The translations under genes were made by a program, and so were the position numbers. The notes beneath the pieces were generated by a model. It did no database searches and had not been told where the DNA came from. It worked only from the letters and a program-made list of their open reading frames with translations. A DNA stretch of 64,000 nt from an uncultured Gemmatimonadales bacterium (GTDB lineage: Bacteria > Gemmatimonadota > Gemmatimonadetes > Gemmatimonadales > GWC2-71-9). How positions within the stretch are numbered: position 1 is the first letter of the stretch; the number at the start of each line of letters is the position of its first letter. This document shows, in pieces, positions 1 through 64,000 of this stretch. The DNA is taken from contig CAWJIM010000019.1 of assembly GCA_963842945.1 (NCBI GenBank), positions 685,893-749,892 on the forward strand. The letters are read 5' to 3'.

Positions 1-710
1 GGCACGTGGTGAACTACGCCTACCGCCTCTACGACCAGGAGGAGTGGGTCAAGCAGTTCGGCTCCATCACCCAGCCGTACGCGGAAGAGTACCGGCCCGA
101 GCCCTTCAGCCGGCGGTACGTGCGCCACCTCCCGGGCTGGTACGCCCAGAAGCATCCGGACGAGGACTGGTCGGAGACGTTCGCGGTGTGGATGACGCCG
201 GAGCTGGACTGGCGCAAGGAGTACAGCGGTTGGCCGGTGGCGGCGGCCAAGCTGGCCTATTGCGACCGGACCATGGCGGCGCTGCGCGATCGCGACCCGA
301 TGGTCACCAACGTCGAGCTCGACGAGGACGTCGGGGACATCGAGTACTCGCTGGGTCACTACTATCGGGACGAGGCGATCGGCCTCGGTGAGGTGCCCCC
401 GGGTCTCGACGGGGCGATCCGCGCGATCTTCGAGGACCTCCGCTCGTCCGACGGCGCGCCGGGCGAGCCGCTCGCGCCCGCGGGAGCGCTCATCCGCCGG
501 CTGGAGCCCGATCTCCTGACCAACGTCTTCCGCTGGACAGGCCACTTTCCCGAGCGGACCCGGGTGCTGATCCGCTATCTCGCCGACCGGGCGGAGCAAC
601 TGCGGCAGGGCTACCTGCCGGGTCGCGAGGCCGCGGCGACGGTCGCGGTGACGACGCTGGTGACAGGACTGGCGATGAACCACGTGCAGCGGGGGAGCTA
701 TCTGCCGTAG
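1..710 (+). CDS. Putative zinc-binding metallopeptidase (5' truncated by window edge)
   Basis: YAQKHPDEDWSETFAVW motif typical of the putative Zn-binding metallopeptidase family that occurs next to D-Ala-D-Ala-ligase-like genes. Confidence 0.75.
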   Translation, partial: HVVNYAYRLYDQEEWVKQFGSITQPYAEEYRPEPFSRRYVRHLPGWYAQKHPDEDWSETFAVWMTPELDWRKEYSGWPVAAAKLAYCDRTMAALRDRDPMVTNVELDEDVGDIEYSLGHYYRDEAIGLGEVPPGLDGAIRAIFEDLRSSDGAPGEPLAPAGALIRRLEPDLLTNVFRWTGHFPERTRVLIRYLADRAEQLRQGYLPGREAAATVAVTTLVTGLAMNHVQRGSYLP

Positions 711-728
711 TGTCATCCTTTCCAGCGC

Positions 729-1712
729 CTACTTCTTCCCCTTCCTCCTCGCCAGTGCCAGATCCACGATCCGCTCGATCAGCCTCGGGTAGTCCAGCCC
801 CGCCGCGCCGGCCGCCATCGCGAACTCGCTGTCCTTCTCCAGATAGCAGCTGGCGTTGACCTCGAGCACGTAGATGTCGCCGGTGTCGGTGAGGCGGAGA
901 TCCACCCGACCGTAATCGCGGACCCGGAGCGCCCGATAGGCATCCACCGCGACCTTCTGGAGCCGCGCGCGCAGCTCGTCGGGCAGCTGGGCCAGGACCG
1001 AGCGGGTGCCCTTGTACTCCTTGCTGCGCTCGTCCCACTTGGCCTTGCTGTCCATCACCTTGGGCACGCCTTCCGGAAAGCCGGTGAAGTCGATCTCCAC
1101 CGGCGGCAGCGCCTTGGGCTGGGAGTTCCCGATCACGCCGACGTAGAACTCGCGCCCGTCGATGAACTCCTCCGCCAGCGCGGCGTCGTCGAGCTCCTTC
1201 CGGATCGCGCTCACCCGCTCCATCAGCCCGGTCCAGTCCTGCACCAGCGACTTGCCGCCGATCCCCAGGGAAGCATCGGAGCGCAGCGGCTTGACGAACA
1301 GCGGCATCCGGAGGTTGCCGCCGGTCTCGAAGCCGGTCTCCCGCGAGAAAACGGCGAAGCGGGGATAGAGGATCTCCTCGAAGGCGAGGAGCCGCTTGGT
1401 GAGACCCTTGTCCTGGCTCAGGTACAGCTCACCGGGACCGCTGCCGGTGTAGTCCACGCCCAGCAGGTCCAGCAGGCCGGTCACCGGGATGTCGCCGAAG
1501 ACGTTGTCGCCGAACATCTCCATCAGGTTGAACACCAGGTCCGGCTTGCGCCGGGAGAGCCCGGCGATGAGCCGCTTGACGTCCCCGTGGACGCCGAGCA
1601 CCGAGACCCGGTGGCCCAGCTTGCGCAGCGTGCGCGCGACCTGGCGCACGACCGGGTCGTACTCCTTGGAGTTCTCGCCATCGTCCAGGTACGTCAGGAC
1701 GGTGATCTTCAC
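729..1712 (-). CDS. ATP-grasp protein, D-alanine--D-alanine ligase-like
   Basis: PDLVFNL, YTGS, PLFVKP, EEFIDGREF, DYGRVDLR and LEVN ATP-grasp motifs. Confidence 0.85.
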   Translation of the reverse strand: MKITVLTYLDDGENSKEYDPVVRQVARTLRKLGHRVSVLGVHGDVKRLIAGLSRRKPDLVFNLMEMFGDNVFGDIPVTGLLDLLGVDYTGSGPGELYLSQDKGLTKRLLAFEEILYPRFAVFSRETGFETGGNLRMPLFVKPLRSDASLGIGGKSLVQDWTGLMERVSAIRKELDDAALAEEFIDGREFYVGVIGNSQPKALPPVEIDFTGFPEGVPKVMDSKAKWDERSKEYKGTRSVLAQLPDELRARLQKVAVDAYRALRVRDYGRVDLRLTDTGDIYVLEVNASCYLEKDSEFAMAAGAAGLDYPRLIERIVDLALARRKGKK

Positions 1713-3328
1713 TCCTCCCCCAGCTCCATGCCCCAGCGCGCCAGCGACACCGGCAGTCCGCCGTACGCCAGCAGCTCGTCGTGGAACGTCTTCGGCCGGA
1801 ACGACGCCCCCGCGCGCTCCCGGTAGGCGTCGCGCAGGCGGAGCAGCTCGCGCCGCCCCACCGCATAGCAGAGCTGGTAGGTCGGGTACGCGCAGTAGCG
1901 CCGCACCTCGGCCTCCGCGCTCGCCCGCTCGATCGGCAGGTGCTCCACCATGTAGTCCACCGCCTCCGCCGGCGCCATGCCGCGGGTGTGGAGGCCGACG
2001 TCGAGCACGATCCGGATCGCGCGCCAGAGCAGATTCACCATCCGGAAGAGGCGCGCATGATCCTCGCCGTAGTAGCCCGACTCGTCCATGAGCTGCTCAC
2101 AGTAGAGCGCCCAGCCCTCCACCATGACCGGCGTCCAGATGTGCCGCCGCACTTCGGAGGCGAGCCCCTGGGCCGTGACCAGCTGGAGGTGATGGCCGGG
2201 ATACGCCTCGTGCGCCACCATCGCGGGGATCGCGTGCCGGCAGTGGCCCCGGCGCTGGCGGGCGCGCACCTCCGGCGGCGCGGACGCGTCGGGCTGGGTG
2301 ACGTAGAACCGCCCGGTCTGCTCCGAGAGAAAGATCGGCGGCGGCTCGTAGGCCGCGAAGGGCACCAGCGCCACCAGGAACGCGGGCGTCGGCACCACGT
2401 CCACCGGATCGTGCGGGATGCTCACCAGCTCCCGCTCGGCGACGAAGGCATGCGCCCGGTCCAGCTCCGCGCGGTAGACCGGCAGGAGTGCCTCCAGGTC
2501 CGGTGCGTCGCCCCGCAGCTCCTCGACCAGCTCGCGCCACGGCCGCGCACCCATCCTTTCCGCCAGCGCGGCCAGCTCGGCCTCGGTCTCCTCCTGGAGG
2601 TGAAGCCCGTAGCGCCAGAGCTCGGGCGCGCTGGCGGTCAGCGCGTGCTCGTGGTGGAGCCGGCGGCTGAACTGATCCTCTCCCACCGCGAACGCGTGCG
2701 GGTCGGAGGCGGGCTCGATCTCGTCCCGGAGCGCGGTGCCGAAGCGCTTGAGCGCTTCCAGCGCCTTCCCCGCCGCCTCGTGGAGATCGGCGCGCAGCTC
2801 GGGGGATTCCGGCTCGAGCGCGGCGACCAGCTGCACCACCAGCTCGCCCCCGCCGCCCAGCATGCCGAGGGTGGTGTCCACGAACACGGAGGGCGGCTCG
2901 TCGAGCGTGTCGCGCGCCGCGTCGAGGAACGCGGGGACGGCTCGGAGCCGCTCGAGCGCGGCCGGCGCGCGCTCGGCCAGCCCGCCGTTCCGCCGCGCGA
3001 GCATCGCGTAGAGCCCCTGGAAGACGTGCGACAGCCAATAGGCCGGGTTGCGCACGTGGGGCTGCTCGTGCTCCAGCCGGAAGGTCGCGCCGCGAATCTC
3101 TCCCAGAAGGGCGGTGCGGTCGATCTCCGCCTGCAGGTCGTCGCTCTCCAGCTCCTCGACCGCGCCCGCGACCGACCGCAGGGCGGAGAGATGCCCGCGC
3201 ACCGTGCCGGTGTCGAACCGGCCGAGCCGCGAGTCGTGCGAGACCAGCCCCGCCGCGCTCGCGGCGGCGGGGTCGAAGTGGTACTTGAGATCGAGATAGG
3301 ACCGGCAGAGGTCGTCAACCGACGCCAT
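1709..3328 (-). CDS. DUF885 family protein
   Basis: AHEAYPGHHLQ, VEGWALYCE and FHDELLAYG motifs. Confidence 0.9.
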   Translation of the reverse strand: MASVDDLCRSYLDLKYHFDPAAASAAGLVSHDSRLGRFDTGTVRGHLSALRSVAGAVEELESDDLQAEIDRTALLGEIRGATFRLEHEQPHVRNPAYWLSHVFQGLYAMLARRNGGLAERAPAALERLRAVPAFLDAARDTLDEPPSVFVDTTLGMLGGGGELVVQLVAALEPESPELRADLHEAAGKALEALKRFGTALRDEIEPASDPHAFAVGEDQFSRRLHHEHALTASAPELWRYGLHLQEETEAELAALAERMGARPWRELVEELRGDAPDLEALLPVYRAELDRAHAFVAERELVSIPHDPVDVVPTPAFLVALVPFAAYEPPPIFLSEQTGRFYVTQPDASAPPEVRARQRRGHCRHAIPAMVAHEAYPGHHLQLVTAQGLASEVRRHIWTPVMVEGWALYCEQLMDESGYYGEDHARLFRMVNLLWRAIRIVLDVGLHTRGMAPAEAVDYMVEHLPIERASAEAEVRRYCAYPTYQLCYAVGRRELLRLRDAYRERAGASFRPKTFHDELLAYGGLPVSLARWGMELGEE

Positions 3329-3358
3329 GGATCCTCGAGCAGGAGTCCCGAGGCTGCA

Positions 3359-4339
3359 TCAACCTTTCGTCGTCACTTCTGAATGATCGCCCAGTGACGC
3401 CGTTCCGCGGTAGCCCTCCAGCACCACGTGATTCCCGAGCAGGGCGCCGTCGAGCGCGGAGTCGGCGATGGACGCGTCCCGGCCGACGATCGTGTTGCGC
3501 AGCCTGCTGCCGCGCACCTTGGTGCCGCGCTCGAGGGAGACGTTGGGCCCGATCTCGCTCCGCTCCACGGTGACGCCGTCCTCGATGTACACCGGATCGT
3601 GGATGGTGACGCCGGGAAAGTCCACCCGCCGCGCGGCGCCTTTCCGCAGCAGCGTCTCGTTGGTCTCCAGCAGCGCGCCCGGTGCCCCGCAGTCGTACCA
3701 GCCGCCCACCTCCGCGGTCAGGATGCGCTTGCCGTGCTCGATCATCCACTGGAAGGCGTCGGTGAGGAAGTATTCGCCCTTGTTCTTCGGGCTGGCGAGC
3801 ACGTGGTCGATCCCCTGCCACAGGCTGTCCACCGCCCGGATGTAGTAGAGCCCGATGTTGGCGAGCTTGGAGATGGGCGTGCTCGGCTTCTCGACGATGC
3901 GGGTCATGTAGCCCTCGTCGTCGGTCACCACCACGCCGAAGCGTTGGTAGTCTTCCACCTCCTTGGCCCAGATGATCCCGTCGGCGTCGGTACGGTTGAT
4001 CAGGGTGAGATCCGCCTCGAACACCGTGTCCACGAAGATGATCAGCACCGGCTCGCGCACGTGAGGGCGGGCGAGGTTGACCGCGCCGGCGGTGCCGTCC
4101 TGCACCTTCTGCTCGATGAAGCGGGACGGGATCGGGTAGCGGGCGCGGGCATAGGCCTCGACCTGCTCCTTGAGATGTCCGGTGATGAAGATCAGCTCGC
4201 TCACGTCCAGACCATCGAGCCGATCCATCACCCAGTCCATCACCGGCCGGCCCGCCACCTTCAGCAGGGGCTTGGGCACGAGATGGGTATGCGGACGGAG
4301 CCGGGTGCCCTTCCCCGCGAGCGGAATGATCACCTGCAT
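3359..4339 (-). CDS. Sugar-phosphate nucleotidyltransferase with C-terminal left-handed beta-helix
   Basis: IIPLAGKGTRLRPHT...PKPL N-terminus, VEKP motif, hexapeptide-like C-terminus; start taken at MQVIIPL. Confidence 0.9.
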   Translation of the reverse strand: MQVIIPLAGKGTRLRPHTHLVPKPLLKVAGRPVMDWVMDRLDGLDVSELIFITGHLKEQVEAYARARYPIPSRFIEQKVQDGTAGAVNLARPHVREPVLIIFVDTVFEADLTLINRTDADGIIWAKEVEDYQRFGVVVTDDEGYMTRIVEKPSTPISKLANIGLYYIRAVDSLWQGIDHVLASPKNKGEYFLTDAFQWMIEHGKRILTAEVGGWYDCGAPGALLETNETLLRKGAARRVDFPGVTIHDPVYIEDGVTVERSEIGPNVSLERGTKVRGSRLRNTIVGRDASIADSALDGALLGNHVVLEGYRGTASLGDHSEVTTKG

Positions 4340-4340
4340 G

Positions 4341-4691
4341 TCAGCCTCGGCCGTAGCGGTCCTGGAGACGCACCAGATCGTCGAGCTCGGGCGTCGATGC
4401 CTCGAGCACGTCGCTGTCCTCGACGGCTTCGATCTGGTGCACGAGTCCTGGTGGAATGTGTGCGCTCTCGCCCGCCCGGAAGCGCCGTTCCTCCAGCGCA
4501 TCGGCCGGCCCGGTGCGCAGGATCAGCTCGCCCCGGAAGACGTGCATCGTCTCGTCCTTGCGGTTGTGGTACTGGAGACTAAGCACATGCCCGGCGCGCA
4601 CGTGGAGCACCTTGCCCACGTAGCGGTCGGTGCGGGCCCAGATCAGCTCGTATCCCCACGGCTTCTCGACTCGGTACGGGACCTCGGCCAC
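4341..4691 (-). CDS. Cupin (mannose-6-phosphate isomerase-like)
   Basis: VEKPWGYELIWA, LSLQYHNRKDET and STPELDDLVRLQDRYGR; GTG start. Confidence 0.85.
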   Translation of the reverse strand: MAEVPYRVEKPWGYELIWARTDRYVGKVLHVRAGHVLSLQYHNRKDETMHVFRGELILRTGPADALEERRFRAGESAHIPPGLVHQIEAVEDSDVLEASTPELDDLVRLQDRYGRG

Positions 4692-4956
4692 TCGATCTCC
4701 ACGCGGGTGTGAGGGTGCGGTAATATAGGCGTGCCTTCGACATACACCCACCGCGATGATTCCCGAGTGGCCGCTGGCGGCCGTGGAGTTGCGCAGTATG
4801 GAAGGGGTGCGGCCTGCCGGCGGCCTCCCCCGCCTGGCCATCGGCTTGGCGTAGGCGTTACACGGCTGAAACCTTCTTTTAGCCTGTATCGTACCGGCGG
4901 TATTGACGAAACGTAGGTCTCTCATACATTCGACTTACGACTTGGGAGATAGCGTC

Positions 4957-5433
4957 ATGACCGCCCCCGCTCTCGATCACATCTCGCGCCGCATCCTCCA
5001 GCTGCTCGCCGCCGACGGCCGCACCAGCTACCAGGCCATCGCCGACGAGATCGGCCTCTCGCGGCCGGCGGTCATGGAGCGGGTCAAGCGCCTCGAGGAG
5101 GCCGGCTTCATCCGCGGTTACCACGCCTCGCTCGACCGGTCGAAGTGCGGTCTCCCTGTCACCGCGTTCGTGGCCATCCGCTACCCCGTCTCCGAGCACG
5201 CCGGCGACGATCCGCAGATCCAGGCCCTCGCCGCCAACCCCCACGTGCTCGAGTGCCACCATGTGGCGGGCGACGACTGCTATGTGCTGAAGGTGGCCGC
5301 GCCCTCCATCGAGAGCCTCGAGGGCGTGCTGCGCGAGATCAAGCGGCCCGGCCACCCGGTGAGCACCCGCACCACCATCGTGCTCTCCACCGTGTTCGAG
5401 AAGACCGGCCTCGCGCCGGTGGAGGCGGACTGA
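4957..5433 (+). CDS. Lrp/AsnC family transcriptional regulator
   Basis: HTH (IGLSRPAVMERVKRLEEAGFIRGY) and ECHHVAGDDCYVLKV. Confidence 0.92.
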   Translation: MTAPALDHISRRILQLLAADGRTSYQAIADEIGLSRPAVMERVKRLEEAGFIRGYHASLDRSKCGLPVTAFVAIRYPVSEHAGDDPQIQALAANPHVLECHHVAGDDCYVLKVAAPSIESLEGVLREIKRPGHPVSTRTTIVLSTVFEKTGLAPVEAD

Positions 5434-6386
5434 TGGCGGGGCTTCGCGGTAAGGCGCTGGTCGCCTATCTCCTCGTCTGCACGGTCTGGGGCTCCACCTA
5501 CCTCGCCATCCGCGTCGGGGTGATGCACCTGCCGCCCGTGCTCTTCGCGGGGGTGCGCTTCCTGGTCGCGGGCCTGATCCTCGCCGGCATCGTGCTGGCC
5601 ACGGGAGACCGGCTCCCCCGCCGCCTGCGGGACTGGCGGGTGAACGCGATCACCGGAGTATTCCTCCTGCTCGGCGGGAACGCCGTGGTGGTGTGGGCGG
5701 AGCAGCACGTGGAGTCCGGCGCAGCCAGCGTGTTCGTCGCGGCCGTGCCGCTCTGGGCCGCGTTCTTCGACGCGCTCTGGCCCGGTGGTACCACCGTCTT
5801 CACCTGGCGGGTCGGCGTCGGGCTCGCGCTCGGCTTTCTCGGCAGCGCGCTCCTCGCGGGGGTGACGCCGGGGGAGCTGATGAGCGCCGACCTCGCGGGT
5901 CCGGTGGCCCTCACCCTCGCCAGTGCGTCCTGGGCGCTCGGCACCGTGTACTCCAAGCGCAACCCGACGGAGACGTCGCCCTACGCCGCGTCCGCCGTGC
6001 AGATGCTCGCCGGAGGACTGGTGATCTCGCTGTTGGGCCTCGTGCTCGGCGAAGCGGGCCAGTGGCGCTGGTCCGCGGAGGGCCTGGGCGCCCTGGCGTA
6101 TCTGGTGGTGTTCGGCTCCATCGTCGGGTTTACGTCCTACGCCTATGCGCTGCGCCACGCTTCGGCGACCATCGTCGGCACCTACGCCTACGTGAACCCG
6201 GTCGTGGCGGTGCTGCTCGGCTGGCTGATCCTGCACGAGGAGATCACGGCGCGGACCATCGGCGCGATGGTGCTGATCCTCGGCGCCGTCCTCATGATCC
6301 AGCTCGCGCCCGGAGCGCACGGGAAGGCGAAGGCTCCGGCCGAGCGCGCGGCGGGTCCCGGTCGTCACGAGAGGGCCCGGGCATGA
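5433..6386 (+). CDS. EamA/DMT family transporter
   Basis: VWGSTYLAIR and YAYVNPVVAVLLG motifs, about 10 hydrophobic segments; TGATG overlap with the Lrp gene. Confidence 0.9.
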   Translation: MAGLRGKALVAYLLVCTVWGSTYLAIRVGVMHLPPVLFAGVRFLVAGLILAGIVLATGDRLPRRLRDWRVNAITGVFLLLGGNAVVVWAEQHVESGAASVFVAAVPLWAAFFDALWPGGTTVFTWRVGVGLALGFLGSALLAGVTPGELMSADLAGPVALTLASASWALGTVYSKRNPTETSPYAASAVQMLAGGLVISLLGLVLGEAGQWRWSAEGLGALAYLVVFGSIVGFTSYAYALRHASATIVGTYAYVNPVVAVLLGWLILHEEITARTIGAMVLILGAVLMIQLAPGAHGKAKAPAERAAGPGRHERARA

Positions 6387-6823
6387 GCGGCGCAACCCCG
6401 CCCCGGCTGGTCGCGCAGTTCGAGAGCTGCACGCTGCCCAAGGAGGAGTGGACCCATCAGGCGCACCTGACGGTGGGCCTGTGGTACGCCTCGCGCCTGC
6501 CGTACCAGGAGGCGCTCGTCGCGGTGCGCGAGGGCATCCTGCGACTGAACGCGGCGCACGGCGTGCCCACCACGCCCACGCGCGGCTACCACGAGACCAT
6601 CACGCGCTTCTACCTGCGCGTGCTCTGCGACTATGTGGCGAGCGAGGAGGAGCGGCCGATGGGAAGCTGGCCGGAGCGGGTGGCCCGGCTGCTGTCGCGC
6701 TACGGCGACCGGGAGCTCCCGCTCCGGCACTACACGAAGGACCTGCTGATGTCGTCCGAGGCGAGGTTCGGCTGGGTGGAGCCGGATCTCCTGCCCCTGG
6801 GCCCGGAGGTGGTCAGCCGCTGA
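6383..6823 (+). CDS. Conserved hypothetical protein
   Basis: WTHQAHL...GYHETIT...ARFGWVEPDL pattern; ATGA coupling to EamA. Confidence 0.7.
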   Translation: MSGATPPRLVAQFESCTLPKEEWTHQAHLTVGLWYASRLPYQEALVAVREGILRLNAAHGVPTTPTRGYHETITRFYLRVLCDYVASEEERPMGSWPERVARLLSRYGDRELPLRHYTKDLLMSSEARFGWVEPDLLPLGPEVVSR

Positions 6824-7349
6824 TCAGGTGCCGTCGGAGCTTGGTCATCCGGCGCCGAACAGAGCCGTCGTGGATGCGCTCGCCGATCCGCACCACCGTG
6901 CCGCCGAGGATCTCGGGGTCCACGCGGAACGCCGCGATGACCTCCTTGCCCAGCTCACGGCTCAGGGCGTCCTGAATCTCGCGCTGGAGCGCGGGATCGG
7001 CCGGATGCGCCAGGGTGACGCCGGCGCGGATGCGGTTGTGCTTGATATCGAGCAGCGTCTGGTACTCCCCGGAGATCTCGCGGAGGAACCGGTGCCGCCC
7101 CCGCTTCAACAGCGCCTGGAGAAACAGCACGAACTCGCGCGGCGCACCCTTGAGCGCGGCGCCGAGCAGCCGGATCTTCTCCGCCTTCGGCACCCGCGGG
7201 GACATGAGGACGCTCTGCACCTCGGGCGTGGTCTCCACCGCGCCCGCCAAGGCGTCGAGCAGCTCCGCGTACCGATCCGCGTTGCCGCTCCGCTCGCCGA
7301 GCTCGAACAGCGCCTCGGCGTAGTTGCGGGCGATCGTCGTCGCGCTCAC
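6813..7349 (-). CDS. atpH: ATP synthase F1 subunit delta
   Basis: IARNYAEALF and VDPEILGG motifs; operon position. Confidence 0.95.
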   Translation of the reverse strand: MSATTIARNYAEALFELGERSGNADRYAELLDALAGAVETTPEVQSVLMSPRVPKAEKIRLLGAALKGAPREFVLFLQALLKRGRHRFLREISGEYQTLLDIKHNRIRAGVTLAHPADPALQREIQDALSRELGKEVIAAFRVDPEILGGTVVRIGERIHDGSVRRRMTKLRRHLISG

Positions 7350-7894
7350 CGCTTCTCGTCCAGGGTGGCGAGGAACTCGAGCACCAGCTTGCGGTCGGTC
7401 TCACCGTCGAGGCGCTTCTCGATCAGCCGGGAGGCTGCGGCGAGGGAGAGATCCACCGCCTCGCGTCGAAGCTCCTCCACCGCGCGGTCGCGCTCCGCGC
7501 CGATCTCGCGCCGGGCCCGGGCCAGCAGATCCTCCTGCTCCTGCCGGGTCTTCTCCATCGCCAGCGCGCGCTCCTTTTCCGCGATCCCGCGGGCTTCCAC
7601 GATCATGCCGTGCGCCCGGGACTGGGCGTCGGCGATCAGCTTCTGGTGCTCGGCCAGGAGCGCGGCCGCCTGCTCCCGGTCGCGCGCGGCCTCGGCGAGC
7701 TGGCGCTCGAGCGCCTGTTCCCGCGCCTCCACGGCGCCCAGAATCGCCGGCCAGGCGAACCGCTTCAGGATCAGGAGCAGCAGCAGGAAGATGAAGACGG
7801 TCCAGACCATCAGCCCGCCGTCGACGGTGAGTGGGCCGGACGCGTGCTCTTGGGCCGCGGGGGCGTGTTCCTGGATGGCGAGCAGTGTCAGCAT
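7346..7894 (-). CDS. atpF: ATP synthase F0 subunit b
   Basis: N-terminal TM with FAWPAIL, long charged coiled coil. Confidence 0.95.
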   Translation of the reverse strand: MLTLLAIQEHAPAAQEHASGPLTVDGGLMVWTVFIFLLLLLILKRFAWPAILGAVEAREQALERQLAEAARDREQAAALLAEHQKLIADAQSRAHGMIVEARGIAEKERALAMEKTRQEQEDLLARARREIGAERDRAVEELRREAVDLSLAAASRLIEKRLDGETDRKLVLEFLATLDEKR

Positions 7895-7910
7895 GCGAGC
7901 TCCGACGAGG

Positions 7911-7995
7911 AGCTATCAGCTTCAGCGATCAGCCATCAGTCAAGCACACCTCGCCCCCGGTGTGCCTGGCTGATAGCTGATATCTGATAGTTGAC
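7911..7995. repeat. Imperfect hairpin built from heptamer repeats (AGCTATC/GCTGATA type) between atpE and atpF
   Basis: agctatc-agcttc-agcgatc-agccatc-agtc-aagcacacc faces ggtgtgcctg-gctgata-gctgata-tctgata-gttgac. Confidence 0.75.
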
Positions 7996-7998
7996 GGC

Positions 7999-8275
7999 TC
8001 AGTACGTGATTTTCCCCTGAATCAGGAACGCGATCACCGCCACGAACAGCGCCACGCCTTCCACCAGCGCGGCCGCGATGATCATCGCCGTCTGGATCCG
8101 TGCCGTGGCGTCGGGCTGCCGGGCGATGCCCTCGGTCGCCCGTCCACCGATCTGGCCGATGCCGATGCCTGCGCCCACGACGGCGAGTCCGGCGGCGAGA
8201 CCGGCGCCGATGAGGCCGTAGCCCTTGTCGGCCCCGGCCGAGGCGGCCTGAAGCATGCGGAAGAATGTCCAGCAT
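7999..8275 (-). CDS. atpE: ATP synthase F0 subunit c
   Basis: GAGIGIG, IARQP and ALVEGV motifs. RBS GAGGAG precedes ATG 8275, which needs a 1-nt correction to join the 8256 frame. Confidence 0.95.
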
Positions 8276-8473
8276 GTGTTGCTCCTCAGCTCAACGGAAG
8301 ATCCGGAGTCGGTTGCGCCCGCCGCGCGTGGATCGCCTCTCCCGGAGCGATCTCGCCTCGGTGACCCGCCGGCGCCCGCCGGCTCGAGGCCGGTGAGCAG
8401 CGGGCATCGTCCGCCGGACGGCGGACTACTTCGCCGACGCCGCGCGGGCGCGCGGGGCGTCGGGGTGACGTCT

Positions 8474-9475
8474 CTAGTGCTCCGCCCGCATCAGCCCGAT
8501 GAACACGCTGGTGAGCAGCGTGAACACGAAGGCCTGCAGGAACGCCACGAACAACTCCAGGATCATGACACCGGTCGCGAGCACCGAGGCGCCGAGCCCG
8601 ACCGCGTAGCTCTTGAACAGGAAGGTGAGCCCGATCAGCGCCAGCACCAGCACGTGCCCCGAGGTCATGTTGGCGAAGAGCCGGACCGCCAGGGCGAACG
8701 GCTTCGCCAGCTTGCCGATCAGCTCGATCGGCGTCATGACCGCCAGCAGCACCACCTTGAGGATGGTGCCGCCGATGCCGCCCGGCAGGCCGGACGGCAG
8801 ATAGAAGATGGTCTTCAGGTATCCCTTCGGGCCCAACGTCCGCATGCCGGTCACTTCGATCACCAGGAACGCCATCACCGCGAGTGCCGCGGTCACCGCG
8901 ATGTTGCCGGTCGCGGTGGCGCCCCAGGGCAGCAGGCCCAGCAGGTTCATCGCCAGGATGAAGAAGAACAGCGTCAGCAGGTACGGCGCGTATCCTTCAC
9001 CGTGGTGGCCCACGTTGGGCAGCACCACCTCCTGCCGGATGTAGAGCGCCAGCGCCTCCATCGAGCCGGCGAATCCCTTGGCCGGCCGGCCCCGCGCCTG
9101 CTCCCGCGCGATGGTGCGCGCGCTCAGCAGGAAGACCAGCGCCACCAGGATCGCCGCGAGCAGCATGTAGACCAGGTGCTTGGTGGGCGAGAGATCGAGG
9201 GTGATCCCGCCGAGGTGAATCGGCTCCCACCGGGGCAGGTGCACCAGACCGAACGGGGTTTCGAGCTCGTGCGAGTTCCCGATGTGGTGCACGATGTCGA
9301 TCTGGTTCTCGGACGCCTCCTGCTGCGACGTCGGCGCGACCTCGTCGCGAGCCACATCCGCGGTGGTGCCGTGCTCCTGTGCAGCCAGGCTCCCGCCCGC
9401 ACCTAGCGCTGCCAGCATGAGCGCCACAGCGACCATGGTACGGAGTGAAGTGAGGGACCGTCCGAAACCCGTCAT
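8474..9475 (-). CDS. atpB: ATP synthase F0 subunit a
   Basis: KPFALAVRLFANMTSGH and LELFVAFLQAFVF; N-terminal signal-like extension. Confidence 0.95.
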   Translation of the reverse strand: MTGFGRSLTSLRTMVAVALMLAALGAGGSLAAQEHGTTADVARDEVAPTSQQEASENQIDIVHHIGNSHELETPFGLVHLPRWEPIHLGGITLDLSPTKHLVYMLLAAILVALVFLLSARTIAREQARGRPAKGFAGSMEALALYIRQEVVLPNVGHHGEGYAPYLLTLFFFILAMNLLGLLPWGATATGNIAVTAALAVMAFLVIEVTGMRTLGPKGYLKTIFYLPSGLPGGIGGTILKVVLLAVMTPIELIGKLAKPFALAVRLFANMTSGHVLVLALIGLTFLFKSYAVGLGASVLATGVMILELFVAFLQAFVFTLLTSVFIGLMRAEH

Positions 9476-9840
9476 CGCTCGCCTTTCCGCGAGTATTCTC
9501 CCATTGCCACCACCCCCTCCACCAGCAGCAGCCCGACCAGCACACTCACCATCGTCACCAGCATGGGCGAGGCCAGTCGGTCCGGTGTCCCCATCAGCGC
9601 GAAGGCGGCCACGGCCAGCACTCCGAAGCGCGCCAGCATCCCCAGGCCCCACACCAGGAAGAACTGCTCGGTGCCGATCGCCTTGAGGGTCCACCAACCG
9701 AGGGGCGCCTGAAGCAGCAGGCCGGCGCCGAGCCCCCACACGATACCGCCGCGCCACTCCGAGGGCGAGGCGGCCATGGCCACCAGTCCGCCGGCGCCCA
9801 CCGCCGCCACGCCGGCGACGTAGCGGCCGGCGCGGGTCAC
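9472..9840 (-). CDS. ATP synthase I-like membrane protein
   Basis: Four hydrophobic segments, translationally coupled between the AtpZ-like gene and atpB. Confidence 0.6.
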   Translation of the reverse strand: MTRAGRYVAGVAAVGAGGLVAMAASPSEWRGGIVWGLGAGLLLQAPLGWWTLKAIGTEQFFLVWGLGMLARFGVLAVAAFALMGTPDRLASPMLVTMVSVLVGLLLVEGVVAMGEYSRKGER

Positions 9841-10067
9841 TTCTCGCCGCCGTCTTTCCTGGTGAGCGTCCGGATCAGGGAGTACATGGTCCCGCCGAAA
9901 CCCAGGAAGGCCGCGACCATCGTGATGATGCCCCCGGTGCCGAGCTTGCGATCGACCCACTGGCCGGCCAGGACACAGACCACGAGGATCACGGCCAGCT
10001 GCACGCCGAGCCCCGCGTAACGCATCGGCCCGGGCGCCTTTTGGCCGCCCGGATCAGGGTTGGTCAC
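9837..10067 (-). CDS. AtpZ/AtpI family protein
   Basis: GQWVDRKLGT motif, two TMs, first gene of the atp operon. Confidence 0.8.
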   Translation of the reverse strand: MTNPDPGGQKAPGPMRYAGLGVQLAVILVVCVLAGQWVDRKLGTGGIITMVAAFLGFGGTMYSLIRTLTRKDGGEK

Positions 10068-10152
10068 GGGGCAAACCTATCGGCTTGTGAAAAATTTCGC
10101 AAGGAAAGGAGAGCGGGCGGTACGGCGGTACGACGACGCTCGGTGGACGGCG

Positions 10153-10244
10153 CTGTCATCCCGAGGAGCGCAAGCGACGAGGATCTTCTCGACCCGGTCA
10201 CCGATGACCGTCGAGAAGATCCCTCGCTTCGCTCGGGATGACAG
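10153..10244. repeat. Palindromic REP/MITE-like element (CTGTCATCCCGAG...CTCGGGATGACAG)
   Basis: 13-bp terminal inverted repeat and inner GATCTTCTCGAC/GTCGAGAAGATC stem; flanked by GGCGGTA and TACCGCC heptamer repeats. Confidence 0.8.
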
Positions 10245-10314
10245 GTTAGGCTCGGTCCCCCTCACCGCCCTACCGCCCTACCGCCCTCCCCCACCACCCG
10301 GGTAATCTCAATCA

Positions 10315-11329
<1,015 letters not shown>

Positions 11330-11355
11330 GGCGAGAAGAGTGACGCGTGAAAAGT

Positions 11356-11394
11356 GAAAGGGGAAGAGGAGGGTGACCCTCCTCTTCCCCTTTC
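11356..11394. terminator. Probable bidirectional terminator hairpin
   Basis: Perfect 18-bp stem GAAAGGGGAAGAGGAGGG/CCCTCCTCTTCCCCTTTC between convergent genes. Confidence 0.8.
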
Positions 11395-11411
11395 GACCTT
11401 TCAGCCGGCGG

Positions 11412-12497
11412 TTACGCCACCGGGACGATCGGGTCCAGCAGATCCTCGAAGAAGTCGAACCCGCCGAGGAACACCAGATAGATCTCCTGGAGCGAGTGCA
11501 GCTCCTCCTCGCTCAGCGGCTCGCCGTCGGCGCCGGTGATCACCGGCTCAGCGCCCTGGGTCACGGTGATGGTCGCGAACGGATCGCCGTTCACCTCGAC
11601 GTTGTAGGTCCCGGCATTGTCGGCCCAGTTGCCGACGATCGTCACCGTGCCGTGCGGGCCGCGCAGCTCCAGGCTCGAGGACACGGCGCTGGTGTTCATG
11701 TTCCACTCTTCCTCGAGGTCCATCCGGAAGTTGCCGCGGGTCGGCACGCTGAGCGCGTAGTCGAACGTGATGATGTTTTCGGAATTGAGGTGCATGTCGA
11801 GATCGAAATTGACCCGGTCCTCACCGTTGCTCACGAACCCGGAGACGTTGATGGTGGCCGCAGTCTGGCTGGCTGTGGCGCCAACCGTGTAGTCGAGGTA
11901 GGTCACGTTGCCCGAGACCAGCTCGATCCTGATGCTGGCGGAATTCGTGGTCTGAGTGACCTCGACGTCGGCGTACCCGACTTCCTGCAGCGGCGTGACC
12001 GGCTGGCCGCTGATCGGATTCACCGTGTACACGATGAACCGCACCCCGTTCGAGGGCGCGCCGGTCCGGTCCGAGACCTCGTACTCCAGGGTCTCGGCGT
12101 TGCGGACGAAGGTCTTGCCGAGATGCTCCTCGAGAATCGCCGCCCGGCTCCCGACCGGCCGCATGCCGGCGGTCGGCACGGTGTAGAGGCGGGCAAGGGT
12201 GCTGGCATACTCCCGCGCGCCCGACTTGCCGGTCGCCATGATCTTGCTCGGCGCGGCGCGAAGGGCGACCGCCGCCGACGACTCGCCCAGCGTGGTGCTG
12301 ATCGCCGGCATGGCGCTCTGGAAGCCGTACATCGCGTCGCTCTCGTACGAGGCCTCGATCGCGTCGATGTCGGACGAGGTCCCCGCCGGATCGAACGGCG
12401 CGTCGGGAGCGGTGGAGTCGTTCCCACCGCAGCCGGTCATGAGGCCGATCAGGGCCACGACCGCGAGGGGTCGCATTGCGTAATGCGGGACACGCAT
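11412..12497 (-). CDS. Hypothetical lipoprotein
   Basis: Signal with lipobox LMTGC, beta-rich body, RBS GGAGG upstream. Confidence 0.75.
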   Translation of the reverse strand: MRVPHYAMRPLAVVALIGLMTGCGGNDSTAPDAPFDPAGTSSDIDAIEASYESDAMYGFQSAMPAISTTLGESSAAVALRAAPSKIMATGKSGAREYASTLARLYTVPTAGMRPVGSRAAILEEHLGKTFVRNAETLEYEVSDRTGAPSNGVRFIVYTVNPISGQPVTPLQEVGYADVEVTQTTNSASIRIELVSGNVTYLDYTVGATASQTAATINVSGFVSNGEDRVNFDLDMHLNSENIITFDYALSVPTRGNFRMDLEEEWNMNTSAVSSSLELRGPHGTVTIVGNWADNAGTYNVEVNGDPFATITVTQGAEPVITGADGEPLSEEELHSLQEIYLVFLGGFDFFEDLLDPIVPVA

Positions 12498-12630
12498 GGG
12501 GTATCGCCTCCGTACGTCGGGTGCAGGGATTGGGTCCGAAGCTGCCGTCGCAGGCCCACTTGCACGACCGGTGCAGGCGGGTGCGCGGGCTCGAGGTCGG
12601 CCCGGATTTCGGCCGGCCGGGAGGCGAGGG

Positions 12631-12645
12631 GCAACGGCCGTGCCG
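12631..12645 (-). promoter_or_regulatory. Sigma-54 (-24/-12) promoter candidate
   Basis: CGGCACGGCCGTTGC gives GG-N10-GC, close to the TGGCACG-N4-TTGC consensus, upstream of the lipoprotein gene. Confidence 0.55.
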
Positions 12646-12655
12646 AAAGGGAGGG

Positions 12656-12784
12656 TTACTTCTTGGTCACCGGGAGGCCGGCCTCGTTCCAGGCCGTCCA
12701 GCCTCCCAGCAAGGCCCTGGCCTTCTTCCATCCTGCCTGACGGAGCTCTCGCGCCACCCGGGCGCTTGTGGCTTCGTCCTTTCA
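12656..12784 (-). repeat. Displaced 3' end of the antiporter-rhodanese gene, copy 3 (probable original host end, attR-like)
   Basis: Starts at TGA and encodes KDEATSARVARELRQAGWKKARALLGGWTAWNEAGLPVTKK*; 12714-12784 is identical to 24619-24689 (71 bp). Confidence 0.9.
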
Positions 12785-13393
12785 AATAGATGTTCCCAAA
12801 CCACAAGGATCGGTACGGGGTAAGTCGGTACGCTTCCGTTAGTTTCCGACAATGAACCGCGCTTCGGTCGAGACCGTTTCCTGTGCAAGCAACGGAGTAG
12901 CGGAGAGCAGCGGGCAGAACACCAGCAAGCTGGTTGATCTCACTAGCACTCCCGTTTGGGCGGTTGGCCTACACTGCTCCTGCCACCTTCGTGGGAACTA
13001 GGCGGGGTGACGTCGTTTGTGGCGCCCTGGAGCAAGGTGGACTTTCAGCCACGAACGGTCGCGGGACTCACGAGATGTCGCGGGGCGACCGGCCCATCGC
13101 GGCGATGGACCGGGCGGACCGACTGATGCTTGGAGCAGTAGCGGGGATCACGACCCAAACGTAGACGCCGTTCCACTTCTACGATGTGGCGGCCCAGAGG
13201 ATGGGGGTGCGGGAGGCGCGTCAAGTGCCCGAGCGAAGCGTCCCCGCGTTATCTCTAGAGCTTACCCTTGTTTCTGTACCAGCTACTTCGGGCGGCCCGA
13301 AGACTTACGAGTTCACCGTGATGCAAGGGAGAGTGGAGTTCCTTAACGAGAAACCGTTTTAGCCCTTAGCTGGCATTCAGCTCGAACCCACAG

Positions 13394-13422
13394 CGGAATC
13401 TACGGACCGAGGGTCCAATGGG
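13394..13422 (+). repeat. 29-bp direct repeat, copy 1 (copy 2 at 19428-19456)
   Basis: CGGAATCTACGGACCGAGGGTCCAATGGG occurs twice. Confidence 0.9.
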
Positions 13423-13476
13423 GTCTGGGAGTTTCATGATTGCCCTCCCTACCGGGTATCACCCGGCATTTCGGCC

Positions 13477-13878
13477 TCACTCCGGCGGGTGATGAGCCGC
13501 ATGATTGGTCGTGTCAGCCGTCGCATCAGGGCTCGGCATCGCCTTCCGCCCGGGTGCCGTTGAGTCTTTCATCATCCCCATCATGCCCCCACGCTCCATC
13601 ATCTGATGCATGCGCTCCTGCATCGCCTTCCGCTGAACGACTAGCTCGTTTATGACGGCCGCCATGGACTGCACCTTCTGGTTGCCGCTTGTCCGATTCA
13701 TCCGATCCACAAGGCTGTCGAGACGGCGGTTGAGGGAATCCATCATCATCATCGACATCTGATTCTTGCCCGCGATTTCACGATGACCATCAGGAGTCGA
13801 CGCCCCGGGCTGCTGCGCGGCAACCGTTGAGGCGCTCAAGACCAGAGCGGCGATGCCGCCGACTAGTCGTGACATCAT
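13477..13878 (-). CDS. Secreted Met/His-rich putative metal-binding protein
   Basis: Signal peptide (STVAAQ), MSMMMM and MMGMM tracts, HAAHH tail. Confidence 0.7.
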   Translation of the reverse strand: MMSRLVGGIAALVLSASTVAAQQPGASTPDGHREIAGKNQMSMMMMDSLNRRLDSLVDRMNRTSGNQKVQSMAAVINELVVQRKAMQERMHQMMERGGMMGMMKDSTAPGRKAMPSPDATADTTNHAAHHPPE

Positions 13879-13905
13879 TTGTAGCCTCCGATTCGGTTTC
13901 CCAGC

Positions 13906-14214
13906 TTACGTCTGGACCCGTGACCACCACACGTAGCCCCCCAACGCGAGCAGCAGCAGCCAACAGGTCCAGTACGCCCACACCGTCCAACGCGGTCTCG
14001 CCTCCCCCAGGGAAGTGTCCAGATGGTGCTTCTGGTACATGGCCAGCGCGTGCACCACTCCACCCACCACCAAGAGCGGTACCGCCATTGTCTCCAAGGC
14101 CTCCTTGAATAGCAGGGCGAGGCCAGCTCCGAGCACACCAGCACCTAGACCGCCAAGCAGCTCTGTTCGCGCTCGCTCGCCGATGTACCTGCTGCTGGTC
14201 CGAAGCACCGTCAT
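13906..14214 (-). CDS. Small membrane protein
   Basis: Three hydrophobic segments, RBS upstream, lies in the copper operon. Confidence 0.6.
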   Translation of the reverse strand: MTVLRTSSRYIGERARTELLGGLGAGVLGAGLALLFKEALETMAVPLLVVGGVVHALAMYQKHHLDTSLGEARPRWTVWAYWTCWLLLLALGGYVWWSRVQT

Positions 14215-14348
14215 ACGCGCCTCACCAAGGAATCGACGGAAACGATAGCTCGGTTCTCATGAAGAACCGGTGAAGGTCGTGCGAGACTACCTTCAACGGT
14301 CACAGCCCTCGGCTGCACGGAAACCCACTGCAGCAGAGACATTAGCGG

Positions 14349-16529
14349 CTAGATAGCCGAGCGGCGCAGCAGCTGGGCATTCACGGCCACGATGATTGTG
14401 CTCAGTGACATCAGGACTGCTCCAATAGCAGGCGAGAGCAGGATGCCTTGCCGTGCCAATACCCCGGCGGCAAGCGGGATCGCCACCACGTTGTAGCCTG
14501 CCGCCCACCACAGGTTCTGGACCATCTTCCGGTAGGAGGCCCTGCTGAGCCGCACGATGCGCGGCACGTCTCTGGGGATCGCTCCGAACCAGCACGATGT
14601 CCCCAGCCTCAACTGCGACGTCGGTGCCAGCGCCGATGGCCACGCCAACATCGGCCGAGACCAAGGCCGGGGCATCGTTGACCCCGTCGCCCACCATGCC
14701 GACCCTTTCACCGGCTCGCTGAAGTTCTTGAATCTTGTTGACCTTGTCTTGCGGCAAGACCTCGGCGAACACTGTGTCGATGCCCAGCTCGGCAGCCACG
14801 GCCTCCGCCACCGGGCGTGCATCGCCGGTCAGCATCACCACTCTGATGCGCTGGTCGTGCAGCTCCTCGACCGCTGCCTTGGATTCCGGGCGTACCACAT
14901 CCGCCACGATGAACACGGCCAGCGCTTGCACGCTATGCTCACTGCCCGCTTCCTCGGCCAGGAAGATGGCGGCCTGTCCTCGCCTCGCGGCCTGATCCAT
15001 GGCTGTGCGCAGGGAATCGGGAACAACAACAGAGCGCGCCTTGAGCAACGCCGGGCCCCCTATCAATAGCGTCCGACCATCAACCCGCGCGCTGACCCCT
15101 ACGCCGGGAATGGCGCGGAAGTCGGTGGCTGGCGGCGAGACGATTCCCCGTTCCTTGGCAGACCGGACGATGCCCTGTGCGATGGTGTGCTCCGAGTCCC
15201 TCTCGACCGCTGCTGCCAGCTGCAGCGCCTCCTCGTCGGTAATGCCACCAGCGGTGGCGATGCCGACCACACCGAACTCGCCCCGCGTCAGGGTTCCGGT
15301 CTTGTCGAAGACCATGGCGGTGAGATTGCGGGCCTCCTCCAAGCCGCGCCGGTCCCGCACCAGGAGCCCAGCCCGTGCGCCCAGCGTGGTGGAGATGGCA
15401 ATGACCAGCGGCACGGCCAGGCCAAGGGCATGGGGGCAGGAGATCACCAGCACGGTGACCAGGCGCTCGACCGCGAACGCGGGATCGCCTCGGATGGTCA
15501 TCCACGCCACGAACGTCGCCGCCCCCGCGACGATGGCCGCAATGGTGAGCCAGAATGCCGCCCGGTCAGCCAAAGCCTGCGCCCGCGAGCGTGAGGACTG
15601 CGCCTGTTCGACCAGGCGCATGATGCCAGCGAGGGCGGTCTGTTCGCCCGTGCCGGTGACGCGGACACGTAGCGACCCAGCACCGTTTACCGTTCCGGCG
15701 ATCACACGGTCGCCCGGGCCTTCTTCACTGGTCGCGACTCGCCAGTGATCATGGACTCGTTGACCTCGCTCGCACCCTCCTCAACTACGCCATCGGCCGG
15801 GATACTCGCGCCGGGGCGTACCAGCACGAGGTCTCCGACCTTGAGCGCGCTGATCGGGACTTCCTCGACCTCCTCACCCGCCACTCGGAGCGCGGTGTTC
15901 GGCAGGAGCTTCGCCAGCTCACGTAGGGCACCCTGGGCCTGGGAAATCGACCGCATCTCGATCCAGTGGCCCAGGAGCATGATCGTGACCAGCGTGGACA
16001 GCTCCTCCCACAGCGGCATGCCCGGATAGCCCAGCGTCACGGCCGCGCTGAAGACGAACGCGACTGAGATGGCCAAGCCGATCAGCGTCATCATGCCGGG
16101 AAGCCGGGCGCGCAGCTCACGCCAGGCACCCTGGAGGAACACGAGTCCGCCGTAGAGGAACACCGCCGTCCCGAACACCGGCGCGATCCACTGTTGGCCG
16201 GGCAGATTGGGTGGTGTGTACCCGAGCGCCCGGGGCAGCATGTGGCCCCAGCACGAGCGTCGGAAGGGTGAGCGCCAGCGAGATCCAGAACTTGTCCCGG
16301 AACATCGCTACGCTGTGACCCGCATGTTTGTCGTGGCCTTCGTGCCCTGGATGCTCATTGTGTCCGCCGTGGCCCAGGTGGCCAGCGTGGCCTGTCATTT
16401 CTGGGTGTTCGGGGTGGCCCACCGCGACTGGCTCCTCGGCCATGGCACCGTGAACGTGATCATGAGCATGCCCCGGGGCGGTTGCCCATCGCCATTCCCT
16501 CCGGATGGCCGATCGGTGTGGTCCCTCAT
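14349..16529 (-). CDS. copB: Copper-translocating P1B-type ATPase, CopB-like (several frameshifts)
   Basis: His-rich N-terminus, [33 protein letters not shown] and MSLST motifs spread across frames. Confidence 0.9.
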
Positions 16530-17064
16530 GTCGCACTCATCTCCCTGGAAGTCTGCGCTCGGGCGCTCCCGATCCTGCCCCACGGCTTGTACACCGACAG
16601 TGCGGTGACGGTGAGCAAGACCAGAAGGCCACCCACCGCATGCACCACGAGCTGGATGCGCAACAGCCTGAAGTCGCCGGTGGACAATGTCGTGGCCACT
16701 GCGATTCGGGCCATGCGACTCACGTTCGGGATGTGCATCAACAAGACGCCCGTGGCGACCGTCGTCAGAACGAGCTTCGCCACGATCCAGTAGTGACGGA
16801 ACAGCCCCCACTCCGTCCCAAGTGCCTGAACGACTCCTGAGATCAGGGTGGCGAGGCTCGACGGAATGATGACAGCCCATCCAATCGGCTCCATGCTCCG
16901 ATAGGCGGCGCGTGCCATGTCGTCGTCTCGGCTGACGATGCCGACAACCGCGAGGGACAGGTAGCGGCAGCCGCGCCGAGCCAGCCAACCGATACGGTGA
17001 CGTGCGACGTCAAGACGAACTTGCGTAGGCGAGACGACATCATTCGTGGGCTCATAAGACTCAC
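16526..17064 (-). CDS. DUF2269-like membrane protein (frameshift near 16960)
   Basis: HVTVSVGWLG, WGLFRHYWIVAKL and LSVYKPWG motifs. Confidence 0.7.
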
Positions 17065-17105
17065 CTCAGTGCTGGTTCCGCACGGTAATGGTTAGGCTTG
17101 ACGGC

Positions 17106-18579
17106 CTACTCGTGCTCGTGATCGGGCATTACACCTCTGGGCATGCCCTCCTCCGGGTTCTCATCCCGATCTCCAGCGTGCGCCCGCTGCAGCAGCGTCG
17201 GCCGTAGCCGGACGTACAGCGCGAGGCCAGCAGGTGTGCGGGTGCCATAGGTGTCCTTGAGATCCTGGGGCACGAGGTTGAGCGAGCCCCGGAGACCCAG
17301 GCCGAGACTCGCGCCGCCGTACTGCACGACCTCCCGCACATAACCGAGCACGAGGCTGGACACGTTGAAGCGGGTCTCTGGGTTGATACCCGGCACGACC
17401 AGCTCCTCGGCGCTTTTCTGTACCCACTCGGCCCGGCCGAAGATGCTGTTCCGCTGGTCGAGCTGCAGGTTGGTCTCCAACAGGAGGCTGTGCTCGAACC
17501 CCTGCGACGGCTCTCTCGGCACCGTGTGCTTGTTTGCGCCGTAGACCAGCGCGCTGGCCCAATCGCCATCGCGGGCGATTCGCCTGGTGTACAGGATAGA
17601 CGCACTGAGCCGGTGCTGGTTTTCGTCGGGGTGCAGCTCCTCGGGACTCTTGAGGTAACCGTAGCTGGCCGCCATGCTCCAGTGCGGGGTCGGATTCGCT
17701 GTCAATCGCCCGCCGTAGGAGTCGAGCGCGCCGAAGTCGAAGTCGTAGCGGTCGTCATCGGGCTCGCGGCCCTGGAAAAGCGTGCCTTCCACCTGCACGG
17801 TGCGCGTGAATACGCCCGCCGTGACGACACCGTAGGTAATGTGGGTCGCGTCTTGCCAATGGTGCCCAAGTGGGGCGAACGGGTCGTTCTGGGCCGATGG
17901 ACGGTGCATGTAGGCCACCGGCCCGATGGCGGGCTCGCCAACAGGGGCCGCGAAGATTGAGACGCCGAGATTCCTCCCGACGGGCACCTCGTAGCGCGCG
18001 GAAAGCTCCATGAACAGATCGTGCGGGTGCTGCCGATCCCGGAGCGGCTCGCCTTGGTACGACTCGCCGGTCTGAAGCAAGCAGCGGGTAGCCGCGAGCG
18101 CCGACGGTGAGCGGTTCAGCGCTGAGCATTCCATGCAGGTGGAGCATACCGCGCCCGACCGGACGCATGGCCATGAGCATCGCCCAGTTGGTGCTGCCGA
18201 CCTGGTCGTCACCCCGCACTGTGCCTTGGTGGTCGTAGTACAAGGCCACATCTCCATGGACCATCAGCGTCCAGCGGTCGGCCATGAAGTGGTAGGCACG
18301 CATCGGAGACGCGTCGGGTAGCCATGACGTGCCGGAGCCCATCCTGGTCATGGGAATACCGAGCGGGCGCGGCGGCATCCCCATGCCCGGCATCTGCCCG
18401 GTGTTGGTGGTGTCACGCATGGCCATGGAGTCGGCTGACGTGTCTGCGTGCTCGGGCTGGTGGTGATGCTCGTGCTGCTGGGCACCGGCCACGGACCGAG
18501 CCCAGAGCAGGGCCAAGGCCAGCATCAGGAGCGCGTGCGGGTGCCCGGCCGCTTTTCGCCTGGCCAGTCGGTCAGGCAT
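17106..18579 (-). CDS. Putative outer-membrane beta-barrel metal-handling protein (frameshift near 18080)
   Basis: Signal peptide, HEHHH and Met-rich N-terminus, SGTSWLPDASPM, DRQHPHDLFMEL, HHWQDATHI, amphipathic beta strands. Confidence 0.75.
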
Positions 18580-18581
18580 CG

Positions 18582-18644
18582 TGATCCTCCTAGTCGTGGT
18601 GACCCTGGTGCCCGTGCGGCCCAGGTGAGCGGACTAGGCGATCA
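18582..18644 (-). promoter_or_regulatory. RBS-sequestering hairpin linking the leader-ORF stop to the downstream gene
   Basis: mRNA UGAUC-G-CCUAGUC pairs with GACUAGG-AG-GAUCA, which contains the AGGAGG SD; inner CCUGG/CCAGG stem. Confidence 0.7.
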
Positions 18645-19035
18645 GTTGTGGGGGTGGAGTATCCGGTGGAGGAAACGGCGGAGTGGGCCTGCCGACGGGC
18701 GAGATCGACCGCCACCCGGTGGCTAGAAGGTCATCAACTGTCGCACGCGATGGTGGGACCGCCGTGCTGGACGACCCGGTGCATGGCGAAACCTGGGCGC
18801 ACTCGGACGCGGGACAGTGGGCGCACCCGTGATCGTGGCGCTGGCTCCAAGATTGAAGGTCGTGTTCGTGTGCCATCGAGGACGAGGCTGCATGCTGCCC
18901 GGCCCGCTCGTGTTGGGCGCAGTGGGGCCGTTGCAAGGCGTCCACCCCGACGCTCGGCGTGGCTACGATGCCCAGGGCGAGCATGAGCAGACGAAGGACC
19001 CGAGAGGGCCACGAGTTGGGTGTTCCGACCATCAT
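18634..19035 (-). CDS. Secreted His/Cys-rich leader protein (CutF/CruR/DUF2946-like)
   Basis: Signal-like N-terminus, HDHGCAHCPASEC, C-terminal PPPDTPPPQLIA. Confidence 0.6.
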   Translation of the reverse strand: MMVGTPNSWPSRVLRLLMLALGIVATPSVGVDALQRPHCAQHERAGQHAASSSMAHEHDLQSWSQRHDHGCAHCPASECAQVSPCTGSSSTAVPPSRATVDDLLATGWRSISPVGRPTPPFPPPDTPPPQLIA

Positions 19036-19451
19036 GATTGGGACCATAGGCGCACCGACAATAAATCGCAAATGGAGCACGCCACCCCGGTAGCGTCCGG
19101 TTTTGACTGTAACACCTCCTATCTGTAGGTTGGTGGTGGCAAGCATCCCCGCCGGGGAGGACCTATGGCAGGGGCCAACTGCGGTTGCACCAAGGGCTGT
19201 TGCGATACAGGGTGTTGCTGCGGTACCAGCGCCTGCGAGTGCGGGTGAGCGCGGCGGGCGACTGAGCGAAGGCCGGGGAGCGTCCCCTGCCTTCTTCCGT
19301 TCTGCTACTCCACCCGCGCCGTCGCGGGGTCCATGAGCGCGAAGATGTCCTTCACCGTCCAAACCCATAGGGCATCGCGCCCCGATGGCCACCGGGCGTT
19401 TTGTATAAGTCAAAACCGGACACCAACCGGAATCTACGGACCGAGGGTCCA

Positions 19452-19619
19452 ATGGGAGCAAGATCGAAGGGGAACCCACCCCGGAAGCGGGGACCGAAGC
19501 CAGACACCTTGGTCCTGCCCGGCAAGTGGGAGAAGAACGTCGGGAAGGCCCTCAAGAAGCCACCGCCCAAGGCCAGCTGGCCCAAGCCACCGAACAAGAA
19601 GGGCCGGGGCGGCAGGTAG
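19452..19619 (+). CDS. Small Lys/Pro-rich hypothetical protein
   Basis: MGARSKGNPPRKRGPKPDTLVLPGKWEKNVGKALKKPPPKASWPK; ATG lies inside the 29-bp repeat. Confidence 0.5.
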   Translation: MGARSKGNPPRKRGPKPDTLVLPGKWEKNVGKALKKPPPKASWPKPPNKKGRGGR

Positions 19620-19658
19620 CCCCGGCCTTCGTTTTGACTTCTTGCCTAGCCCTGTGCG

Positions 19659-19802
19659 TCAAGTACCTACTCCTGGTTTTTTCACTACTTGTAAACCCGC
19701 TTCGTTCCACGCGATCCAGCCACCGACCAGCGCTCTGGCCTTCCTCCATCCCGCCTTTCGGAGCTCTCGCGCCACCCGGGCGCTTGTGGCTTCGTCCTTT
19801 CA
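19659..19802 (-). repeat. Displaced 3' end of the antiporter-rhodanese gene, copy 2
   Basis: Starts at TGA and encodes KDEATSARVARELRKAGWRKARALVGGWIAWNEAGLQVVKKPGVGT*. Confidence 0.9.
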
Positions 19803-20010
19803 GGAGAACGATCTACTAACACCAAGTGTCCGCGGATCCTGCCCGTCGGCCTTGTACTGGATCGGGAGCGGCAGGACACGCGGATCGTCGGGCGTCGCAG
19901 GCCCACTTGCACGACCGGAAATACCTTTCCGCTTTGCTCTGGCCGCTGCCAATGCCCAGCACTATCCTTTCTCAACTTCCCATTCCGACGTCCAATGCGA
20001 CAGGCCCTGA

Positions 20011-22951
20011 GTGGCAGCGCTGCCTGACGACCTGCAGGCGGCACTCGCCGACCGCTACAGAATTGACCGCGAGCTGGGTCGCGGTGGCATGGCCACGGTC
20101 TACCTCGTCCACGACCTGAAGCACGATCGCCGGTCGCTCTCAAGGTGATGCACCCAGAGCTTGCCCCCTCCTCGGGCCTGAACGGTTCCTGCGGGAGATC
20201 AGGTTCGTGGCGCGGCTTCAACACCCCCACATCATCACCGTGCTGGACTCCGGCGAAGCCGCCGGGCAGCTCTGGTACACGATGCCCTACATACGGGGCG
20301 AGACCTTGCGCCAGCGACTGCGCCAGGAAGTGCAGCTGCCGGTTGAAGCGGCCGTGGACATCGCTCGGCAGGTGGCGCTCGCGCTCGACTACGCGCACCG
20401 CGAGGGGGTGGTCCACCGCGATCTGAAGCCTGAGAACATCCTCCTGACAGAAGACCAGGCGCTAGTCGCGGACTTTGGAGTGGCCAAGGGGCTGGAGGCA
20501 GGCGGCCGGGCGCAGCTCACCGAGACGGGGATGGCCGTAGGTACCCCCACCTACATGTCCCCCGAGCAAGCCAGCGGCGGGGCAGTGGATGCTCGCTCAG
20601 ACGTCTACGCACTCGCCTGCGTGCTTTACGAAATGCTCGCGGGCGAACCGCCCTACACTGGCTCCACGCCCCAAGCCATCTTCGCCAAGCGAGTCTTGGA
20701 GCCGGTGCCGCACGTGCGCACGCTGCGTCAGAGCGCGCCGGAAGGGGTCGAGCAGGCGATCACGAAGGCGCTCGCGACGGTCCCGGCGGATCGGTTCCAG
20801 AGCGCCGCAGAGTTCGCCCGGTCGCTCATGGTGGCACCTCCGACGGAGGTAGTGGCCGCCACTCCCGCCGCGCCTCAGGTTACTCCAAAGAGCGAACGGC
20901 AGGGAATGCCGCGCCGGTTCCTGGCTCTCGGCCTGGCGACGATTCTCGCCCTGGGAGCCGGGGGCGCGTTGCTGTTGCGCTCTAGGGCCACCCCTGCGGC
21001 GCTTGATGCTGACCTTGTGGCTGTCGCCCCGTTCGACGTACTCTCGCCCGGCCTTGAGCTGTGGCGTGAAGGTCTGGTGGATCTCCTGGCGCGCAGCCTC
21101 GACGGTGCGGGCCCACTCCGCACCGTCTCCCCGACGGTAGTCATCCGCCGGTGGGATGGCCGGGCGGACCGATCCTCAGCTGAGGCGCTCGCACGGCGCA
21201 CGGGAGCCGGACTCGTTATTTACGGGTCGGTCGTGCCCGAGAGCCGCGATTCGGTTCGGGTAACAGCCGCCGTACTCGACGCCGGACGCGCCGAGGCCGC
21301 CGCCGAGGCCGAGGTGCGCGGCCCCGCCGACCAGCTCGCACGGCTCGGCGACTCCCTTGCCCTGCGATTGCTCGCTGAGCTTGGGCGCGCCCGACCGCTG
21401 AGCGCGGCGCGCTCGGGCGGAGTCGGCTCGCGCTCACTGCCGGCTGTCCGAGCCTTCCTGCGGGGGGAACAGTGGTTTCGGCGCACCGCGTGGGACTCGG
21501 CCCGGGCGAGCTATGAACGTGCGGTTGAGCTGGACAGCACTTTCGCGCTCGCGTATTGGCGGCTCGGTGCCGTTCGCGACTGGCAAGATGGCTTCAGTGG
21601 ACTCCCTCTCGCGGGCCTACTATCGCCTCGCTGGCGAGCGCAACCACGGGCTCCCACCCCGAGAGAGCCTGCTGATGACGTTCGACTCATTGAAGGGGAC
21701 CCTCCTCGACGAGGGCTTTCTCTCCGACTCAGCCTCGGAGCAGCAGGTGCAGCGGCTGTTCCGTATTGCCGAGGAGACGACGCGACGGTATCCGAATGAC
21801 CCAGAAGGTTGGGTGGCGCAAGGCGAGGCGGGAGTGCACTTCGGTGCGGGCCGAGGGGTAAGCGATGAGACAACCCTCAGCGCGTTTGCCCGTGCCATCG
21901 CGTTGGATTCGGCCTACGCTCTGAGTTACATCCACGCATGGCAGCTGGCAGCGTCGCTCGACGACTGGCCTACGGCCCGCCAGTACGCACTGGGCTTTCT
22001 CGCCCTACGCCCGGGGCGGAAAGAGGCGATCGCTGCGCGGACGGCCATCCACATACTCAATCGGCCCCCGGCGGGCGAGGTAGGCCGCCTGTTGGACACA
22101 ATTCCCCTGCACGTCCTTATCGCTGTCGTCAACGCGCTTCGTAGCCACCACCGACTCCGAGGAGGTCGGGGTGGCAGTCGGTCGGGCGTTCGTCGCCGCG
22201 CCGCCGACCCCAGACGGGCCAGAACTAGATAGAGAGACTCGGGAGGCTCTTTTTGCGGCCACCCTCGCCTATCGTGGGCATCTTCGGGAAGCCTCCCGGC
22301 TCCTCGCCCGCCACCCCGGGGTCATGGCGTGGGGTACGTTCACCGAGTTGGCGCTGCTAGGGCTGATACCGGCGGACACTGTGGACGCCGTGTTCGAGCG
22401 CCAACTTCGCGAGGGTCCTACTCGCCATGCGATCGGGCACCACCTCCGTCTCGGTTTCCCGCTTCCATGGTGGGCCGTTAGGCGCGACACTACCAGGCTC
22501 AAGCGCTATGCCTCGCGTCTCAGCTGGCGAGGACCGGCGGAGAACGTGCCGCTATTGGATCGCTATCTGCATGCGGCCTCGAACGCCTACCTGTCGCTTG
22601 CCCGAGGCGACTCGGCGGAGGCGGCGGCTCGCTTCCAAGCCCTCCCGGCAACGGTGGGAATGGTGTGGTACGAGCGGCTGACGCTCGCACGCTTGCTTGC
22701 GGCGCTCGGGCGAGAACGCGAGGCACTGGACGTGCTAGACCGCGAGTTCCCGTCTGGGGCTTGCCATCTCTGCACGTGGCACGTGGGCCTTGGAGCGGGC
22801 GCGCTTGGCCGAGAAACTGGGCCAGCCCGAGAAGGCCCGTCACTGGTACGGCTTTGTAGCCCGGCTGTGGCGGCACGGCGACCCTGAGCTGCGGCCTGCC
22901 GTGGACGAAGCGCGTGAGGCGCTGACGCGACTTACCGGCGAGCCGCAGTGA
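20011..22951 (+). CDS. Ser/Thr protein kinase with TM and TPR-like C-terminus (multiple frameshifts)
   Basis: [38 protein letters not shown]. Confidence 0.85.
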
Positions 22952-22998
22952 CCTGTACCTGCTTCTTCGTTGGGTTTGGCTACTGCATCGCGTGCCCG

Positions 22999-23595
22999 CT
23001 ACTCAGGCTCGTGGCCGTGATGCAAGGATCGCAGAGGGGGCTGGAGCGCCATGCGGCGGCGAAGCTCCATCAAGGCGATCATGAGATCGCCGCTCTTGGC
23101 CATCTGATCTCTTGCGATCGTCCGTTGTCGTTCGGCCAATGAGCGCGATTCGGCGGCATCCGCACGCGCTTGCCGCGCCTGCCGACGCATCGCTTGCGAG
23201 CTGAGGACCAGCGGCGCAAGCGTTCGCACCAACTCCTCTGGCTCGAACGGCTTCCGCAGGAAGGGCACCGGAAGGAGGTCGGGTGGGAGGTCGACCGCTG
23301 CCGACATGGCCACGACGGGTAATGCAGGGCGGCATTCCATGAGTACCGCGATCAATTCGGAGCCGGATACGACCGGCATCTTCAGGTCGGTCAGGACCAC
23401 GTCGAGCAGCTGAGCCTCGTCCCGCTCAATCACCCGAATGGCATCCTCGCCGTCGGCGGCCTCGATCACGGAGGTTCGCTCCAGCTGCAGCATCCTGCGG
23501 AGTGATCGGCGCAGCGATGGATCGTCGTCCACGATGAGCAAGGTCGCTCCGTCGGGGATCTGGAAGCACGTGGTCTGGGTATCCACATTGCTCAT
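22999..23595 (-). CDS. Response regulator (receiver plus coiled-coil tail)
   Basis: LLIVDDD, VLTDLKMP, FLRKPF. Confidence 0.85.
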   Translation of the reverse strand: MSNVDTQTTCFQIPDGATLLIVDDDPSLRRSLRRMLQLERTSVIEAADGEDAIRVIERDEAQLLDVVLTDLKMPVVSGSELIAVLMECRPALPVVAMSAAVDLPPDLLPVPFLRKPFEPEELVRTLAPLVLSSQAMRRQARQARADAAESRSLAERQRTIARDQMAKSGDLMIALMELRRRMALQPPLRSLHHGHEPE

Positions 23596-23976
23596 AATGC
23601 GCTTCCGTGTCCAAGCTGCCCTGACCACCAAAGTATGCACTCGGTGCCCCGGATGCACAGATGTGTTGCCGATCACAGAGGGCGGGCGGAAAGGCTCTAT
23701 CTATGGCCACATGTCGGCAACAGACTCACCTTCCGATCCGCCCGACCGGTCCCGCGTTCTCCGCTGGTACCAGCGAGGATCTCCGCCAGCACTCCCGCAC
23801 GCTCCGCCAGCACGCACGCCGGCTGATCGAGAGCAGCCGCGAGCTTCGGGACCGCCTAGGCAGCTTCCTCAAGCCACCCCCGCCCACCCAGTCAGCCTGA
23901 CCCCCACGCTTCGCCGTGCGTCAGGGGCGGCCCGGAGACAGCGCGGATCAGATGATCCGCGTTTGTCCTTTCGGGG

Positions 23977-24369
23977 TCATGCCTCCCTTCGCATTGGTCG
24001 CTCCGCCATGGCCAGCGCCACTGATTCCAGCAGCGCCCCAATGCTGAACGGTTTGCGGAGCGTGGGCACCGCCTCAGCGTGCGGTCCGATGGGCCTGGCG
24101 AGATCGTCCAGGTGGAGGATGGGAAGATGGGGGAACAAGCGCCGCAAGTGGCCGATCAACTGTTCACCACTCATGTGCGGCATGTAGCTGTTGGTGAGGA
24201 CCAGATCGAACGAGATACCCGCCGTCTTGGCCGCCGTCAGACCTGCCTCGCCATCCCCTACTGCAACGACCTCGTAGCCCGCTTCCTCTAAGGCGCGCAC
24301 GATGAGTGCGCGGACGGCGGGCTCGTCGTCCACCACAAGAATGCGGGACGGTCGGTCGGTCGGCGGCAT
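23977..24369 (-). CDS. Single-domain response regulator with atypical phospho-site
   Basis: ILVVDDE and LRKPF present; DLVLTNSYMP has N where the phosphoacceptor D is expected. Confidence 0.8.
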   Translation of the reverse strand: MPPTDRPSRILVVDDEPAVRALIVRALEEAGYEVVAVGDGEAGLTAAKTAGISFDLVLTNSYMPHMSGEQLIGHLRRLFPHLPILHLDDLARPIGPHAEAVPTLRKPFSIGALLESVALAMAERPMRREA

Positions 24370-24551
24370 GGGCCGGTCGGTGCGGTCAGGGCAAGTAATC
24401 CGATATTCTACGCCGGACACTCAGCGCCGTCCATGGCCCAAATTGCCTATACCTCCCGGGCCGACAGCCCCAGCCCTAGTGCTCTACTGCACGCCGCCGA
24501 AGGGTGCAGTAGAGCACAAGCGTGTTCAATCCCGCTCAAACCAAGGGGATC

Positions 24552-26168
24552 CTATTCTGCCGGTTTGGCAGACACTGGTAACCCCGCCTCATTCCACGCG
24601 TTCCAGCCACCGACCAGCGCCCTGGCCTTCTTCCATCCTGCCTGACGGAGCTCTCGCGCCACCCGGGCGCTTGTGGCTTCGTCCTTTCAGGTACAGTAGA
24701 GGACCAGTGTCGCGTCGGGATCGAGCCTCCGCTCCCGCGCGAGGCGCACCGCGTCGTCGGGCGGCATCCGGATCGCGTCGCGGGCGATCGCGGCGGAGTC
24801 GCGATAGCTCCGCTCGGTCCGCACGTCCAGCAGGGTCACCGGCTCCCCGCGCTCCTGCAGGTCGCGAAGCTCCTCGATGGTGATCTTCTCCGAAAGCTGC
24901 GGCGCTTCGCCCGGGGCGGGCCCGAACGAGATCTCCTCCGGCTTCTCCGGCCGGGGCGCGGGCGCCGGGGCCTGCTCCGATCGCGCGCGGCGGAGAAAAA
25001 TCGCGATGCCGGCGCCGTGCACCACCACCGATAGCAGGACCACGAGGCAGGTGATCTGGAACAGGCGCACGGATCCCTCGACCCCCGCGAACACCGGCAG
25101 CAAGGCCAGGAGCAGCGTGCTCAGGCCGCGCGGCCCGAGCCACGCGATCAGCCGCCGGCTCCGCGGCTCGACCCCGCCCAGCCGCAGCACCGGGATCAGG
25201 ACCGCCGTGCGCAGCCCCAGCGCGAGCACCGCGAAGGCCAGCGTCAATCCGTCCGCCACCTGGAAGCCGGTCCAGATCACCGAGGCACCGAACGCCACGA
25301 ACGTGAGCAGCAGGAACATCTCGGCCGAGGCTTCGCCGTAATCCAGGAAGCAATCGCACAGCTCCACGTCCATCGCGGCCACCATCAGCCCGCCGGCGAA
25401 CGCCGCGAGGAACCCGCTGCCGCCCACCGACTCCGCGGCCGCGAACGCGGTGAACGCCACACCCAGCGCGTAGAGCGACTCGTAGTCCCGGCGCACCCCG
25501 ACCTTCGATCGCACCCGGTCGAGGAGGGCGATGGCGACGTAACCCACCCCCACGCCCAGCGCCGGCCCCAGGATGAAGAGGCCCATCGCGCGGCGCGAGA
25601 CATCGGCATCGGACGCGCCTCCCGCGCCCAGGGCCAGACTGGCGAGCACCACGACGGGGAGGAGGATCACGTCGTTGCTCCCGCTCTCGAGTCGGAGGGC
25701 CAGGCGTGCGGGGGGCGGGAGCGCCGGACTCCGGACCAGGGTCCGCAGGAGGACCGGGTCGGTCGAGGCCAGCGCGGCGCCGAGAATCGCGGCGCCGGCG
25801 GGCGGCAGGCCGAGCAGGAGCCAGGCGGCGAGGGCGATGAGCGCGGCCGGCAGGATCGTGCCCGGCCCCAGGATGAGCAGCGCGAGCCGCCGCTGCTCCC
25901 GCACTTCGCCGATGTCGACGGAGATGGCGTCGCTGAACAGCACCAGCACCAGGGCCAGCGTGGCGAGGACCTCGAGCGACTCCGACTCGAGCGAGAACTC
26001 CACCACGCCCAGACCGGCGGGGCCCAGCATGGCGCCGAGGAGGAGGAAGATCGCGACCTGGGGCACGCCCGACCGCTCGACCGCGCCCGACAGCAGCGAG
26101 GCGGCGATGATGACGACGCCGATGAGCGCGAGCGCGGCGACGAAGGGATCGTGGAACATGGTCCTCAT
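24552..26168 (-). CDS. Cation:proton antiporter (CPA1) fused to a rhodanese domain; probable selenoprotein with UGA at 24687-24689
   Basis: ASTDPV, LESGSND, WLGPRG; rhodanese LLDVR...LVLYCT-(TGA)-KDEATSARVA...ALVGGWNAWNEAGLP stays in frame to TAG at 24552. Confidence 0.88.
24659..24689 (-). promoter_or_regulatory. Bacterial SECIS-like element after the in-frame UGA
   Basis: GCGCC-CGGGU-GGCGC hairpin whose loop starts 22 nt after UGA, with G at loop position 2. Confidence 0.7.
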
Positions 26169-26220
26169 TATGGCAGCGTACTGGCGGTCACCGCCAGCCG
26201 CATGGTAACCTGGATTCCTG

Positions 26221-27703
26221 ATGCCCACGAGCGAGCCGACCGCCACCGCCATCCTGCTCACCATCTGCGGAATCCTGCTGCTGGTGAGCGTGCTCTCCAG
26301 CCGCGCGTCCCAGCGGATCGGGGTCCCGATCGCGCTGTTCTTCCTCCTCGTCGGCATGCTGGCCGGGTCCGAGGGGATCGGCGGGATCCCGTTTGCCGAC
26401 TACCGGCTCGCCTTCCGCATCGGGGCGGTGGCGCTGGCGCTCATCCTCTTCGACGGCGGACTCAACACCCCGCTGGACGTGGTGCGCCGAGTCTGGGCTC
26501 CGGCGGGCGTTCTCGGCACGGTCGGGGTCCTGCTCGTCGCGGGGCTGGTCGCGATGGTGGCACGGCTGGGCGGACTGCCCTGGCCCGCCGCGCTGGTGCT
26601 CGGGGCCATCGTCTCGTCCACCGACGCGGCCGCCACGTTCGCCGTGCTTCGGGCCAGCGGGCTTCAGCTCAAGCGGCGGGTGGCCGCGACGCTGGAGGTC
26701 GAGTCCGGCGCCAACGATCCCGCCGCGGTCATCCTGACCACCACGCTCGCCTCCAACCTCCTCGGCGCCGGGGCACCTCGGCCTGGGCGAGATGCTCGTC
26801 GAGATCGTCACCCAGCTGGTGATCGGGGCCGTGGTAGGCATCGGCGCCGGCTACGCCGGCCGCGCGCTCATGGCCCGGCTCCAGCTGATGACCGGCGGCC
26901 TCTACCCGGCGCTGATGCTCGCGTTCGGCTTCCTCTCCTTCGGGGTGGCAACGCTGGTCGAGGGGAGCGGGTTCCTGGCGGTGTATGCCACGGGGATCGT
27001 GCTCGGCAACGGTCCCCTGCCCTATCGCGCCGGTCTGCTGCGCATCTTCGACGCGCTCGCCTGGCTGGCCCAGATCGGGATGTTCCTGCTCCTGGGGCTG
27101 CTGGTGTTCCCCTCGCGCCTGGGCGAGATGGCGGGACTCGGGCTCGGCATCGCACTGCTGCTGGCGATCCTGATCCGGCCGCTGGTCGTCGCGCTCTGTC
27201 TGGCACCGTTCCGCTATTCGGCACGGGAGATCGCCTTCATCGGCTGGGTGGGCCTCCGCGGCGCGGTGCCGATCGTGCTGGCCACCTACCCGGTGCTGGT
27301 CGGTGCGCCGGGCGCGGACCGGATCTTCCACCTCGTGTTCTTCATCGTGGTGGTCGGCGCCATCATCCCCGGCGGCACCGTGGCCTGGGCGACCCGGCGC
27401 CTCGCCCTCGAGTCGCCCCAGCCGCCCGCGCCGCACGCCCTCCTCGCCATCGAGTCGCGGGTGCCGCTCGAGGGCGACCTGATGTCCTTCTATATAGACG
27501 ATGCGCTGGTGGTGTGCGGGCTGAGGCTGGACGAGCTGGATTTCCCCGAGGGCGCCGCGGTCGCGCTCATGGTCCGCGGGGACCGGCTGGTGGCGCCCAG
27601 GGGCAGCACCCGACTCGAGCCGGGCGACCACGTGTATGTGGTCGCCCAGGAGGAGGACCGGCCGTTCATCCAGCTGATGTTCGGAAGGCCGGAGGAGGAT
27701 TGA
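26221..27703 (+). CDS. Potassium/proton antiporter NhaP2/CvrA-like with TrkA-C domain (frameshift near 26775)
   Basis: GSEGIGGI, LFDGGL, SSTDAAA, ESGANDP, WVGLRGAVPIVLA. Confidence 0.9.
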
Positions 27704-27709
27704 TCGGGT

Positions 27710-30128
27710 TCAGTCGGACCTGAGTGCCACGACCGCGTCCTGCCGGCTCGCGCGCCACGCCGGGAGCAGCGCTGCGAGCAGCGCCACCATCGCGAGCACG
27801 CCCGCGACCGCGGCATAGGTCGGCAGGTCGTGCGGCCCCACCTCGAAGAGCAGCCCCCGCACCAGCCGAGCCAGCGCGGCCGCGAGCCCGGCGCCGACGA
27901 CGAGCCCAACCAGCGCGAGTCCCGCGCCCTCCCGCAGCACCTCCATCCGGATCCGCCCCGCGCTCGCGCCGAGCGCCATGCGGATACCGATCTCGCGGGT
28001 GCGCTCCCGGGTCGTGAACCAGAGCACCCCGGCGAGCCCGACCGCGGCCAGCAGGAGCGCGGAGATCCCGAAGGTGCCCAGGAGCATGGTGGTGAAGCGC
28101 GGCCGAGCGAGCGCGGCCGACACCATCGCGCCCACGGTGGCGACGTCGAGCAGCCGCACGCTCGGCTCCAGCGCCGAGGCCTCTCGGCGGAGGGCCGGCA
28201 GCAGCGAGGCCGGATCGGCAGTGGTGCGGATGACGAGATGGTTGAGCGGCCAGGGGCTCTGCTCGTAGGGGACGTACACGTCGAGGCTCACGCTCTCGAG
28301 CCCGCGGTAACGGCCGTCCTCCACCACCCCGACCACTTCCAGCCAGGGCGCGGGTCCGTCGGGCCCGCCCCACTTGATCCGCCTGCCGACGGGATCGTCG
28401 CCACCCCAGAAGCGCCGCGCGACCGACTCCCCCAGGATCACCACCCGCGGCGCCTCGGCGCGGTCGCCCGCGGTGAACCCGCGGCCGCGCAGGACGCGCA
28501 GCCCGGTGCTCTCGAAGTAGCGCGGGGTGACCGCCTCGTAGTTGAGGAAGGGATAGCTCTTCTGCTCGTCGGCGGTGCGGCCCTCGATCGTGAACGGATA
28601 GTCGAATCCCTGCGGACCCTCGAGCGGCCGCACCAGCACGCCGGCGGCAGCCTCCACTCCCGGCAGCGCCTCCGCGCGCTCCACCAGCTGCCCGAAGAAC
28701 GCGTGCGACTTCTTCGCCTCGGCCAGGTCGGGAGTCGACGGGAACACCTGGAGCGTGAGGGTGCGATCGGGATCGGGGCCGGGATCCACCGCACGGAGTC
28801 GGAGGAACCCGTTGAGCAGGAGCCCGGCTCCGACGAGGAGCACCATCGCCACCGCGGTCTCCCCGACGACCAGCAGCCGAAGGAAGCGGCGCGCTCCCCG
28901 GCCGCTGGAGGTCTTGCCGCCGTCCCGCAGGACCGACTGCACGTCGGTCCGCGCGCCGGTCAGCGCGGGCGCGAGCCCGAAGCCGGTCGAGGCCGCGAGC
29001 GCGACCAGCAGCGCGAACGCCAGCACCGAGCCGTCCATCGTCACCGATTCGGCCCGGAACAGCTCGGCCGGCACCATGGCGCCCAATGTGTGCACCGCGC
29101 CAAGGGCCAGCAGCACGCCGAGCGCGCCGCCGACCGCGCCGAGCACGAGGCTCTCCAGCAGCAGCTGACGCACCAGCCGGCCGCGTGCAGCGCCGAGCGC
29201 GGTGCGCACCGCCAGCTCGCGACGGCGGGCCGGCGCCTGCGCCAGCAGCAGGCTCGCGACGTTGACGCAGGAGATGACCAGCACCAGCGCGGTGGCGCCG
29301 AAGAGGACGAGCAGCACCGGCCGCACCCGGCCGGTCAGCCGCTCGCCGAGCGGCTCGATCGTGGTCGCCAGGTGCAGGTCGGGCGGCAGCGCCTCGCGCG
29401 CCGCTTCGTCCGCCACGCGCGACAGCTCGCCGGCCGCGGCACTCGGCGTCACACCGGGCCGCAGCCGACCGATCACCGAGAGGAACCCGATCTCTCGTTT
29501 GTCCACCAGCGAGTCCACCGCCGGCTCAACCGCGCGCCAGAAGCCTGCGCCACGCGGGTAGTCGAACGCCGGCGGCATGACGCCGACGACGGTGTGGGCG
29601 ATCCCGTCGATCGCGCACGCTCCGGCCGAGCGCGTCATGTGTCCCGCCGAGCTCGCGCCGCCACAGCGCATCGCTCAGGACCAGCACCGGCGCGGCGCCG
29701 GGCCGGTCGTCGGCGGGCTCCAGCGCGCGGCCGATCGCGGGGCGGACGCCCAGGAGATCGAAAAAGTGGCCCGAGACCATGAATCCCGCCGCCGGCACCG
29801 GCTCGCCGCCGCCTTCCCACACGACCCGCCCGAGGGCGGTCTGATGCGCGGCGAGATCCTGGAACGAGCGCGAGCGCGCCCGCCAGTCGCGGAAGTCGGG
29901 GTAGGAGATCTCGAGGCGGGTCTCCGGCCGGGCGGCCGGATGGAGATCCACCGCGACCAGCTCGTGGGGAGCGCGGAACGGGGGCGGACGAAGGAGCACG
30001 GCCCGGACCACGCTGAAGAGCGCCGTCACCGCGCCGACGCCGAGCGCGAGGGTCAGCGTGGCGGCGATGGAGGCGGCGGCGTGGCGGCGAAGGCGGCGAA
30101 GCGCGAAGCGGAGGTCGGAGGCGGTCAT
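27710..30128 (-). CDS. ABC permease, duplicated MacB/FtsX type (ADOP-like; frameshift near 29640)
   Basis: DLRFALR, TLALGVGA, CVNVASLLL, RELAVRTALGA, REIGIRMALGA. Confidence 0.9.
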
Positions 30129-33100
30129 GCCTCGGGAGACGCCGCGGTCCCCGGGCGCCGCACGCCGCGGCGCTCCAGGGCTCGGGCGACGGTCTCCACC
30201 AGCACGTCGGGCGAAAGCGGCTTCTGGAGGAAGAGCCCCGACCCGCGGTCGGTCGGCGCCATGTCCTTCGGATGTCCCGAGACCCACACGACCGGGAGGC
30301 CCGGGTGCTCGGCCGCCAGCCGGTTCGCCAGCTCGCGACCGCCCATCACCGGCATCACGAGGTCGCTCAGCACGAGATCCACCGCGCCGCGGTGCCGCGC
30401 GAGCGAGTCGAGCGCCTCCCGGCCGTTCCGCGCGAGCAGCACCTCGTACCCCGCTTCCTCCAGGGTCCGCTTCATGAGGGAGCGGATGATGTCCTCGTCG
30501 TCCACCACCAGCACCGTCGCGGGCCGCGCCTGCTCGATCGCGCGCGCCGGCGCCGCGTCCCGGCGACTGGGCTCCTGGGTCAGCGGCAGCAGCACGATGA
30601 AGGTGGTGCCCTTGTCGGGCTTGCTCTCGGCCCACACGTGGCCGCGGCTGTGGGAGACGATGCCGTGCACGGTGGCGAGACCGAGGCCGGTGCCTTCACC
30701 CGTCTCCTTGGTGGTGAAGAAGGGCTCGAAGATGTGGGGGAGATGCTCGGGCGAGATCCCGGAGCCGGAATCCGACACCATCAGCGCGGCATAGGGGCCG
30801 TCCGTGGCGCCCGCCTCCGGCACCGAGGTGCGGGTGGCGGTGCGCACCACCAGCTCGCCGCCGGCGGGCATCGCGTCGCGCGCGTTGATGGCGAGGTTCA
30901 TCAGCACCTGGAGCAGCTGCGCGCGGTCCACCTGCACCCACTTCGGCCCCGGGGCGAGCTGCACCACCATCTCGATACTGCTCCCGATCAGCCGCTGGAG
31001 CAGCGACTGGCTGTCCGCGACCGCGGCGTTCAGGTCGAGCACCTCGGCCACCAGCACCTGCTGTCGGCTGAACGCGAGGAGCTGCTGCGTCATGCCGGCC
31101 ATCCGCTCCGCGGCCTTCCGGATCTCGTGCACGTCCTGCCGCGCCCGCGCGCTGAGCCCGGGGTCGCGATCCACGAAGGCGGCGAAGCCCGCGATCCCCT
31201 GGAGCTGATTGTTGAAGTCGTGCGCGAGGCCGCCGGCCAGCCTGCCGATCGCCTCCATCTTGGCCGCCTGGCGAAGGCGTTCCTCCGCCTGGAGCTGGTC
31301 CTCCATGTCGGTGATGGTGCCGACCCACTCCCTGATGTCGCCGTCGGATTGGCGGAGCGGCACGGCCCGGCTGATGGCGCGGCGGTATGCACCGTCGGCC
31401 CGGCGGAAGCGGAAGCGGATCTCGCCGGGGGACGCGCTGCGCAGGATCGTCGCCCACTCCGCCGTGACGCGATCGTGATCGGCGGGATGGACGGCCCGAC
31501 CGCTGCCGTCCCGGTACTCCTCCCAGGTCAGGCCGGTGTACCGCTCGAAGCTCGGCGAAGGCGACCGCCAGCGCCCATCGGCGTCCATGGTCCACACGAC
31601 CTGCGCGGTCGCCTCGGTCAGTGACCGGTAGCGCTCTTCGCTCTCCCGCAGCGCCGCGCTCGCCTCCTCGCGGACGCGCGCCAGGTGCAGCGCGGCCGAA
31701 ACCCGCGCCAGCAGCTCCCGCGCGGCGAACGGCTTCACGATGTAGTCGTCCGCGCGCGCCTCGAGGCCCTCGACCTTCGCCTCCTCGCCGGCACGGGCGG
31801 AGAGGAGGATCACGGGGAGGCGCTCGGTGTCGGGATGACCCCGCAACGCCCGCAGGAGACCGAACCCGTCGAGCAGCGGCATCATGACGTCGCTCAGGAC
31901 CAGATCCACTGGCTCCTCGCGGACGAGGCGAAGCGCCTCCTTCCCGTTGCCGGCGAGGAGCACGTCGTAGTGCTCCCCGAGGAGGCGTCCCACGTACTCG
32001 CGCATGTCGGCGTTGTCGTCGGCCACGACTACGCGAGCGCGGGGCCCATTCTGCGCCGGGAGGATTGCCGCGGCCGAGGCGATCTCGGCGGGATCGGGGG
32101 CGGGCGGTCCCTCGCCAGAGGCGGGGAGCCAGCGGAGCGCTTCCTCCACATACGCCTCCGCCCGGGTCGCCGTGGCCGAAGGCGGGGCGCCGCTCTCCAA
32201 CTGCTCCGCCGGCAAGTGCGCGGTGCCGAGCGGGATCCGCACCTTGAACCGGCTGCCGCGCCCGACCTCGCTCTCGACCGTCACGCCGCCACCGTGCAGC
32301 CGCGTCAGCTCCTGGACCAGCGCGAGCCCGATGCCGGTGCCCTCGTGGGTGCGGCCCCGCGATCCTTCCACCCGGTGGAACCGCTCGAAGAGCCGGGGCA
32401 GGTCGGCCGCGGGGATGCCGGTGCCGGTGTCCTCGACCGTCAGCACCGCTTCGCGGTCGACCTCGCGCAGCTCGACCGTGATCCCGCCGTCGAAGGTGAA
32501 CTTGAAGGCGTTGGAGACGAGGTTGAGGACGATCTTCTCCCACATGTCGCGGTCCACCCAGACCGGCTCCGCGAGCGGGGGGCAGCGCACCTCGAAGCGG
32601 AGGCCGGTCCGCTCCACCGCCGACTGGAAGCTGGAGGCCAGCTCGGCCGTGAGCGATGGGAGGTCGGTCGGGTGGTAGCTCGCCCTCGCCCGCCCCGCCT
32701 CGATGCGGGCGAAATCCAGCAGGGTATTCACCAGCTTGAGCAGCCGGAGACCGTTCCGGTGCGCGGTGTGTATCAGCGCGCGCTCGCCCGGCGCCGCGCC
32801 CGGATCCCAGCGGACGAGCACCTCCTCCAACGGGCCGAGCAGGAGGGTGAGCGGGGTGCGGAACTCGTGGCTCACGTTGGAGAAGAACGCGGTCTTCGCC
32901 CGGTCCAGCTCGGCCAGCGCCTCGGCGCGCTCGCGCTCGTCCTCGTAGGCCTGGGCGTTGACCATCGCCCCCGCGATCTGCGCGGCGACCAGCTCCAGGA
33001 ACCCGCGGTAGTCGTCGTCGAACAGCCGGTAGGGATTGAGCCCGGCGACGAACACGCCAGCGCGGCCGGACTCGCCGGAGGGTGAGAGCGGGAGGGCGAC

Positions 33101-33922
33101 GGCTCGCGACGGCGGGCGGTCCCAGGCGCCGGCGGGGAGGGTGCCCACCTGGGAGAAATCGGTGATCTCCTGCAGCGCTCCGGTACGGAGCACGTCGCCC
33201 AGCGGCCACGGCGCGATGGCGTCGAGCTCCACCGCCGGCGGTGCGGCGGGATGACCGGGCGGCAGCCCGGCGGCCCCCGCCAGCACCATCCGGTTGCGCT
33301 CGGGCTCGTGCAGGTAGAGGAGCGCGAAGGGCAGGTCGCGCGAGCCGGTGGCGAGCGCCCGGGCGCTGAGGGCGCAGGCGTCACGCACGGTGCGCGCCTC
33401 GCCCGCCCCGGCCGCGAGCTCGCGCAGGAGCGCGAGCCGGCGCTCGCCGATGATGCGCTGGGTATCGTCGGTGTTGGCGCAGAGGATCCCGCCGGTGCCG
33501 CCCTCGTCGTTGGGCACCGGGCTGTAGGAGAAGGTGTAGTAGGTCTCCTCGGGGTAGCCGTATCGGTGCATGATGAGGAGGAGGGCCTCGTCGTAGGTCC
33601 CCTCGTTCTGCTGCATCGCGGAGGCGGCGCGGGGGCCCACCGAGTCCCAGATCTCCCGCCACACGACCGACGCGGGCTGTCCCAGGGCGACCGGGTGCTT
33701 CCCGCCGACGATGGTGCGGTAGGCGTCGTTGTAGAGATTGATCAGCTCGTCGCCCCACCAGACGAACATCGGCTGGCGGGAGGTGAGCATGATGCGGACG
33801 CAGGTGCGGAGCGCGCGGGGCCAGCCTTCCACCGGGCCGAGGGGCGTGGCGGACCAGTCCCGGCGGCCCATCAGCTCACCGAGCTCACCTCCGCCGGCGA
33901 AGAGGTCGTCCGGAGCGGACAC
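30125..33922 (-). CDS. Hybrid sensor kinase (PAS/GAF-HK-REC-PAS-HK-REC)
   Basis: SHEFRTPL, NAFKF, GIGL, DDNADMR, AHDFNN, FEPFFTTK, terminal receiver. Confidence 0.93.
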   Translation of the reverse strand: MSAPDDLFAGGGELGELMGRRDWSATPLGPVEGWPRALRTCVRIMLTSRQPMFVWWGDELINLYNDAYRTIVGGKHPVALGQPASVVWREIWDSVGPRAASAMQQNEGTYDEALLLIMHRYGYPEETYYTFSYSPVPNDEGGTGGILCANTDDTQRIIGERRLALLRELAAGAGEARTVRDACALSARALATGSRDLPFALLYLHEPERNRMVLAGAAGLPPGHPAAPPAVELDAIAPWPLGDVLRTGALQEITDFSQVGTLPAGAWDRPPSRAVALPLSPSGESGRAGVFVAGLNPYRLFDDDYRGFLELVAAQIAGAMVNAQAYEDERERAEALAELDRAKTAFFSNVSHEFRTPLTLLLGPLEEVLVRWDPGAAPGERALIHTAHRNGLRLLKLVNTLLDFARIEAGRARASYHPTDLPSLTAELASSFQSAVERTGLRFEVRCPPLAEPVWVDRDMWEKIVLNLVSNAFKFTFDGGITVELREVDREAVLTVEDTGTGIPAADLPRLFERFHRVEGSRGRTHEGTGIGLALVQELTRLHGGGVTVESEVGRGSRFKVRIPLGTAHLPAEQLESGAPPSATATRAEAYVEEALRWLPASGEGPPAPDPAEIASAAAILPAQNGPRARVVVADDNADMREYVGRLLGEHYDVLLAGNGKEALRLVREEPVDLVLSDVMMPLLDGFGLLRALRGHPDTERLPVILLSARAGEEAKVEGLEARADDYIVKPFAARELLARVSAALHLARVREEASAALRESEERYRSLTEATAQVVWTMDADGRWRSPSPSFERYTGLTWEEYRDGSGRAVHPADHDRVTAEWATILRSASPGEIRFRFRRADGAYRRAISRAVPLRQSDGDIREWVGTITDMEDQLQAEERLRQAAKMEAIGRLAGGLAHDFNNQLQGIAGFAAFVDRDPGLSARARQDVHEIRKAAERMAGMTQQLLAFSRQQVLVAEVLDLNAAVADSQSLLQRLIGSSIEMVVQLAPGPKWVQVDRAQLLQVLMNLAINARDAMPAGGELVVRTATRTSVPEAGATDGPYAALMVSDSGSGISPEHLPHIFEPFFTTKETGEGTGLGLATVHGIVSHSRGHVWAESKPDKGTTFIVLLPLTQEPSRRDAAPARAIEQARPATVLVVDDEDIIRSLMKRTLEEAGYEVLLARNGREALDSLARHRGAVDLVLSDLVMPVMGGRELANRLAAEHPGLPVVWVSGHPKDMAPTDRGSGLFLQKPLSPDVLVETVARALERRGVRRPGTAASPEA

Positions 33923-33925
33923 GCG

Positions 33926-34786
33926 CTAGGCCTCGGCCACGAACACGATGTTCGGATCGTCCCCACACCCTCCCCACCCGATGTGCAGCGTGCCCGGCGT
34001 CTCGCCGAAGGTGCCGGAGACGGCGAGCTCGCCGGCGTCGAAGCGCTGGCCGGTGGCGTCGCAGGCGGCGTTGTAGTGGAGGGGCGTCAGGGTGGTGAGG
34101 GTGAGCTCGAACGTCTCGTCGCCCCGGGACCAGTTGACCGTGCCGGCGATGGTGACGGAGCCGTTGGGGAGCGGCTGGTTGATCTGGAGCGTGGACTCGG
34201 GCTCGAAGCCGATGGTCCACACGTGCTCCACCGCCGCGTCGGAGAGGCCGCTGAATGTGCGGAGGATCTGCATCTCGCTGCTCAGCTCCAGGCCGGCGGG
34301 GGAGCCGGTGAGCGTCACCCGCCCGTTCCGGGTGACGGAGTAGTTCTTGTCGGGATCGTCCGTGGTCAGGCTGAAGCGGAAGTTGGTGAAGTCCACCACC
34401 GCGCCGAAGCCCGCGGTCTCGGGCGCGGGGTCCACCACGCGGAGCTGGCCGACCACATCGAGGTTGAAGCCGCGCACGCCGGCGAAGCGGCAGGGCGGCG
34501 CGGTAAAGGTGTAGCTGGCATCGTCGGGCACGCCGTCGCCGTCGGTGTCGGCCGGGGAGGAGGCGGTGACGCAGGGAGCCTGGGCCGCCCCGGTGCTGAG
34601 GGGCTGGAACAGCCGGGCCGGGTAGAAGGCGTCGATGGAGGCTTCCACGTTGTCCCGAACCGTGAGCCCGACGGCGGTGGCGGCGTTGTCGGGCAGCGGA
34701 TCCGCATCGGGGTCCGTCGAATCGCCGCACGCAGTCAGCCCGGCGGCAAGGGCGCCGAGGACGAGCGCATACGTGCAGGGGCGCAT
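33926..34786 (-). CDS. Hypothetical lipoprotein
   Basis: Lipobox LTAC, DTDGDGVPD Ca-binding-like motif, beta-rich. Confidence 0.75.
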   Translation of the reverse strand: MRPCTYALVLGALAAGLTACGDSTDPDADPLPDNAATAVGLTVRDNVEASIDAFYPARLFQPLSTGAAQAPCVTASSPADTDGDGVPDDASYTFTAPPCRFAGVRGFNLDVVGQLRVVDPAPETAGFGAVVDFTNFRFSLTTDDPDKNYSVTRNGRVTLTGSPAGLELSSEMQILRTFSGLSDAAVEHVWTIGFEPESTLQINQPLPNGSVTIAGTVNWSRGDETFELTLTTLTPLHYNAACDATGQRFDAGELAVSGTFGETPGTLHIGWGGCGDDPNIVFVAEA

Positions 34787-34835
34787 GGCCTCTCCAATCC
34801 ATTTGTGCAGGAGGATAGTCCGACCGGGGCCGGGG

Positions 34836-35021
34836 CTACAAGCGCGGTTCGAGGCGCCGCCGCCCTTCCTGGCGGGCGGCGCAGGCCGGGCACAGCTCTC
34901 GACCGCCCGTGCCAACCTGGCGGAGCTCGGGAGGGATCCGCCGGCCTACGGGACAGTCATCGAGTACATGGTACACACCTTCTATGACCGTAAAGAACGG
35001 CTCATCTGCAGTTTCCACCAA
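34836..35021 (-). CDS. Small putative Zn-binding protein
   Basis: YH-x4-C...GTGGRELCPAC pattern; start uncertain. Confidence 0.6.
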   Translation of the reverse strand: MVETADEPFFTVIEGVYHVLDDCPVGRRIPPELRQVGTGGRELCPACAARQEGRRRLEPRL

Positions 35022-35766
35022 GCTTTACCTCCGATCCCTCCAGCTCCGTGATCGGGCGGAGAATTGGGCGGAGGCAATCGGCGTGCCGGAGCCTTGTCCT
35101 CATTCCTGGACATTCGCCGGTCGAACCCGACTCGCGGGCGACGTTTCCTGTGGTCCGATCGTCGGCTCCGCTTGAGCAATTGGCGTAGCATGGAGGAGAT
35201 CGAGGGTATCGAGGAACTGAACGTCGAGGCCACAGTCCCCATCGCCGCGGGAAAAACGGTCGCCATCCAGCTTCGACGGGTGCGCCGTGTGCCAGCCGTG
35301 AGACGACCGCGCGCGTGACCCGAAACGCAGCCGCGTGTCCCTGGTCGACCGTTCCCGGAGTGCGCACGCGAGCCCTGGTCTCCGAGCGACGCATCCTCAA
35401 GCTCAACACGCAATTGCTCCTCATCGAGCGGCCTCGTCGCGCCGCCGCGCCGTCTCGCTGAACGATCAGCCGTCGCTTCGCGAAGGCCGAACGACGCGCG
35501 GAATCATCGAGCGACGCTGCACCGGCACCGATCGCGAGCATCACGACGCTCTGCTTCACCACCTTCAGCACGACCGACACGAGCTTCACGGTGCACGACA
35601 CCGACTGCCATCGCCGTGTCATCGATGTGCGCGCAATCTCTGGCACACTCGATGCCTCCCTCACCGACGGACGGCATGCGACCGGGTTCCTGCCGTCGCT
35701 CGATACCATCACCATCATCGTCGGCGGTGCCCGGCCACCTCCGGCCACACGCAGCAGGAGGGACGT

Positions 35767-36465
35767 ATGAATGCGCAGTCTCGTAGGAAGATCGAGATGG
35801 GAACGCGGGCGCTGGAGTTCAGTCGCGCGCACCCGGACGCCGACCCGGGCTACGCCGCGGCGGCGGCCAAGCTGGAGCAGCTGGTGGCGCGGGCCGCGGA
35901 GGCAGCCACCGCGCAGCGAAGCGGCATCGTGGATGTGCGCGCCGCCTCGGCACGCAAGGGTGACCTGCGCCGCACCATGCTGTCGGTTCACATTTCCCAC
36001 TTGGCTCAGGTCGGCCAGGAGGCGGCGGCCGAGAACCACGAGCTCGGCAAGATGTTCCGGTTCAAGCCGACGGCATCCACCTTCCTCGCGTTTCGTTCCG
36101 CCGCAGGCGCCATGAAGGACGAGGCGCAGGCGTACCGCGAGCTCCTGGTGAAGTACGGACTCTCGGGGTCGGTGCTGGAGGAGCTGGGCCAGCGGCTGGA
36201 GCAGTTCGACGCCGCCGTGGCGCTCGGCAACGCGGGGCGTGCCGCGCACATGCGGGCGACCGCGGAGCTTCGTGCAGTGTCCGCGGGGATCGGCCGTGCG
36301 GTGCGGGTGATGGATGGGCGCAACCGGCAGCGGTTCCAGCAGGAGCAGAGCCTGCTGGCCGAGTGGATCAGCGCCAGCACGGTGCTGGGACAGCCACGCG
36401 GTGGGCCGGCGACGCCCACGCCCGAACCGATGCCGTCCACCGGTGATGTGAGGCCGGCCGCGTGA
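35767..36465 (+). CDS. Hypothetical alpha-helical protein
   Basis: RBS GGAGGG, host-like codon usage, followed by a terminator. Confidence 0.75.
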   Translation: MNAQSRRKIEMGTRALEFSRAHPDADPGYAAAAAKLEQLVARAAEAATAQRSGIVDVRAASARKGDLRRTMLSVHISHLAQVGQEAAAENHELGKMFRFKPTASTFLAFRSAAGAMKDEAQAYRELLVKYGLSGSVLEELGQRLEQFDAAVALGNAGRAAHMRATAELRAVSAGIGRAVRVMDGRNRQRFQQEQSLLAEWISASTVLGQPRGGPATPTPEPMPSTGDVRPAA

Positions 36466-36501
36466 TCCGGGGGTTGACATGTTCGGAGCGCGAAAGCGTG
36501 A

Positions 36502-36538
36502 GCCGTCGCCGATAGTCGCGACTGTCGGCGGCGGTTTT
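36502..36538 (+). terminator. Rho-independent terminator
   Basis: GCCGTCGCCGATAGTC/GACTGTCGGCGGCGGT stem followed by TTTT. Confidence 0.65.
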
Positions 36539-36688
36539 GCTTCCAAACGCACTCTCCCCTAACCGTGGATGCCGCCGCTCTGGCCGGCAGAGCGATCGGG
36601 GCTCGCATCTATTCTCGGGGACGGGAATATTCGGGCCGATCGGTCGCCGTGGCTCACGCAGGGTTCATAAACCACGACGAGGTTCCTG

Positions 36689-37261
36689 ATGAATCACATC
36701 ATCGAATCGCTGAGGGCCGAGTACCTACGGTACAAGGGGCTGGCCGAGGCGGCCATCGGCCAGCTGAGCGAGGCCGAGCTGGTGGCGGCCGGCGCGGGGG
36801 GCGGCAACTCCATCGCCGTCATCTGCTGGCATCTGGGGGGAACCTCCGGTCGCGGTTCACGGACTTCCTCACGACCGATGGCGAGAAGCCATGGCGCAAA
36901 CGCGACGAGGAATTCGAGCGCCGCGCCGTCACCCGCGCCGAGCTCCTGAACCAGTGGGAGCGGGGCTGGGCGACGCTGCTGGAGACGCTGGACGCACTGA
37001 GCGACGCGGATCTCGAGCGGGAGGTCACGATCCGCCGGCAGCCGTGCGCGTGTCGGAGGCGCTCCATCGCTCGCTGGCGCACGCGAGCTACCAGTCGGAC
37101 AGATCGTCCACGTCGCACGCGGCCTACGGGGGAGCGACTGGCACTTCCTCAGCATTCCGCCGGGGCAATCGGAGCAATACAACGCGCGCCCGACGCTGGA
37201 GAAACCCGCCGCGCAGCTCGAGCTGGTCCGCGGGCGGGGCGACCCGAGGAGCGGCAGGTGA
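36689..37261 (+). CDS. DUF1572/DinB-like protein (frameshifted)
   Basis: NSIAVICWHL, GNLRSRFTDFLTTDGEKPWRKRDEEF, LSIPPGQS. Confidence 0.8.
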
Positions 37262-37656
37262 CCCCGGCGGACGCCGTGCTCGCGTCCGAGGACCGCTTCT
37301 TCCAGGCACTACTGCGGGGGGACGGCGCCGCGCTGCAGGCGGTGCTCGCACCCGATTTCCTGCTGATCGACGTGATGACCGGCTCGGAGATTCCTGGAAC
37401 CGTGCTGCAGGACCTGGTCGGCTCGGGGCAGCTTCGGTTCGAGTCGGTCGAGCGGGTCGATGCCCGGGTGCGGTTGTACGGATCGGCCGCGGTGGTCACC
37501 GGGCAGACCCGGATGCGGGGACGCTTCGGCGACCAGAGCTTCGCGGCGCACAGCCGGTACACCCACGTCTACATACACGCCGCGTCCGGGTGGCGGCTCG
37601 CGTCGGCGCAGGGCACCCAAATCGCGGCGCAGGCGTCTATTCCCGGGCGGGAATAA
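37258..37656 (+). CDS. NTF2-like/DUF4440 protein
   Basis: LAPDF, VRLYGSAAVVTG, RYTHVY, WRLASAQ. Confidence 0.85.
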   Translation: MTPADAVLASEDRFFQALLRGDGAALQAVLAPDFLLIDVMTGSEIPGTVLQDLVGSGQLRFESVERVDARVRLYGSAAVVTGQTRMRGRFGDQSFAAHSRYTHVYIHAASGWRLASAQGTQIAAQASIPGRE

Positions 37657-37706
37657 ACTCCTGCCAGCGCGGGGCGGGACGGTGAATGGCGGCGCAGTAC
37701 CGCCGC

Positions 37707-40689
37707 TCATTGCGTCCGCTCAGAGAGAGACGCGCGCTCCGCCGCCGCTTGGTCCAGCATAGGCTTCAACTCCGGGTCGCTCTCCCGCCAGAGAGCAAGA
37801 AATTCGTCGTACAATGTGGCGGCTTCGCGCGGGCGCCCGAGTGCCCGCTGGATGCGCGCTTCGGCCAAGGTCGCCGGTCCGAGGAAAACCAGCTCCTGCG
37901 TCGTGTTCTGGCCGAGGCCACGGTACCATCCGAGTGCTTCCTCCCGAGAGCCCATCTTCCGGAGAAGCTCGGCCCGAGTGAACCGCTCCATCGCCCCCGA
38001 GTAGAACGGAGAGACGAAGGTCAGCTCGTACCACCCCTCGATGCGCAACGCCTCGAGATCGGCGAGGGCGCTGTCAAACCGACCATTCGCCACCGCGATC
38101 TGTGCCCTGAGCCCCTGCGCCAGTTCGAGGGCAAGCGGGGGTCCCTCGGAGGTGCGGCCGGCTGAGTCGAGCTCCGCTGCGCGCACCATGGCGTGGCCGC
38201 CGTCGCCCAGACGGGTGTCAAGCAGGCCGAGGAGATAGGTCTTCAGGATTTGGTGCACGCCGTTGTGCCCGCTGTAGAACGCGCTGGCCCGCGTACTCCG
38301 CGTGGCGGATTCCCCTGCGTCCCACCGCTCGAGTCGCGATCTGGCGGCACCGAGCTCCTCCGGGGACTGGGGGACGAACGGGAGCGCCCTGAACCAGGCA
38401 TCGACCGGAGGGTGCTCGGAACTGCCCAGCTTGCCGGCTGCCTCCAGCTCGCTCCACGCCGCGCTCCTCCGCCCGCGAGCCAGCTCGAGATGCGCCAGCA
38501 GGATGTGCCCCTGCGCCCGCACATCGCGCGGCCGCCCTGGCTGGGTCAGAAGTCGAGCGATACGCTCGGCACCCGGAATATTCCGGGCGAAGACGGCGAC
38601 CGACCACGCGGCGAGCGGGAGGATTCCATCCGGCGCTCGGCCGAACTCGGTCACCACCGAGTCGGCGCCGGCGGAGTCGTGCGTGGTGTAGGCCTGCAAT
38701 GCTCGTAGCTCGAGCGTGCGGTCGCCCGCCGGGCTCAGTTGATAGAAGCGCGCCGCGAGGGAGTCGAGCTCGCTCCGGTTCCCATTACGCGCCGCGATCC
38801 GGACCAGGTGATAGAGTGCACCGAGATCGCCGGGGTCGAAGAAGAGCGCTCGGTAGAACGGCGCCCTGGCGGCGGTCATCGAGACGCCACGGAGAGGGTT
38901 CCCATGAAAAACGAGCTCGCCCAACTGGTACCACGCCTCCGAGTCGTCCGGGTAGGCCTGGACGATCGCGCGGAACTGCTGCTCGGCGTCTCCCGACCGC
39001 CCCCGCCGCATGGCCAGCACCGCCTCGAGGAAGCGTCGGTCGTGCACCGAGAGCCGGCTGCTGTGGCGGAACGCGAGCTCGGCGGAGCGACGCGACTCGT
39101 CGGCCCACGCGAGGCGCTCCTGGGCCCCGCTCAGGCGGTAAAAGGCGAGCGCGAACGTGGTGTCGGCCGCGGCGGCTTCCTGAAAGGCGCTCACCGCCGC
39201 GGCGTACTGACCCGCCCGATAGGCCTGTTCCCCGGCCAGGTAGGCCTTGAGCGCCGGGAGTGAGGAGGTGGTCACCGCGGCCGTCCGCGTGAGGCGCGCT
39301 CCGCCTTCAGTGGATCGGGCCGCCGCCAGGCGCGTCGCCAGCAGATCGACCAGGGCGAGGACGTCGCCCGACTCCCCGTCCACCGTCGCTTCGGCCAGCG
39401 GGCGGTCCCCCTGAGTGCGGTCGAACAGCGAGGCACTGAGCCGAAGCTTTCCTTGCACTTCCAACACGTCCCCGACCACGAACAGTCCCGCCTGGAAGTG
39501 CTCCGCCACGCCGCGGGCGCGCTCCAGACTGATGGCCGACTGCCCAGGGCCGACGAAACCGAGGAGGGCGTGCGGGTTGACGCTCCGGATGCCAGCGGCT
39601 CCGTCGAGGCTGGCACTGAGCAGAGCGACGAGTCCCTCGCCGAGGTACTCGAGCGTCGGACTACCGCGCACGGTGAACGGGAGCACGGCGAGAACGTTGG
39701 TCGAGGCCAGGTCTCTCGGCGGGCCGGCCAGACGCCGGACCCCGAGCGTTACCACGACGAGGAGGACGACCGCCCCGACGAGGACGGCGACGCGCCGTCG
39801 TGTCCACCACGACACACGGTGGGGGGTCGTCGTCTCGACGGCCCCGAGCCGGGTGAGGACATCTTCCGCCGACTGCCAGCGCTCGTCGGGGTTCTTCGAG
39901 AGGCACCGCATGACCAGCGCCGCCAGGGCGGGGGGGCAATCTGGGCGCTTTAGGTGGATCGGCGGCGGCGCTTGGGTGAGGTGCGCCGCCATTTGCTGCT
40001 GCGGGGTGGTGGCCGCGTAGGGCGAGCCACCAACGAGCATCTCGTACGCCACCAACCCCAGGGCTGTAGAGATCGGCCCGATGATCGATGCGCGGATCGG
40101 CGGCCACCTGCTCCGGCGCCATGTAGGCCGGCGTGCCGAGCGACAGGCCGGCACTGGTCAGCCCCTGCCGGCCGGTGGCGTCGCTCACCGCCTTGGCGAT
40201 GCCGAAATCCATCACCAGTGCGTGGCCGTCGGCGAGGAGTATGTTCTCCGGCTTGATGTCGCGGTGGACTACCCCGACCTTGTGGGCCTTGGCGAGCGCG
40301 TCGGCGATCTCGCCGGTCAACCGGACGACCTCGGGCACCGCCAGCGGTCCGGTGCGGGCCAGCCGCTCGCGGAGTGTCTCGCCCTCCACGAAGGGCATCA
40401 CGTAGTAGGAAAGCACCTCCGAGCCGGGCCCGGCAGCGGTCACGCCCGAGTCGAGCAGACCGACGATGTGTGGGTGCTGCAGTTTCGCGGCGAGCCGGAT
40501 CTCCTGGAGAAAGCGCTCAGGGCCGAGGGAAGCACCCAGCTCCGGCCGCAGCACCTTGATCGCCACTTTGCGATCATGTTTCAAGTCCTGCGCGAGATAC
40601 ACCGTGGCCATGCCGCCCTGGCCGAGCTCCCGCTCGATCAGGTAGCGGTCGCGCAGAGCGTCGGTGAGGCGCGAGTCGACTGCGGTCAC
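37707..40689 (-). CDS. Ser/Thr protein kinase with TM and TPR C-terminus (frameshift near 40060)
   Basis: ELGQGGMATVY, HRDIKPEN, DFG, GTPAYMAPEQ, LAVLPF. Confidence 0.9.
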
Positions 40690-40870
40690 AATACTGCCTG
40701 CCGGGGATGACTAGAATGTGTCGTGGATGGTCACGGATCGCCAGGAAAGTCGCTCCGTTTCGGCTTCCTTCTCGACCCTTGATTCACTGATTCCGTTCGT
40801 TCTCTGCTCCGCCGCGATGCTGGCGATTCTGCGCTGGCGAGGAGACATTTGAGGCATCCCTTCATGGGGC

Positions 40871-40930
40871 TTGGCCGTGACCAACGTGACGGCCTCCGCA
40901 TTAGCCGACGCCCTCCGCGATCGCTGCCGC
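40871..40930 (+). pseudogene. Remnant of a kinase 5' end
   Basis: SALADALRDRC resembles the LTDALRDRY start of the adjacent kinase, then similarity stops. Confidence 0.4.
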
Positions 40931-41330
40931 CAAGTCTCTCCCCAGCCGACAACGAGGTTGGTTGGCGTATGTCACTGGGCAAGCTTGCGGCTCTGGTCGA
41001 AGCGGACGGTTCCTGACACGGCGACTTCAGCACCTTTTCACCTTTATCCGAGGTACTCATGCGTCCCTTGGTGCTCAGTGCTCTCCTGGTGATCGGTGTC
41101 CTGAGCTGCGGGAAGGACTGACTCCACAGCGCGCCGAGACAGTCTCACGCAGCGCGAACGCGACAGCATGCTCGGGGCTTCCCAGCTTCCTGGCGCCCAG
41201 GGTGTTCGCGGAGCGCTCAAGGCGAGTGACTCCGCCGCTGCTCGGCGTGAGCGGGAGGACGCTGCGGCTCAGCCGGAATAGGCGGCCTTGTAGCCCGCGA
41301 GCTCACCCAGACATCGGAAGGATGGAGCCT

Positions 41331-41525
41331 ATGGACAAGCCTCCTCGACGTCGCTTCGCCGTTTTCGCAGTGCCCATGATCATCGGGCTGATTGCCGCTC
41401 AGCGCGCCGCTCCGCGCGTTCGAGCTGTCGATTTTATCCTCCTGTTCGCGAGCGGCGTCGCATTCGGGGTCAGCCTTATGGGCTTTATCCAGATGTGGAA
41501 GGGTCGGAGTTCGTCGCTCGATTGA
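41331..41525 (+). CDS. Small membrane protein
   Basis: Two hydrophobic segments, RAVDFILLFASG. Confidence 0.6.
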   Translation: MDKPPRRRFAVFAVPMIIGLIAAQRAAPRVRAVDFILLFASGVAFGVSLMGFIQMWKGRSSSLD

Positions 41526-41639
41526 GTTGGAGAAGAGGTGCCTCGCGCGGGGCCGAGCAGCGGGCGCCCCACCTATTCGTCCGCGCCGACCGGCATCCTC
41601 GCCTTCGCACTAGTCCTCTGGGGCCCGCGGCTGGGCGAG

Positions 41640-41863
41640 CCCACGACGTGGAATCGCAGCTGAACAGGATCATCGCGCGAACGCTGGTCACCTTCGGTCG
41701 CCACGACCGGCTGACCTCTACCGGGTTCGCGGATCGGCTGCGTGGCGCCATCCGCGGCTCGGAGGTGGTGGTCTTCGAGGAGTGTTCGCATGCTCCCATC
41801 TACGAGAGAGTAGAGGAGTTCAACCAGAGGACGCTGGCGTTCTTGAGGCTGCACGCGGCCTGA
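41640..41863 (+). pseudogene. Alpha/beta hydrolase C-terminal fragment
   Basis: TLVTFGRHD...FEECSHAPIYERVEEFN; no N-terminal part. Confidence 0.7.
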
Positions 41864-41982
41864 GCCGCGCATGCATCGGAGCGACCTCTATCAAGGCGGA
41901 AAAACTGGTTGCAGGGGTTAGAATCGAATGCCCGGCTCCGACCCGGGATGGCGACTAATACGGGGCTGCCCCAGGAGAGGCT

Positions 41983-42369
41983 ATGCCTGAGAAGTCCGAA
42001 GCACCTGCGTATCCCTATGTGACCCACTTGGACATCAAGTTCGGGCCACTGCAGCGGGTGGATGTGCCCGCGCTCGTTGCCGCTTGCACCGATCGGTGGT
42101 ACAACCAGACCCTCTGCCGGGTAAACGACGCTGTCGTCCGCCTGGGGGTGGTCGAAGGGGAGTACCACTGGCACAAGCACGACGCCGATGACGAGTTCTT
42201 CTACGTGGTCAGCGGCCGGTTCTGGATCGACCTGGAGGACCAGGTGATCGAGTTGGGACCGGGCCAGGGCGTGGTGGTGCCCAAGGGAGTGCCGCATCGC
42301 CCCCGCGCACCGGAGCGAACGGTCGTTCTCATGGTCGAGACCGCCGGCATCGTGCCTACCGGTGACTAG
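41983..42369 (+). CDS. Cupin domain protein
   Basis: GEYHWHKHDADDEFFYV and VVPKGVPHRP. Confidence 0.9.
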   Translation: MPEKSEAPAYPYVTHLDIKFGPLQRVDVPALVAACTDRWYNQTLCRVNDAVVRLGVVEGEYHWHKHDADDEFFYVVSGRFWIDLEDQVIELGPGQGVVVPKGVPHRPRAPERTVVLMVETAGIVPTGD

Positions 42370-42403
42370 GTGAAGGCTACTTGCCCCCAGGCTGGAGGAT
42401 GAG

Positions 42404-42805
42404 ATGATGTCGACGGAAGCAGCTCCTCATACGGCGCGCCTGACCGGCATCGTGCCGCAGTTCCTGGTCGACGATCTCGATACGGCGATCGGGTACTACC
42501 GGGACAAGCTCGGATTCGGCCTCGACTTCTGCTACGACTCGTTCTATGCCGGCGTGAGCCGCGATGGCTTCGCGATCCATCTCAAGTGCGCGCCCAAGTT
42601 GCCCGGCGACAGGGCGCACCGCAAACAGCACGAGCACCTCGACGCCTACATCGGCGTCACTCGGCTGGCTACGCTGCACGATGAGCTGCGGTCGCGCGGC
42701 GCGCTCATCATCAGGTCGCCGGAGGCGCGACCCTGGTCGTGCATCGACTTCTACGTCGAAGACCCCGATGGATACATTCTCTGCTTCAGCGAGCCGACCG
42801 CCTAG
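42404..42805 (+). CDS. VOC/glyoxalase family protein
   Basis: VDDLDTAIGYYRDKLGF and FYVEDPDGYILCF. Confidence 0.9.
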   Translation: MMSTEAAPHTARLTGIVPQFLVDDLDTAIGYYRDKLGFGLDFCYDSFYAGVSRDGFAIHLKCAPKLPGDRAHRKQHEHLDAYIGVTRLATLHDELRSRGALIIRSPEARPWSCIDFYVEDPDGYILCFSEPTA

Positions 42806-42900
42806 CGGTGCTGGCCGGCGGCTGCCGAAGCAACTCTGGGACTTGATTCCCTCTTGACTCGCTCGGGACAGATTGTGCCATCCCCTATCCCGAGCGACTC

Positions 42901-43476
42901 ATGTCACTCCCTCGGCGGGCACGCAATGCGGTCTGGGCGGTCGGTTTGCTCATCCTCTCGCTGGGCCTGCCTGCCCCCATGACCGGCCAGGCAGTCGATT
43001 CACTGGCAACCGGAGCCAGAGTCCGGGTGAGGCTTCCGGGTCATGGTGCCGGCTGGCTGCAAGGACAGTTCGTCATGCTCTCCGCGGACTCGGCTGCGAT
43101 CGCGCTGAGCGAAACTCCCGACTCCGTCCGTTTCGCCACGGAATCGGCCGAGCGAGTCGAGGTGAGCGAGGGCCGGCATTCCCATGCCGGCAAGGGCGCA
43201 CTGGTGGGATTGGGCCTTGGCGCCGGAACGGGGCTGATCCTGGGCCTCGCAGCCTCGGCCGAGGAGTGCGAGGAGTGGTGCGTGATCGAAGTGGGCGCGG
43301 GAGAAATAGCAGGAGTCACGGTCATGCTTGGCGCAGTCGGAGCCGGAATCGGCGCGCTGATCGGGTCATTCTCTCACGGAGAACGGTGGAGGCAAGTCGA
43401 TCTCCATCCGAGCGAACCGGCCCGCCTTGCGCCAATCGCGCGCGCCGGTGGCCTCGGCATCGCACTCCGATTCTAG
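42901..43476 (+). CDS. Hypothetical exported protein with glycine-zipper segments
   Basis: Signal peptide, GARVRV, GALVGLGLGAG and GAGIGALIG. Confidence 0.7.
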   Translation: MSLPRRARNAVWAVGLLILSLGLPAPMTGQAVDSLATGARVRVRLPGHGAGWLQGQFVMLSADSAAIALSETPDSVRFATESAERVEVSEGRHSHAGKGALVGLGLGAGTGLILGLAASAEECEEWCVIEVGAGEIAGVTVMLGAVGAGIGALIGSFSHGERWRQVDLHPSEPARLAPIARAGGLGIALRF

Positions 43477-43513
43477 AGGGCAGGGGAGTAGGCGAGCCTT
43501 GTGCCCGCACAAA

Positions 43514-43972
43514 GTGTCGGATGCGCCCGGCGTCCTGGTGTTTCCGCCGGCGCTCTTCGCCGTGACGCTCGTCCTGGGGCTGGTCCTGCACTGGCTCCGC
43601 CCGGTCTCGCTCCTGCCGCCGCTTGCAGCACGACTGGCGGGCCTCGTCGTTCTCGTCCTCAGTTGGTGGCTGGTGCATTCGGCCGAAGCGGCCATGAAGC
43701 GCGCGGGAACCAACGTGCGACCAGACCAGCCGAGCCTGGCGATCGTCACCGACGGCCCGTTCCGCTTCAGTCGCAATCCGATGTACCTCGCCACCACGGG
43801 CCTGTACCTGGGGATCACACTGCTGGTCAACACCCCCTGGCCATTGGTTCTGCTGCCGCCGATGCTGCTGGTACTCCACTGGGGCGTGGTCCGGCGGGAG
43901 GAGCGGTACCTGGAGGCGAAGTTCGGTGAGCCGTATCGGGCTTACAAGTCACGGGTTCGACGCTGGGTCTGA
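43514..43972 (+). CDS. Isoprenylcysteine carboxyl methyltransferase family protein
   Basis: GPFRFSRNPMY and EERYLEAKFGEPYRAYKSRVRRW. Confidence 0.9.
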   Translation: MSDAPGVLVFPPALFAVTLVLGLVLHWLRPVSLLPPLAARLAGLVVLVLSWWLVHSAEAAMKRAGTNVRPDQPSLAIVTDGPFRFSRNPMYLATTGLYLGITLLVNTPWPLVLLPPMLLVLHWGVVRREERYLEAKFGEPYRAYKSRVRRWV

Positions 43973-44130
43973 AGCGATGCGTGCACTGGCATACTGGACC
44001 GGAGTGCACTGCTCGTCGCCTTCGGCGCGCTCGGCTCTGCGGCAGCCGGCTCGACGCAGTGCGGCCATTGGCGGGGTCGTGGCAGCATGGCTCGCGACTC
44101 GGCCGCCTGTAGCGGGTGTTGTGGACGCGA

Positions 44131-44541
44131 TCAGTCGGCGACGAGGGCCCCGCTTGGAAGCGTATGCCAGCATGCCGGCTTACGGGCGCTCGAGATGACC
44201 GGGCTCGGGGCCACACCGATACCGTCGTAAAGTCCGCATGTCAAACCCAGCTCTTCGGTGGTCGTCAAGGTCGCACTGTAACCCTTATCCTCATGCGCGA
44301 CGACGATCACTCGGCGCTCCGGCCTGGTCGCGAACTCCTCTTGGGGAAGCACGCCGGTGTAGGTGCTGTTGCGCGCAAGGAACGCGTCCTCGGCCTTGAC
44401 CAGCCGGCGAAGGTCCTGCTTCATGGCTTCGACGAGGCCTGCATGAGCCTTGTCCGACGCCGAGCCGTGGCTCGTCTGTGCGGCGACCGGAGGCACAATG
44501 AGCAGGCAGGCGAGTAATACGACACGATAGCCGAGGAACAT
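44131..44541 (-). CDS. Secreted protein with pilin-globular-like segment
   Basis: Signal peptide, MKQDLRRLVKAEDAF, C-terminal Cys pair; no prepilin motif. Confidence 0.55.
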   Translation of the reverse strand: MFLGYRVVLLACLLIVPPVAAQTSHGSASDKAHAGLVEAMKQDLRRLVKAEDAFLARNSTYTGVLPQEEFATRPERRVIVVAHEDKGYSATLTTTEELGLTCGLYDGIGVAPSPVISSARKPACWHTLPSGALVAD

Positions 44542-44816
44542 TGCCTTCTCCTGGGCGAATGGGGCCAACAGCCTACGCAAGGTGCGCACCACGAGGCGAC
44601 GAGAGGTCAACTGATGACAAGGGTGGTAGTTACGAGAGCAAGCAGACGGGCGACCCACTGCATTCTGCCACCTTCTCACCCTCGCGATAGCCCGGCGAGA
44701 TCGCTCGGCACATCGCCGGAGCGATGCGCAATGCCAGCGGTGACCCCGACCCTCTTGTGAGCCCCGCAGCCGAGCCGGATATTCGCCCGAACACGAAGTC
44801 CAGCGCGAGGTTACTC

Positions 44817-47393
44817 GTGAAGCACATCCAGACGCTCGGCGGGATGGCGGTGTTCGACGATGGCCGCCCGCTGGGCGGCAACGCCAAGCAGCCGCGGCGT
44901 CTCGCGGTCCTCGCGATCCTGGCCCGCGCCGGCGAGCGCGGGGTGAACCGGGACCGCCTGGCGGCACTGCTCTGGGGGGAGCAGGAGGAGGAGCGCGCTC
45001 GCCGCAGTCTCAACCAGGCGCTCTACGCCCTGCGCCAGGAGCTGGGCTCCGAGGAGGCCATCCTCGGCACCCGCGACCTGCGGCTCAATCCCGAACTGAT
45101 CGAGGTGGATCTGGCGGCCTTCGAGACCGCGCGCGCGTCGGGCGCGTTCGAGGAGGCCGCGCGGCTGTACGCCGGCCCGTTTCTGGGCGACTTCCATCTG
45201 CCGGGCGCGCCGGACTTCGCCCGCTGGGCGGAGGAGGAGCGGGAAGGGATCGCGGCCGACTACCGCGCGCTGCTCGAGGCGGCCGCGGCTTCGGCCACTG
45301 GGCGCCAGGACCGGGGTGGCGCGGTCCTCTGGTGGCGCCGGCTGGCGGCGCTCGACCCGACCGATGCCCGTGCCGCGCAGGGACTGATGCGGGCGCTGGC
45401 GGTCGCGGGCGATGCGCCGGGAGCGCTCCGCCACGCGGAGATCGTGCAGCAGATCCGGCAGCAGGAGCTGGAGCTGCCGCCGGACGCGGAGGTCGCGGCG
45501 CTCGCGGAGCGGATCCGCCGGGGAGAAGTGGCGGCTCCTCCCGCGGAGACGCCGCCGGCGCCGGCGCAGGCGGCGGTGGCTCCGAGCGGGGCGCCTCCAA
45601 CCATCGAGCCTCTCCCTTCGGCCGCACCCACCGTACCTCGCCGCCGAGCCTTCGGCGCGCGCGCCGCCGCGTTGGCCGTCGTGCTGCTGCTGGGACTGCT
45701 CGTCTGGCGCTGGACCCGGCGGACCGAGCCGCCGGTGGAGTCACGCCGCCTCGCCGTGCTCCCGTTCGAGAACCTCGGCGACTCGGCCGACGCGTATTTC
45801 GCCGACGGCGTGACCGACGAGATCCGTGGCAAGCTGGCCGCGGTGCCCGGGCTGGAGGTGGTCGCCAGCCTCAGCTCGAACGACTATCGCGGCAGCACGC
45901 GGGGGCTGTCGGAGGTCGCCCGGGAGCTGGGCGTGGACTACCTCCTGATCGGGAAGATCCGATGGCAGCGGCGGCCGGAGGGGATGAGCCGGGTGCGGGT
46001 GAATCCCGAGCTGATCCGCTTCGCCCCCGGCGCGCCGCCGACGACGCGCTGGCAGCAGCCGATCGACGCCGCGCTCACCGACGTGTTCGCCGTCCAGGCG
46101 GACATCGCCGGCAAGGTGGCCGACGCGCTCGGCGTGGTGCTGGGCGACAGCGCCCGGCGCGAGCTGACGGCGAAGCCCACCGAGAACCTGGCGGCGTACG
46201 ACGAGTACCTGAAGGGCGAAGCGGCCGCGCAGGAGATGAAGGCCGACCAGGCCGGCCTGCGGCGGGCGATCGGCTTCTTCCAGCGTGCGGTGTCGCTCGA
46301 CTCGACCTTCGCGCAGGCGTGGAGCCAGCTCTCGCGAGCCCGCACCTCGCTCTACTCCAACGGCGTGCCCGACCAGGCGCTGGCCGACGCGGCGCGGACG
46401 GCGCTCGAGCGGGCGCGCGCGCTCCGGCCCGACGATCCGCTGGTCTACCTCGCCGCCGGCGACTTCTACAGCAGCGTCAACCCGATCGAGAACGACCGCG
46501 CGATGGAGGAGTACGAGCGCGGGCTGCGCCTCGCGCCCGACGACGTGGAGCTGCTGAGCGCGGCGGCGACGGCCGGGGGGAGGCTGCAGCGCTGGGACGC
46601 CATCGCCCCGCGGCTCGACCGCGCCCTGCGGCTCGATCCCCGCTCGCCTACCGTGGCGCGCCGGGTGGCCACGGTGGACCTCTTCCTCCGACGGTACGAC
46701 GCCGCCGACTCGGCCGTGGACCGGGCGATGGCGCTGGCGCCCACCAACCCGCAGATGGTGCTGGTCAAGGTGATGGTGGCCGTGGCGCGGGGCGATCTCC
46801 CCGGCGCGCGCGCCGTGGTCCGAGCTGCCGCGGGCCGGATCGACGCCACGACGCTCTTCACCTTCCTGGCCACATACCAGGACCTCTACTGGGTGCTGGA
46901 CGACGCGCAGCAGAAGTGGGTGCTGGAGCTGCCGCCGAGCGCGTTCGACGACGACCGCGGCGTATGGGGGGTCGTGCGGAGCGAGATCTACCAGCTCCGC
47001 GGCGACCGGCGCCGCGCCGCCGCCTACGCCGATTCGGCGCGCTCCACGCTGGAAGCGCAGAGCCGGGCCGCGCCCGACGACGGACAGCGTCACGCGCTGC
47101 TCGGGCTGGCGCTGGCCTTCCTGGGACGGAAGGCGGAGGCGATCGAGGAGGGCCGGCGCGCAGTCGAAGCGCTCCCGGTCGAGCGCGACGGCTTCCTGGG
47201 TCCCTACGTCCAGCTCCAGCTGGTCAGGATCTACCTGCTGAGCGGCGAGCCCGACCGGGCGCTCGACCAGCTCGAGCCGCTGCTCCGCATTCCTTTCTAT
47301 CTGTCCCCGGGATGGCTGCGCCTCGATCCGGCATTCGAGCCGGTGCGGACCCATCCGCGGTTCGAGCGGCTGCTCGCCGGCCCTCACGCCTGA
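44817..47393 (+). CDS. SARP/BTAD regulator fused to TM, TolB-like and TPR domains
   Basis: RDRLAALLW, SLNQALYALRQ, LYAGPFL, LAVLPFENL, TPRs. Confidence 0.88.
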   Translation: MKHIQTLGGMAVFDDGRPLGGNAKQPRRLAVLAILARAGERGVNRDRLAALLWGEQEEERARRSLNQALYALRQELGSEEAILGTRDLRLNPELIEVDLAAFETARASGAFEEAARLYAGPFLGDFHLPGAPDFARWAEEEREGIAADYRALLEAAAASATGRQDRGGAVLWWRRLAALDPTDARAAQGLMRALAVAGDAPGALRHAEIVQQIRQQELELPPDAEVAALAERIRRGEVAAPPAETPPAPAQAAVAPSGAPPTIEPLPSAAPTVPRRRAFGARAAALAVVLLLGLLVWRWTRRTEPPVESRRLAVLPFENLGDSADAYFADGVTDEIRGKLAAVPGLEVVASLSSNDYRGSTRGLSEVARELGVDYLLIGKIRWQRRPEGMSRVRVNPELIRFAPGAPPTTRWQQPIDAALTDVFAVQADIAGKVADALGVVLGDSARRELTAKPTENLAAYDEYLKGEAAAQEMKADQAGLRRAIGFFQRAVSLDSTFAQAWSQLSRARTSLYSNGVPDQALADAARTALERARALRPDDPLVYLAAGDFYSSVNPIENDRAMEEYERGLRLAPDDVELLSAAATAGGRLQRWDAIAPRLDRALRLDPRSPTVARRVATVDLFLRRYDAADSAVDRAMALAPTNPQMVLVKVMVAVARGDLPGARAVVRAAAGRIDATTLFTFLATYQDLYWVLDDAQQKWVLELPPSAFDDDRGVWGVVRSEIYQLRGDRRRAAAYADSARSTLEAQSRAAPDDGQRHALLGLALAFLGRKAEAIEEGRRAVEALPVERDGFLGPYVQLQLVRIYLLSGEPDRALDQLEPLLRIPFYLSPGWLRLDPAFEPVRTHPRFERLLAGPHA

Positions 47394-47425
47394 TATGAGG
47401 GGCGGGCGCCAGCCTGCCCCTCATA
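47394..47425. terminator. Hairpin between convergent genes
   Basis: TATGAGGGGCGGGC/GCCTGCCCCTCATA stem. Confidence 0.65.
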
Positions 47426-47429
47426 GCAC

Positions 47430-48299
47430 TTACCTCCGACAACCCATCCCCATCGGCCCCATCGGCATGCCCATGGCTTGCGCCTGCAGGCCCATGAGGC
47501 GCTGCATGCGCTCGGCGTGCGCCTGCATCCGGGATCGCAAGCTGTCGCCCTGGAGTTTCGGGAGCTCGGCCATGTCCCGCTTCACCGAATCGCGGAGCGC
47601 CGTCCATTCCGAGCTCGGAGCAGCGCCGTGTGCACGCATGTTGGCCATCATCGCGTCCATCATCTGCGTCGACATGCGCGTGTGCATCGCCCACATGCGC
47701 TGTCGCTGCTGTGCCGACATGTGACCCGCCGAGTCCAGCATCCAGCACCCGCCGGGCATGGCCGCCCATCCGCCGCCGGACATCATGCCCAGGCCGAGCA
47801 CCATCATACGGCGCATGCGGTCGATGTGCGCTTGCGAGCGGCTGGCCAGGTCCCTTTCTGAAAGGCCCGGCATCGTCGACAAGTCGTTCTGGATCGAGTC
47901 TCGCAAAGCCCTCCACGGTGAGCCCCGACCCATGCCCATACCGCCGGCCATCATGCCCGGTCCCATCGTGCCGGTTGGACCCATCATCTGCATCATCCGC
48001 CTCGCCATCTGCTGGTGGGCAGTCATCATCTGTTGCATCTGCGCTGGCGACGACCGAGCCATCGAGTCCAGGTGCATCCACATCATTGGCATGAAGCGGA
48101 TGGCCTGGGAATCGACCGCCGCCGGCTGTCTTGTAGCGACGGTGTCTCGGGTCATTCCGGCCGTGTCCTGCGCCGCTGGCGGTGCTGAGGCTTGAGAACC
48201 CTCCGGCGTACGGCTACCACCTCGTCCACATCCCGCATACCAGGGTAGCAACGCCAGGCACAAGAGCATCTTGGCATTGGTGTTCATTGGCATCTCCAT
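47430..48299 (-). CDS. Very Met-rich lipoprotein with an internal duplication
   Basis: Lipobox YAGC; repeated WRALRDSIQNDL...HIDRMRRMM and WTALRDSVKRDM...HAERMQRLM. Confidence 0.75.
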   Translation of the reverse strand: MEMPMNTNAKMLLCLALLPWYAGCGRGGSRTPEGSQASAPPAAQDTAGMTRDTVATRQPAAVDSQAIRFMPMMWMHLDSMARSSPAQMQQMMTAHQQMARRMMQMMGPTGTMGPGMMAGGMGMGRGSPWRALRDSIQNDLSTMPGLSERDLASRSQAHIDRMRRMMVLGLGMMSGGGWAAMPGGCWMLDSAGHMSAQQRQRMWAMHTRMSTQMMDAMMANMRAHGAAPSSEWTALRDSVKRDMAELPKLQGDSLRSRMQAHAERMQRLMGLQAQAMGMPMGPMGMGCRR

Positions 48300-48359
48300 T
48301 CCCCGTGTCGTGCGCCAGACAGCGCGACATTCGCGCGGTCGGCCGGTGCGAAGCTTCGC

Positions 48360-48584
48360 TCAGGCTGCGCGGGGCCTCGGCGTCCGCTCGGCCTCAGGCT
48401 GGGCAAGCCCGAGCCGCTCCAGGATCGTCTCCATCAGACACCAGTGAGTGAAGGCCGACTGGATCAGGTTCACCCCCACGAACGCGGTGAACAGGAACCA
48501 CAGCGGGTTCACCCAGTATCCCAGCGCGAGCGAGAGCAGTACGAACACGCCCGCGACCAGGCGAATGGCATAGTGCATCGGCAT
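48360..48584 (-). CDS. DUF2892 (YgaP-like) membrane protein
   Basis: [15 protein letters not shown] motif; RBS AAGGAGG. Confidence 0.9.
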
Positions 48585-48592
48585 ACGTCCTC

Positions 48593-51727
<3,135 letters not shown>

Positions 51728-51731
<4 letters not shown>

Positions 51732-52763
51732 TCACCTCCCGCCGGAAGCTGCGGCCGGGCTCGGACACCGTCCCGCGCGCGGGAGGCATCGAGCGCCACG
51801 AGATCGCCGGGCAGGAGGCCGCTCAGCACCTCGACGGTCGAGTCGCGCTCGCGCCCGGCGCGGATCCAGCGGAGCCGGAGCGTGGAGTCCGGGCGCGAAG
51901 AGGTACACCCCCTCGAGCTGGCCCCGTCGCATAATGGCGGAGGCCGGCACTTGCAGCGTGCTGCGGTCACCCGCCGGGAGCTCGGCCACGGCCGCCAGAC
52001 CAGGCGCGAGGCCGGCGGGCCCGCTGAGCCGCACCTCCACCGTGGGGCTCCGCGGGTCGGCGCCGGGCACGACCGCCTCGATCCGCGCGGTGACCCGCCG
52101 TCCGCCGGCGCCGATCTCCACCGCGGCGGTCTGGCCCGCGCGGAGGTGCTCGCCGACTTCGTCCGGCACTGTCACCACGATCTCCCGCTCGGCGCGGTCC
52201 TCGACCACGAGGAGGGGCTGCGCCGGGCACCGCCTGGTCCCCGGATCCACCATGCGCGCGGCGACCACGCCGGCGAAGGGTGCGCGCACCTCGGCGTAGG
52301 CCAGGTCCGCCTGCACCGCGCGAGTCTGCGCCTGGGCCTGGGCGTGCGCCGTGCGCGCGGCCTCGAGCTGGACCAGCGGCGCCGCGCTGTCGGCGTAGAG
52401 CCGCTCCGTGCGCCGCAGGGTGGCGGCGGCCTGCTCCGAGCGCGCGGTCGCCTGCTGCTGCGCCGCGGTCAGCGAGGCCCGTTCGACCGTGAGCAGGAGC
52501 TGGCCCGCACGCACCCGGTCGCCGGCGCGCACACGGACCGACTCGACTCGCCCCATCAGCCGGGTGGAGAGCTCGGCCCGCCGGGCAGCGCGCACCGTGC
52601 CGGCCGCGCGGTAGCGCCCGGCGGCCTCGGCCGACGCGACCCGCGCCGCCGGGACATCCTCCACGACCACCGCGCCGGCCCGGGTGGTCCGCTCCTCGGT
52701 GGTGGCCGAGGTGCATCCGAACGCGCCGAGAAGTACGAGTAGAGCTGCGGATCGCGGGCTCAT
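51728..52763 (-). CDS. RND periplasmic adaptor subunit (frameshifts)
   Basis: Lipobox AFGC, VRAGDRVRAGQLL, VRAPFAGVV, VEVLSGL. Confidence 0.88.
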
Positions 52764-54089
52764 CGTGGCGTGCCTCCGAGCGCCAGGACCAACGCCGCGT
52801 CGGCGATCCTGGCTTGGTAGAGGGCCTGCAGCCGGGACAGGCGCTGGGACGACTCGGCCGCGCGAACGGCGAGCAGTTCGGTGATCAGGGCCGCGCCCTC
52901 GGCGTAGCGCACGCCGGCCGCGCGGGCCGCCTGGCCGGCCTGCACCAGCGCAGCCTCCGCCGCCGCGAATCCAGCCCGCGCCGCGTCCCGCTCGGCCTGC
53001 GCGGCGCGCACTTCGGCGCGGGCCCGCCGCTCCGCCGCCTCCAGCTCGGCCCGCGCCGCCTCGCGCTCCGCCTCGGCCCGGCGCAGCAGGCCCACGTCAC
53101 TGAGGCCGCGGAACGGGGACCAGCGGACCACCAGCCCCGCCGTCCAGTGCTGGGGGCCGCTCGCGATGCCGAAGTCGTCGTCATGCCAGCGGAGGTTGCC
53201 GAAGGCCGCCGAGCGAGGGCAGCCACTGGCTGCGGGCGCGCCGCACCTCCGCGTCCCGTGCGCTGAGGCCGGCTCGCAGGGCGCGCAGATCGGCCCGCTC
53301 CACGCTGTCCGCAGGCTCGGGCTCGACCAGCGCGAGCGAGTCAGTCAGCTCCAGCTCCGAGCCCGGCTCCCGGCCCAGGAGCGCGAGGAGGAGATCGGCG
53401 GAGGCCATGCGGGAGGCGCTCGCCGTCGCCAGCGCCGCCTCGAGCTCGCTCACGCGGCTCCGGGCCAGCTGCTCGTCCACGACGGTCACCACGCCCTCGC
53501 GGCGCAGCTTCTCCACCTGGGCCAGCGTCTCTCGGGCCACGGCGAGCGATTCCTCCAGCACCGCGACCCGGTCCGCGGCGAGCCGGGCGCCGAAGTAGCC
53601 GCGGATCACATCGAACGCCACCGCCTGGCCGGTCCGCTCCTCGGCCAGGCGCGCAGCCTCGGCCCCGGCACGGGCGGCGCGCCGGCCGGAGAGCGCCATC
53701 GGCTGGAAGACGGGCTGCTCCACCGAGAGCACGGTGCTCACGTCGGTGACAGGGTCGGGGAAGTTGAGCGCGTCGATGGCGAAGTCGGCCTGGCTGAACC
53801 GGCCCTGGCGGAGCTTGGTGCCGAACACGGCGACCGGGTCGTCGGTGCGCAGGCCGCCGAGCTCGACGTTGATTTGGGGGAGGAACGCGGCCGCGGCGCC
53901 CAAGGCGTCGGCCTCGCGGCCCGCCCGCTCCCAGCGGGCGCCCACGGCCTGCGGGTTCGCGGCGGCAGCTTGGGCCAGCGCCTCTGCGAGGGAGAGCCGA
54001 AGCGGCTCCTGAGCCGCCGCACGGGCGGTTGGCAGGGCCAGTCCAGCGAATCCAGCGAGGACGACAGCCAGCGACAGATCACGTCTCAT
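52760..54089 (-). CDS. TolC family outer membrane protein (frameshifts near 53130-53200)
   Basis: Signal peptide, LSLAEAL, FLPQI, RYAEG...TELL. Confidence 0.88.
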
Positions 54090-54181
54090 GAGTGCAAAGC
54101 TTTCCCCGAACAGCCAAGACATGGTGAACCGGCGATGATGCTTTCTTCACACCGGGCATTCACGTGTCTTGCATCCATGCA

Positions 54182-54203
54182 TATATTACTATATAGTTAT
54201 ATA
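54182..54203. promoter_or_regulatory. AT-rich palindromic operator, probable ArsR-family box
   Basis: TATATTACTATATAGTTATATA, a 22-bp dyad with one mismatch between divergent tolC and arsR. Confidence 0.7.
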
Positions 54204-54262
54204 GTTGTCCACGTCAAGCTCAACCGGAGACCGTATGGTCACGCAAGACGCTCACCACCGAA

Positions 54263-54568
54263 ATGCTCGTGCTAGTCGCCGAACGGCTGCGGGCGCTCGC
54301 CGAGCCCGCACGACTGCAGATCCTGAACGAGCTGCGCAGCGGCGAGCGCACCGTCACCGAGCTCGTCGAGGCCACGGGCCTCGGCCAGGCGAACGTCTCG
54401 AAGCACCTGCAGCTCCTACTCGCCGCCGGCTTCGTCGGCCGCCGGAAGGACGGGCTCTACACCAGGTACCGAATTGCGGACGAGGACGTCTTGCGGATCT
54501 GCGAGATCATGTGTGGTCGGCTCGAGGTCGAGGCGAGGCGTCGCCGACACCTCCTCGCCGGTCGCTGA
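54263..54568 (+). CDS. ArsR/SmtB family regulator
   Basis: LAEPARLQIL, GLGQANVSKHL, C-terminal CEIMC; true start may be near 54235. Confidence 0.92.
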   Translation: MLVLVAERLRALAEPARLQILNELRSGERTVTELVEATGLGQANVSKHLQLLLAAGFVGRRKDGLYTRYRIADEDVLRICEIMCGRLEVEARRRRHLLAGR

Positions 54569-54787
54569 AAGGTGATACCGCTATGCGAGGCCGGATCAGT
54601 GGGGCAGCACATGGCGGAGACAGGCGGTCGCATTCGCCGATTGTAGGACCAGCTCGAGCAGGCTTAGCCGGTCGGGCCAAGATGACCCAGCCCTGTGAGC
54701 GTCCGTGAGCGAAGCTTCACCGTTCCTTCAGGCCTCTCTCACCGGAGCGGCCTTAAGTTCGTTGAGACCTTCGTGCGGGAGTACGTG

Positions 54788-55753
54788 ATGCGTTACTCAA
54801 TGGCGGGCATGGTGCTCGGCGCTCGGGTTCGCGATGTCAGCGTGCAGCGACAGCACGTCACCCTCGACGACAGGCGCCTCGTTGGACGCGGTCAGCCCTA
54901 CTCCGGGCGCCACGGGCGTCGAGCTTGCCACTGTCATGACGATGCGGTTCAGCGCCGCGATGCAGACCTCGATGATGCAGTACGTAGACCTTCACCAGGG
55001 CACGATCGCCGGCTCCGTCGTCCCGATGACCTGCTCCTGGTCGAGCGACGCGACGACGCTCACCTGCCAGCCCAATCAGCCGCTGCAGCCGGCCACGACC
55101 TACGCGCTTCACCTGGGGAGCGGCATGACTGACGCGGCGGGCCAGCACGTGGACGTCGAGCAGCATGGGATGGCAATGGGTGGCACGCCGGTCACCACTG
55201 ATATGATGGGCGGCATGCACGGTGGCCAGAGCACCAGCATGATGGGCGGCGGCTGGATGGATCCTGCCGACGGACCACGGGCATGGCGTTCACCTTCACG
55301 ACAGCGTCCGCCGCCGCACAGACCTCACTAGTCGCGGTGAGCCCTGCGCCCGGCACCATGGGAGTCGATTCGAGCGGGACGATTACCATGACGTTCAGCG
55401 GTGCCATGCAGACATCCATGATGCAGTATGTGGACCTCCATCAGGGCACGATCGCAGGACCAGTGGTGCCGATGACGTGTAGCTGGTCGAGCGACAACAC
55501 GACGCTGACCTGCCAGCCCAACCAGCCGCTGCAGCACGGCACCTCCTACGTACTGCATATGGGCGGCGGGATGATGAATGCCAACGGCGATCCCGTCGAC
55601 GTCGAGCACCACGGGATGACGCTCGGCGGGCAGCCGGTCAGCGGAGGCACGATGGGCGGAATGCACGATGGCCAGGGGGCCGGGATGATGGGAAGTGGCT
55701 GGATGGATCCTGACGGCCACTACGGAATGGAATTCACGTTCACCACTGCCTGA
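54788..55753 (+). CDS. Lipoprotein with two tandem Ig-like (Big_5-like) Met/His-rich domains (frameshifts)
   Basis: SAC lipobox; duplicated VSP..GA..V...FS.AMQTSMMQYVDLHQG...PNQPLQ.....Y units. Confidence 0.75.
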
Positions 55754-55839
55754 AAGGCAGCCCGGCAGCGGCCTCGTCCCGCTGCCGGGTCGTCTGGCTC
55801 GCGAGGTCTCTTAGCTCGCGAACCGCCCGAGTTCCGGAC

Positions 55840-55983
55840 GGAGGCATCTTCCGCAGCTCCCCATAGGTGTACTACAGCCAGATGGAGCACCGCTCGATTT
55901 CGCTCGGCGATTGAAGCGGCCAGCGGCAGCGCCTGCTCGGCGGGGGTGTGGCCGTCGAGAGGAACCAGGATCGAGGAGAACAT
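55840..55983 (-). pseudogene. Universal stress protein N-terminal fragment
   Basis: MFSSILVPLDG...AEQALPLA...LHLAVVH, then similarity is lost. Confidence 0.65.
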
Positions 55984-56269
55984 GGTGGGCGACAGGCCTC
56001 AGACCCGAATGGTAGGTATCTGAACCGGCATGGTGCGATCTGCGAACAGCATGGCACACTAGAACTGTGCTCAAGCTGCACGGCGCCCGATGACGCGAGG
56101 ATGAACCTGGGGTGAAAACCCGATGACGGAAGGCATCTTCATGCTTGCTTCAGCCGGTACTACACTTCCCTCGAATGGTGAGAGCGGCTCTTGTTCTCAG
56201 AGAGCTCACCAGGGGACAAACCGCGTACCTTCGATTGATGTACAGCCTGGCGTTGAGAATTCCCCCGCC

Positions 56270-56449
56270 GCCCAAACCTCGCTCTGTGCGTATCTGACGG
56301 TGATCGCGCTGCCAGGGGTGGGACTGAATGGGGCGTTCGGCTGGTGGTGGGCAGATCCGGCGGCCGCGCTCGTCATGGTGCCCATCATCGGAAAGGAAGG
56401 CGTGGAAGGCCTGCGGGGCGACGCCGAATGCGAGTGCCACGCGCCTTGA
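56270..56449 (+). pseudogene. Cation transporter (CDF-like) C-terminal fragment
   Basis: QTSLCAYL...GWWWADPAAALVMVPII.KEG; no N-terminal part. Confidence 0.65.
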
Positions 56450-56660
56450 GATGAACCTGGGCTCCTTTCCGAGCCGTTCGCGCCCTGTCTCGGCGGGCAG
56501 GGTGGCGTCCCGTGAGAACAAAAAGGCAGCAGTCGCCTGGCTTCGGCTTTACGTGAGCCTGATAGGCGGGACACTCGAGAACCGCAGAATGCCTCCGTCT
56601 GCATGGCCAAGGCCGTGTCGGGGCCAGCTCGAGGGACGTTACCGATCAGCCCAGTCAGTC

Positions 56661-57311
56661 TTAGGCTGTGTCCCGCCGCCTGCATACCATCACCACCCAG
56701 ATAAGCGTGCGGCGGGACCGAAGCACCTGGAAGCCGGCCGTCCGCACCAGGGTCTCGATCCTGGTGACCGGATGAACAAAGGTGCGAAACGCGTTTCCTG
56801 TCCACCCGCGCCGTTGGTTCTGCCACCACGTGGCCGCCCGCACATACCAGCGGTCCTGCGGAAAGCTCAAGACGTAATACCGCTCGGCCTTCTCGGCCGA
56901 AAGCAAGACCAGCGGCTCAAGCTCAGGATAACAGCATACGACGCGATCCAGGGTCACCAGCTCGGCCGATCCCAGCTCCGATGCGAGGCTGACAAAATCG
57001 CCGTGCCGAAAGAGCACCCGGCCTTCGTGACCGCGGCGCGCGCTCTCCCGTTCGGCCGCGGCGACGTAGGCGGCTGCAGCTTCGAGATGCACGGCGCGCC
57101 CGACCCCGCGTTCCAGTAGCTCGTGGTGAAGGACGCCGATGCCAGCTCCGATATCGAGGAGTGTCCGCGGCGTGGCGGCGAGGTCGCTGAGGCTCTTCAG
57201 GATCAACCGGGCAGTCCCGCCCGGTCCCCGCTGCCGGTATTGGGCCAGCTCCGCTTGCGCTCGAGCCGGCGTGAAATGGCGATCCGTTGCGACACAATGG
57301 CAGCTGGGCAT
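56661..57311 (-). CDS. Class I SAM-dependent methyltransferase
   Basis: LLDIGAGIG, GDF, VTLDRVVCCYP. Confidence 0.9.
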   Translation of the reverse strand: MPSCHCVATDRHFTPARAQAELAQYRQRGPGGTARLILKSLSDLAATPRTLLDIGAGIGVLHHELLERGVGRAVHLEAAAAYVAAAERESARRGHEGRVLFRHGDFVSLASELGSAELVTLDRVVCCYPELEPLVLLSAEKAERYYVLSFPQDRWYVRAATWWQNQRRGWTGNAFRTFVHPVTRIETLVRTAGFQVLRSRRTLIWVVMVCRRRDTA

Positions 57312-57314
57312 CGC

Positions 57315-59635
57315 TCAGGTGGCGGAGCTACTCGAGGTGGCTCGTTCGCGTCGGAGCGCTCCGGCTCCGATGCGATCCAGCACCGCCTGCGCCGTACGCT
57401 CCTCCAGCGCCGCCTCGTCCGCATTTCCTAGCGCCGAGTACGCACGAGACAGCAGAAGTCTCGTCTGGGCAAGCTCGATCGGCAGGTCGATTTCGGCCCA
57501 GATCCGGCAGGCGCGTCGGAGGTGCAACACGGCCTGCTCGGCCTGACCACGCGCGAGCTCGACCCTGCCGCGCGCGAGAGCGGCCGAGGCCACGAGTGCG
57601 GGTGAGGTGTAGGTCGCGGTGATCGTCTCCAGCTCCGATACTGCCTCAGCCGCCGCGGCGATCTCACCACAGGCGACGCTGATCTCGACCAGGGCCGGCA
57701 GCAGCTTGGCCCGGTCGAGCGCCGTGAGCCCCGGCTCGATCAGGACCCGCTCGATCATCGAGCGCGCCGCCTCGGACTTCCCCTCCGCCAACCGCAGCAG
57801 GGCCAGACCGGGCTGCGGATCCCGGCCTCGTGCATGCGCCTCGCTGAACATCTCGCCGGCACCGGGCAGATCGCCCATGCGCAGGCGGATCTCACCGAGC
57901 TCGTAGAAAGCCTCACCCGCGACGTCGGCCATGAAATCCACCAGCTCCTCGGCCGCGCGCCGCGCCTCGCTGTTCCGCCTCCGTCAGCGAGCCCCTCAGC
58001 CGAAGAATTCCGGCCCGGTGAACGCGGCAGATGCCAGGATATCCCGAGTCGGCGTGCGGTTCGCACCAGCTGTGTGCGGCATCGTACCACTCCGCCGCCC
58101 GGCCGAAATCTCCCAGCCGCTCGCAGGTACTCATCATGTTGCAGTAGGCACGCCCGGTCGTACGTGGCGTCAGCTCGCCGGCGGTCGCGGCGGTCATCGC
58201 CTCGTCGATGAGCGCCATTCCCTCCTTTACCCGCCCAAGCGCCACCAGGGCCCGGCCTCGGTCCTGCAACGCCAACGCTTCGAGATCGGTATCGCCGACC
58301 CGCCGAGCGATCTCGAGCGCCCGGTCCGCATATTCCATGGCCTCTTCCGGGTTCCGTTCAGCCTCCAGGGCGACCACGAACCTGAGCCGGTAAAGCCAGC
58401 CGCGTTCGGGCACGTCTGGAAGGCCCTCCAGATGTCGCTCAGCGCGGCGAAGCCATCCCTGCCCGACGGACCGAGCCAGTCGATGGAAATAGTCCTCCGC
58501 CAGTGCGAGCGCAACCCACGCCGCGGCGCGAGGCTCGCCGCGGTGGAGGTATTGCCGGTACGCCCGTTCCCGCGCGCGTACGCACGCGGTTCCATCCGAC
58601 AGCCACCACGCGGCCTCCGCGAGCCGCTCCAGGTCTTCGGCCTCCAACTCTGCCGGCGGCATCCGCTGCGCGGAGGCCGTCGTAGGCCTCGCGCCAAGCG
58701 GCGCGTGCGAAGGCCGCCCTGGCCGGTTCGAGATGCGTCGGCGACCAGCCGGCCCGGACGTCGCGATGCACGATGGCCACCGATCAGGGCTCCGACAGGG
58801 CGGTCGCCTGCAACACACCGCACAGCGCGTCGGCCGAGTCCCAGCGCTCGGCCGGATCCTTGCGCAGGCATCGCGCGATCAAGGACGCGAGCGGGGCCGG
58901 CACTTCGGGCCGCCGCCGGGCGATCGGCTCCGGCTCCCGGATGGCGTGGGCAGCGAGCAGGAGCCCGAGCGGAAGGTTCGGCGAAGGGCGGCTCGCCGGC
59001 GAGTAGCTCGTAGGCCAGGATGCCAAAGGCGTAGATATCTGCCCGGTGGTCGGTTGCCGGATCGGCTTCTGCCTGCTCGGGGGCCATGTAGGTCGGGGTT
59101 CCGACCACCAGCCCCGCGGTCGTCTGATACTGATTGGCCGCGCGCATCGAGCGGCTTCGCAACGCCGAAGTCGGCGAGGAAGACGTTCTCCTGGCTGAGC
59201 AAGACGTTCTCCGGCTTGACATCGCGGTGGACGACCCCGCGCCGGTGGGCGTATGCCAGGGCCCGAGCTATGTAGCCCAGAATGCGCACAGGCCTCGGGG
59301 ATCGGAAGCGCTCCTGTGCGCTGCAGCCGCTGGCGCAGGGTTTCGCCCTCCACGTAGGGCATCGTGAACCAGAGCACTCCCGCGTCGGCGCCAGAGTCAT
59401 AGACCGGGAGGATCTGCGGGTGCTGTAGCTGTGCCGCGACGCGAATTTCGCGCTGGAAGCGTTCCGGGCCGAGAGTCGCGGCCAGCTCAGGATGCAGCAC
59501 CTTGACCGCGATCGGTCGATCGTGCCGAAGGTCCTGGGCGAGGTACACCGTCGCCATGCCACCGCGGCCGAGCTCACGCTGGAGTGAGTAGCGGCCCGCA
59601 AGGGCGACGTTGAGACGGTCCAAGACATCAATCAT
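57315..59635 (-). CDS. Ser/Thr kinase fused to a MalT/LuxR-type TPR region (frameshifts)
   Basis: [22 protein letters not shown]; then [37 protein letters not shown]. Confidence 0.85.
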
Positions 59636-59690
59636 GCAACGCAGCGAGCCAGCGAAGGCGATGCGACGTTTCACGGGTGGTCCCTCCGAA

Positions 59691-60974
59691 TCAACGAGAG
59701 CGGAGCGTCTCGGGCATCCGCACGACCACCAGCAGACCCGAGGCGAAGGTGAGCAGGGCAACGGCGCCGATCGACCATGCCATGCCGAAGAGGTCGGCCA
59801 GGGCGCCGGCGAGCAGCGCCCCCACGGCATACCCGCTGTCGCGCCAGAGGCGGTAGACGCCCACCGCCGAGGCCCGCCAGCGCGGGTGCGCCACGTCGCC
59901 GACGGCGGCCAGCAGCGTGGGGTAGACCATCGCGGTGCCCACGCCGAGCAACGCGGCCGCGCCGACCCAGGGCCAGAACCCGCGGACGAGCGCGATCGCG
60001 GCCAGGGCCCCACTCTGCACGAGCATGCCGCCCGCGATCAGCCGCTTGCGACCCCAGCGGTCGGAGAGCGCACCCGTCCAGAGCTGGAGCAGGCCCCACA
60101 CGGCCGGATAGGTGAAGCTGAGGATTCCGATCTGGGCCACGTCCAGCCCCGCCGCGGCGAAGAAGAGGGGGAACAGGCCCCAGGCGAGGCCGTCGTTCAG
60201 GTTGTTGACCATCCCCGCCTGGCTCGCGCTGGAGAGGGCGGGATCGCGCCAGCTCGCCCGCGCGAAGATCTCGCGCGTGGAGAGCTCCGCGCGGTGGCCC
60301 GCCACGTCCGAGAGCGACGGGAAGTCCTTGGCCTCGAGCGCCACATGGTGGCGCGTCTCGCGGACGAAGAGCAGCGAGAGGGCGAGGCCCGCGGCGGCAC
60401 AGGCGATCCCCAGGTAGAACGGCTCGGGCCGCAGCCCGTACGCCTGGGCCAGGTACCCGGTGCCGAGCGCCGCCAGGGCCACGGCGAGGTACCCGGCGAA
60501 CTCGTTGAGCCCCATCGCCAATCCGCGCTGCTCCGGTCCCACCAGGTCCATCTTCATGATGACCGTCGTGGACCATGCGAGCCCCTGGTTGAGGCCCAGC
60601 AGCACGTTCGCGAAGACGATCCATGACCAGCTGGGCGCCCAGATCACCAGGAATGGGACCGGCAGCCCGACGAGCCAGCCAGCCAGGAGGACGTGCTTGC
60701 GGCCGTAGATGTCGCTCAGCCGCCCGGCAAAGAAGTTGGTAAGCGCCTTGACCACGCCGAAGGTGGCGATGAAGGAGAGCACGGCACTCTTGCTGGCCAG
60801 GCCGAACTCCGCCTGCGCCAGCAGGGGAAGCACGGTTCGCTCCATGCCCACCATCGCGCCCACGAACGCGTTGACCAGCACCAACAGCCAGAACTGGCGC
60901 CAGTTGGCCCGCAGACCGAGCGCGACGGCGGGTGCGGGGTCTGCCTGCCGGATCGGCGTGGAGGCGACGCTCAT
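59691..60974 (-). CDS. MFS transporter
   Basis: NAFVGAMVGMERTVLP, GRLSDIYGRK, YRLWRDSGY. Confidence 0.93.
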   Translation of the reverse strand: MSVASTPIRQADPAPAVALGLRANWRQFWLLVLVNAFVGAMVGMERTVLPLLAQAEFGLASKSAVLSFIATFGVVKALTNFFAGRLSDIYGRKHVLLAGWLVGLPVPFLVIWAPSWSWIVFANVLLGLNQGLAWSTTVIMKMDLVGPEQRGLAMGLNEFAGYLAVALAALGTGYLAQAYGLRPEPFYLGIACAAAGLALSLLFVRETRHHVALEAKDFPSLSDVAGHRAELSTREIFARASWRDPALSSASQAGMVNNLNDGLAWGLFPLFFAAAGLDVAQIGILSFTYPAVWGLLQLWTGALSDRWGRKRLIAGGMLVQSGALAAIALVRGFWPWVGAAALLGVGTAMVYPTLLAAVGDVAHPRWRASAVGVYRLWRDSGYAVGALLAGALADLFGMAWSIGAVALLTFASGLLVVVRMPETLRSR

Positions 60975-60978
60975 CGGC

Positions 60979-61725
60979 TCAGGCTTCTACTGGCAGGGGC
61001 AGGCCGAGATTCGCTGCCCGGATCTCCCGGGCACGCTCCGGGCGAGGGGGAATTTCCTGGAGCATCAGCCGCACGAACGACTCCTCGTCCATGAGCGAGA
61101 AGGCGCGGTTGAAGCGGCGCTCGAAGCCGATCGTGCTGGTGGGCTTGCCGCTCAGGCCTCGGCCGCAGACGGACCCGGCGAACGCGCCCGGCAGCACCTC
61201 CAGATAGTCGGGCAAGGCGCGCAGCCGCTCGGCGCTCCGGAACAGCGCGCGGGCGCCCGCCTCCGCGCTCGAGGCGAGCTCGGTGCGGCCCATGTCGCCC
61301 ACCATGAGCGTATGCCCGGTGAGGACGAACCAGGGCTCGGGACCGCGCGTCCGATCCGTCACCACGAGCGCCAGATGCTCGGGCGTGTGGCCGGGCACGT
61401 GGAGCACCCGGGCGTCCACGTTGCCGAGCGGGAGGACGTCGCCATCCTCCACCGCGCGGAACGGAAACCGGGCCCCGGCAGAGGCGTGCAGGATGTACTC
61501 GGCACCCGCCGCCGCGGCCAGCTCACGGCCGGCAGAGAGATGGTCGGCGTGCACGTGCGTGTCGATGACGTAGCGCAGCCGGAGCCCCACGGCAGCGGCC
61601 GCTTCGAGGTAGCGCTCGGGCTCGCCCACGGGATCAACGACCGCACCAGCGGCATGACCGCCGCAGCCGAAGAGATACGACGCGGCGATCACCGGGTCGG
61701 TGTGCAGATACTGGCGCAGGATCAT
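60979..61725 (-). CDS. MBL-fold metallo-hydrolase, persulfide-dioxygenase-like
   Basis: DTHVHADHLS, PGHTPEH, GSVCG, STIGFE. Confidence 0.88.
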   Translation of the reverse strand: MILRQYLHTDPVIAASYLFGCGGHAAGAVVDPVGEPERYLEAAAAVGLRLRYVIDTHVHADHLSAGRELAAAAGAEYILHASAGARFPFRAVEDGDVLPLGNVDARVLHVPGHTPEHLALVVTDRTRGPEPWFVLTGHTLMVGDMGRTELASSAEAGARALFRSAERLRALPDYLEVLPGAFAGSVCGRGLSGKPTSTIGFERRFNRAFSLMDEESFVRLMLQEIPPRPERAREIRAANLGLPLPVEA

Positions 61726-62466
61726 GAGCGGCGTCCTCCCCGGTGTCGCGTAGCGCGCGCAGGGACCGTCTCGATGGGGGCGGGCTCACTGCGAGCGGGA
61801 TCATGGTCGACGGGGTAGCCGCGGGCGCGCCACGCGGGGATGCTCTCGATGAGCCGGCGGGCACGGTATCCGCGCTGGCGCAGGAGCTCGACCGCCGTGA
61901 CCGCCATGACGCAGTACGGGCCGCGGCAGTAGGCCACGATCTCCTTGCGTTTGGGAAGCTCGCGGAGGCGGTCCGCCAGCTCGGCCACGGGCACCGAAAG
62001 AGCACCCGGGATGTGCCCGGCGGCAAACTCGTCCCCCGGCCGGACGTCGATGAGCGTCACATCGCCTGCGTTCAGGCGGCGCCGAAGTTCCTCGGGCGGG
62101 ATGGGCTCGAGTGCTGTCGCGTCGCTCGAGGTACGACTCGGCGACCTCCCGGACCTCGGCGTAGCGGTGGCGGCCGAGGGCCTGGAGGGCGAGGAGGAAG
62201 GCGGCCACGGCTTCGTCAGCAAGGCGGTACCAGACGTACGTGCCGTCGCGCCGGGTCTCGACGAGCCGCGCTTGCCGGAGCGCGCGCAGGTGAGCACTCG
62301 TATTCTTGACCGCGGTCGCGGTCTGCTCGGCGAGCTGTTCAACGGTCTTCTCGCCCTGGCCCAGGAGATCGAGCAGCTCGAGTCGCTTGGGGCTCGAGAC
62401 CGCCTGGCCGATCCGGGCGAACTGGGTGTACAGGGCATCCTTGAAGGCGCGATGGTCGGTGGGCAT
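61722..62466 (-). CDS. ArsR-rhodanese fusion regulator (frameshift near 62120)
   Basis: SPKRLELLDLLGQGEKTVE HTH; IDVRP..EF..GHIPGA, YCRGPYC. Confidence 0.9.
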
Positions 62467-62479
62467 GGGGCCTCTTGAC

Positions 62480-62501
62480 TATTCTAAGATTCAATAGAAT
62501 A
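62480..62501. promoter_or_regulatory. Inverted-repeat operator TATTCTA-N8-TAGAATA
   Basis: Perfect 7-bp arms directly upstream of the ArsR-rhodanese RBS. Confidence 0.7.
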
Positions 62502-62587
62502 CTAGAACATGCTCACCGCTCGCGTCAAGTCCACGTCGTCCGGCTGGATGGTGGGCGCGGCCGGACGGCTCCTCCGAGGGGTACACC

Positions 62588-63076
62588 ATGAGGTACGCAC
62601 TGCTTCTTGTCGCCGCCATCCTGCCACTCGGCGCGCTCGCCGCTCAGGAGTCCCAGTCACCCAGCGCCAAGCCCGCCAGGCGCACGTCATCACGCCTGCA
62701 GGACCTGAACTGGGGCCCGGCGCCGGCGATCCTCCCAGCCGGGGCCCGCTTGGCGGTGCTCGAGGGAGATCCTTCGAAAGCCGGACCGTTCACCATGAGG
62801 CTCGAGATGCCCGCAGGGTATCGCATTCCACCGCACTTTCACCAGGTCGACGAGCACGTCACCGTGATCTCCGGCGCCTTCCAGGTGGGGATGGGCGACA
62901 CGTTCGACGAGGGCAAGCTCACCACGCTGCCCCCTGGCACCTTCGGGGTCATTCCGCCCGGCATGCGGCACTTCGCCCGCGCCGACAAGGCCACGGTAAT
63001 TCAGTTGCATGGCGTGGGACCCTGGGGGCTCACCTACGTCAATCCGGCCGATCAACCGAAAGCCGCAAGCAGGTGA
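62588..63076 (+). CDS. Secreted cupin domain protein
   Basis: Signal peptide, AVLEGDP, IPPHFH..DEHVTVISG, QLHGVGPW. Confidence 0.88.
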   Translation: MRYALLLVAAILPLGALAAQESQSPSAKPARRTSSRLQDLNWGPAPAILPAGARLAVLEGDPSKAGPFTMRLEMPAGYRIPPHFHQVDEHVTVISGAFQVGMGDTFDEGKLTTLPPGTFGVIPPGMRHFARADKATVIQLHGVGPWGLTYVNPADQPKAASR

Positions 63077-63181
63077 GGCGCACGAGCGCTAGTCCGGGCT
63101 GATGAGAAAGATCGCCGAGACGTAGGTGCTGAAGGCGTCTGCGGAATGGCTCGATCGAGCGCCGACCGGCGCGGTTGCGTC

Positions 63182-63310
63182 CATGCAGCTGAGTGGCCGG
63201 AGGCGTCCCGAGCTCCGCTCGGGCGGCTCGTCCCTTTGGGACGAGGCGGAACGAAGGATTGTGCGGGCGCTGGGCATGAGAGCCCGCAGCTGATCCGCAG
63301 GTCGTTAGGC
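63182..63310 (+). mobile_element. Integron attC-like site (R'' box degenerate)
   Basis: CATGCAGCTGA (L'') ... GCAGCTGATCCGCAGGTC-GTTAGGC (L', R'). Confidence 0.7.
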
Positions 63311-63335
63311 GGACAGCACAAGGTCAGGGGTGACC

Positions 63336-63985
63336 GTGGATTGTTGCTCTACCGAAGCACTGGAACGGCAATTCGGGCCCAAGGTGGCTGCCGCTGAATT
63401 GCGGCGGTACCGCCGGCGGGGCCCTGGCCGCACCACTCGGCTGCTCCTTAAGGGTTTGCGTGGTCACCTGTCCGCCGACACGAGCTCCTCGACATTGGCG
63501 GGGGGATAGGTGCCCTTCACCACGAACTCCTAGCCGGCGGCGTAGCGCGGGCCTGGGCAGTGGAGCCTTCGGCGGCCTTCTTGTAAGCCGACATGGCCGA
63601 GGCGCGGCGGCAGGGACACTCCGACCGTGTCGAGTTCATCCATGACGATATCCGGGCCGCGGCGGCCACCTTGCCGAGCGCGGACATTGTCACCCTTGAT
63701 CGCGTGGTCTGTTGTGATCCGGATTATGAGCACCTTCTTCGACTGTCCCTCGGTAAAGCGCGTCGGCTCTTTGCCTACAGCTATCCGCGTGATTGGGGCG
63801 CCGTGCGGGCGGTGGTCGCGGTGTTGAACATGCAGCTGTGGCTTCGCCGGACCGGCTTCCGAGTGTTCGTCCATCCGCCGGAGCGCATGACGGCACTTAT
63901 TCGAGCTGCGGGCTTCAGAACGGTGTTTCAAGCGCGAACACTGGTCTGGCAAGTGGACGTCTATACGCGCGCGGCTATCGCCTAA
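63336..63985 (+). pseudogene. SAM methyltransferase gene cassette, paralog of 56661-57311, with a frameshift and an internal TAA
   Basis: MDCC..., LLDIGGGIG, VTLDRVVCC; TAA at 63584-63586; stop codon lies within GCCTAAC. Confidence 0.75.
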
Positions 63986-64000
63986 CCCGCGCCACGCGCC

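Follow-up and report, generated by a model that had tools for sequence, protein, structure and literature searches.

Two tandem islands stand behind a selenoprotein gene in a Gemmatimonadales soil bacterium, and we conclude that they are probably decayed, CIME-like site-specific integrative elements that accumulated at one site of a new kind, a selenocysteine (Sec) codon. The window is the whole 64,000-nucleotide stretch of DNA that was analysed; the features described below lie on its minus strand unless the plus strand, or no strand, is indicated.

The target gene (24552..26168) encodes an NhaP-like Na+/H+ exchanger (PF00999) fused to a C-terminal rhodanese selenoprotein domain (PF00581) with the motif YCT-U-KDE and an in-frame Sec TGA at 24687..24689. 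Its product is ∼538 amino acids long counted from the likely start, the mechanical open reading frame beginning at 26357. The TGA is present in orthologues of the gene and in 37/37 aligned segments, it stands at a Cys-like position, the coding sequence being conserved to either side of it, and the Rhodanese and NF041203 profile matches span it. We infer that the UGA is read through as Sec. The genome contains SelA above its cut-off (in three pieces), two tRNA-Sec genes and pieces of SelB (best 235 bits vs 242). The closest family for the C-terminal domain is the (seleno)protein family rhodanese_LYCAU (NCBIfam NF041203), with which it has the YC[AT]U motif in common; unlike members of that family it is fused to an antiporter, and it scores 95.6 bits against a cut-off of 115. 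The native downstream neighbour, judged by proximity in related loci, is a conserved lipoprotein-like gene (11412..12497); in 23/43 loci containing both, no more than 450 bp separate it from the end of the selenoprotein gene. This locus is a hotspot of variation: 20/43 loci have over 450 bp of extra DNA. In many relatives the native end is followed by a sigma-54-like -24/-12 box (12631..12644 here).

The 3' segment of this gene occurs in three direct copies, each open from the TGA to its own stop: copy 1 (12656..12784, 129 nt), copy 2 (19659..19802, 144 nt) and copy 3 (24552..24689, 138 nt), with TGA-to-TGA spacings of 7018 and 4887. Copy comparison makes the TGA the left boundary of the duplicated segment in every orphan copy, and it upholds the earlier note's observation that three-way identity begins at the T of TGA and runs for 44 nt. 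Copies 1 and 3 agree over 71 nt, and copies 2 and 3 additionally have the 2 nt upstream of the TGA in common; past the core, third positions are G or C at 24/27 in copy 1, 17/32 in copy 2 and 20/30 in copy 3. Comparison with relatives identifies copy 2 as the displaced replacement end of an older island, element-type from nt 44, and copy 3 is a replacement end, probably functional, that is host-type at nt 0-70 and element-type after. Exchanges within the repeat have made the copies mosaic: one set lies at nt 69-87 (copy 3, copy 2 and L034), another near nt 105-115, in the orphan of L033, a distant species of the genus, which ends like its host clade yet is element-type at nt 87-104. Mosaic ends of this kind record crossovers away from the TGA.

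An empty site, which had been proposed as a check, was found in the near-identical genome L051, where the gene ends in a sequence identical to copy 1 (129/129). Copy 1 is thus the original host end, now orphaned, and the insertions did replace the 3' end of the selenoprotein gene. The conspecific contigs L034 and L035 carry a single 798-bp insert, and the Logan runs X1 and X7 also have the one-insert state (runs with small shares were left out). These relatives bear on the possibility that the arrangement reflects misassembly, or that copies 1 and 2 are the ends of independent rhodanese genes. The assembly of this 4.3-Mb genome (87% complete) has many frameshifts and 6% contamination, and the junctions at 19802/19803 and 24551/24552 are unspanned among the independent contigs listed. 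Against this, the copy-1 junction and the copy-2 end also occur in L034, L035 and X7, copies 1 and 2 lack any preceding rhodanese sequence, and the family-specific differences between copies go beyond what assembly error can create, making this explanation extremely unlikely.

The site is thus polymorphic. The earlier note had read two successive insertions (about 7.0 and 4.9 kb) from the window; the 7-kb island consists of a small element within which a 6-kb copper cluster is nested. This cluster (13423..19427; a heavy-metal P-type ATPase in frameshifted pieces, PF00122 and PF00702, with small hypothetical genes) lies between 29-bp direct repeats (13394..13422 at the left end and 19428..19456 at the right, no strand) and is missing in L034, L035, X1 and X7, where the joint skips 6035 nt; a 186-bp stretch (13090..13275, no strand) is missing in L034, L035 and X7. 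The proximal island (19803..24551, no strand; 4.75 kb without its replacement end) is missing from L034, L035 and L051. Its cargo consists of two response-regulator receiver genes (23977..24420, PF00072; and 22999..23676, assigned by a domain match and with paralogues of 76-78% nucleotide identity elsewhere in the genome) and a Ser/Thr kinase gene with a TPR region (20011..22951, plus strand; frameshifted pieces, PF00069 and TPR_11). The island also contains, at 24479..24523, a diverged copy of the 21 nt just before the TGA (17/21 match) followed by its inverted complement, giving a perfect 14-bp hairpin (fold z -3.2); all differences of this copy fall at third codon positions, and it is the best match in the 4.3-Mb genome besides the gene. 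Moreover, 19893..19918, 90 bp before the copy-2 TGA, is an exact 26-bp copy of the host lipoprotein leader (12546-12571).

Related insertions were found in other species. L033 carries an independent 2.8-kb insert whose orphan copy likewise begins at the TGA; its host gene belongs to a different clade, a single clade being rejected at p-AU 7e-43, and the cargo, a gene resident in the genus, has 93% identity with one that a sister species carries at a different locus. The sister species L086 has an element-type end from the TGA (nt 3) and a decayed host-end remnant, and is an older, decayed case of insertion. A common signature marks 6/65 of the 3' segments, all six in insert-bearing loci and none among the 59 others. 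In a tree of the 81-nt ends the six signature rows group at 91/85 with one further row; this tree is weak, the signature rows never forming one clade in the bootstrap. Because replacement ends from different host clades have this signature in common, and the sequences that immediately precede the orphan TGAs are related too, the elements form a mobile family. The element family that had been postulated therefore stands as far as the replacement ends are related across host clades, but no recombinase gene for this site was found in any case.

These distributions also bear on transformation with same-locus DNA of related species. Homology within the conserved block would have anchored one end of such DNA and the other end would have been joined illegitimately, in which case the 'replacement ends' would be merely foreign orthologues. 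The variable hotspot, and a proximal island that holds 26 bp of host flanking sequence unchanged as well as a copy of the bases before the TGA with synonymous differences, are what such events might leave. However, the signature is absent from the 59 other segments, a scan of 185,579 species genomes gave one locus, and illegitimate joins would not hit the TGA three times behind related arms; we regard this origin as highly improbable.

A pattern requiring a non-G at -5 found no orphans in 102 other genus genomes, and there were none among 89 matches in 86/102 genus genomes or 61 matches in 58/400 family genomes; such patterns miss diverged or decayed cases and contig-edge copies. A downstream-half pattern returned only native copies, though it revealed G082, which both genus-genome patterns had missed. 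With the orphan pattern, a GTDB scan gave no match and a metagenome scan, blind to orphans with G at -5, gave three loci. The replacement segment had no match in four DNA scans of IMG/VR, nor in phage and plasmid collections; a 42% rhodanese-like IMG/VR match (L079) was not the replacement segment. Apparent orphans from a BLAST of 401 genomes were native genes, and that search, which scored two candidates per genome and missed copy 1, was left out of the counts.

The earlier note had treated the 44 bp as a core and proposed that the UGA+SECIS dyad serves as attB in the manner of a tRNA stem-loop. In that form neither point is supported. Among 26 orthologues the 44-mer starting at the TGA (24646..24689) ranks first of 1548 windows in conservation, with a best offset of 0, and 17/26 orthologues, including other species, have at most 2 mismatches; a first test had picked loci by a DNA pattern inside the tested window, and these values come from its repetition with protein-anchored loci. 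The 44-nt identity of the copies is thus genus-wide conservation and does not give the length of an att core, and the block is almost invariant because coding and SECIS constraints overlap there. An alignment of 44 sequences supports a SECIS apical stem-loop with a 5-bp stem and 5-nt loop (24656..24670): 100% of cells are paired, and compensatory changes, with 7 two-sided cells in 3/5 pairs, support the stem. The lower stem is only 81% paired, single-sequence folds are not significant (z -0.6 to -1.1), and Rfam gave nothing close to a gathering score. The SECIS is retained in every replacement end. The apical stem occupies nt 19-33 and the junction nt 0, so that the hairpin is centred 26 nt from the junction and, unlike an anticodon stem, does not form a dyad around the crossover; the hairpin itself need not be what the recombinase reads. 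Rather, the site may attract elements because its 44 nt are near-invariant, like a tRNA gene.

Bases immediately before the orphan TGAs point to element-borne arms. The arm before copy 1 (12785..12811) is in register with that of L033, matching at 14/23 positions (shuffle p 0.0003; this score leaves out the last 4 nt), and the next 53 nt upstream match at only 13/53; the arm before copy 2 (19803..19829) is related to the L033 arm at 12/23 (shuffle p 0.005). Compared with each other, the arms of copies 1 and 2 show no significant similarity (p 0.07). Read from its sequence, the copy-2 arm forms an imperfect 7-bp dyad whose 6-bp spacer has its centre in the TGA; in copy 1 only 3/7 of that dyad is present, and two mismatches stand immediately before the TGA.

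Both the arms and the mosaic ends must be weighed against a RecA-dependent single crossover anywhere in the 130-bp homology, whereby small circles bearing the TGA-to-stop segment would integrate without a dedicated recombinase, the TGA boundary being fixed once and then kept because conservation begins there. The exchanges at nt 69-87 and near nt 105-115, the lack of a recombinase and the host-like cargo all fit, and since the arm is shared the TGA boundary may have a single origin. Yet the arm similarity is confined to ∼25 nt by the TGA (14/23 vs 13/53), as for a protein-binding site, and copy 2 is element-type from nt 44 and L086 from nt 3, so the entry crossovers probably lay at or near the TGA. 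Formation of circles with this junction would also be left unexplained. We consider homology-driven entry unlikely.

No integrase could be recognised in the window at the outset, and profile searches agreed: tyrosine recombinase PF00589 has four matches in the genome, none of them in the window, and a genus integrase profile had no match inside the islands. The proposal to look for copies beside integrases gave nothing, as none of the integrase matches across the genus is near the Sec gene. Searches with the element ends returned only a 55-bp upstream motif and cargo genes, with no recombinase, and no ICE or IME parent was found in the IMG/VR, phage, plasmid, GTDB, metagenome and element-end scans. 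CTTGT in the arms is offset by 5 bp from ACAAG in the gene, an arrangement reminiscent of serine-integrase sites, but no such enzyme was found; cognate recombinases of a serine-integrase or IS110 element (PF07508, PF00239, PF02371) have 0 matches in the 87% complete genome. XerC/XerD-like genes are present and two non-Xer integrases are truncated, and an IMEX using XerCD was set aside, the site being unlike the dif consensus when compared by eye. In the same genome, downstream 3' fragments occur at 4/54 tRNA/tmRNA genes, with islands at tRNA-Cys, -Leu and -Ala; tRNA-Cys carries two tandem islands that start at the anticodon loop and contain no PF00589 match.

According to the integrative-element model that we favour, an element family of the genus would have carried an att site made of a short arm and a spare selenoprotein end, TGA to stop. 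Recombination at or just inside the TGA would leave the gene whole, with UGA, SECIS and C-terminus working, and displace the earlier end to a position downstream of the element arm; the site thus restored would then have received a second element. The genes for the recombinase, which was most likely a tyrosine integrase, would have been lost or have acted in trans, and later homologous exchange within the 130-bp repeats may have produced the mosaic ends and could delete an island. The anatomy, the empty site, the polymorphism, the independent cases, the family relationship, the conservation and the SECIS stem are observed; we infer the recombinase type, crossover position, order of events and mode of transfer, since none of the cases yielded a recombinase gene for the site. 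Counted in favour are the empty site, the one-insert states, L033 and L086, the signature, the related arms, the 44-mer rank, the tRNA-Cys islands and the precedent of CIMEs. Counted against are the lack of a recombinase or remnant in any island, the lack of a copy in IMG/VR, phage or plasmid collections, the two mismatches and partial dyad of copy 1, copy-1 and copy-2 arms not significantly alike, crossovers away from the TGA, the genus-resident L033 cargo, and the 17/20 extra-DNA loci without a second full 3' segment. A gene-proximal island without an integrase also departs from the pattern in PMC7563491.

A more speculative possibility, which we consider quite doubtful, is that the islands are minimal cassettes (an arm of ∼25-100 bp, a spare TGA+SECIS+C-terminus and captured genus genes) stacked at the Sec codon by a trans-acting recombinase, as in integrons. 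Each insertion may then swap the C-terminal half-site of the selenoenzyme, and the hairpin after copy 3, with its repeat of the bases before the TGA, could serve as a control site for a recombinase or at the RNA level. If so, Sec-recoding regions would be a general, overlooked class of attachment sites.

The suggestion that a SECIS-targeting att site is new agrees with the literature, in which we found no paper on a SECIS or Sec-codon att site; 'seleno' is absent from the main text of PMC12884075, PMC12540744, PMC5812530 and PMC13626063. Nowhere else in a protein gene does an RNA signal hold synonymous positions fixed as it does at this target, and the gene stays intact only if an element brings a recoding signal that works. 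Should this hold generally, SECIS regions would stand beside tRNAs as targets at which islands can be predicted. Such islands are easily missed, because annotation ends the gene at the TGA and the repeat breaks short-read assemblies. The replacement ends also provide natural swaps of SECIS and C-terminus.

Integration that restores the target gene is already known where the target is a tRNA, tmRNA or housekeeping gene. Islands that target tRNA and tmRNA genes reportedly use tyrosine integrases with crossover in the anticodon loop (Williams is said to have described this in 2002); like them, the present islands have an RNA-frozen target shared across species and a displaced 3' fragment marking the far end, but in tRNA targets the stem is a dyad around the crossover, whereas here the supported hairpin is centred 26 nt away. 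Prophages e14 and 21 in E. coli icd bring a long replacement 3' end which differs at synonymous positions and gives the enzyme its C-terminus back, as here; in contrast, our islands have no phage genes and their boundary is a recoded stop codon. Tandem CIMEs of 1.2-13 kb are described at protein-gene 3' ends (PMC7563491), with tandem accretion at the 3' ends of streptococcal fda, rpsI, rpmG and rplL (PMC7563491, PMC5704250). Like those CIMEs, the present elements are integrase-less, cargo-bearing, a few kilobases long and tandem at the 3' end of a whole protein gene, the newest adjoining the gene. They differ from the CIMEs described there in having no ICE or IME helper found, even the proximal element being without an integrase, and in a diverged repeat of ∼130 bp rather than 8-60 bp; they target a Sec codon inside the gene, 129 nt ahead of the stop, and the spare end must bring the recoding signal.

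The Sec codon of this selenoprotein gene is a real, recurrent, polymorphic and gene-restoring insertion site, represented by few cases in three species. With its TGA read as Sec, the gene encodes a Na+/H+ exchanger (PF00999) fused to a rhodanese domain (PF00581), whose best family is NF041203 rhodanese_LYCAU (95.6 bits, below the cut-off of 115). As the earlier note had described, three direct copies of the 3' segment are present, all on the minus strand and each open to its own stop: copy 1 (12656-12784, 129 nt from TGA to stop), copy 2 (19659-19802, 144 nt) and copy 3 (24552-24689, 138 nt), with successive TGAs 7018 and 4887 nt apart. Comparison of the copies confirmed a three-way identity of 44 nt whose first base is the T of the TGA (nt 0). 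Copies 1 and 3 are identical over 71 nt, and past the core third positions are G/C at 24/27 in copy 1, 17/32 in copy 2 and 20/30 in copy 3. No rhodanese-like sequence was found upstream of copies 1 and 2, which for copy 2 contradicts the alternative that copies 2 and 3 end independent rhodanese genes.

The genome encodes SelA, SelB (in pieces, slightly below the cut-off) and two tRNA-Sec genes, and the runs holding the stretch come from soil and rhizosphere. Among 102 further genomes of the genus, 86 hold the TGA block. Across 44 sequences, all cells of the SECIS apical stem (nt 19-33 after the T) are paired, with two-sided changes at 3/5 pairs (7 cells), whereas pairing in the lower stem reaches just 81%; single-sequence folding of the region is unremarkable (z -0.6 to -1.1). 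A second copy of the selenoprotein locus (C21:333189-334760, 64% identical), together with one extra gene each for tmRNA and tRNA-Sec (C10, C15), is probably bin contamination (6%).

The empty site that the earlier note had looked to relatives for is present in a near-identical genome (G071, 97-98% nt), where the gene's end matches copy 1 at 129/129 positions and is followed by the lipoprotein gene. Two conspecific metagenome contigs (L034 and L035, 93-98% nt) carry a single insert of 798 bp, TGA to TGA, and lack 19803-24689, 13090-13275 and a 6-kb metal-ATPase cluster bounded in the window by 29-bp direct repeats (13394-13422 and 19428-19456). The repeats mark another site of insertion or deletion, nested in the first, and this site overlaps a small basic ORF (19401-19619) at its start. 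Of four Logan runs examined, X7 holds the L034/L035-type form on one contig at a depth of about 50, and X1 shows a skip of 6035 nt; among the contigs listed, contigs in all four runs end in or beside the repeated block and none spans either junction of the proximal island (19803-24551). Because forms without the 6-kb cluster exist, the '7-kb island' between copies 1 and 2 is a small element plus a nested metal-ATPase cluster. Of the two insertions proposed in the earlier note (about 7.0 and 4.9 kb), the larger is corrected accordingly. Frameshifts at 10315-11329, 14293-16536, 20011-22951 and 26221-27703 affect host and cargo genes alike and are probably long-read errors, so decay of the cargo cannot be judged from them.

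In a distant species of the genus (L033), a 2788-bp insert with PKD-like cargo leaves an orphan, a displaced 3' segment with no gene in front, that likewise begins at the TGA, with 4 matching nt before it. The L033 host gene groups with those of G030 and G069 and is remote from the window's gene, and forcing five rows into one group was rejected (p-AU 7e-43, 54 rows). Its PKD-like cargo (4234-6369; L134) is 93% identical to a G069 gene at another locus and common in the genus. A sister species (L086 in G082, about 88% nt) has an end that is A/T-shifted from the TGA onward, with a compensatory SECIS pair; downstream lie about 530 bp, a remnant (18/20) of an end resembling copy 1 and a sigma-54-like box.

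A signature at nt 81-111 occurs in 6/65 3' segments (copies 2 and 3, L034, both L033 copies and L086), all from insert-bearing loci; scanning 185,579 species genomes for it gave a single locus, which is left out of the count of cases. The element arms, the bases directly before orphan TGAs, match in register over a length chosen after looking: 14/23 between copy 1 and L033 (p 0.0003), 12/23 between copy 2 and L033 (p 0.005) and 10/23 between copies 1 and 2 (p 0.07), with 13/53 matching in the next 53 nt beyond. The tree of the short 3' ends is weak. Taken together, the replacement ends with their shared signature and the related arms show a mobile family, whose boundary at the TGA was possibly inherited from one origin. 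Some tallies and trees take in unpublished genomes (G003, G065, G095, G096, G140, G258, G405 and G494); these are in neither the SECIS-stem nor the 26-orthologue conservation analysis, and the main claims are independent of them.

Among 26 orthologues picked by protein similarity, the 44-mer starting exactly at the TGA ranks as the most conserved of 1548 (0.962; best elsewhere 0.936, median 0.802), and 17/26 are within two mismatches of the window's block. At 41 loci, its third positions score 0.925 where the median is 0.666; these loci were chosen by a DNA pattern, which makes the comparison partly circular. The block is therefore constant genus-wide, and 44 bp cannot be taken as the length of an att core. 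Such constancy makes the block a good target and is uninformative on the position of strand exchange. The proposed likeness of UGA plus SECIS to a tRNA stem-loop serving as attB holds to the extent that the SECIS is a source of invariant DNA, but the junction is not the centre of a SECIS dyad. In copy 2 (6/7) and L033 (5/7) a small dyad can be read whose centre lies in the TGA; it is absent from copy 1 (3/7).

Over nt 0-70, both copy 3 and the end of the L034 gene are host-type, and past nt 70 the L034 end is copy-2-type, therefore placing a crossover at nt 69-87, either at entry of the proximal island or at its loss from the L034 lineage. Copy 2 differs from the L034 end at nt 44, 45, 50, 58 and 68, three of which are common to L086. 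In L033, the orphan has element-type sequence at nt 87-104, yet its end resembles its own host clade. Exchanges were thus not confined to the TGA. While pure homology could be imagined to drive entry with no dedicated recombinase, we regard this as improbable: conservation of the arms is local, and copy 2 and L086 are element-type close to the TGA, both of which favour site-specific elements. We consider it fairly likely that decayed site-specific elements entered at the Sec TGA. An element arm attached to a spare segment running from TGA to stop would have undergone recombination at the TGA or just within it, restoring the gene, and a later element would have entered the restored site; recombinase genes would have been lost, or acted in trans, and RecA-type exchange would afterwards have mixed the repeats. 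At 24479-24523, a synonymous copy (17/21) of the seven codons preceding the Sec TGA, 37 nt after copy 3, is followed by its own inverted complement, forming a 14-bp hairpin with a UUCG-like loop; unique in the genome, it is the best match to the pre-TGA sequence apart from the gene itself, and was found in none of L033, L034 and L086. An exact 26-bp piece of host flank lies 90 bp before copy 2.

In the window's own genome (87% complete), PF00589 gave four matches (XerC-like, XerD-like and two truncated integrases adjoining tRNA-Leu), and PF07508, PF00239 and PF02371 gave none. A profile from 12 integrase frames of the genus recovered its control (8e-43) but had no match in L033, L034, L086 or the window's islands, in agreement with the earlier reading that the window holds no recognisable integrase. 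This integrase family matched 23/103 genomes, with a tRNA within 1.5 kb at 18/27 loci and none of the 27 near the Sec gene. Displaced 3' fragments occur at 4/54 tRNA/tmRNA genes of the genome. At tRNA-Cys (C19:273642-287929), two tandem islands run from the anticodon loop with no PF00589 match inside, and their orphan fragments both start at that loop, with similar arms. Integrase-less islands are usual in this genome.

Orphan copies were found neither among 89 matches in the genus, nor among 61 in a 400-genome family sample, nor in the GTDB scan, IMG/VR, phages or plasmids, using patterns that miss diverged and contig-edge copies. More than 450 bp precede the lipoprotein gene at 20/43 loci, marking a hotspot, and 17 of these 20 are without a second full 3' segment. 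In G109, an interruption of about 315 bp (L057 2105-2420), near nt 85 from the TGA, splits the selenoprotein's 3' end and introduces an early stop. In two relatives the older element's small basic ORF (L059 3516-3684; L057 13846-14001) recurs, together with receiver-domain genes, by the lrp-like gene (window about 4900), a second cargo hotspot about 8 kb away. A ~55-bp non-coding motif (13022-13090) recurs upstream of unrelated genes in 5/102 genus genomes. Other duplicated protein-gene pieces lie a few kb apart in the genome (C22:10419/15062, C6:114555/120998, C6:128307/130904, C5:171737/177048 and C20:60398/69706); two resemble replacement of the 3' end and one of the 5' end, in two the fragment lies upstream, and all may be paralogy.

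No att site at a SECIS or Sec codon was listed in literature searches; the TIGER and ProBord target tables could hold cases. Among described systems, CIMEs of 1.2-13 kb occur in tandem at protein-gene 3' ends with repeats of 8-60 bp (PMC7563491, PMC5704250), many islands insert into protein genes, which they reconstitute (PMC12884075), tandem ICE arrays contain RecA-made hybrids (PMC5812530), and the SRP RNA gene holds an att site (PMC12540744).

Follow-up and report, generated by a model that had tools for sequence, protein, structure and literature searches.

The 64,000-nucleotide stretch of DNA analysed here (the window) carries a widespread, real and unannotated selenoprotein with an unusual insertion history in its own genome. 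Judged from sequence conservation, the in-frame UGA at codon 494 is almost certainly decoded as selenocysteine (Sec) by means of a SECIS element lying just 3' of it, and the predicted product is a 538-aa CPA1 antiporter with a cytoplasmic C-T-U rhodanese domain. Two DNA blocks of 4.9 and 7.0 kb have very probably entered in tandem at the Sec codon or the SECIS, each swapping in a 3' end with UGA, SECIS and reading frame. Taken as a whole, with a proposed redox gating step added to the recoding and the insertions, this explanation is given a probability of about 0.5. The gene and its surroundings comprise the following features, in window coordinates.

24552..26168, minus strand: full gene encoding the CPA1 antiporter-rhodanese selenoprotein of 538 aa, the UGA counted as Sec
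24687..24689, minus strand: in-frame TGA, predicted Sec494, at which the repeated segment begins
24990..26105, minus strand: CPA1/NhaP membrane domain, PF00999, residues 22-393
24564..24890, minus strand: rhodanese domain, residues 427-535, NF041203-like, active-site loop C492-T493-U494
25350..25358, minus strand: C271-D-C273 motif where helix 268-296 begins; aligns with PaNhaP H10 at its cytoplasmic end
24644..24683, minus strand: predicted bacterial SECIS, with apical stem 24670-24666 / 24660-24656, loop 24665-24661 and lower stem
24552..24618, minus strand: probable replacement 3' end of the antiporter gene, differing from the empty-site relative from +72 on
26221..27703, plus strand: divergent NhaP2/CvrA-like antiporter with TrkA_C domain, frameshifted as assembled

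The frame runs from 26168 (alternative start, ATG at 26159) to 24552 on the minus strand and contains a single internal stop, the TGA at codon 494 (24689-24687), followed by 44 further codons and a TAG. The first-pass annotation had placed this TGA, after LVLYCT, in the middle of a rhodanese fold. In the 538-aa read-through product a domain search places a rhodanese match at residues 431-527, and the AF2 model contains a complete rhodanese fold (pLDDT 92.6, pTM 0.89) C-terminal to a transporter part of 13 helices. Contigs of independent soil runs (X1 record 8, X4 record 31) span the TGA and differ only at other listed positions; pieces of the RNA run X15 cover parts of the antiporter, and no listed piece reaches the TGA. 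The NhaP2/CvrA-like gene next door also adjoins the selenoprotein gene in many congeners. Window genes at 14296-16330, 20120-22884 and 26221-27703 are frameshifted as assembled, and these frameshifts are probably assembly errors, since three DNA runs carry a one-base deletion at 14578.

Comparison with homologs provides the main evidence for recoding. At the column of Sec494, 124 loci from many phyla gave 112 TGA, 6 Cys and 6 unparsed cases; the 112 parsed TGA loci amount to 81 distinct sequences, with some genomes present twice and kin not independent. Neither TAA nor TAG occurs among the 118 parsed loci. In the relatives, 22 of 30 loci (the present one included) could be parsed and every one has TGA, and a separate metagenome set of 79 loci holds 23 fusions with TGA and 2 with Cys. 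On the tree the Cys forms make up six distinct groups, which lie within or next to TGA forms. Database proteins, by comparison, mostly end at YCx: 119 of the 120 best matches do so, and so do 85 of 113 proteins in a second homolog search, in which 25 of the 113 are of the full-length CxC form. The names given to close homologs in the database point to Gemmatimonadales. Thus the Cys/TGA pairing and the truncation by standard annotation that the first-pass annotation had foreseen were both found, and the two contrary outcomes that it had named, homologs closing with TAA or TAG and a lack of conservation 3' of the TGA, were not seen in these loci.

The sequence past the TGA is conserved both as protein and as RNA stem. 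The hairpin GCGCC-CGGGU-GGCGC occupies +17 to +31 after the TGA and sits on a lower stem, with its loop starting at +22 as stated at first pass. Its five stem pairs are intact in 112 of 112 TGA loci, against 7.7 expected from synonymous codon resampling based on each gene's own usage (own Python test), and the stem is paired in one of the six Cys loci. Compensatory changes were seen from C-G to T-A (4 loci) and from G-C to A-T (10 loci); two pairs have changed on both sides, one of these at synonymous positions, and the serine codon within the stem is always AGY. The folding energy compared with shuffles is not significant (z -0.65 to -0.96), so that the case for the SECIS rests on conservation. 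The SECIS pattern was matched in 86 of 103 genus genomes, a tally that takes in four genomes marked unpublished, and the reversed control yielded 0 matches.

Among genomes of unstated completeness, selA was detected in 22 of 23 hand-picked TGA-form genomes vs 2 of 6 Cys-form genomes. The four genes whose absence the first-pass annotation would have held against Sec, selA, selB (G-domain and C-terminal domain), selC (tRNA-Sec) and selD, are all present in the own genome, a bin that is 87% complete and 6% contaminated. As assembled, selA and selB contain frameshifts, and their contig is not that of the window; selB scores below its model cut-off. On the window's own contig, selD (G000:C19:381780-382700) is itself a selenoprotein gene with an in-frame TGA in a GAG-U-ACK motif. 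The bin contains two tRNA-Sec genes, the UCA-anticodon tRNAs scoring as tRNA-Sec, and two tmRNA genes. A full second antiporter-rhodanese copy is found on contig C21 (G000 C21:318631-336325) in the empty-site arrangement. It was rejected as a paralog, the whole region being syntenic and 70-81% identical to the window; given the 6% contamination and the duplicated tRNA-Sec and tmRNA genes, C21 probably represents a co-binned congener. For the same contamination and the repeated region, some of the Sec machinery genes may belong to that congener.

A scan of GTDB with subfamily patterns confirmed at least 488 loci. Among the 80 that were inspected, 73 carry TGA and 6 carry Cys, and a contig end cuts the remaining one. 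The taxa among these listed loci include Chloroflexota, Acidobacteriota, Nitrospirota, Syntrophobacteraceae, Binatia and Actinomycetota, as well as Gemmatimonadota, Planctomycetota, Kofleriaceae, Eisenbacteria and Gammaproteobacteria. Thermosporothrix hazakensis (L104), Ktedonospora formicarum (L117) and Acidobacteriaceae KBS 96 (L129) are among the carriers of the TGA form. The fusion has been kept over about ten phyla, and within the window's own phylum the gene is patchy (24 of 301 genomes). No conserved gene neighbourhood, redox genes included, was found across the 80 loci. At the locus L052 (genome G099) an arsR/arsM-like cluster, named by eye, lies downstream of the gene, and another stop, possibly a long-read error, breaks the tail past the TGA. 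On the tree, the fused antiporters with CxC form one clade of 88 tips (support 0.97); here the locus cut by the contig end (L074) is labelled TGA, and two of the 80 loci are omitted for want of a usable segment. One protein, P0175, carries the fusion on a long branch without the membrane CxC and without the ND ion-site motif, and is possibly a non-transporting derivative. Three others (P0147, P0149, P0289) join the same CDCF antiporter to an AhpC/TSA-like start, which breaks off at RGHW, possibly at a Sec codon. They branch at the base of the fused clade, and one cluster member is named Anaerolineae. This fusion may represent a second Sec domain. DNA of the AhpC/TSA type was found in none of the 79 metagenome loci and in none of the 10 loci parsed among the best 12 from 401 Chloroflexota genomes.

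The transporter half resembles CPA1/NhaP antiporters in sequence and fold. It scores 126 bits with PF00999 (cut-off 26.2) and is closest to PaNhaP (4cz8) both by profile (E 2e-33) and by fold (E 4e-11). The ion-site residues D80, T136-D137, E161-S162, N165-D166, R320 and R347 are kept, with PaNhaP E73, T129, D130, S155 and D159 corresponding to D80, T136, D137, S162 and D166. The protein stays under every NCBIfam antiporter equivalog cut-off, NhaP2/CvrA (PRK05326) and TIGR00831 included (148.5 vs 355, 133.8 vs 309, 50.7 vs 279.6). What sets it apart is the C271/C273 pair. The CxC is present in 120 of 120 close matches, in 34 of 35 fused representatives in a column-based count, and, among metagenome loci, in 24 of 24 scorable fused vs 0 of 46 scorable stand-alone proteins; a few full-length stand-alone relatives (P0164, P0217, P0267, P0197, P0212) also have it. 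Because the fused proteins form one clade, the co-occurrence of CxC and fusion reflects shared ancestry rather than independent co-evolution, and on the aligned sequences the CxC is a clade signature kept across distant phyla.

In a profile alignment C271 and C273 fall on PaNhaP 287 and 289; the register here comes after a low-posterior insertion and could be wrong by several residues. In PaNhaP the cytoplasmic end of H10, with Glu290 and His292, lies at the dimer interface and acts as an allosteric relay, and an engineered H292C disulfide lowers activity by 60% (PMC4381880). The alignment of C271/C273 near this relay suggests a mechanism in which the CxU loop sets the redox state of the pair and so gates exchange, a proposal that stands at about even odds. 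In this view a thiol/selenol switch would set the rate of an otherwise ordinary ion exchanger. Oxidants or sulfane sulfur would react with the C-x-U loop, and the loop would exchange with the C271/C273 pair; this pair would lie at the cytoplasmic end of the helix that corresponds to PaNhaP H10 at the dimer interface. A disulfide made or broken there would lock or free the dimer, and this switch would tie pH and ion homeostasis to the redox state. Docking of the antiporter and rhodanese of a Cys-form homolog (L070) gave a score of 0.01 vs a mark of 0.32, which counts neither for nor against the switch.

Two other functions of the selenoprotein appear unlikely, to a similar degree. CxC and CxU motifs are possible metal ligands, and C271, C273, C492 and U494 could act as ligands of soft metals or metalloids (Cu, Hg, As, Zn); the bound element would regulate the exchanger or be passed to it for export. 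The P-type ATPase cluster within insert 2 and the arsenic-type cluster after the gene in G099 would fit such a role, and PMC13188914 connects the majority of transporters with Sec to resistance against metals or metalloids. However, the site for alkali cations is preserved, the alignment puts the Cys pair on the interface helix and not in the ion pathway, metal genes form no conserved neighbourhood, and the inserts are specific to the own genome.

The second possibility is a working sulfur or selenium transferase that is merely membrane-anchored, or whose reaction yields protons or ions that the antiporter clears, with no gating. C492 occupies the canonical rhodanese position after strand 487-491, and there are weak matches to GlpE, MoeB and ChrE rhodaneses, the GlpE-type thiosulfate sulfurtransferase score being 18 bits vs a cut-off of 102. 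Thiosulfate sulfurtransferases have a single-Cys loop, whereas here a second Cys or Sec stands at +2, and the fusion has been kept across some ten phyla together with the matching membrane CxC. The best match of the domain is instead NF041203 (E 4e-26, profile positions 21-126 of 126), with 91 bits (87.6 in a second run) vs a cut-off of 115, i.e. the same domain type but no formal member. It corresponds to the CxU 'form 3' rhodanese, NF041203, of PMC13188914 and to COG0607 form 2 of PMC9312934. The Sec domain is therefore an already catalogued family, and the antiporter fusion is a new architecture for a known Sec domain.

The repeated segment that begins at the TGA leads to the history of the locus, for which the following features are relevant.

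19803..24551, no strand: putative insert 1, repeat period 4887 bp, GC 0.666
19659..19802, minus strand: displaced 3' end no. 1 (TGA, SECIS, open frame)
19428..19675, plus strand: IS1595-type relic with 29-bp repeat, 55-aa ORF 19452-19619 and terminal sequence 19652-19675
12785..19658, no strand: putative insert 2, repeat period 7018 bp, GC 0.646
12656..12784, minus strand: original 3' end, now displaced, with all 129 nt as in the gene end of G053
11412..12497, minus strand: putative lipoprotein gene, no Pfam match, directly following the antiporter gene in empty-site relatives

The other two copies in the window, spaced at 4887 and 7018 bp, are matches of 118 and 107 nt; each starts from the TGA, and the DNA upstream of it is unrelated. 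The first-pass annotation had taken them for copies of the segment and their TGA as an argument against a sequencing error. The TGA is present in both, but they are displaced gene ends and not gene copies; the argument itself is right for a different reason, namely that the copies are insertion products. The relative G053 represents the empty site: its gene is 97% identical over 1538 nt, and its end matches the outer copy in 129 of 129 bases. In many relatives the lipoprotein gene follows the antiporter gene after about 250-550 bases. Compared with the G053 gene end, the present end has 23 differences, none of them before +72, and the middle copy has 28; most changes in the replacement ends are synonymous (9 synonymous/3 non-synonymous and 12/6). 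In all likelihood the present gene end is a replacement supplied by an insert that kept TGA, SECIS and frame. The simplest reading would be two successive integrations that crossed over somewhere from the TGA to about +44 and in each case restored the end of the selenoprotein.

Both inserts have a lower GC content (0.646 and 0.666) than the flanks (0.693 and 0.729), and pieces of both occur at near identity in independent soil runs. Insert 1 carries two receiver-domain genes and a Ser/Thr kinase-TPR gene, the latter with a frameshift in the assembly. In insert 2, 29-bp direct repeats enclose hypothetical genes and a P-type ATPase that seems copper-type from its motif. This exact 29-bp repeat (13394-13422 and 19428-19456) is found on both sides of the ATPase cargo and at no other place in the genome, and the block is possibly a nested insertion. 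The last codons of displaced end no. 1 overlap the IS1595-type end, which adjoins the middle copy where an integrase would be expected and may mark the loss of that gene. In five congeners (L219, L220, L222, L225, L226) the same IS1595-type end (19652-19675) lies just upstream of an Lrp-like regulator gene (about 4870-5430 in the window), which suggests a preferred target site.

Flanking direct repeats, a restored target gene and an empty site in a relative, as expected of an integrated island, are all present. It is nevertheless conceivable, with rather low probability, that the orphan copies are an assembly artefact of concatenated strain haplotypes, or stem from IS1595 activity or homologous recombination and not from site-specific integration. 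Orphan copies exist in 1 of 103 genus genomes: neither they nor the same insertion site were found in the other 102, mostly fragmented assemblies, and no displaced ends lie downstream of the gene in 18 relatives. No integrase was recognized in either insert or among the 17 ORFs scanned, and of four PF00589 matches in the genome none is in the window. An IS1595-type end adjoins one copy, with no IS1595 transposase in the own genome. No contig of the soil runs bridges an insert junction, four runs of short contigs contain no joint skipping the inserts, and no viral contig has the SECIS pattern or the 29-bp repeat. Against an artefact, any two copies show 18-28 differences over 129 nt, most of them synonymous, both start from the TGA, the outer copy is the empty-site allele, and the near-identical pieces of both inserts come from independent soil runs. 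Insertion sequences make short target duplications, not in-frame replacements of 130 bp.

Site-specific integration and redox gating can be joined in a wider and more tentative reading, held to be less likely than not. The clade over about ten phyla would consist of selenium-based, redox-gated exchangers with a disulfide at the helix-10 allosteric site, made and broken by the fused CxU rhodanese or possibly by a peroxiredoxin-like domain in the basal branch; in addition, the Sec codon and SECIS, the gene's least changeable DNA, would serve integrative elements as an attachment site much as tRNA genes do.

The insertions also amount to a natural experiment, in which incoming DNA twice rebuilt about 40 codons past the 'stop', unnecessary if the protein ended there. 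That the TGA is a true stop, a pseudogene lesion, a sequencing error or a Trp or Cys codon under a variant code is extremely improbable: the database proteins ending there, the several frameshifts in the assembly, the insignificant folding z-scores and the broken G099 tail are outweighed by a column with TGA or Cys and never TAA or TAG in 118 parsed loci, a covarying stem, the TGA on independent contigs, many homologous genes that end with TGA as a true stop, and UCA-anticodon tRNAs of the tRNA-Sec type.

The bacterial selenoproteome hereby gains a secondary ion exchanger, with at least 488 GTDB loci matching its subfamily patterns, and one that gene callers cut in mid-domain. With a Cys pair near the allosteric site of PaNhaP, a redox control of pH and ion homeostasis becomes open to direct tests, and the naturally occurring Cys forms need no Sec machinery for their expression. 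JGI automatic names for some Cys forms already read 'antiporter/rhodanese-related sulfurtransferase'. A literature search found no paper on the fusion and none on integration at a Sec codon; the fusion may be listed in supplements or in BSepDB records. The word 'antiporter' is absent from the main text of PMC9312934, PMC2398784, PMC12013277, PMC5029168 and PMC13326102, and both 'antiporter' and 'exchanger' have 0 occurrences in that of PMC13188914. The Sec transporters named there are a P-type ATPase, YeeE/YedE, SaoP/B/X, SO_0444 efflux and mercuric transport proteins; these share with the present protein a predicted Sec in a membrane transport protein, and none of them is a cation/proton antiporter.

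Several known systems resemble parts of this arrangement. Islands in tRNA and tmRNA genes integrate in the gene's 3' part and restore the target, and e14 in icd and SXT in prfC reportedly restore the 3' part of the gene in the same manner. Common to these islands and the present locus are a displaced original end at the far boundary, a supplied replacement end and tandem accretion; here, in contrast, the block starts from the Sec codon and includes the SECIS, no integrase is left, and the arrangement was seen in a single genome. NF041203 (rhodanese_LYCAU) has the fold and the CxU loop in common, in the form LYCTU of the LYC[AT]U type, but is a protein of about 126 aa, whereas here the domain is the C-terminal part of a 13-helix transporter. 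Profile, fold and ion-binding residues are shared with PaNhaP (4cz8; PMC4381880) and NhaP2/CvrA (PRK05326), from which the protein differs by the Cys pair near the H10 site and by the Sec-rhodanese tail that replaces TrkA_C or other domains. KefC/KefB, represented among the fold matches by the structure 8by2, offers a parallel to the architecture as a whole. It belongs to CPA2, and its KTN domain binds glutathione non-covalently, with neither Sec nor rhodanese. It is likewise a cation/proton antiporter governed by a fused cytoplasmic domain that senses thiol chemistry.
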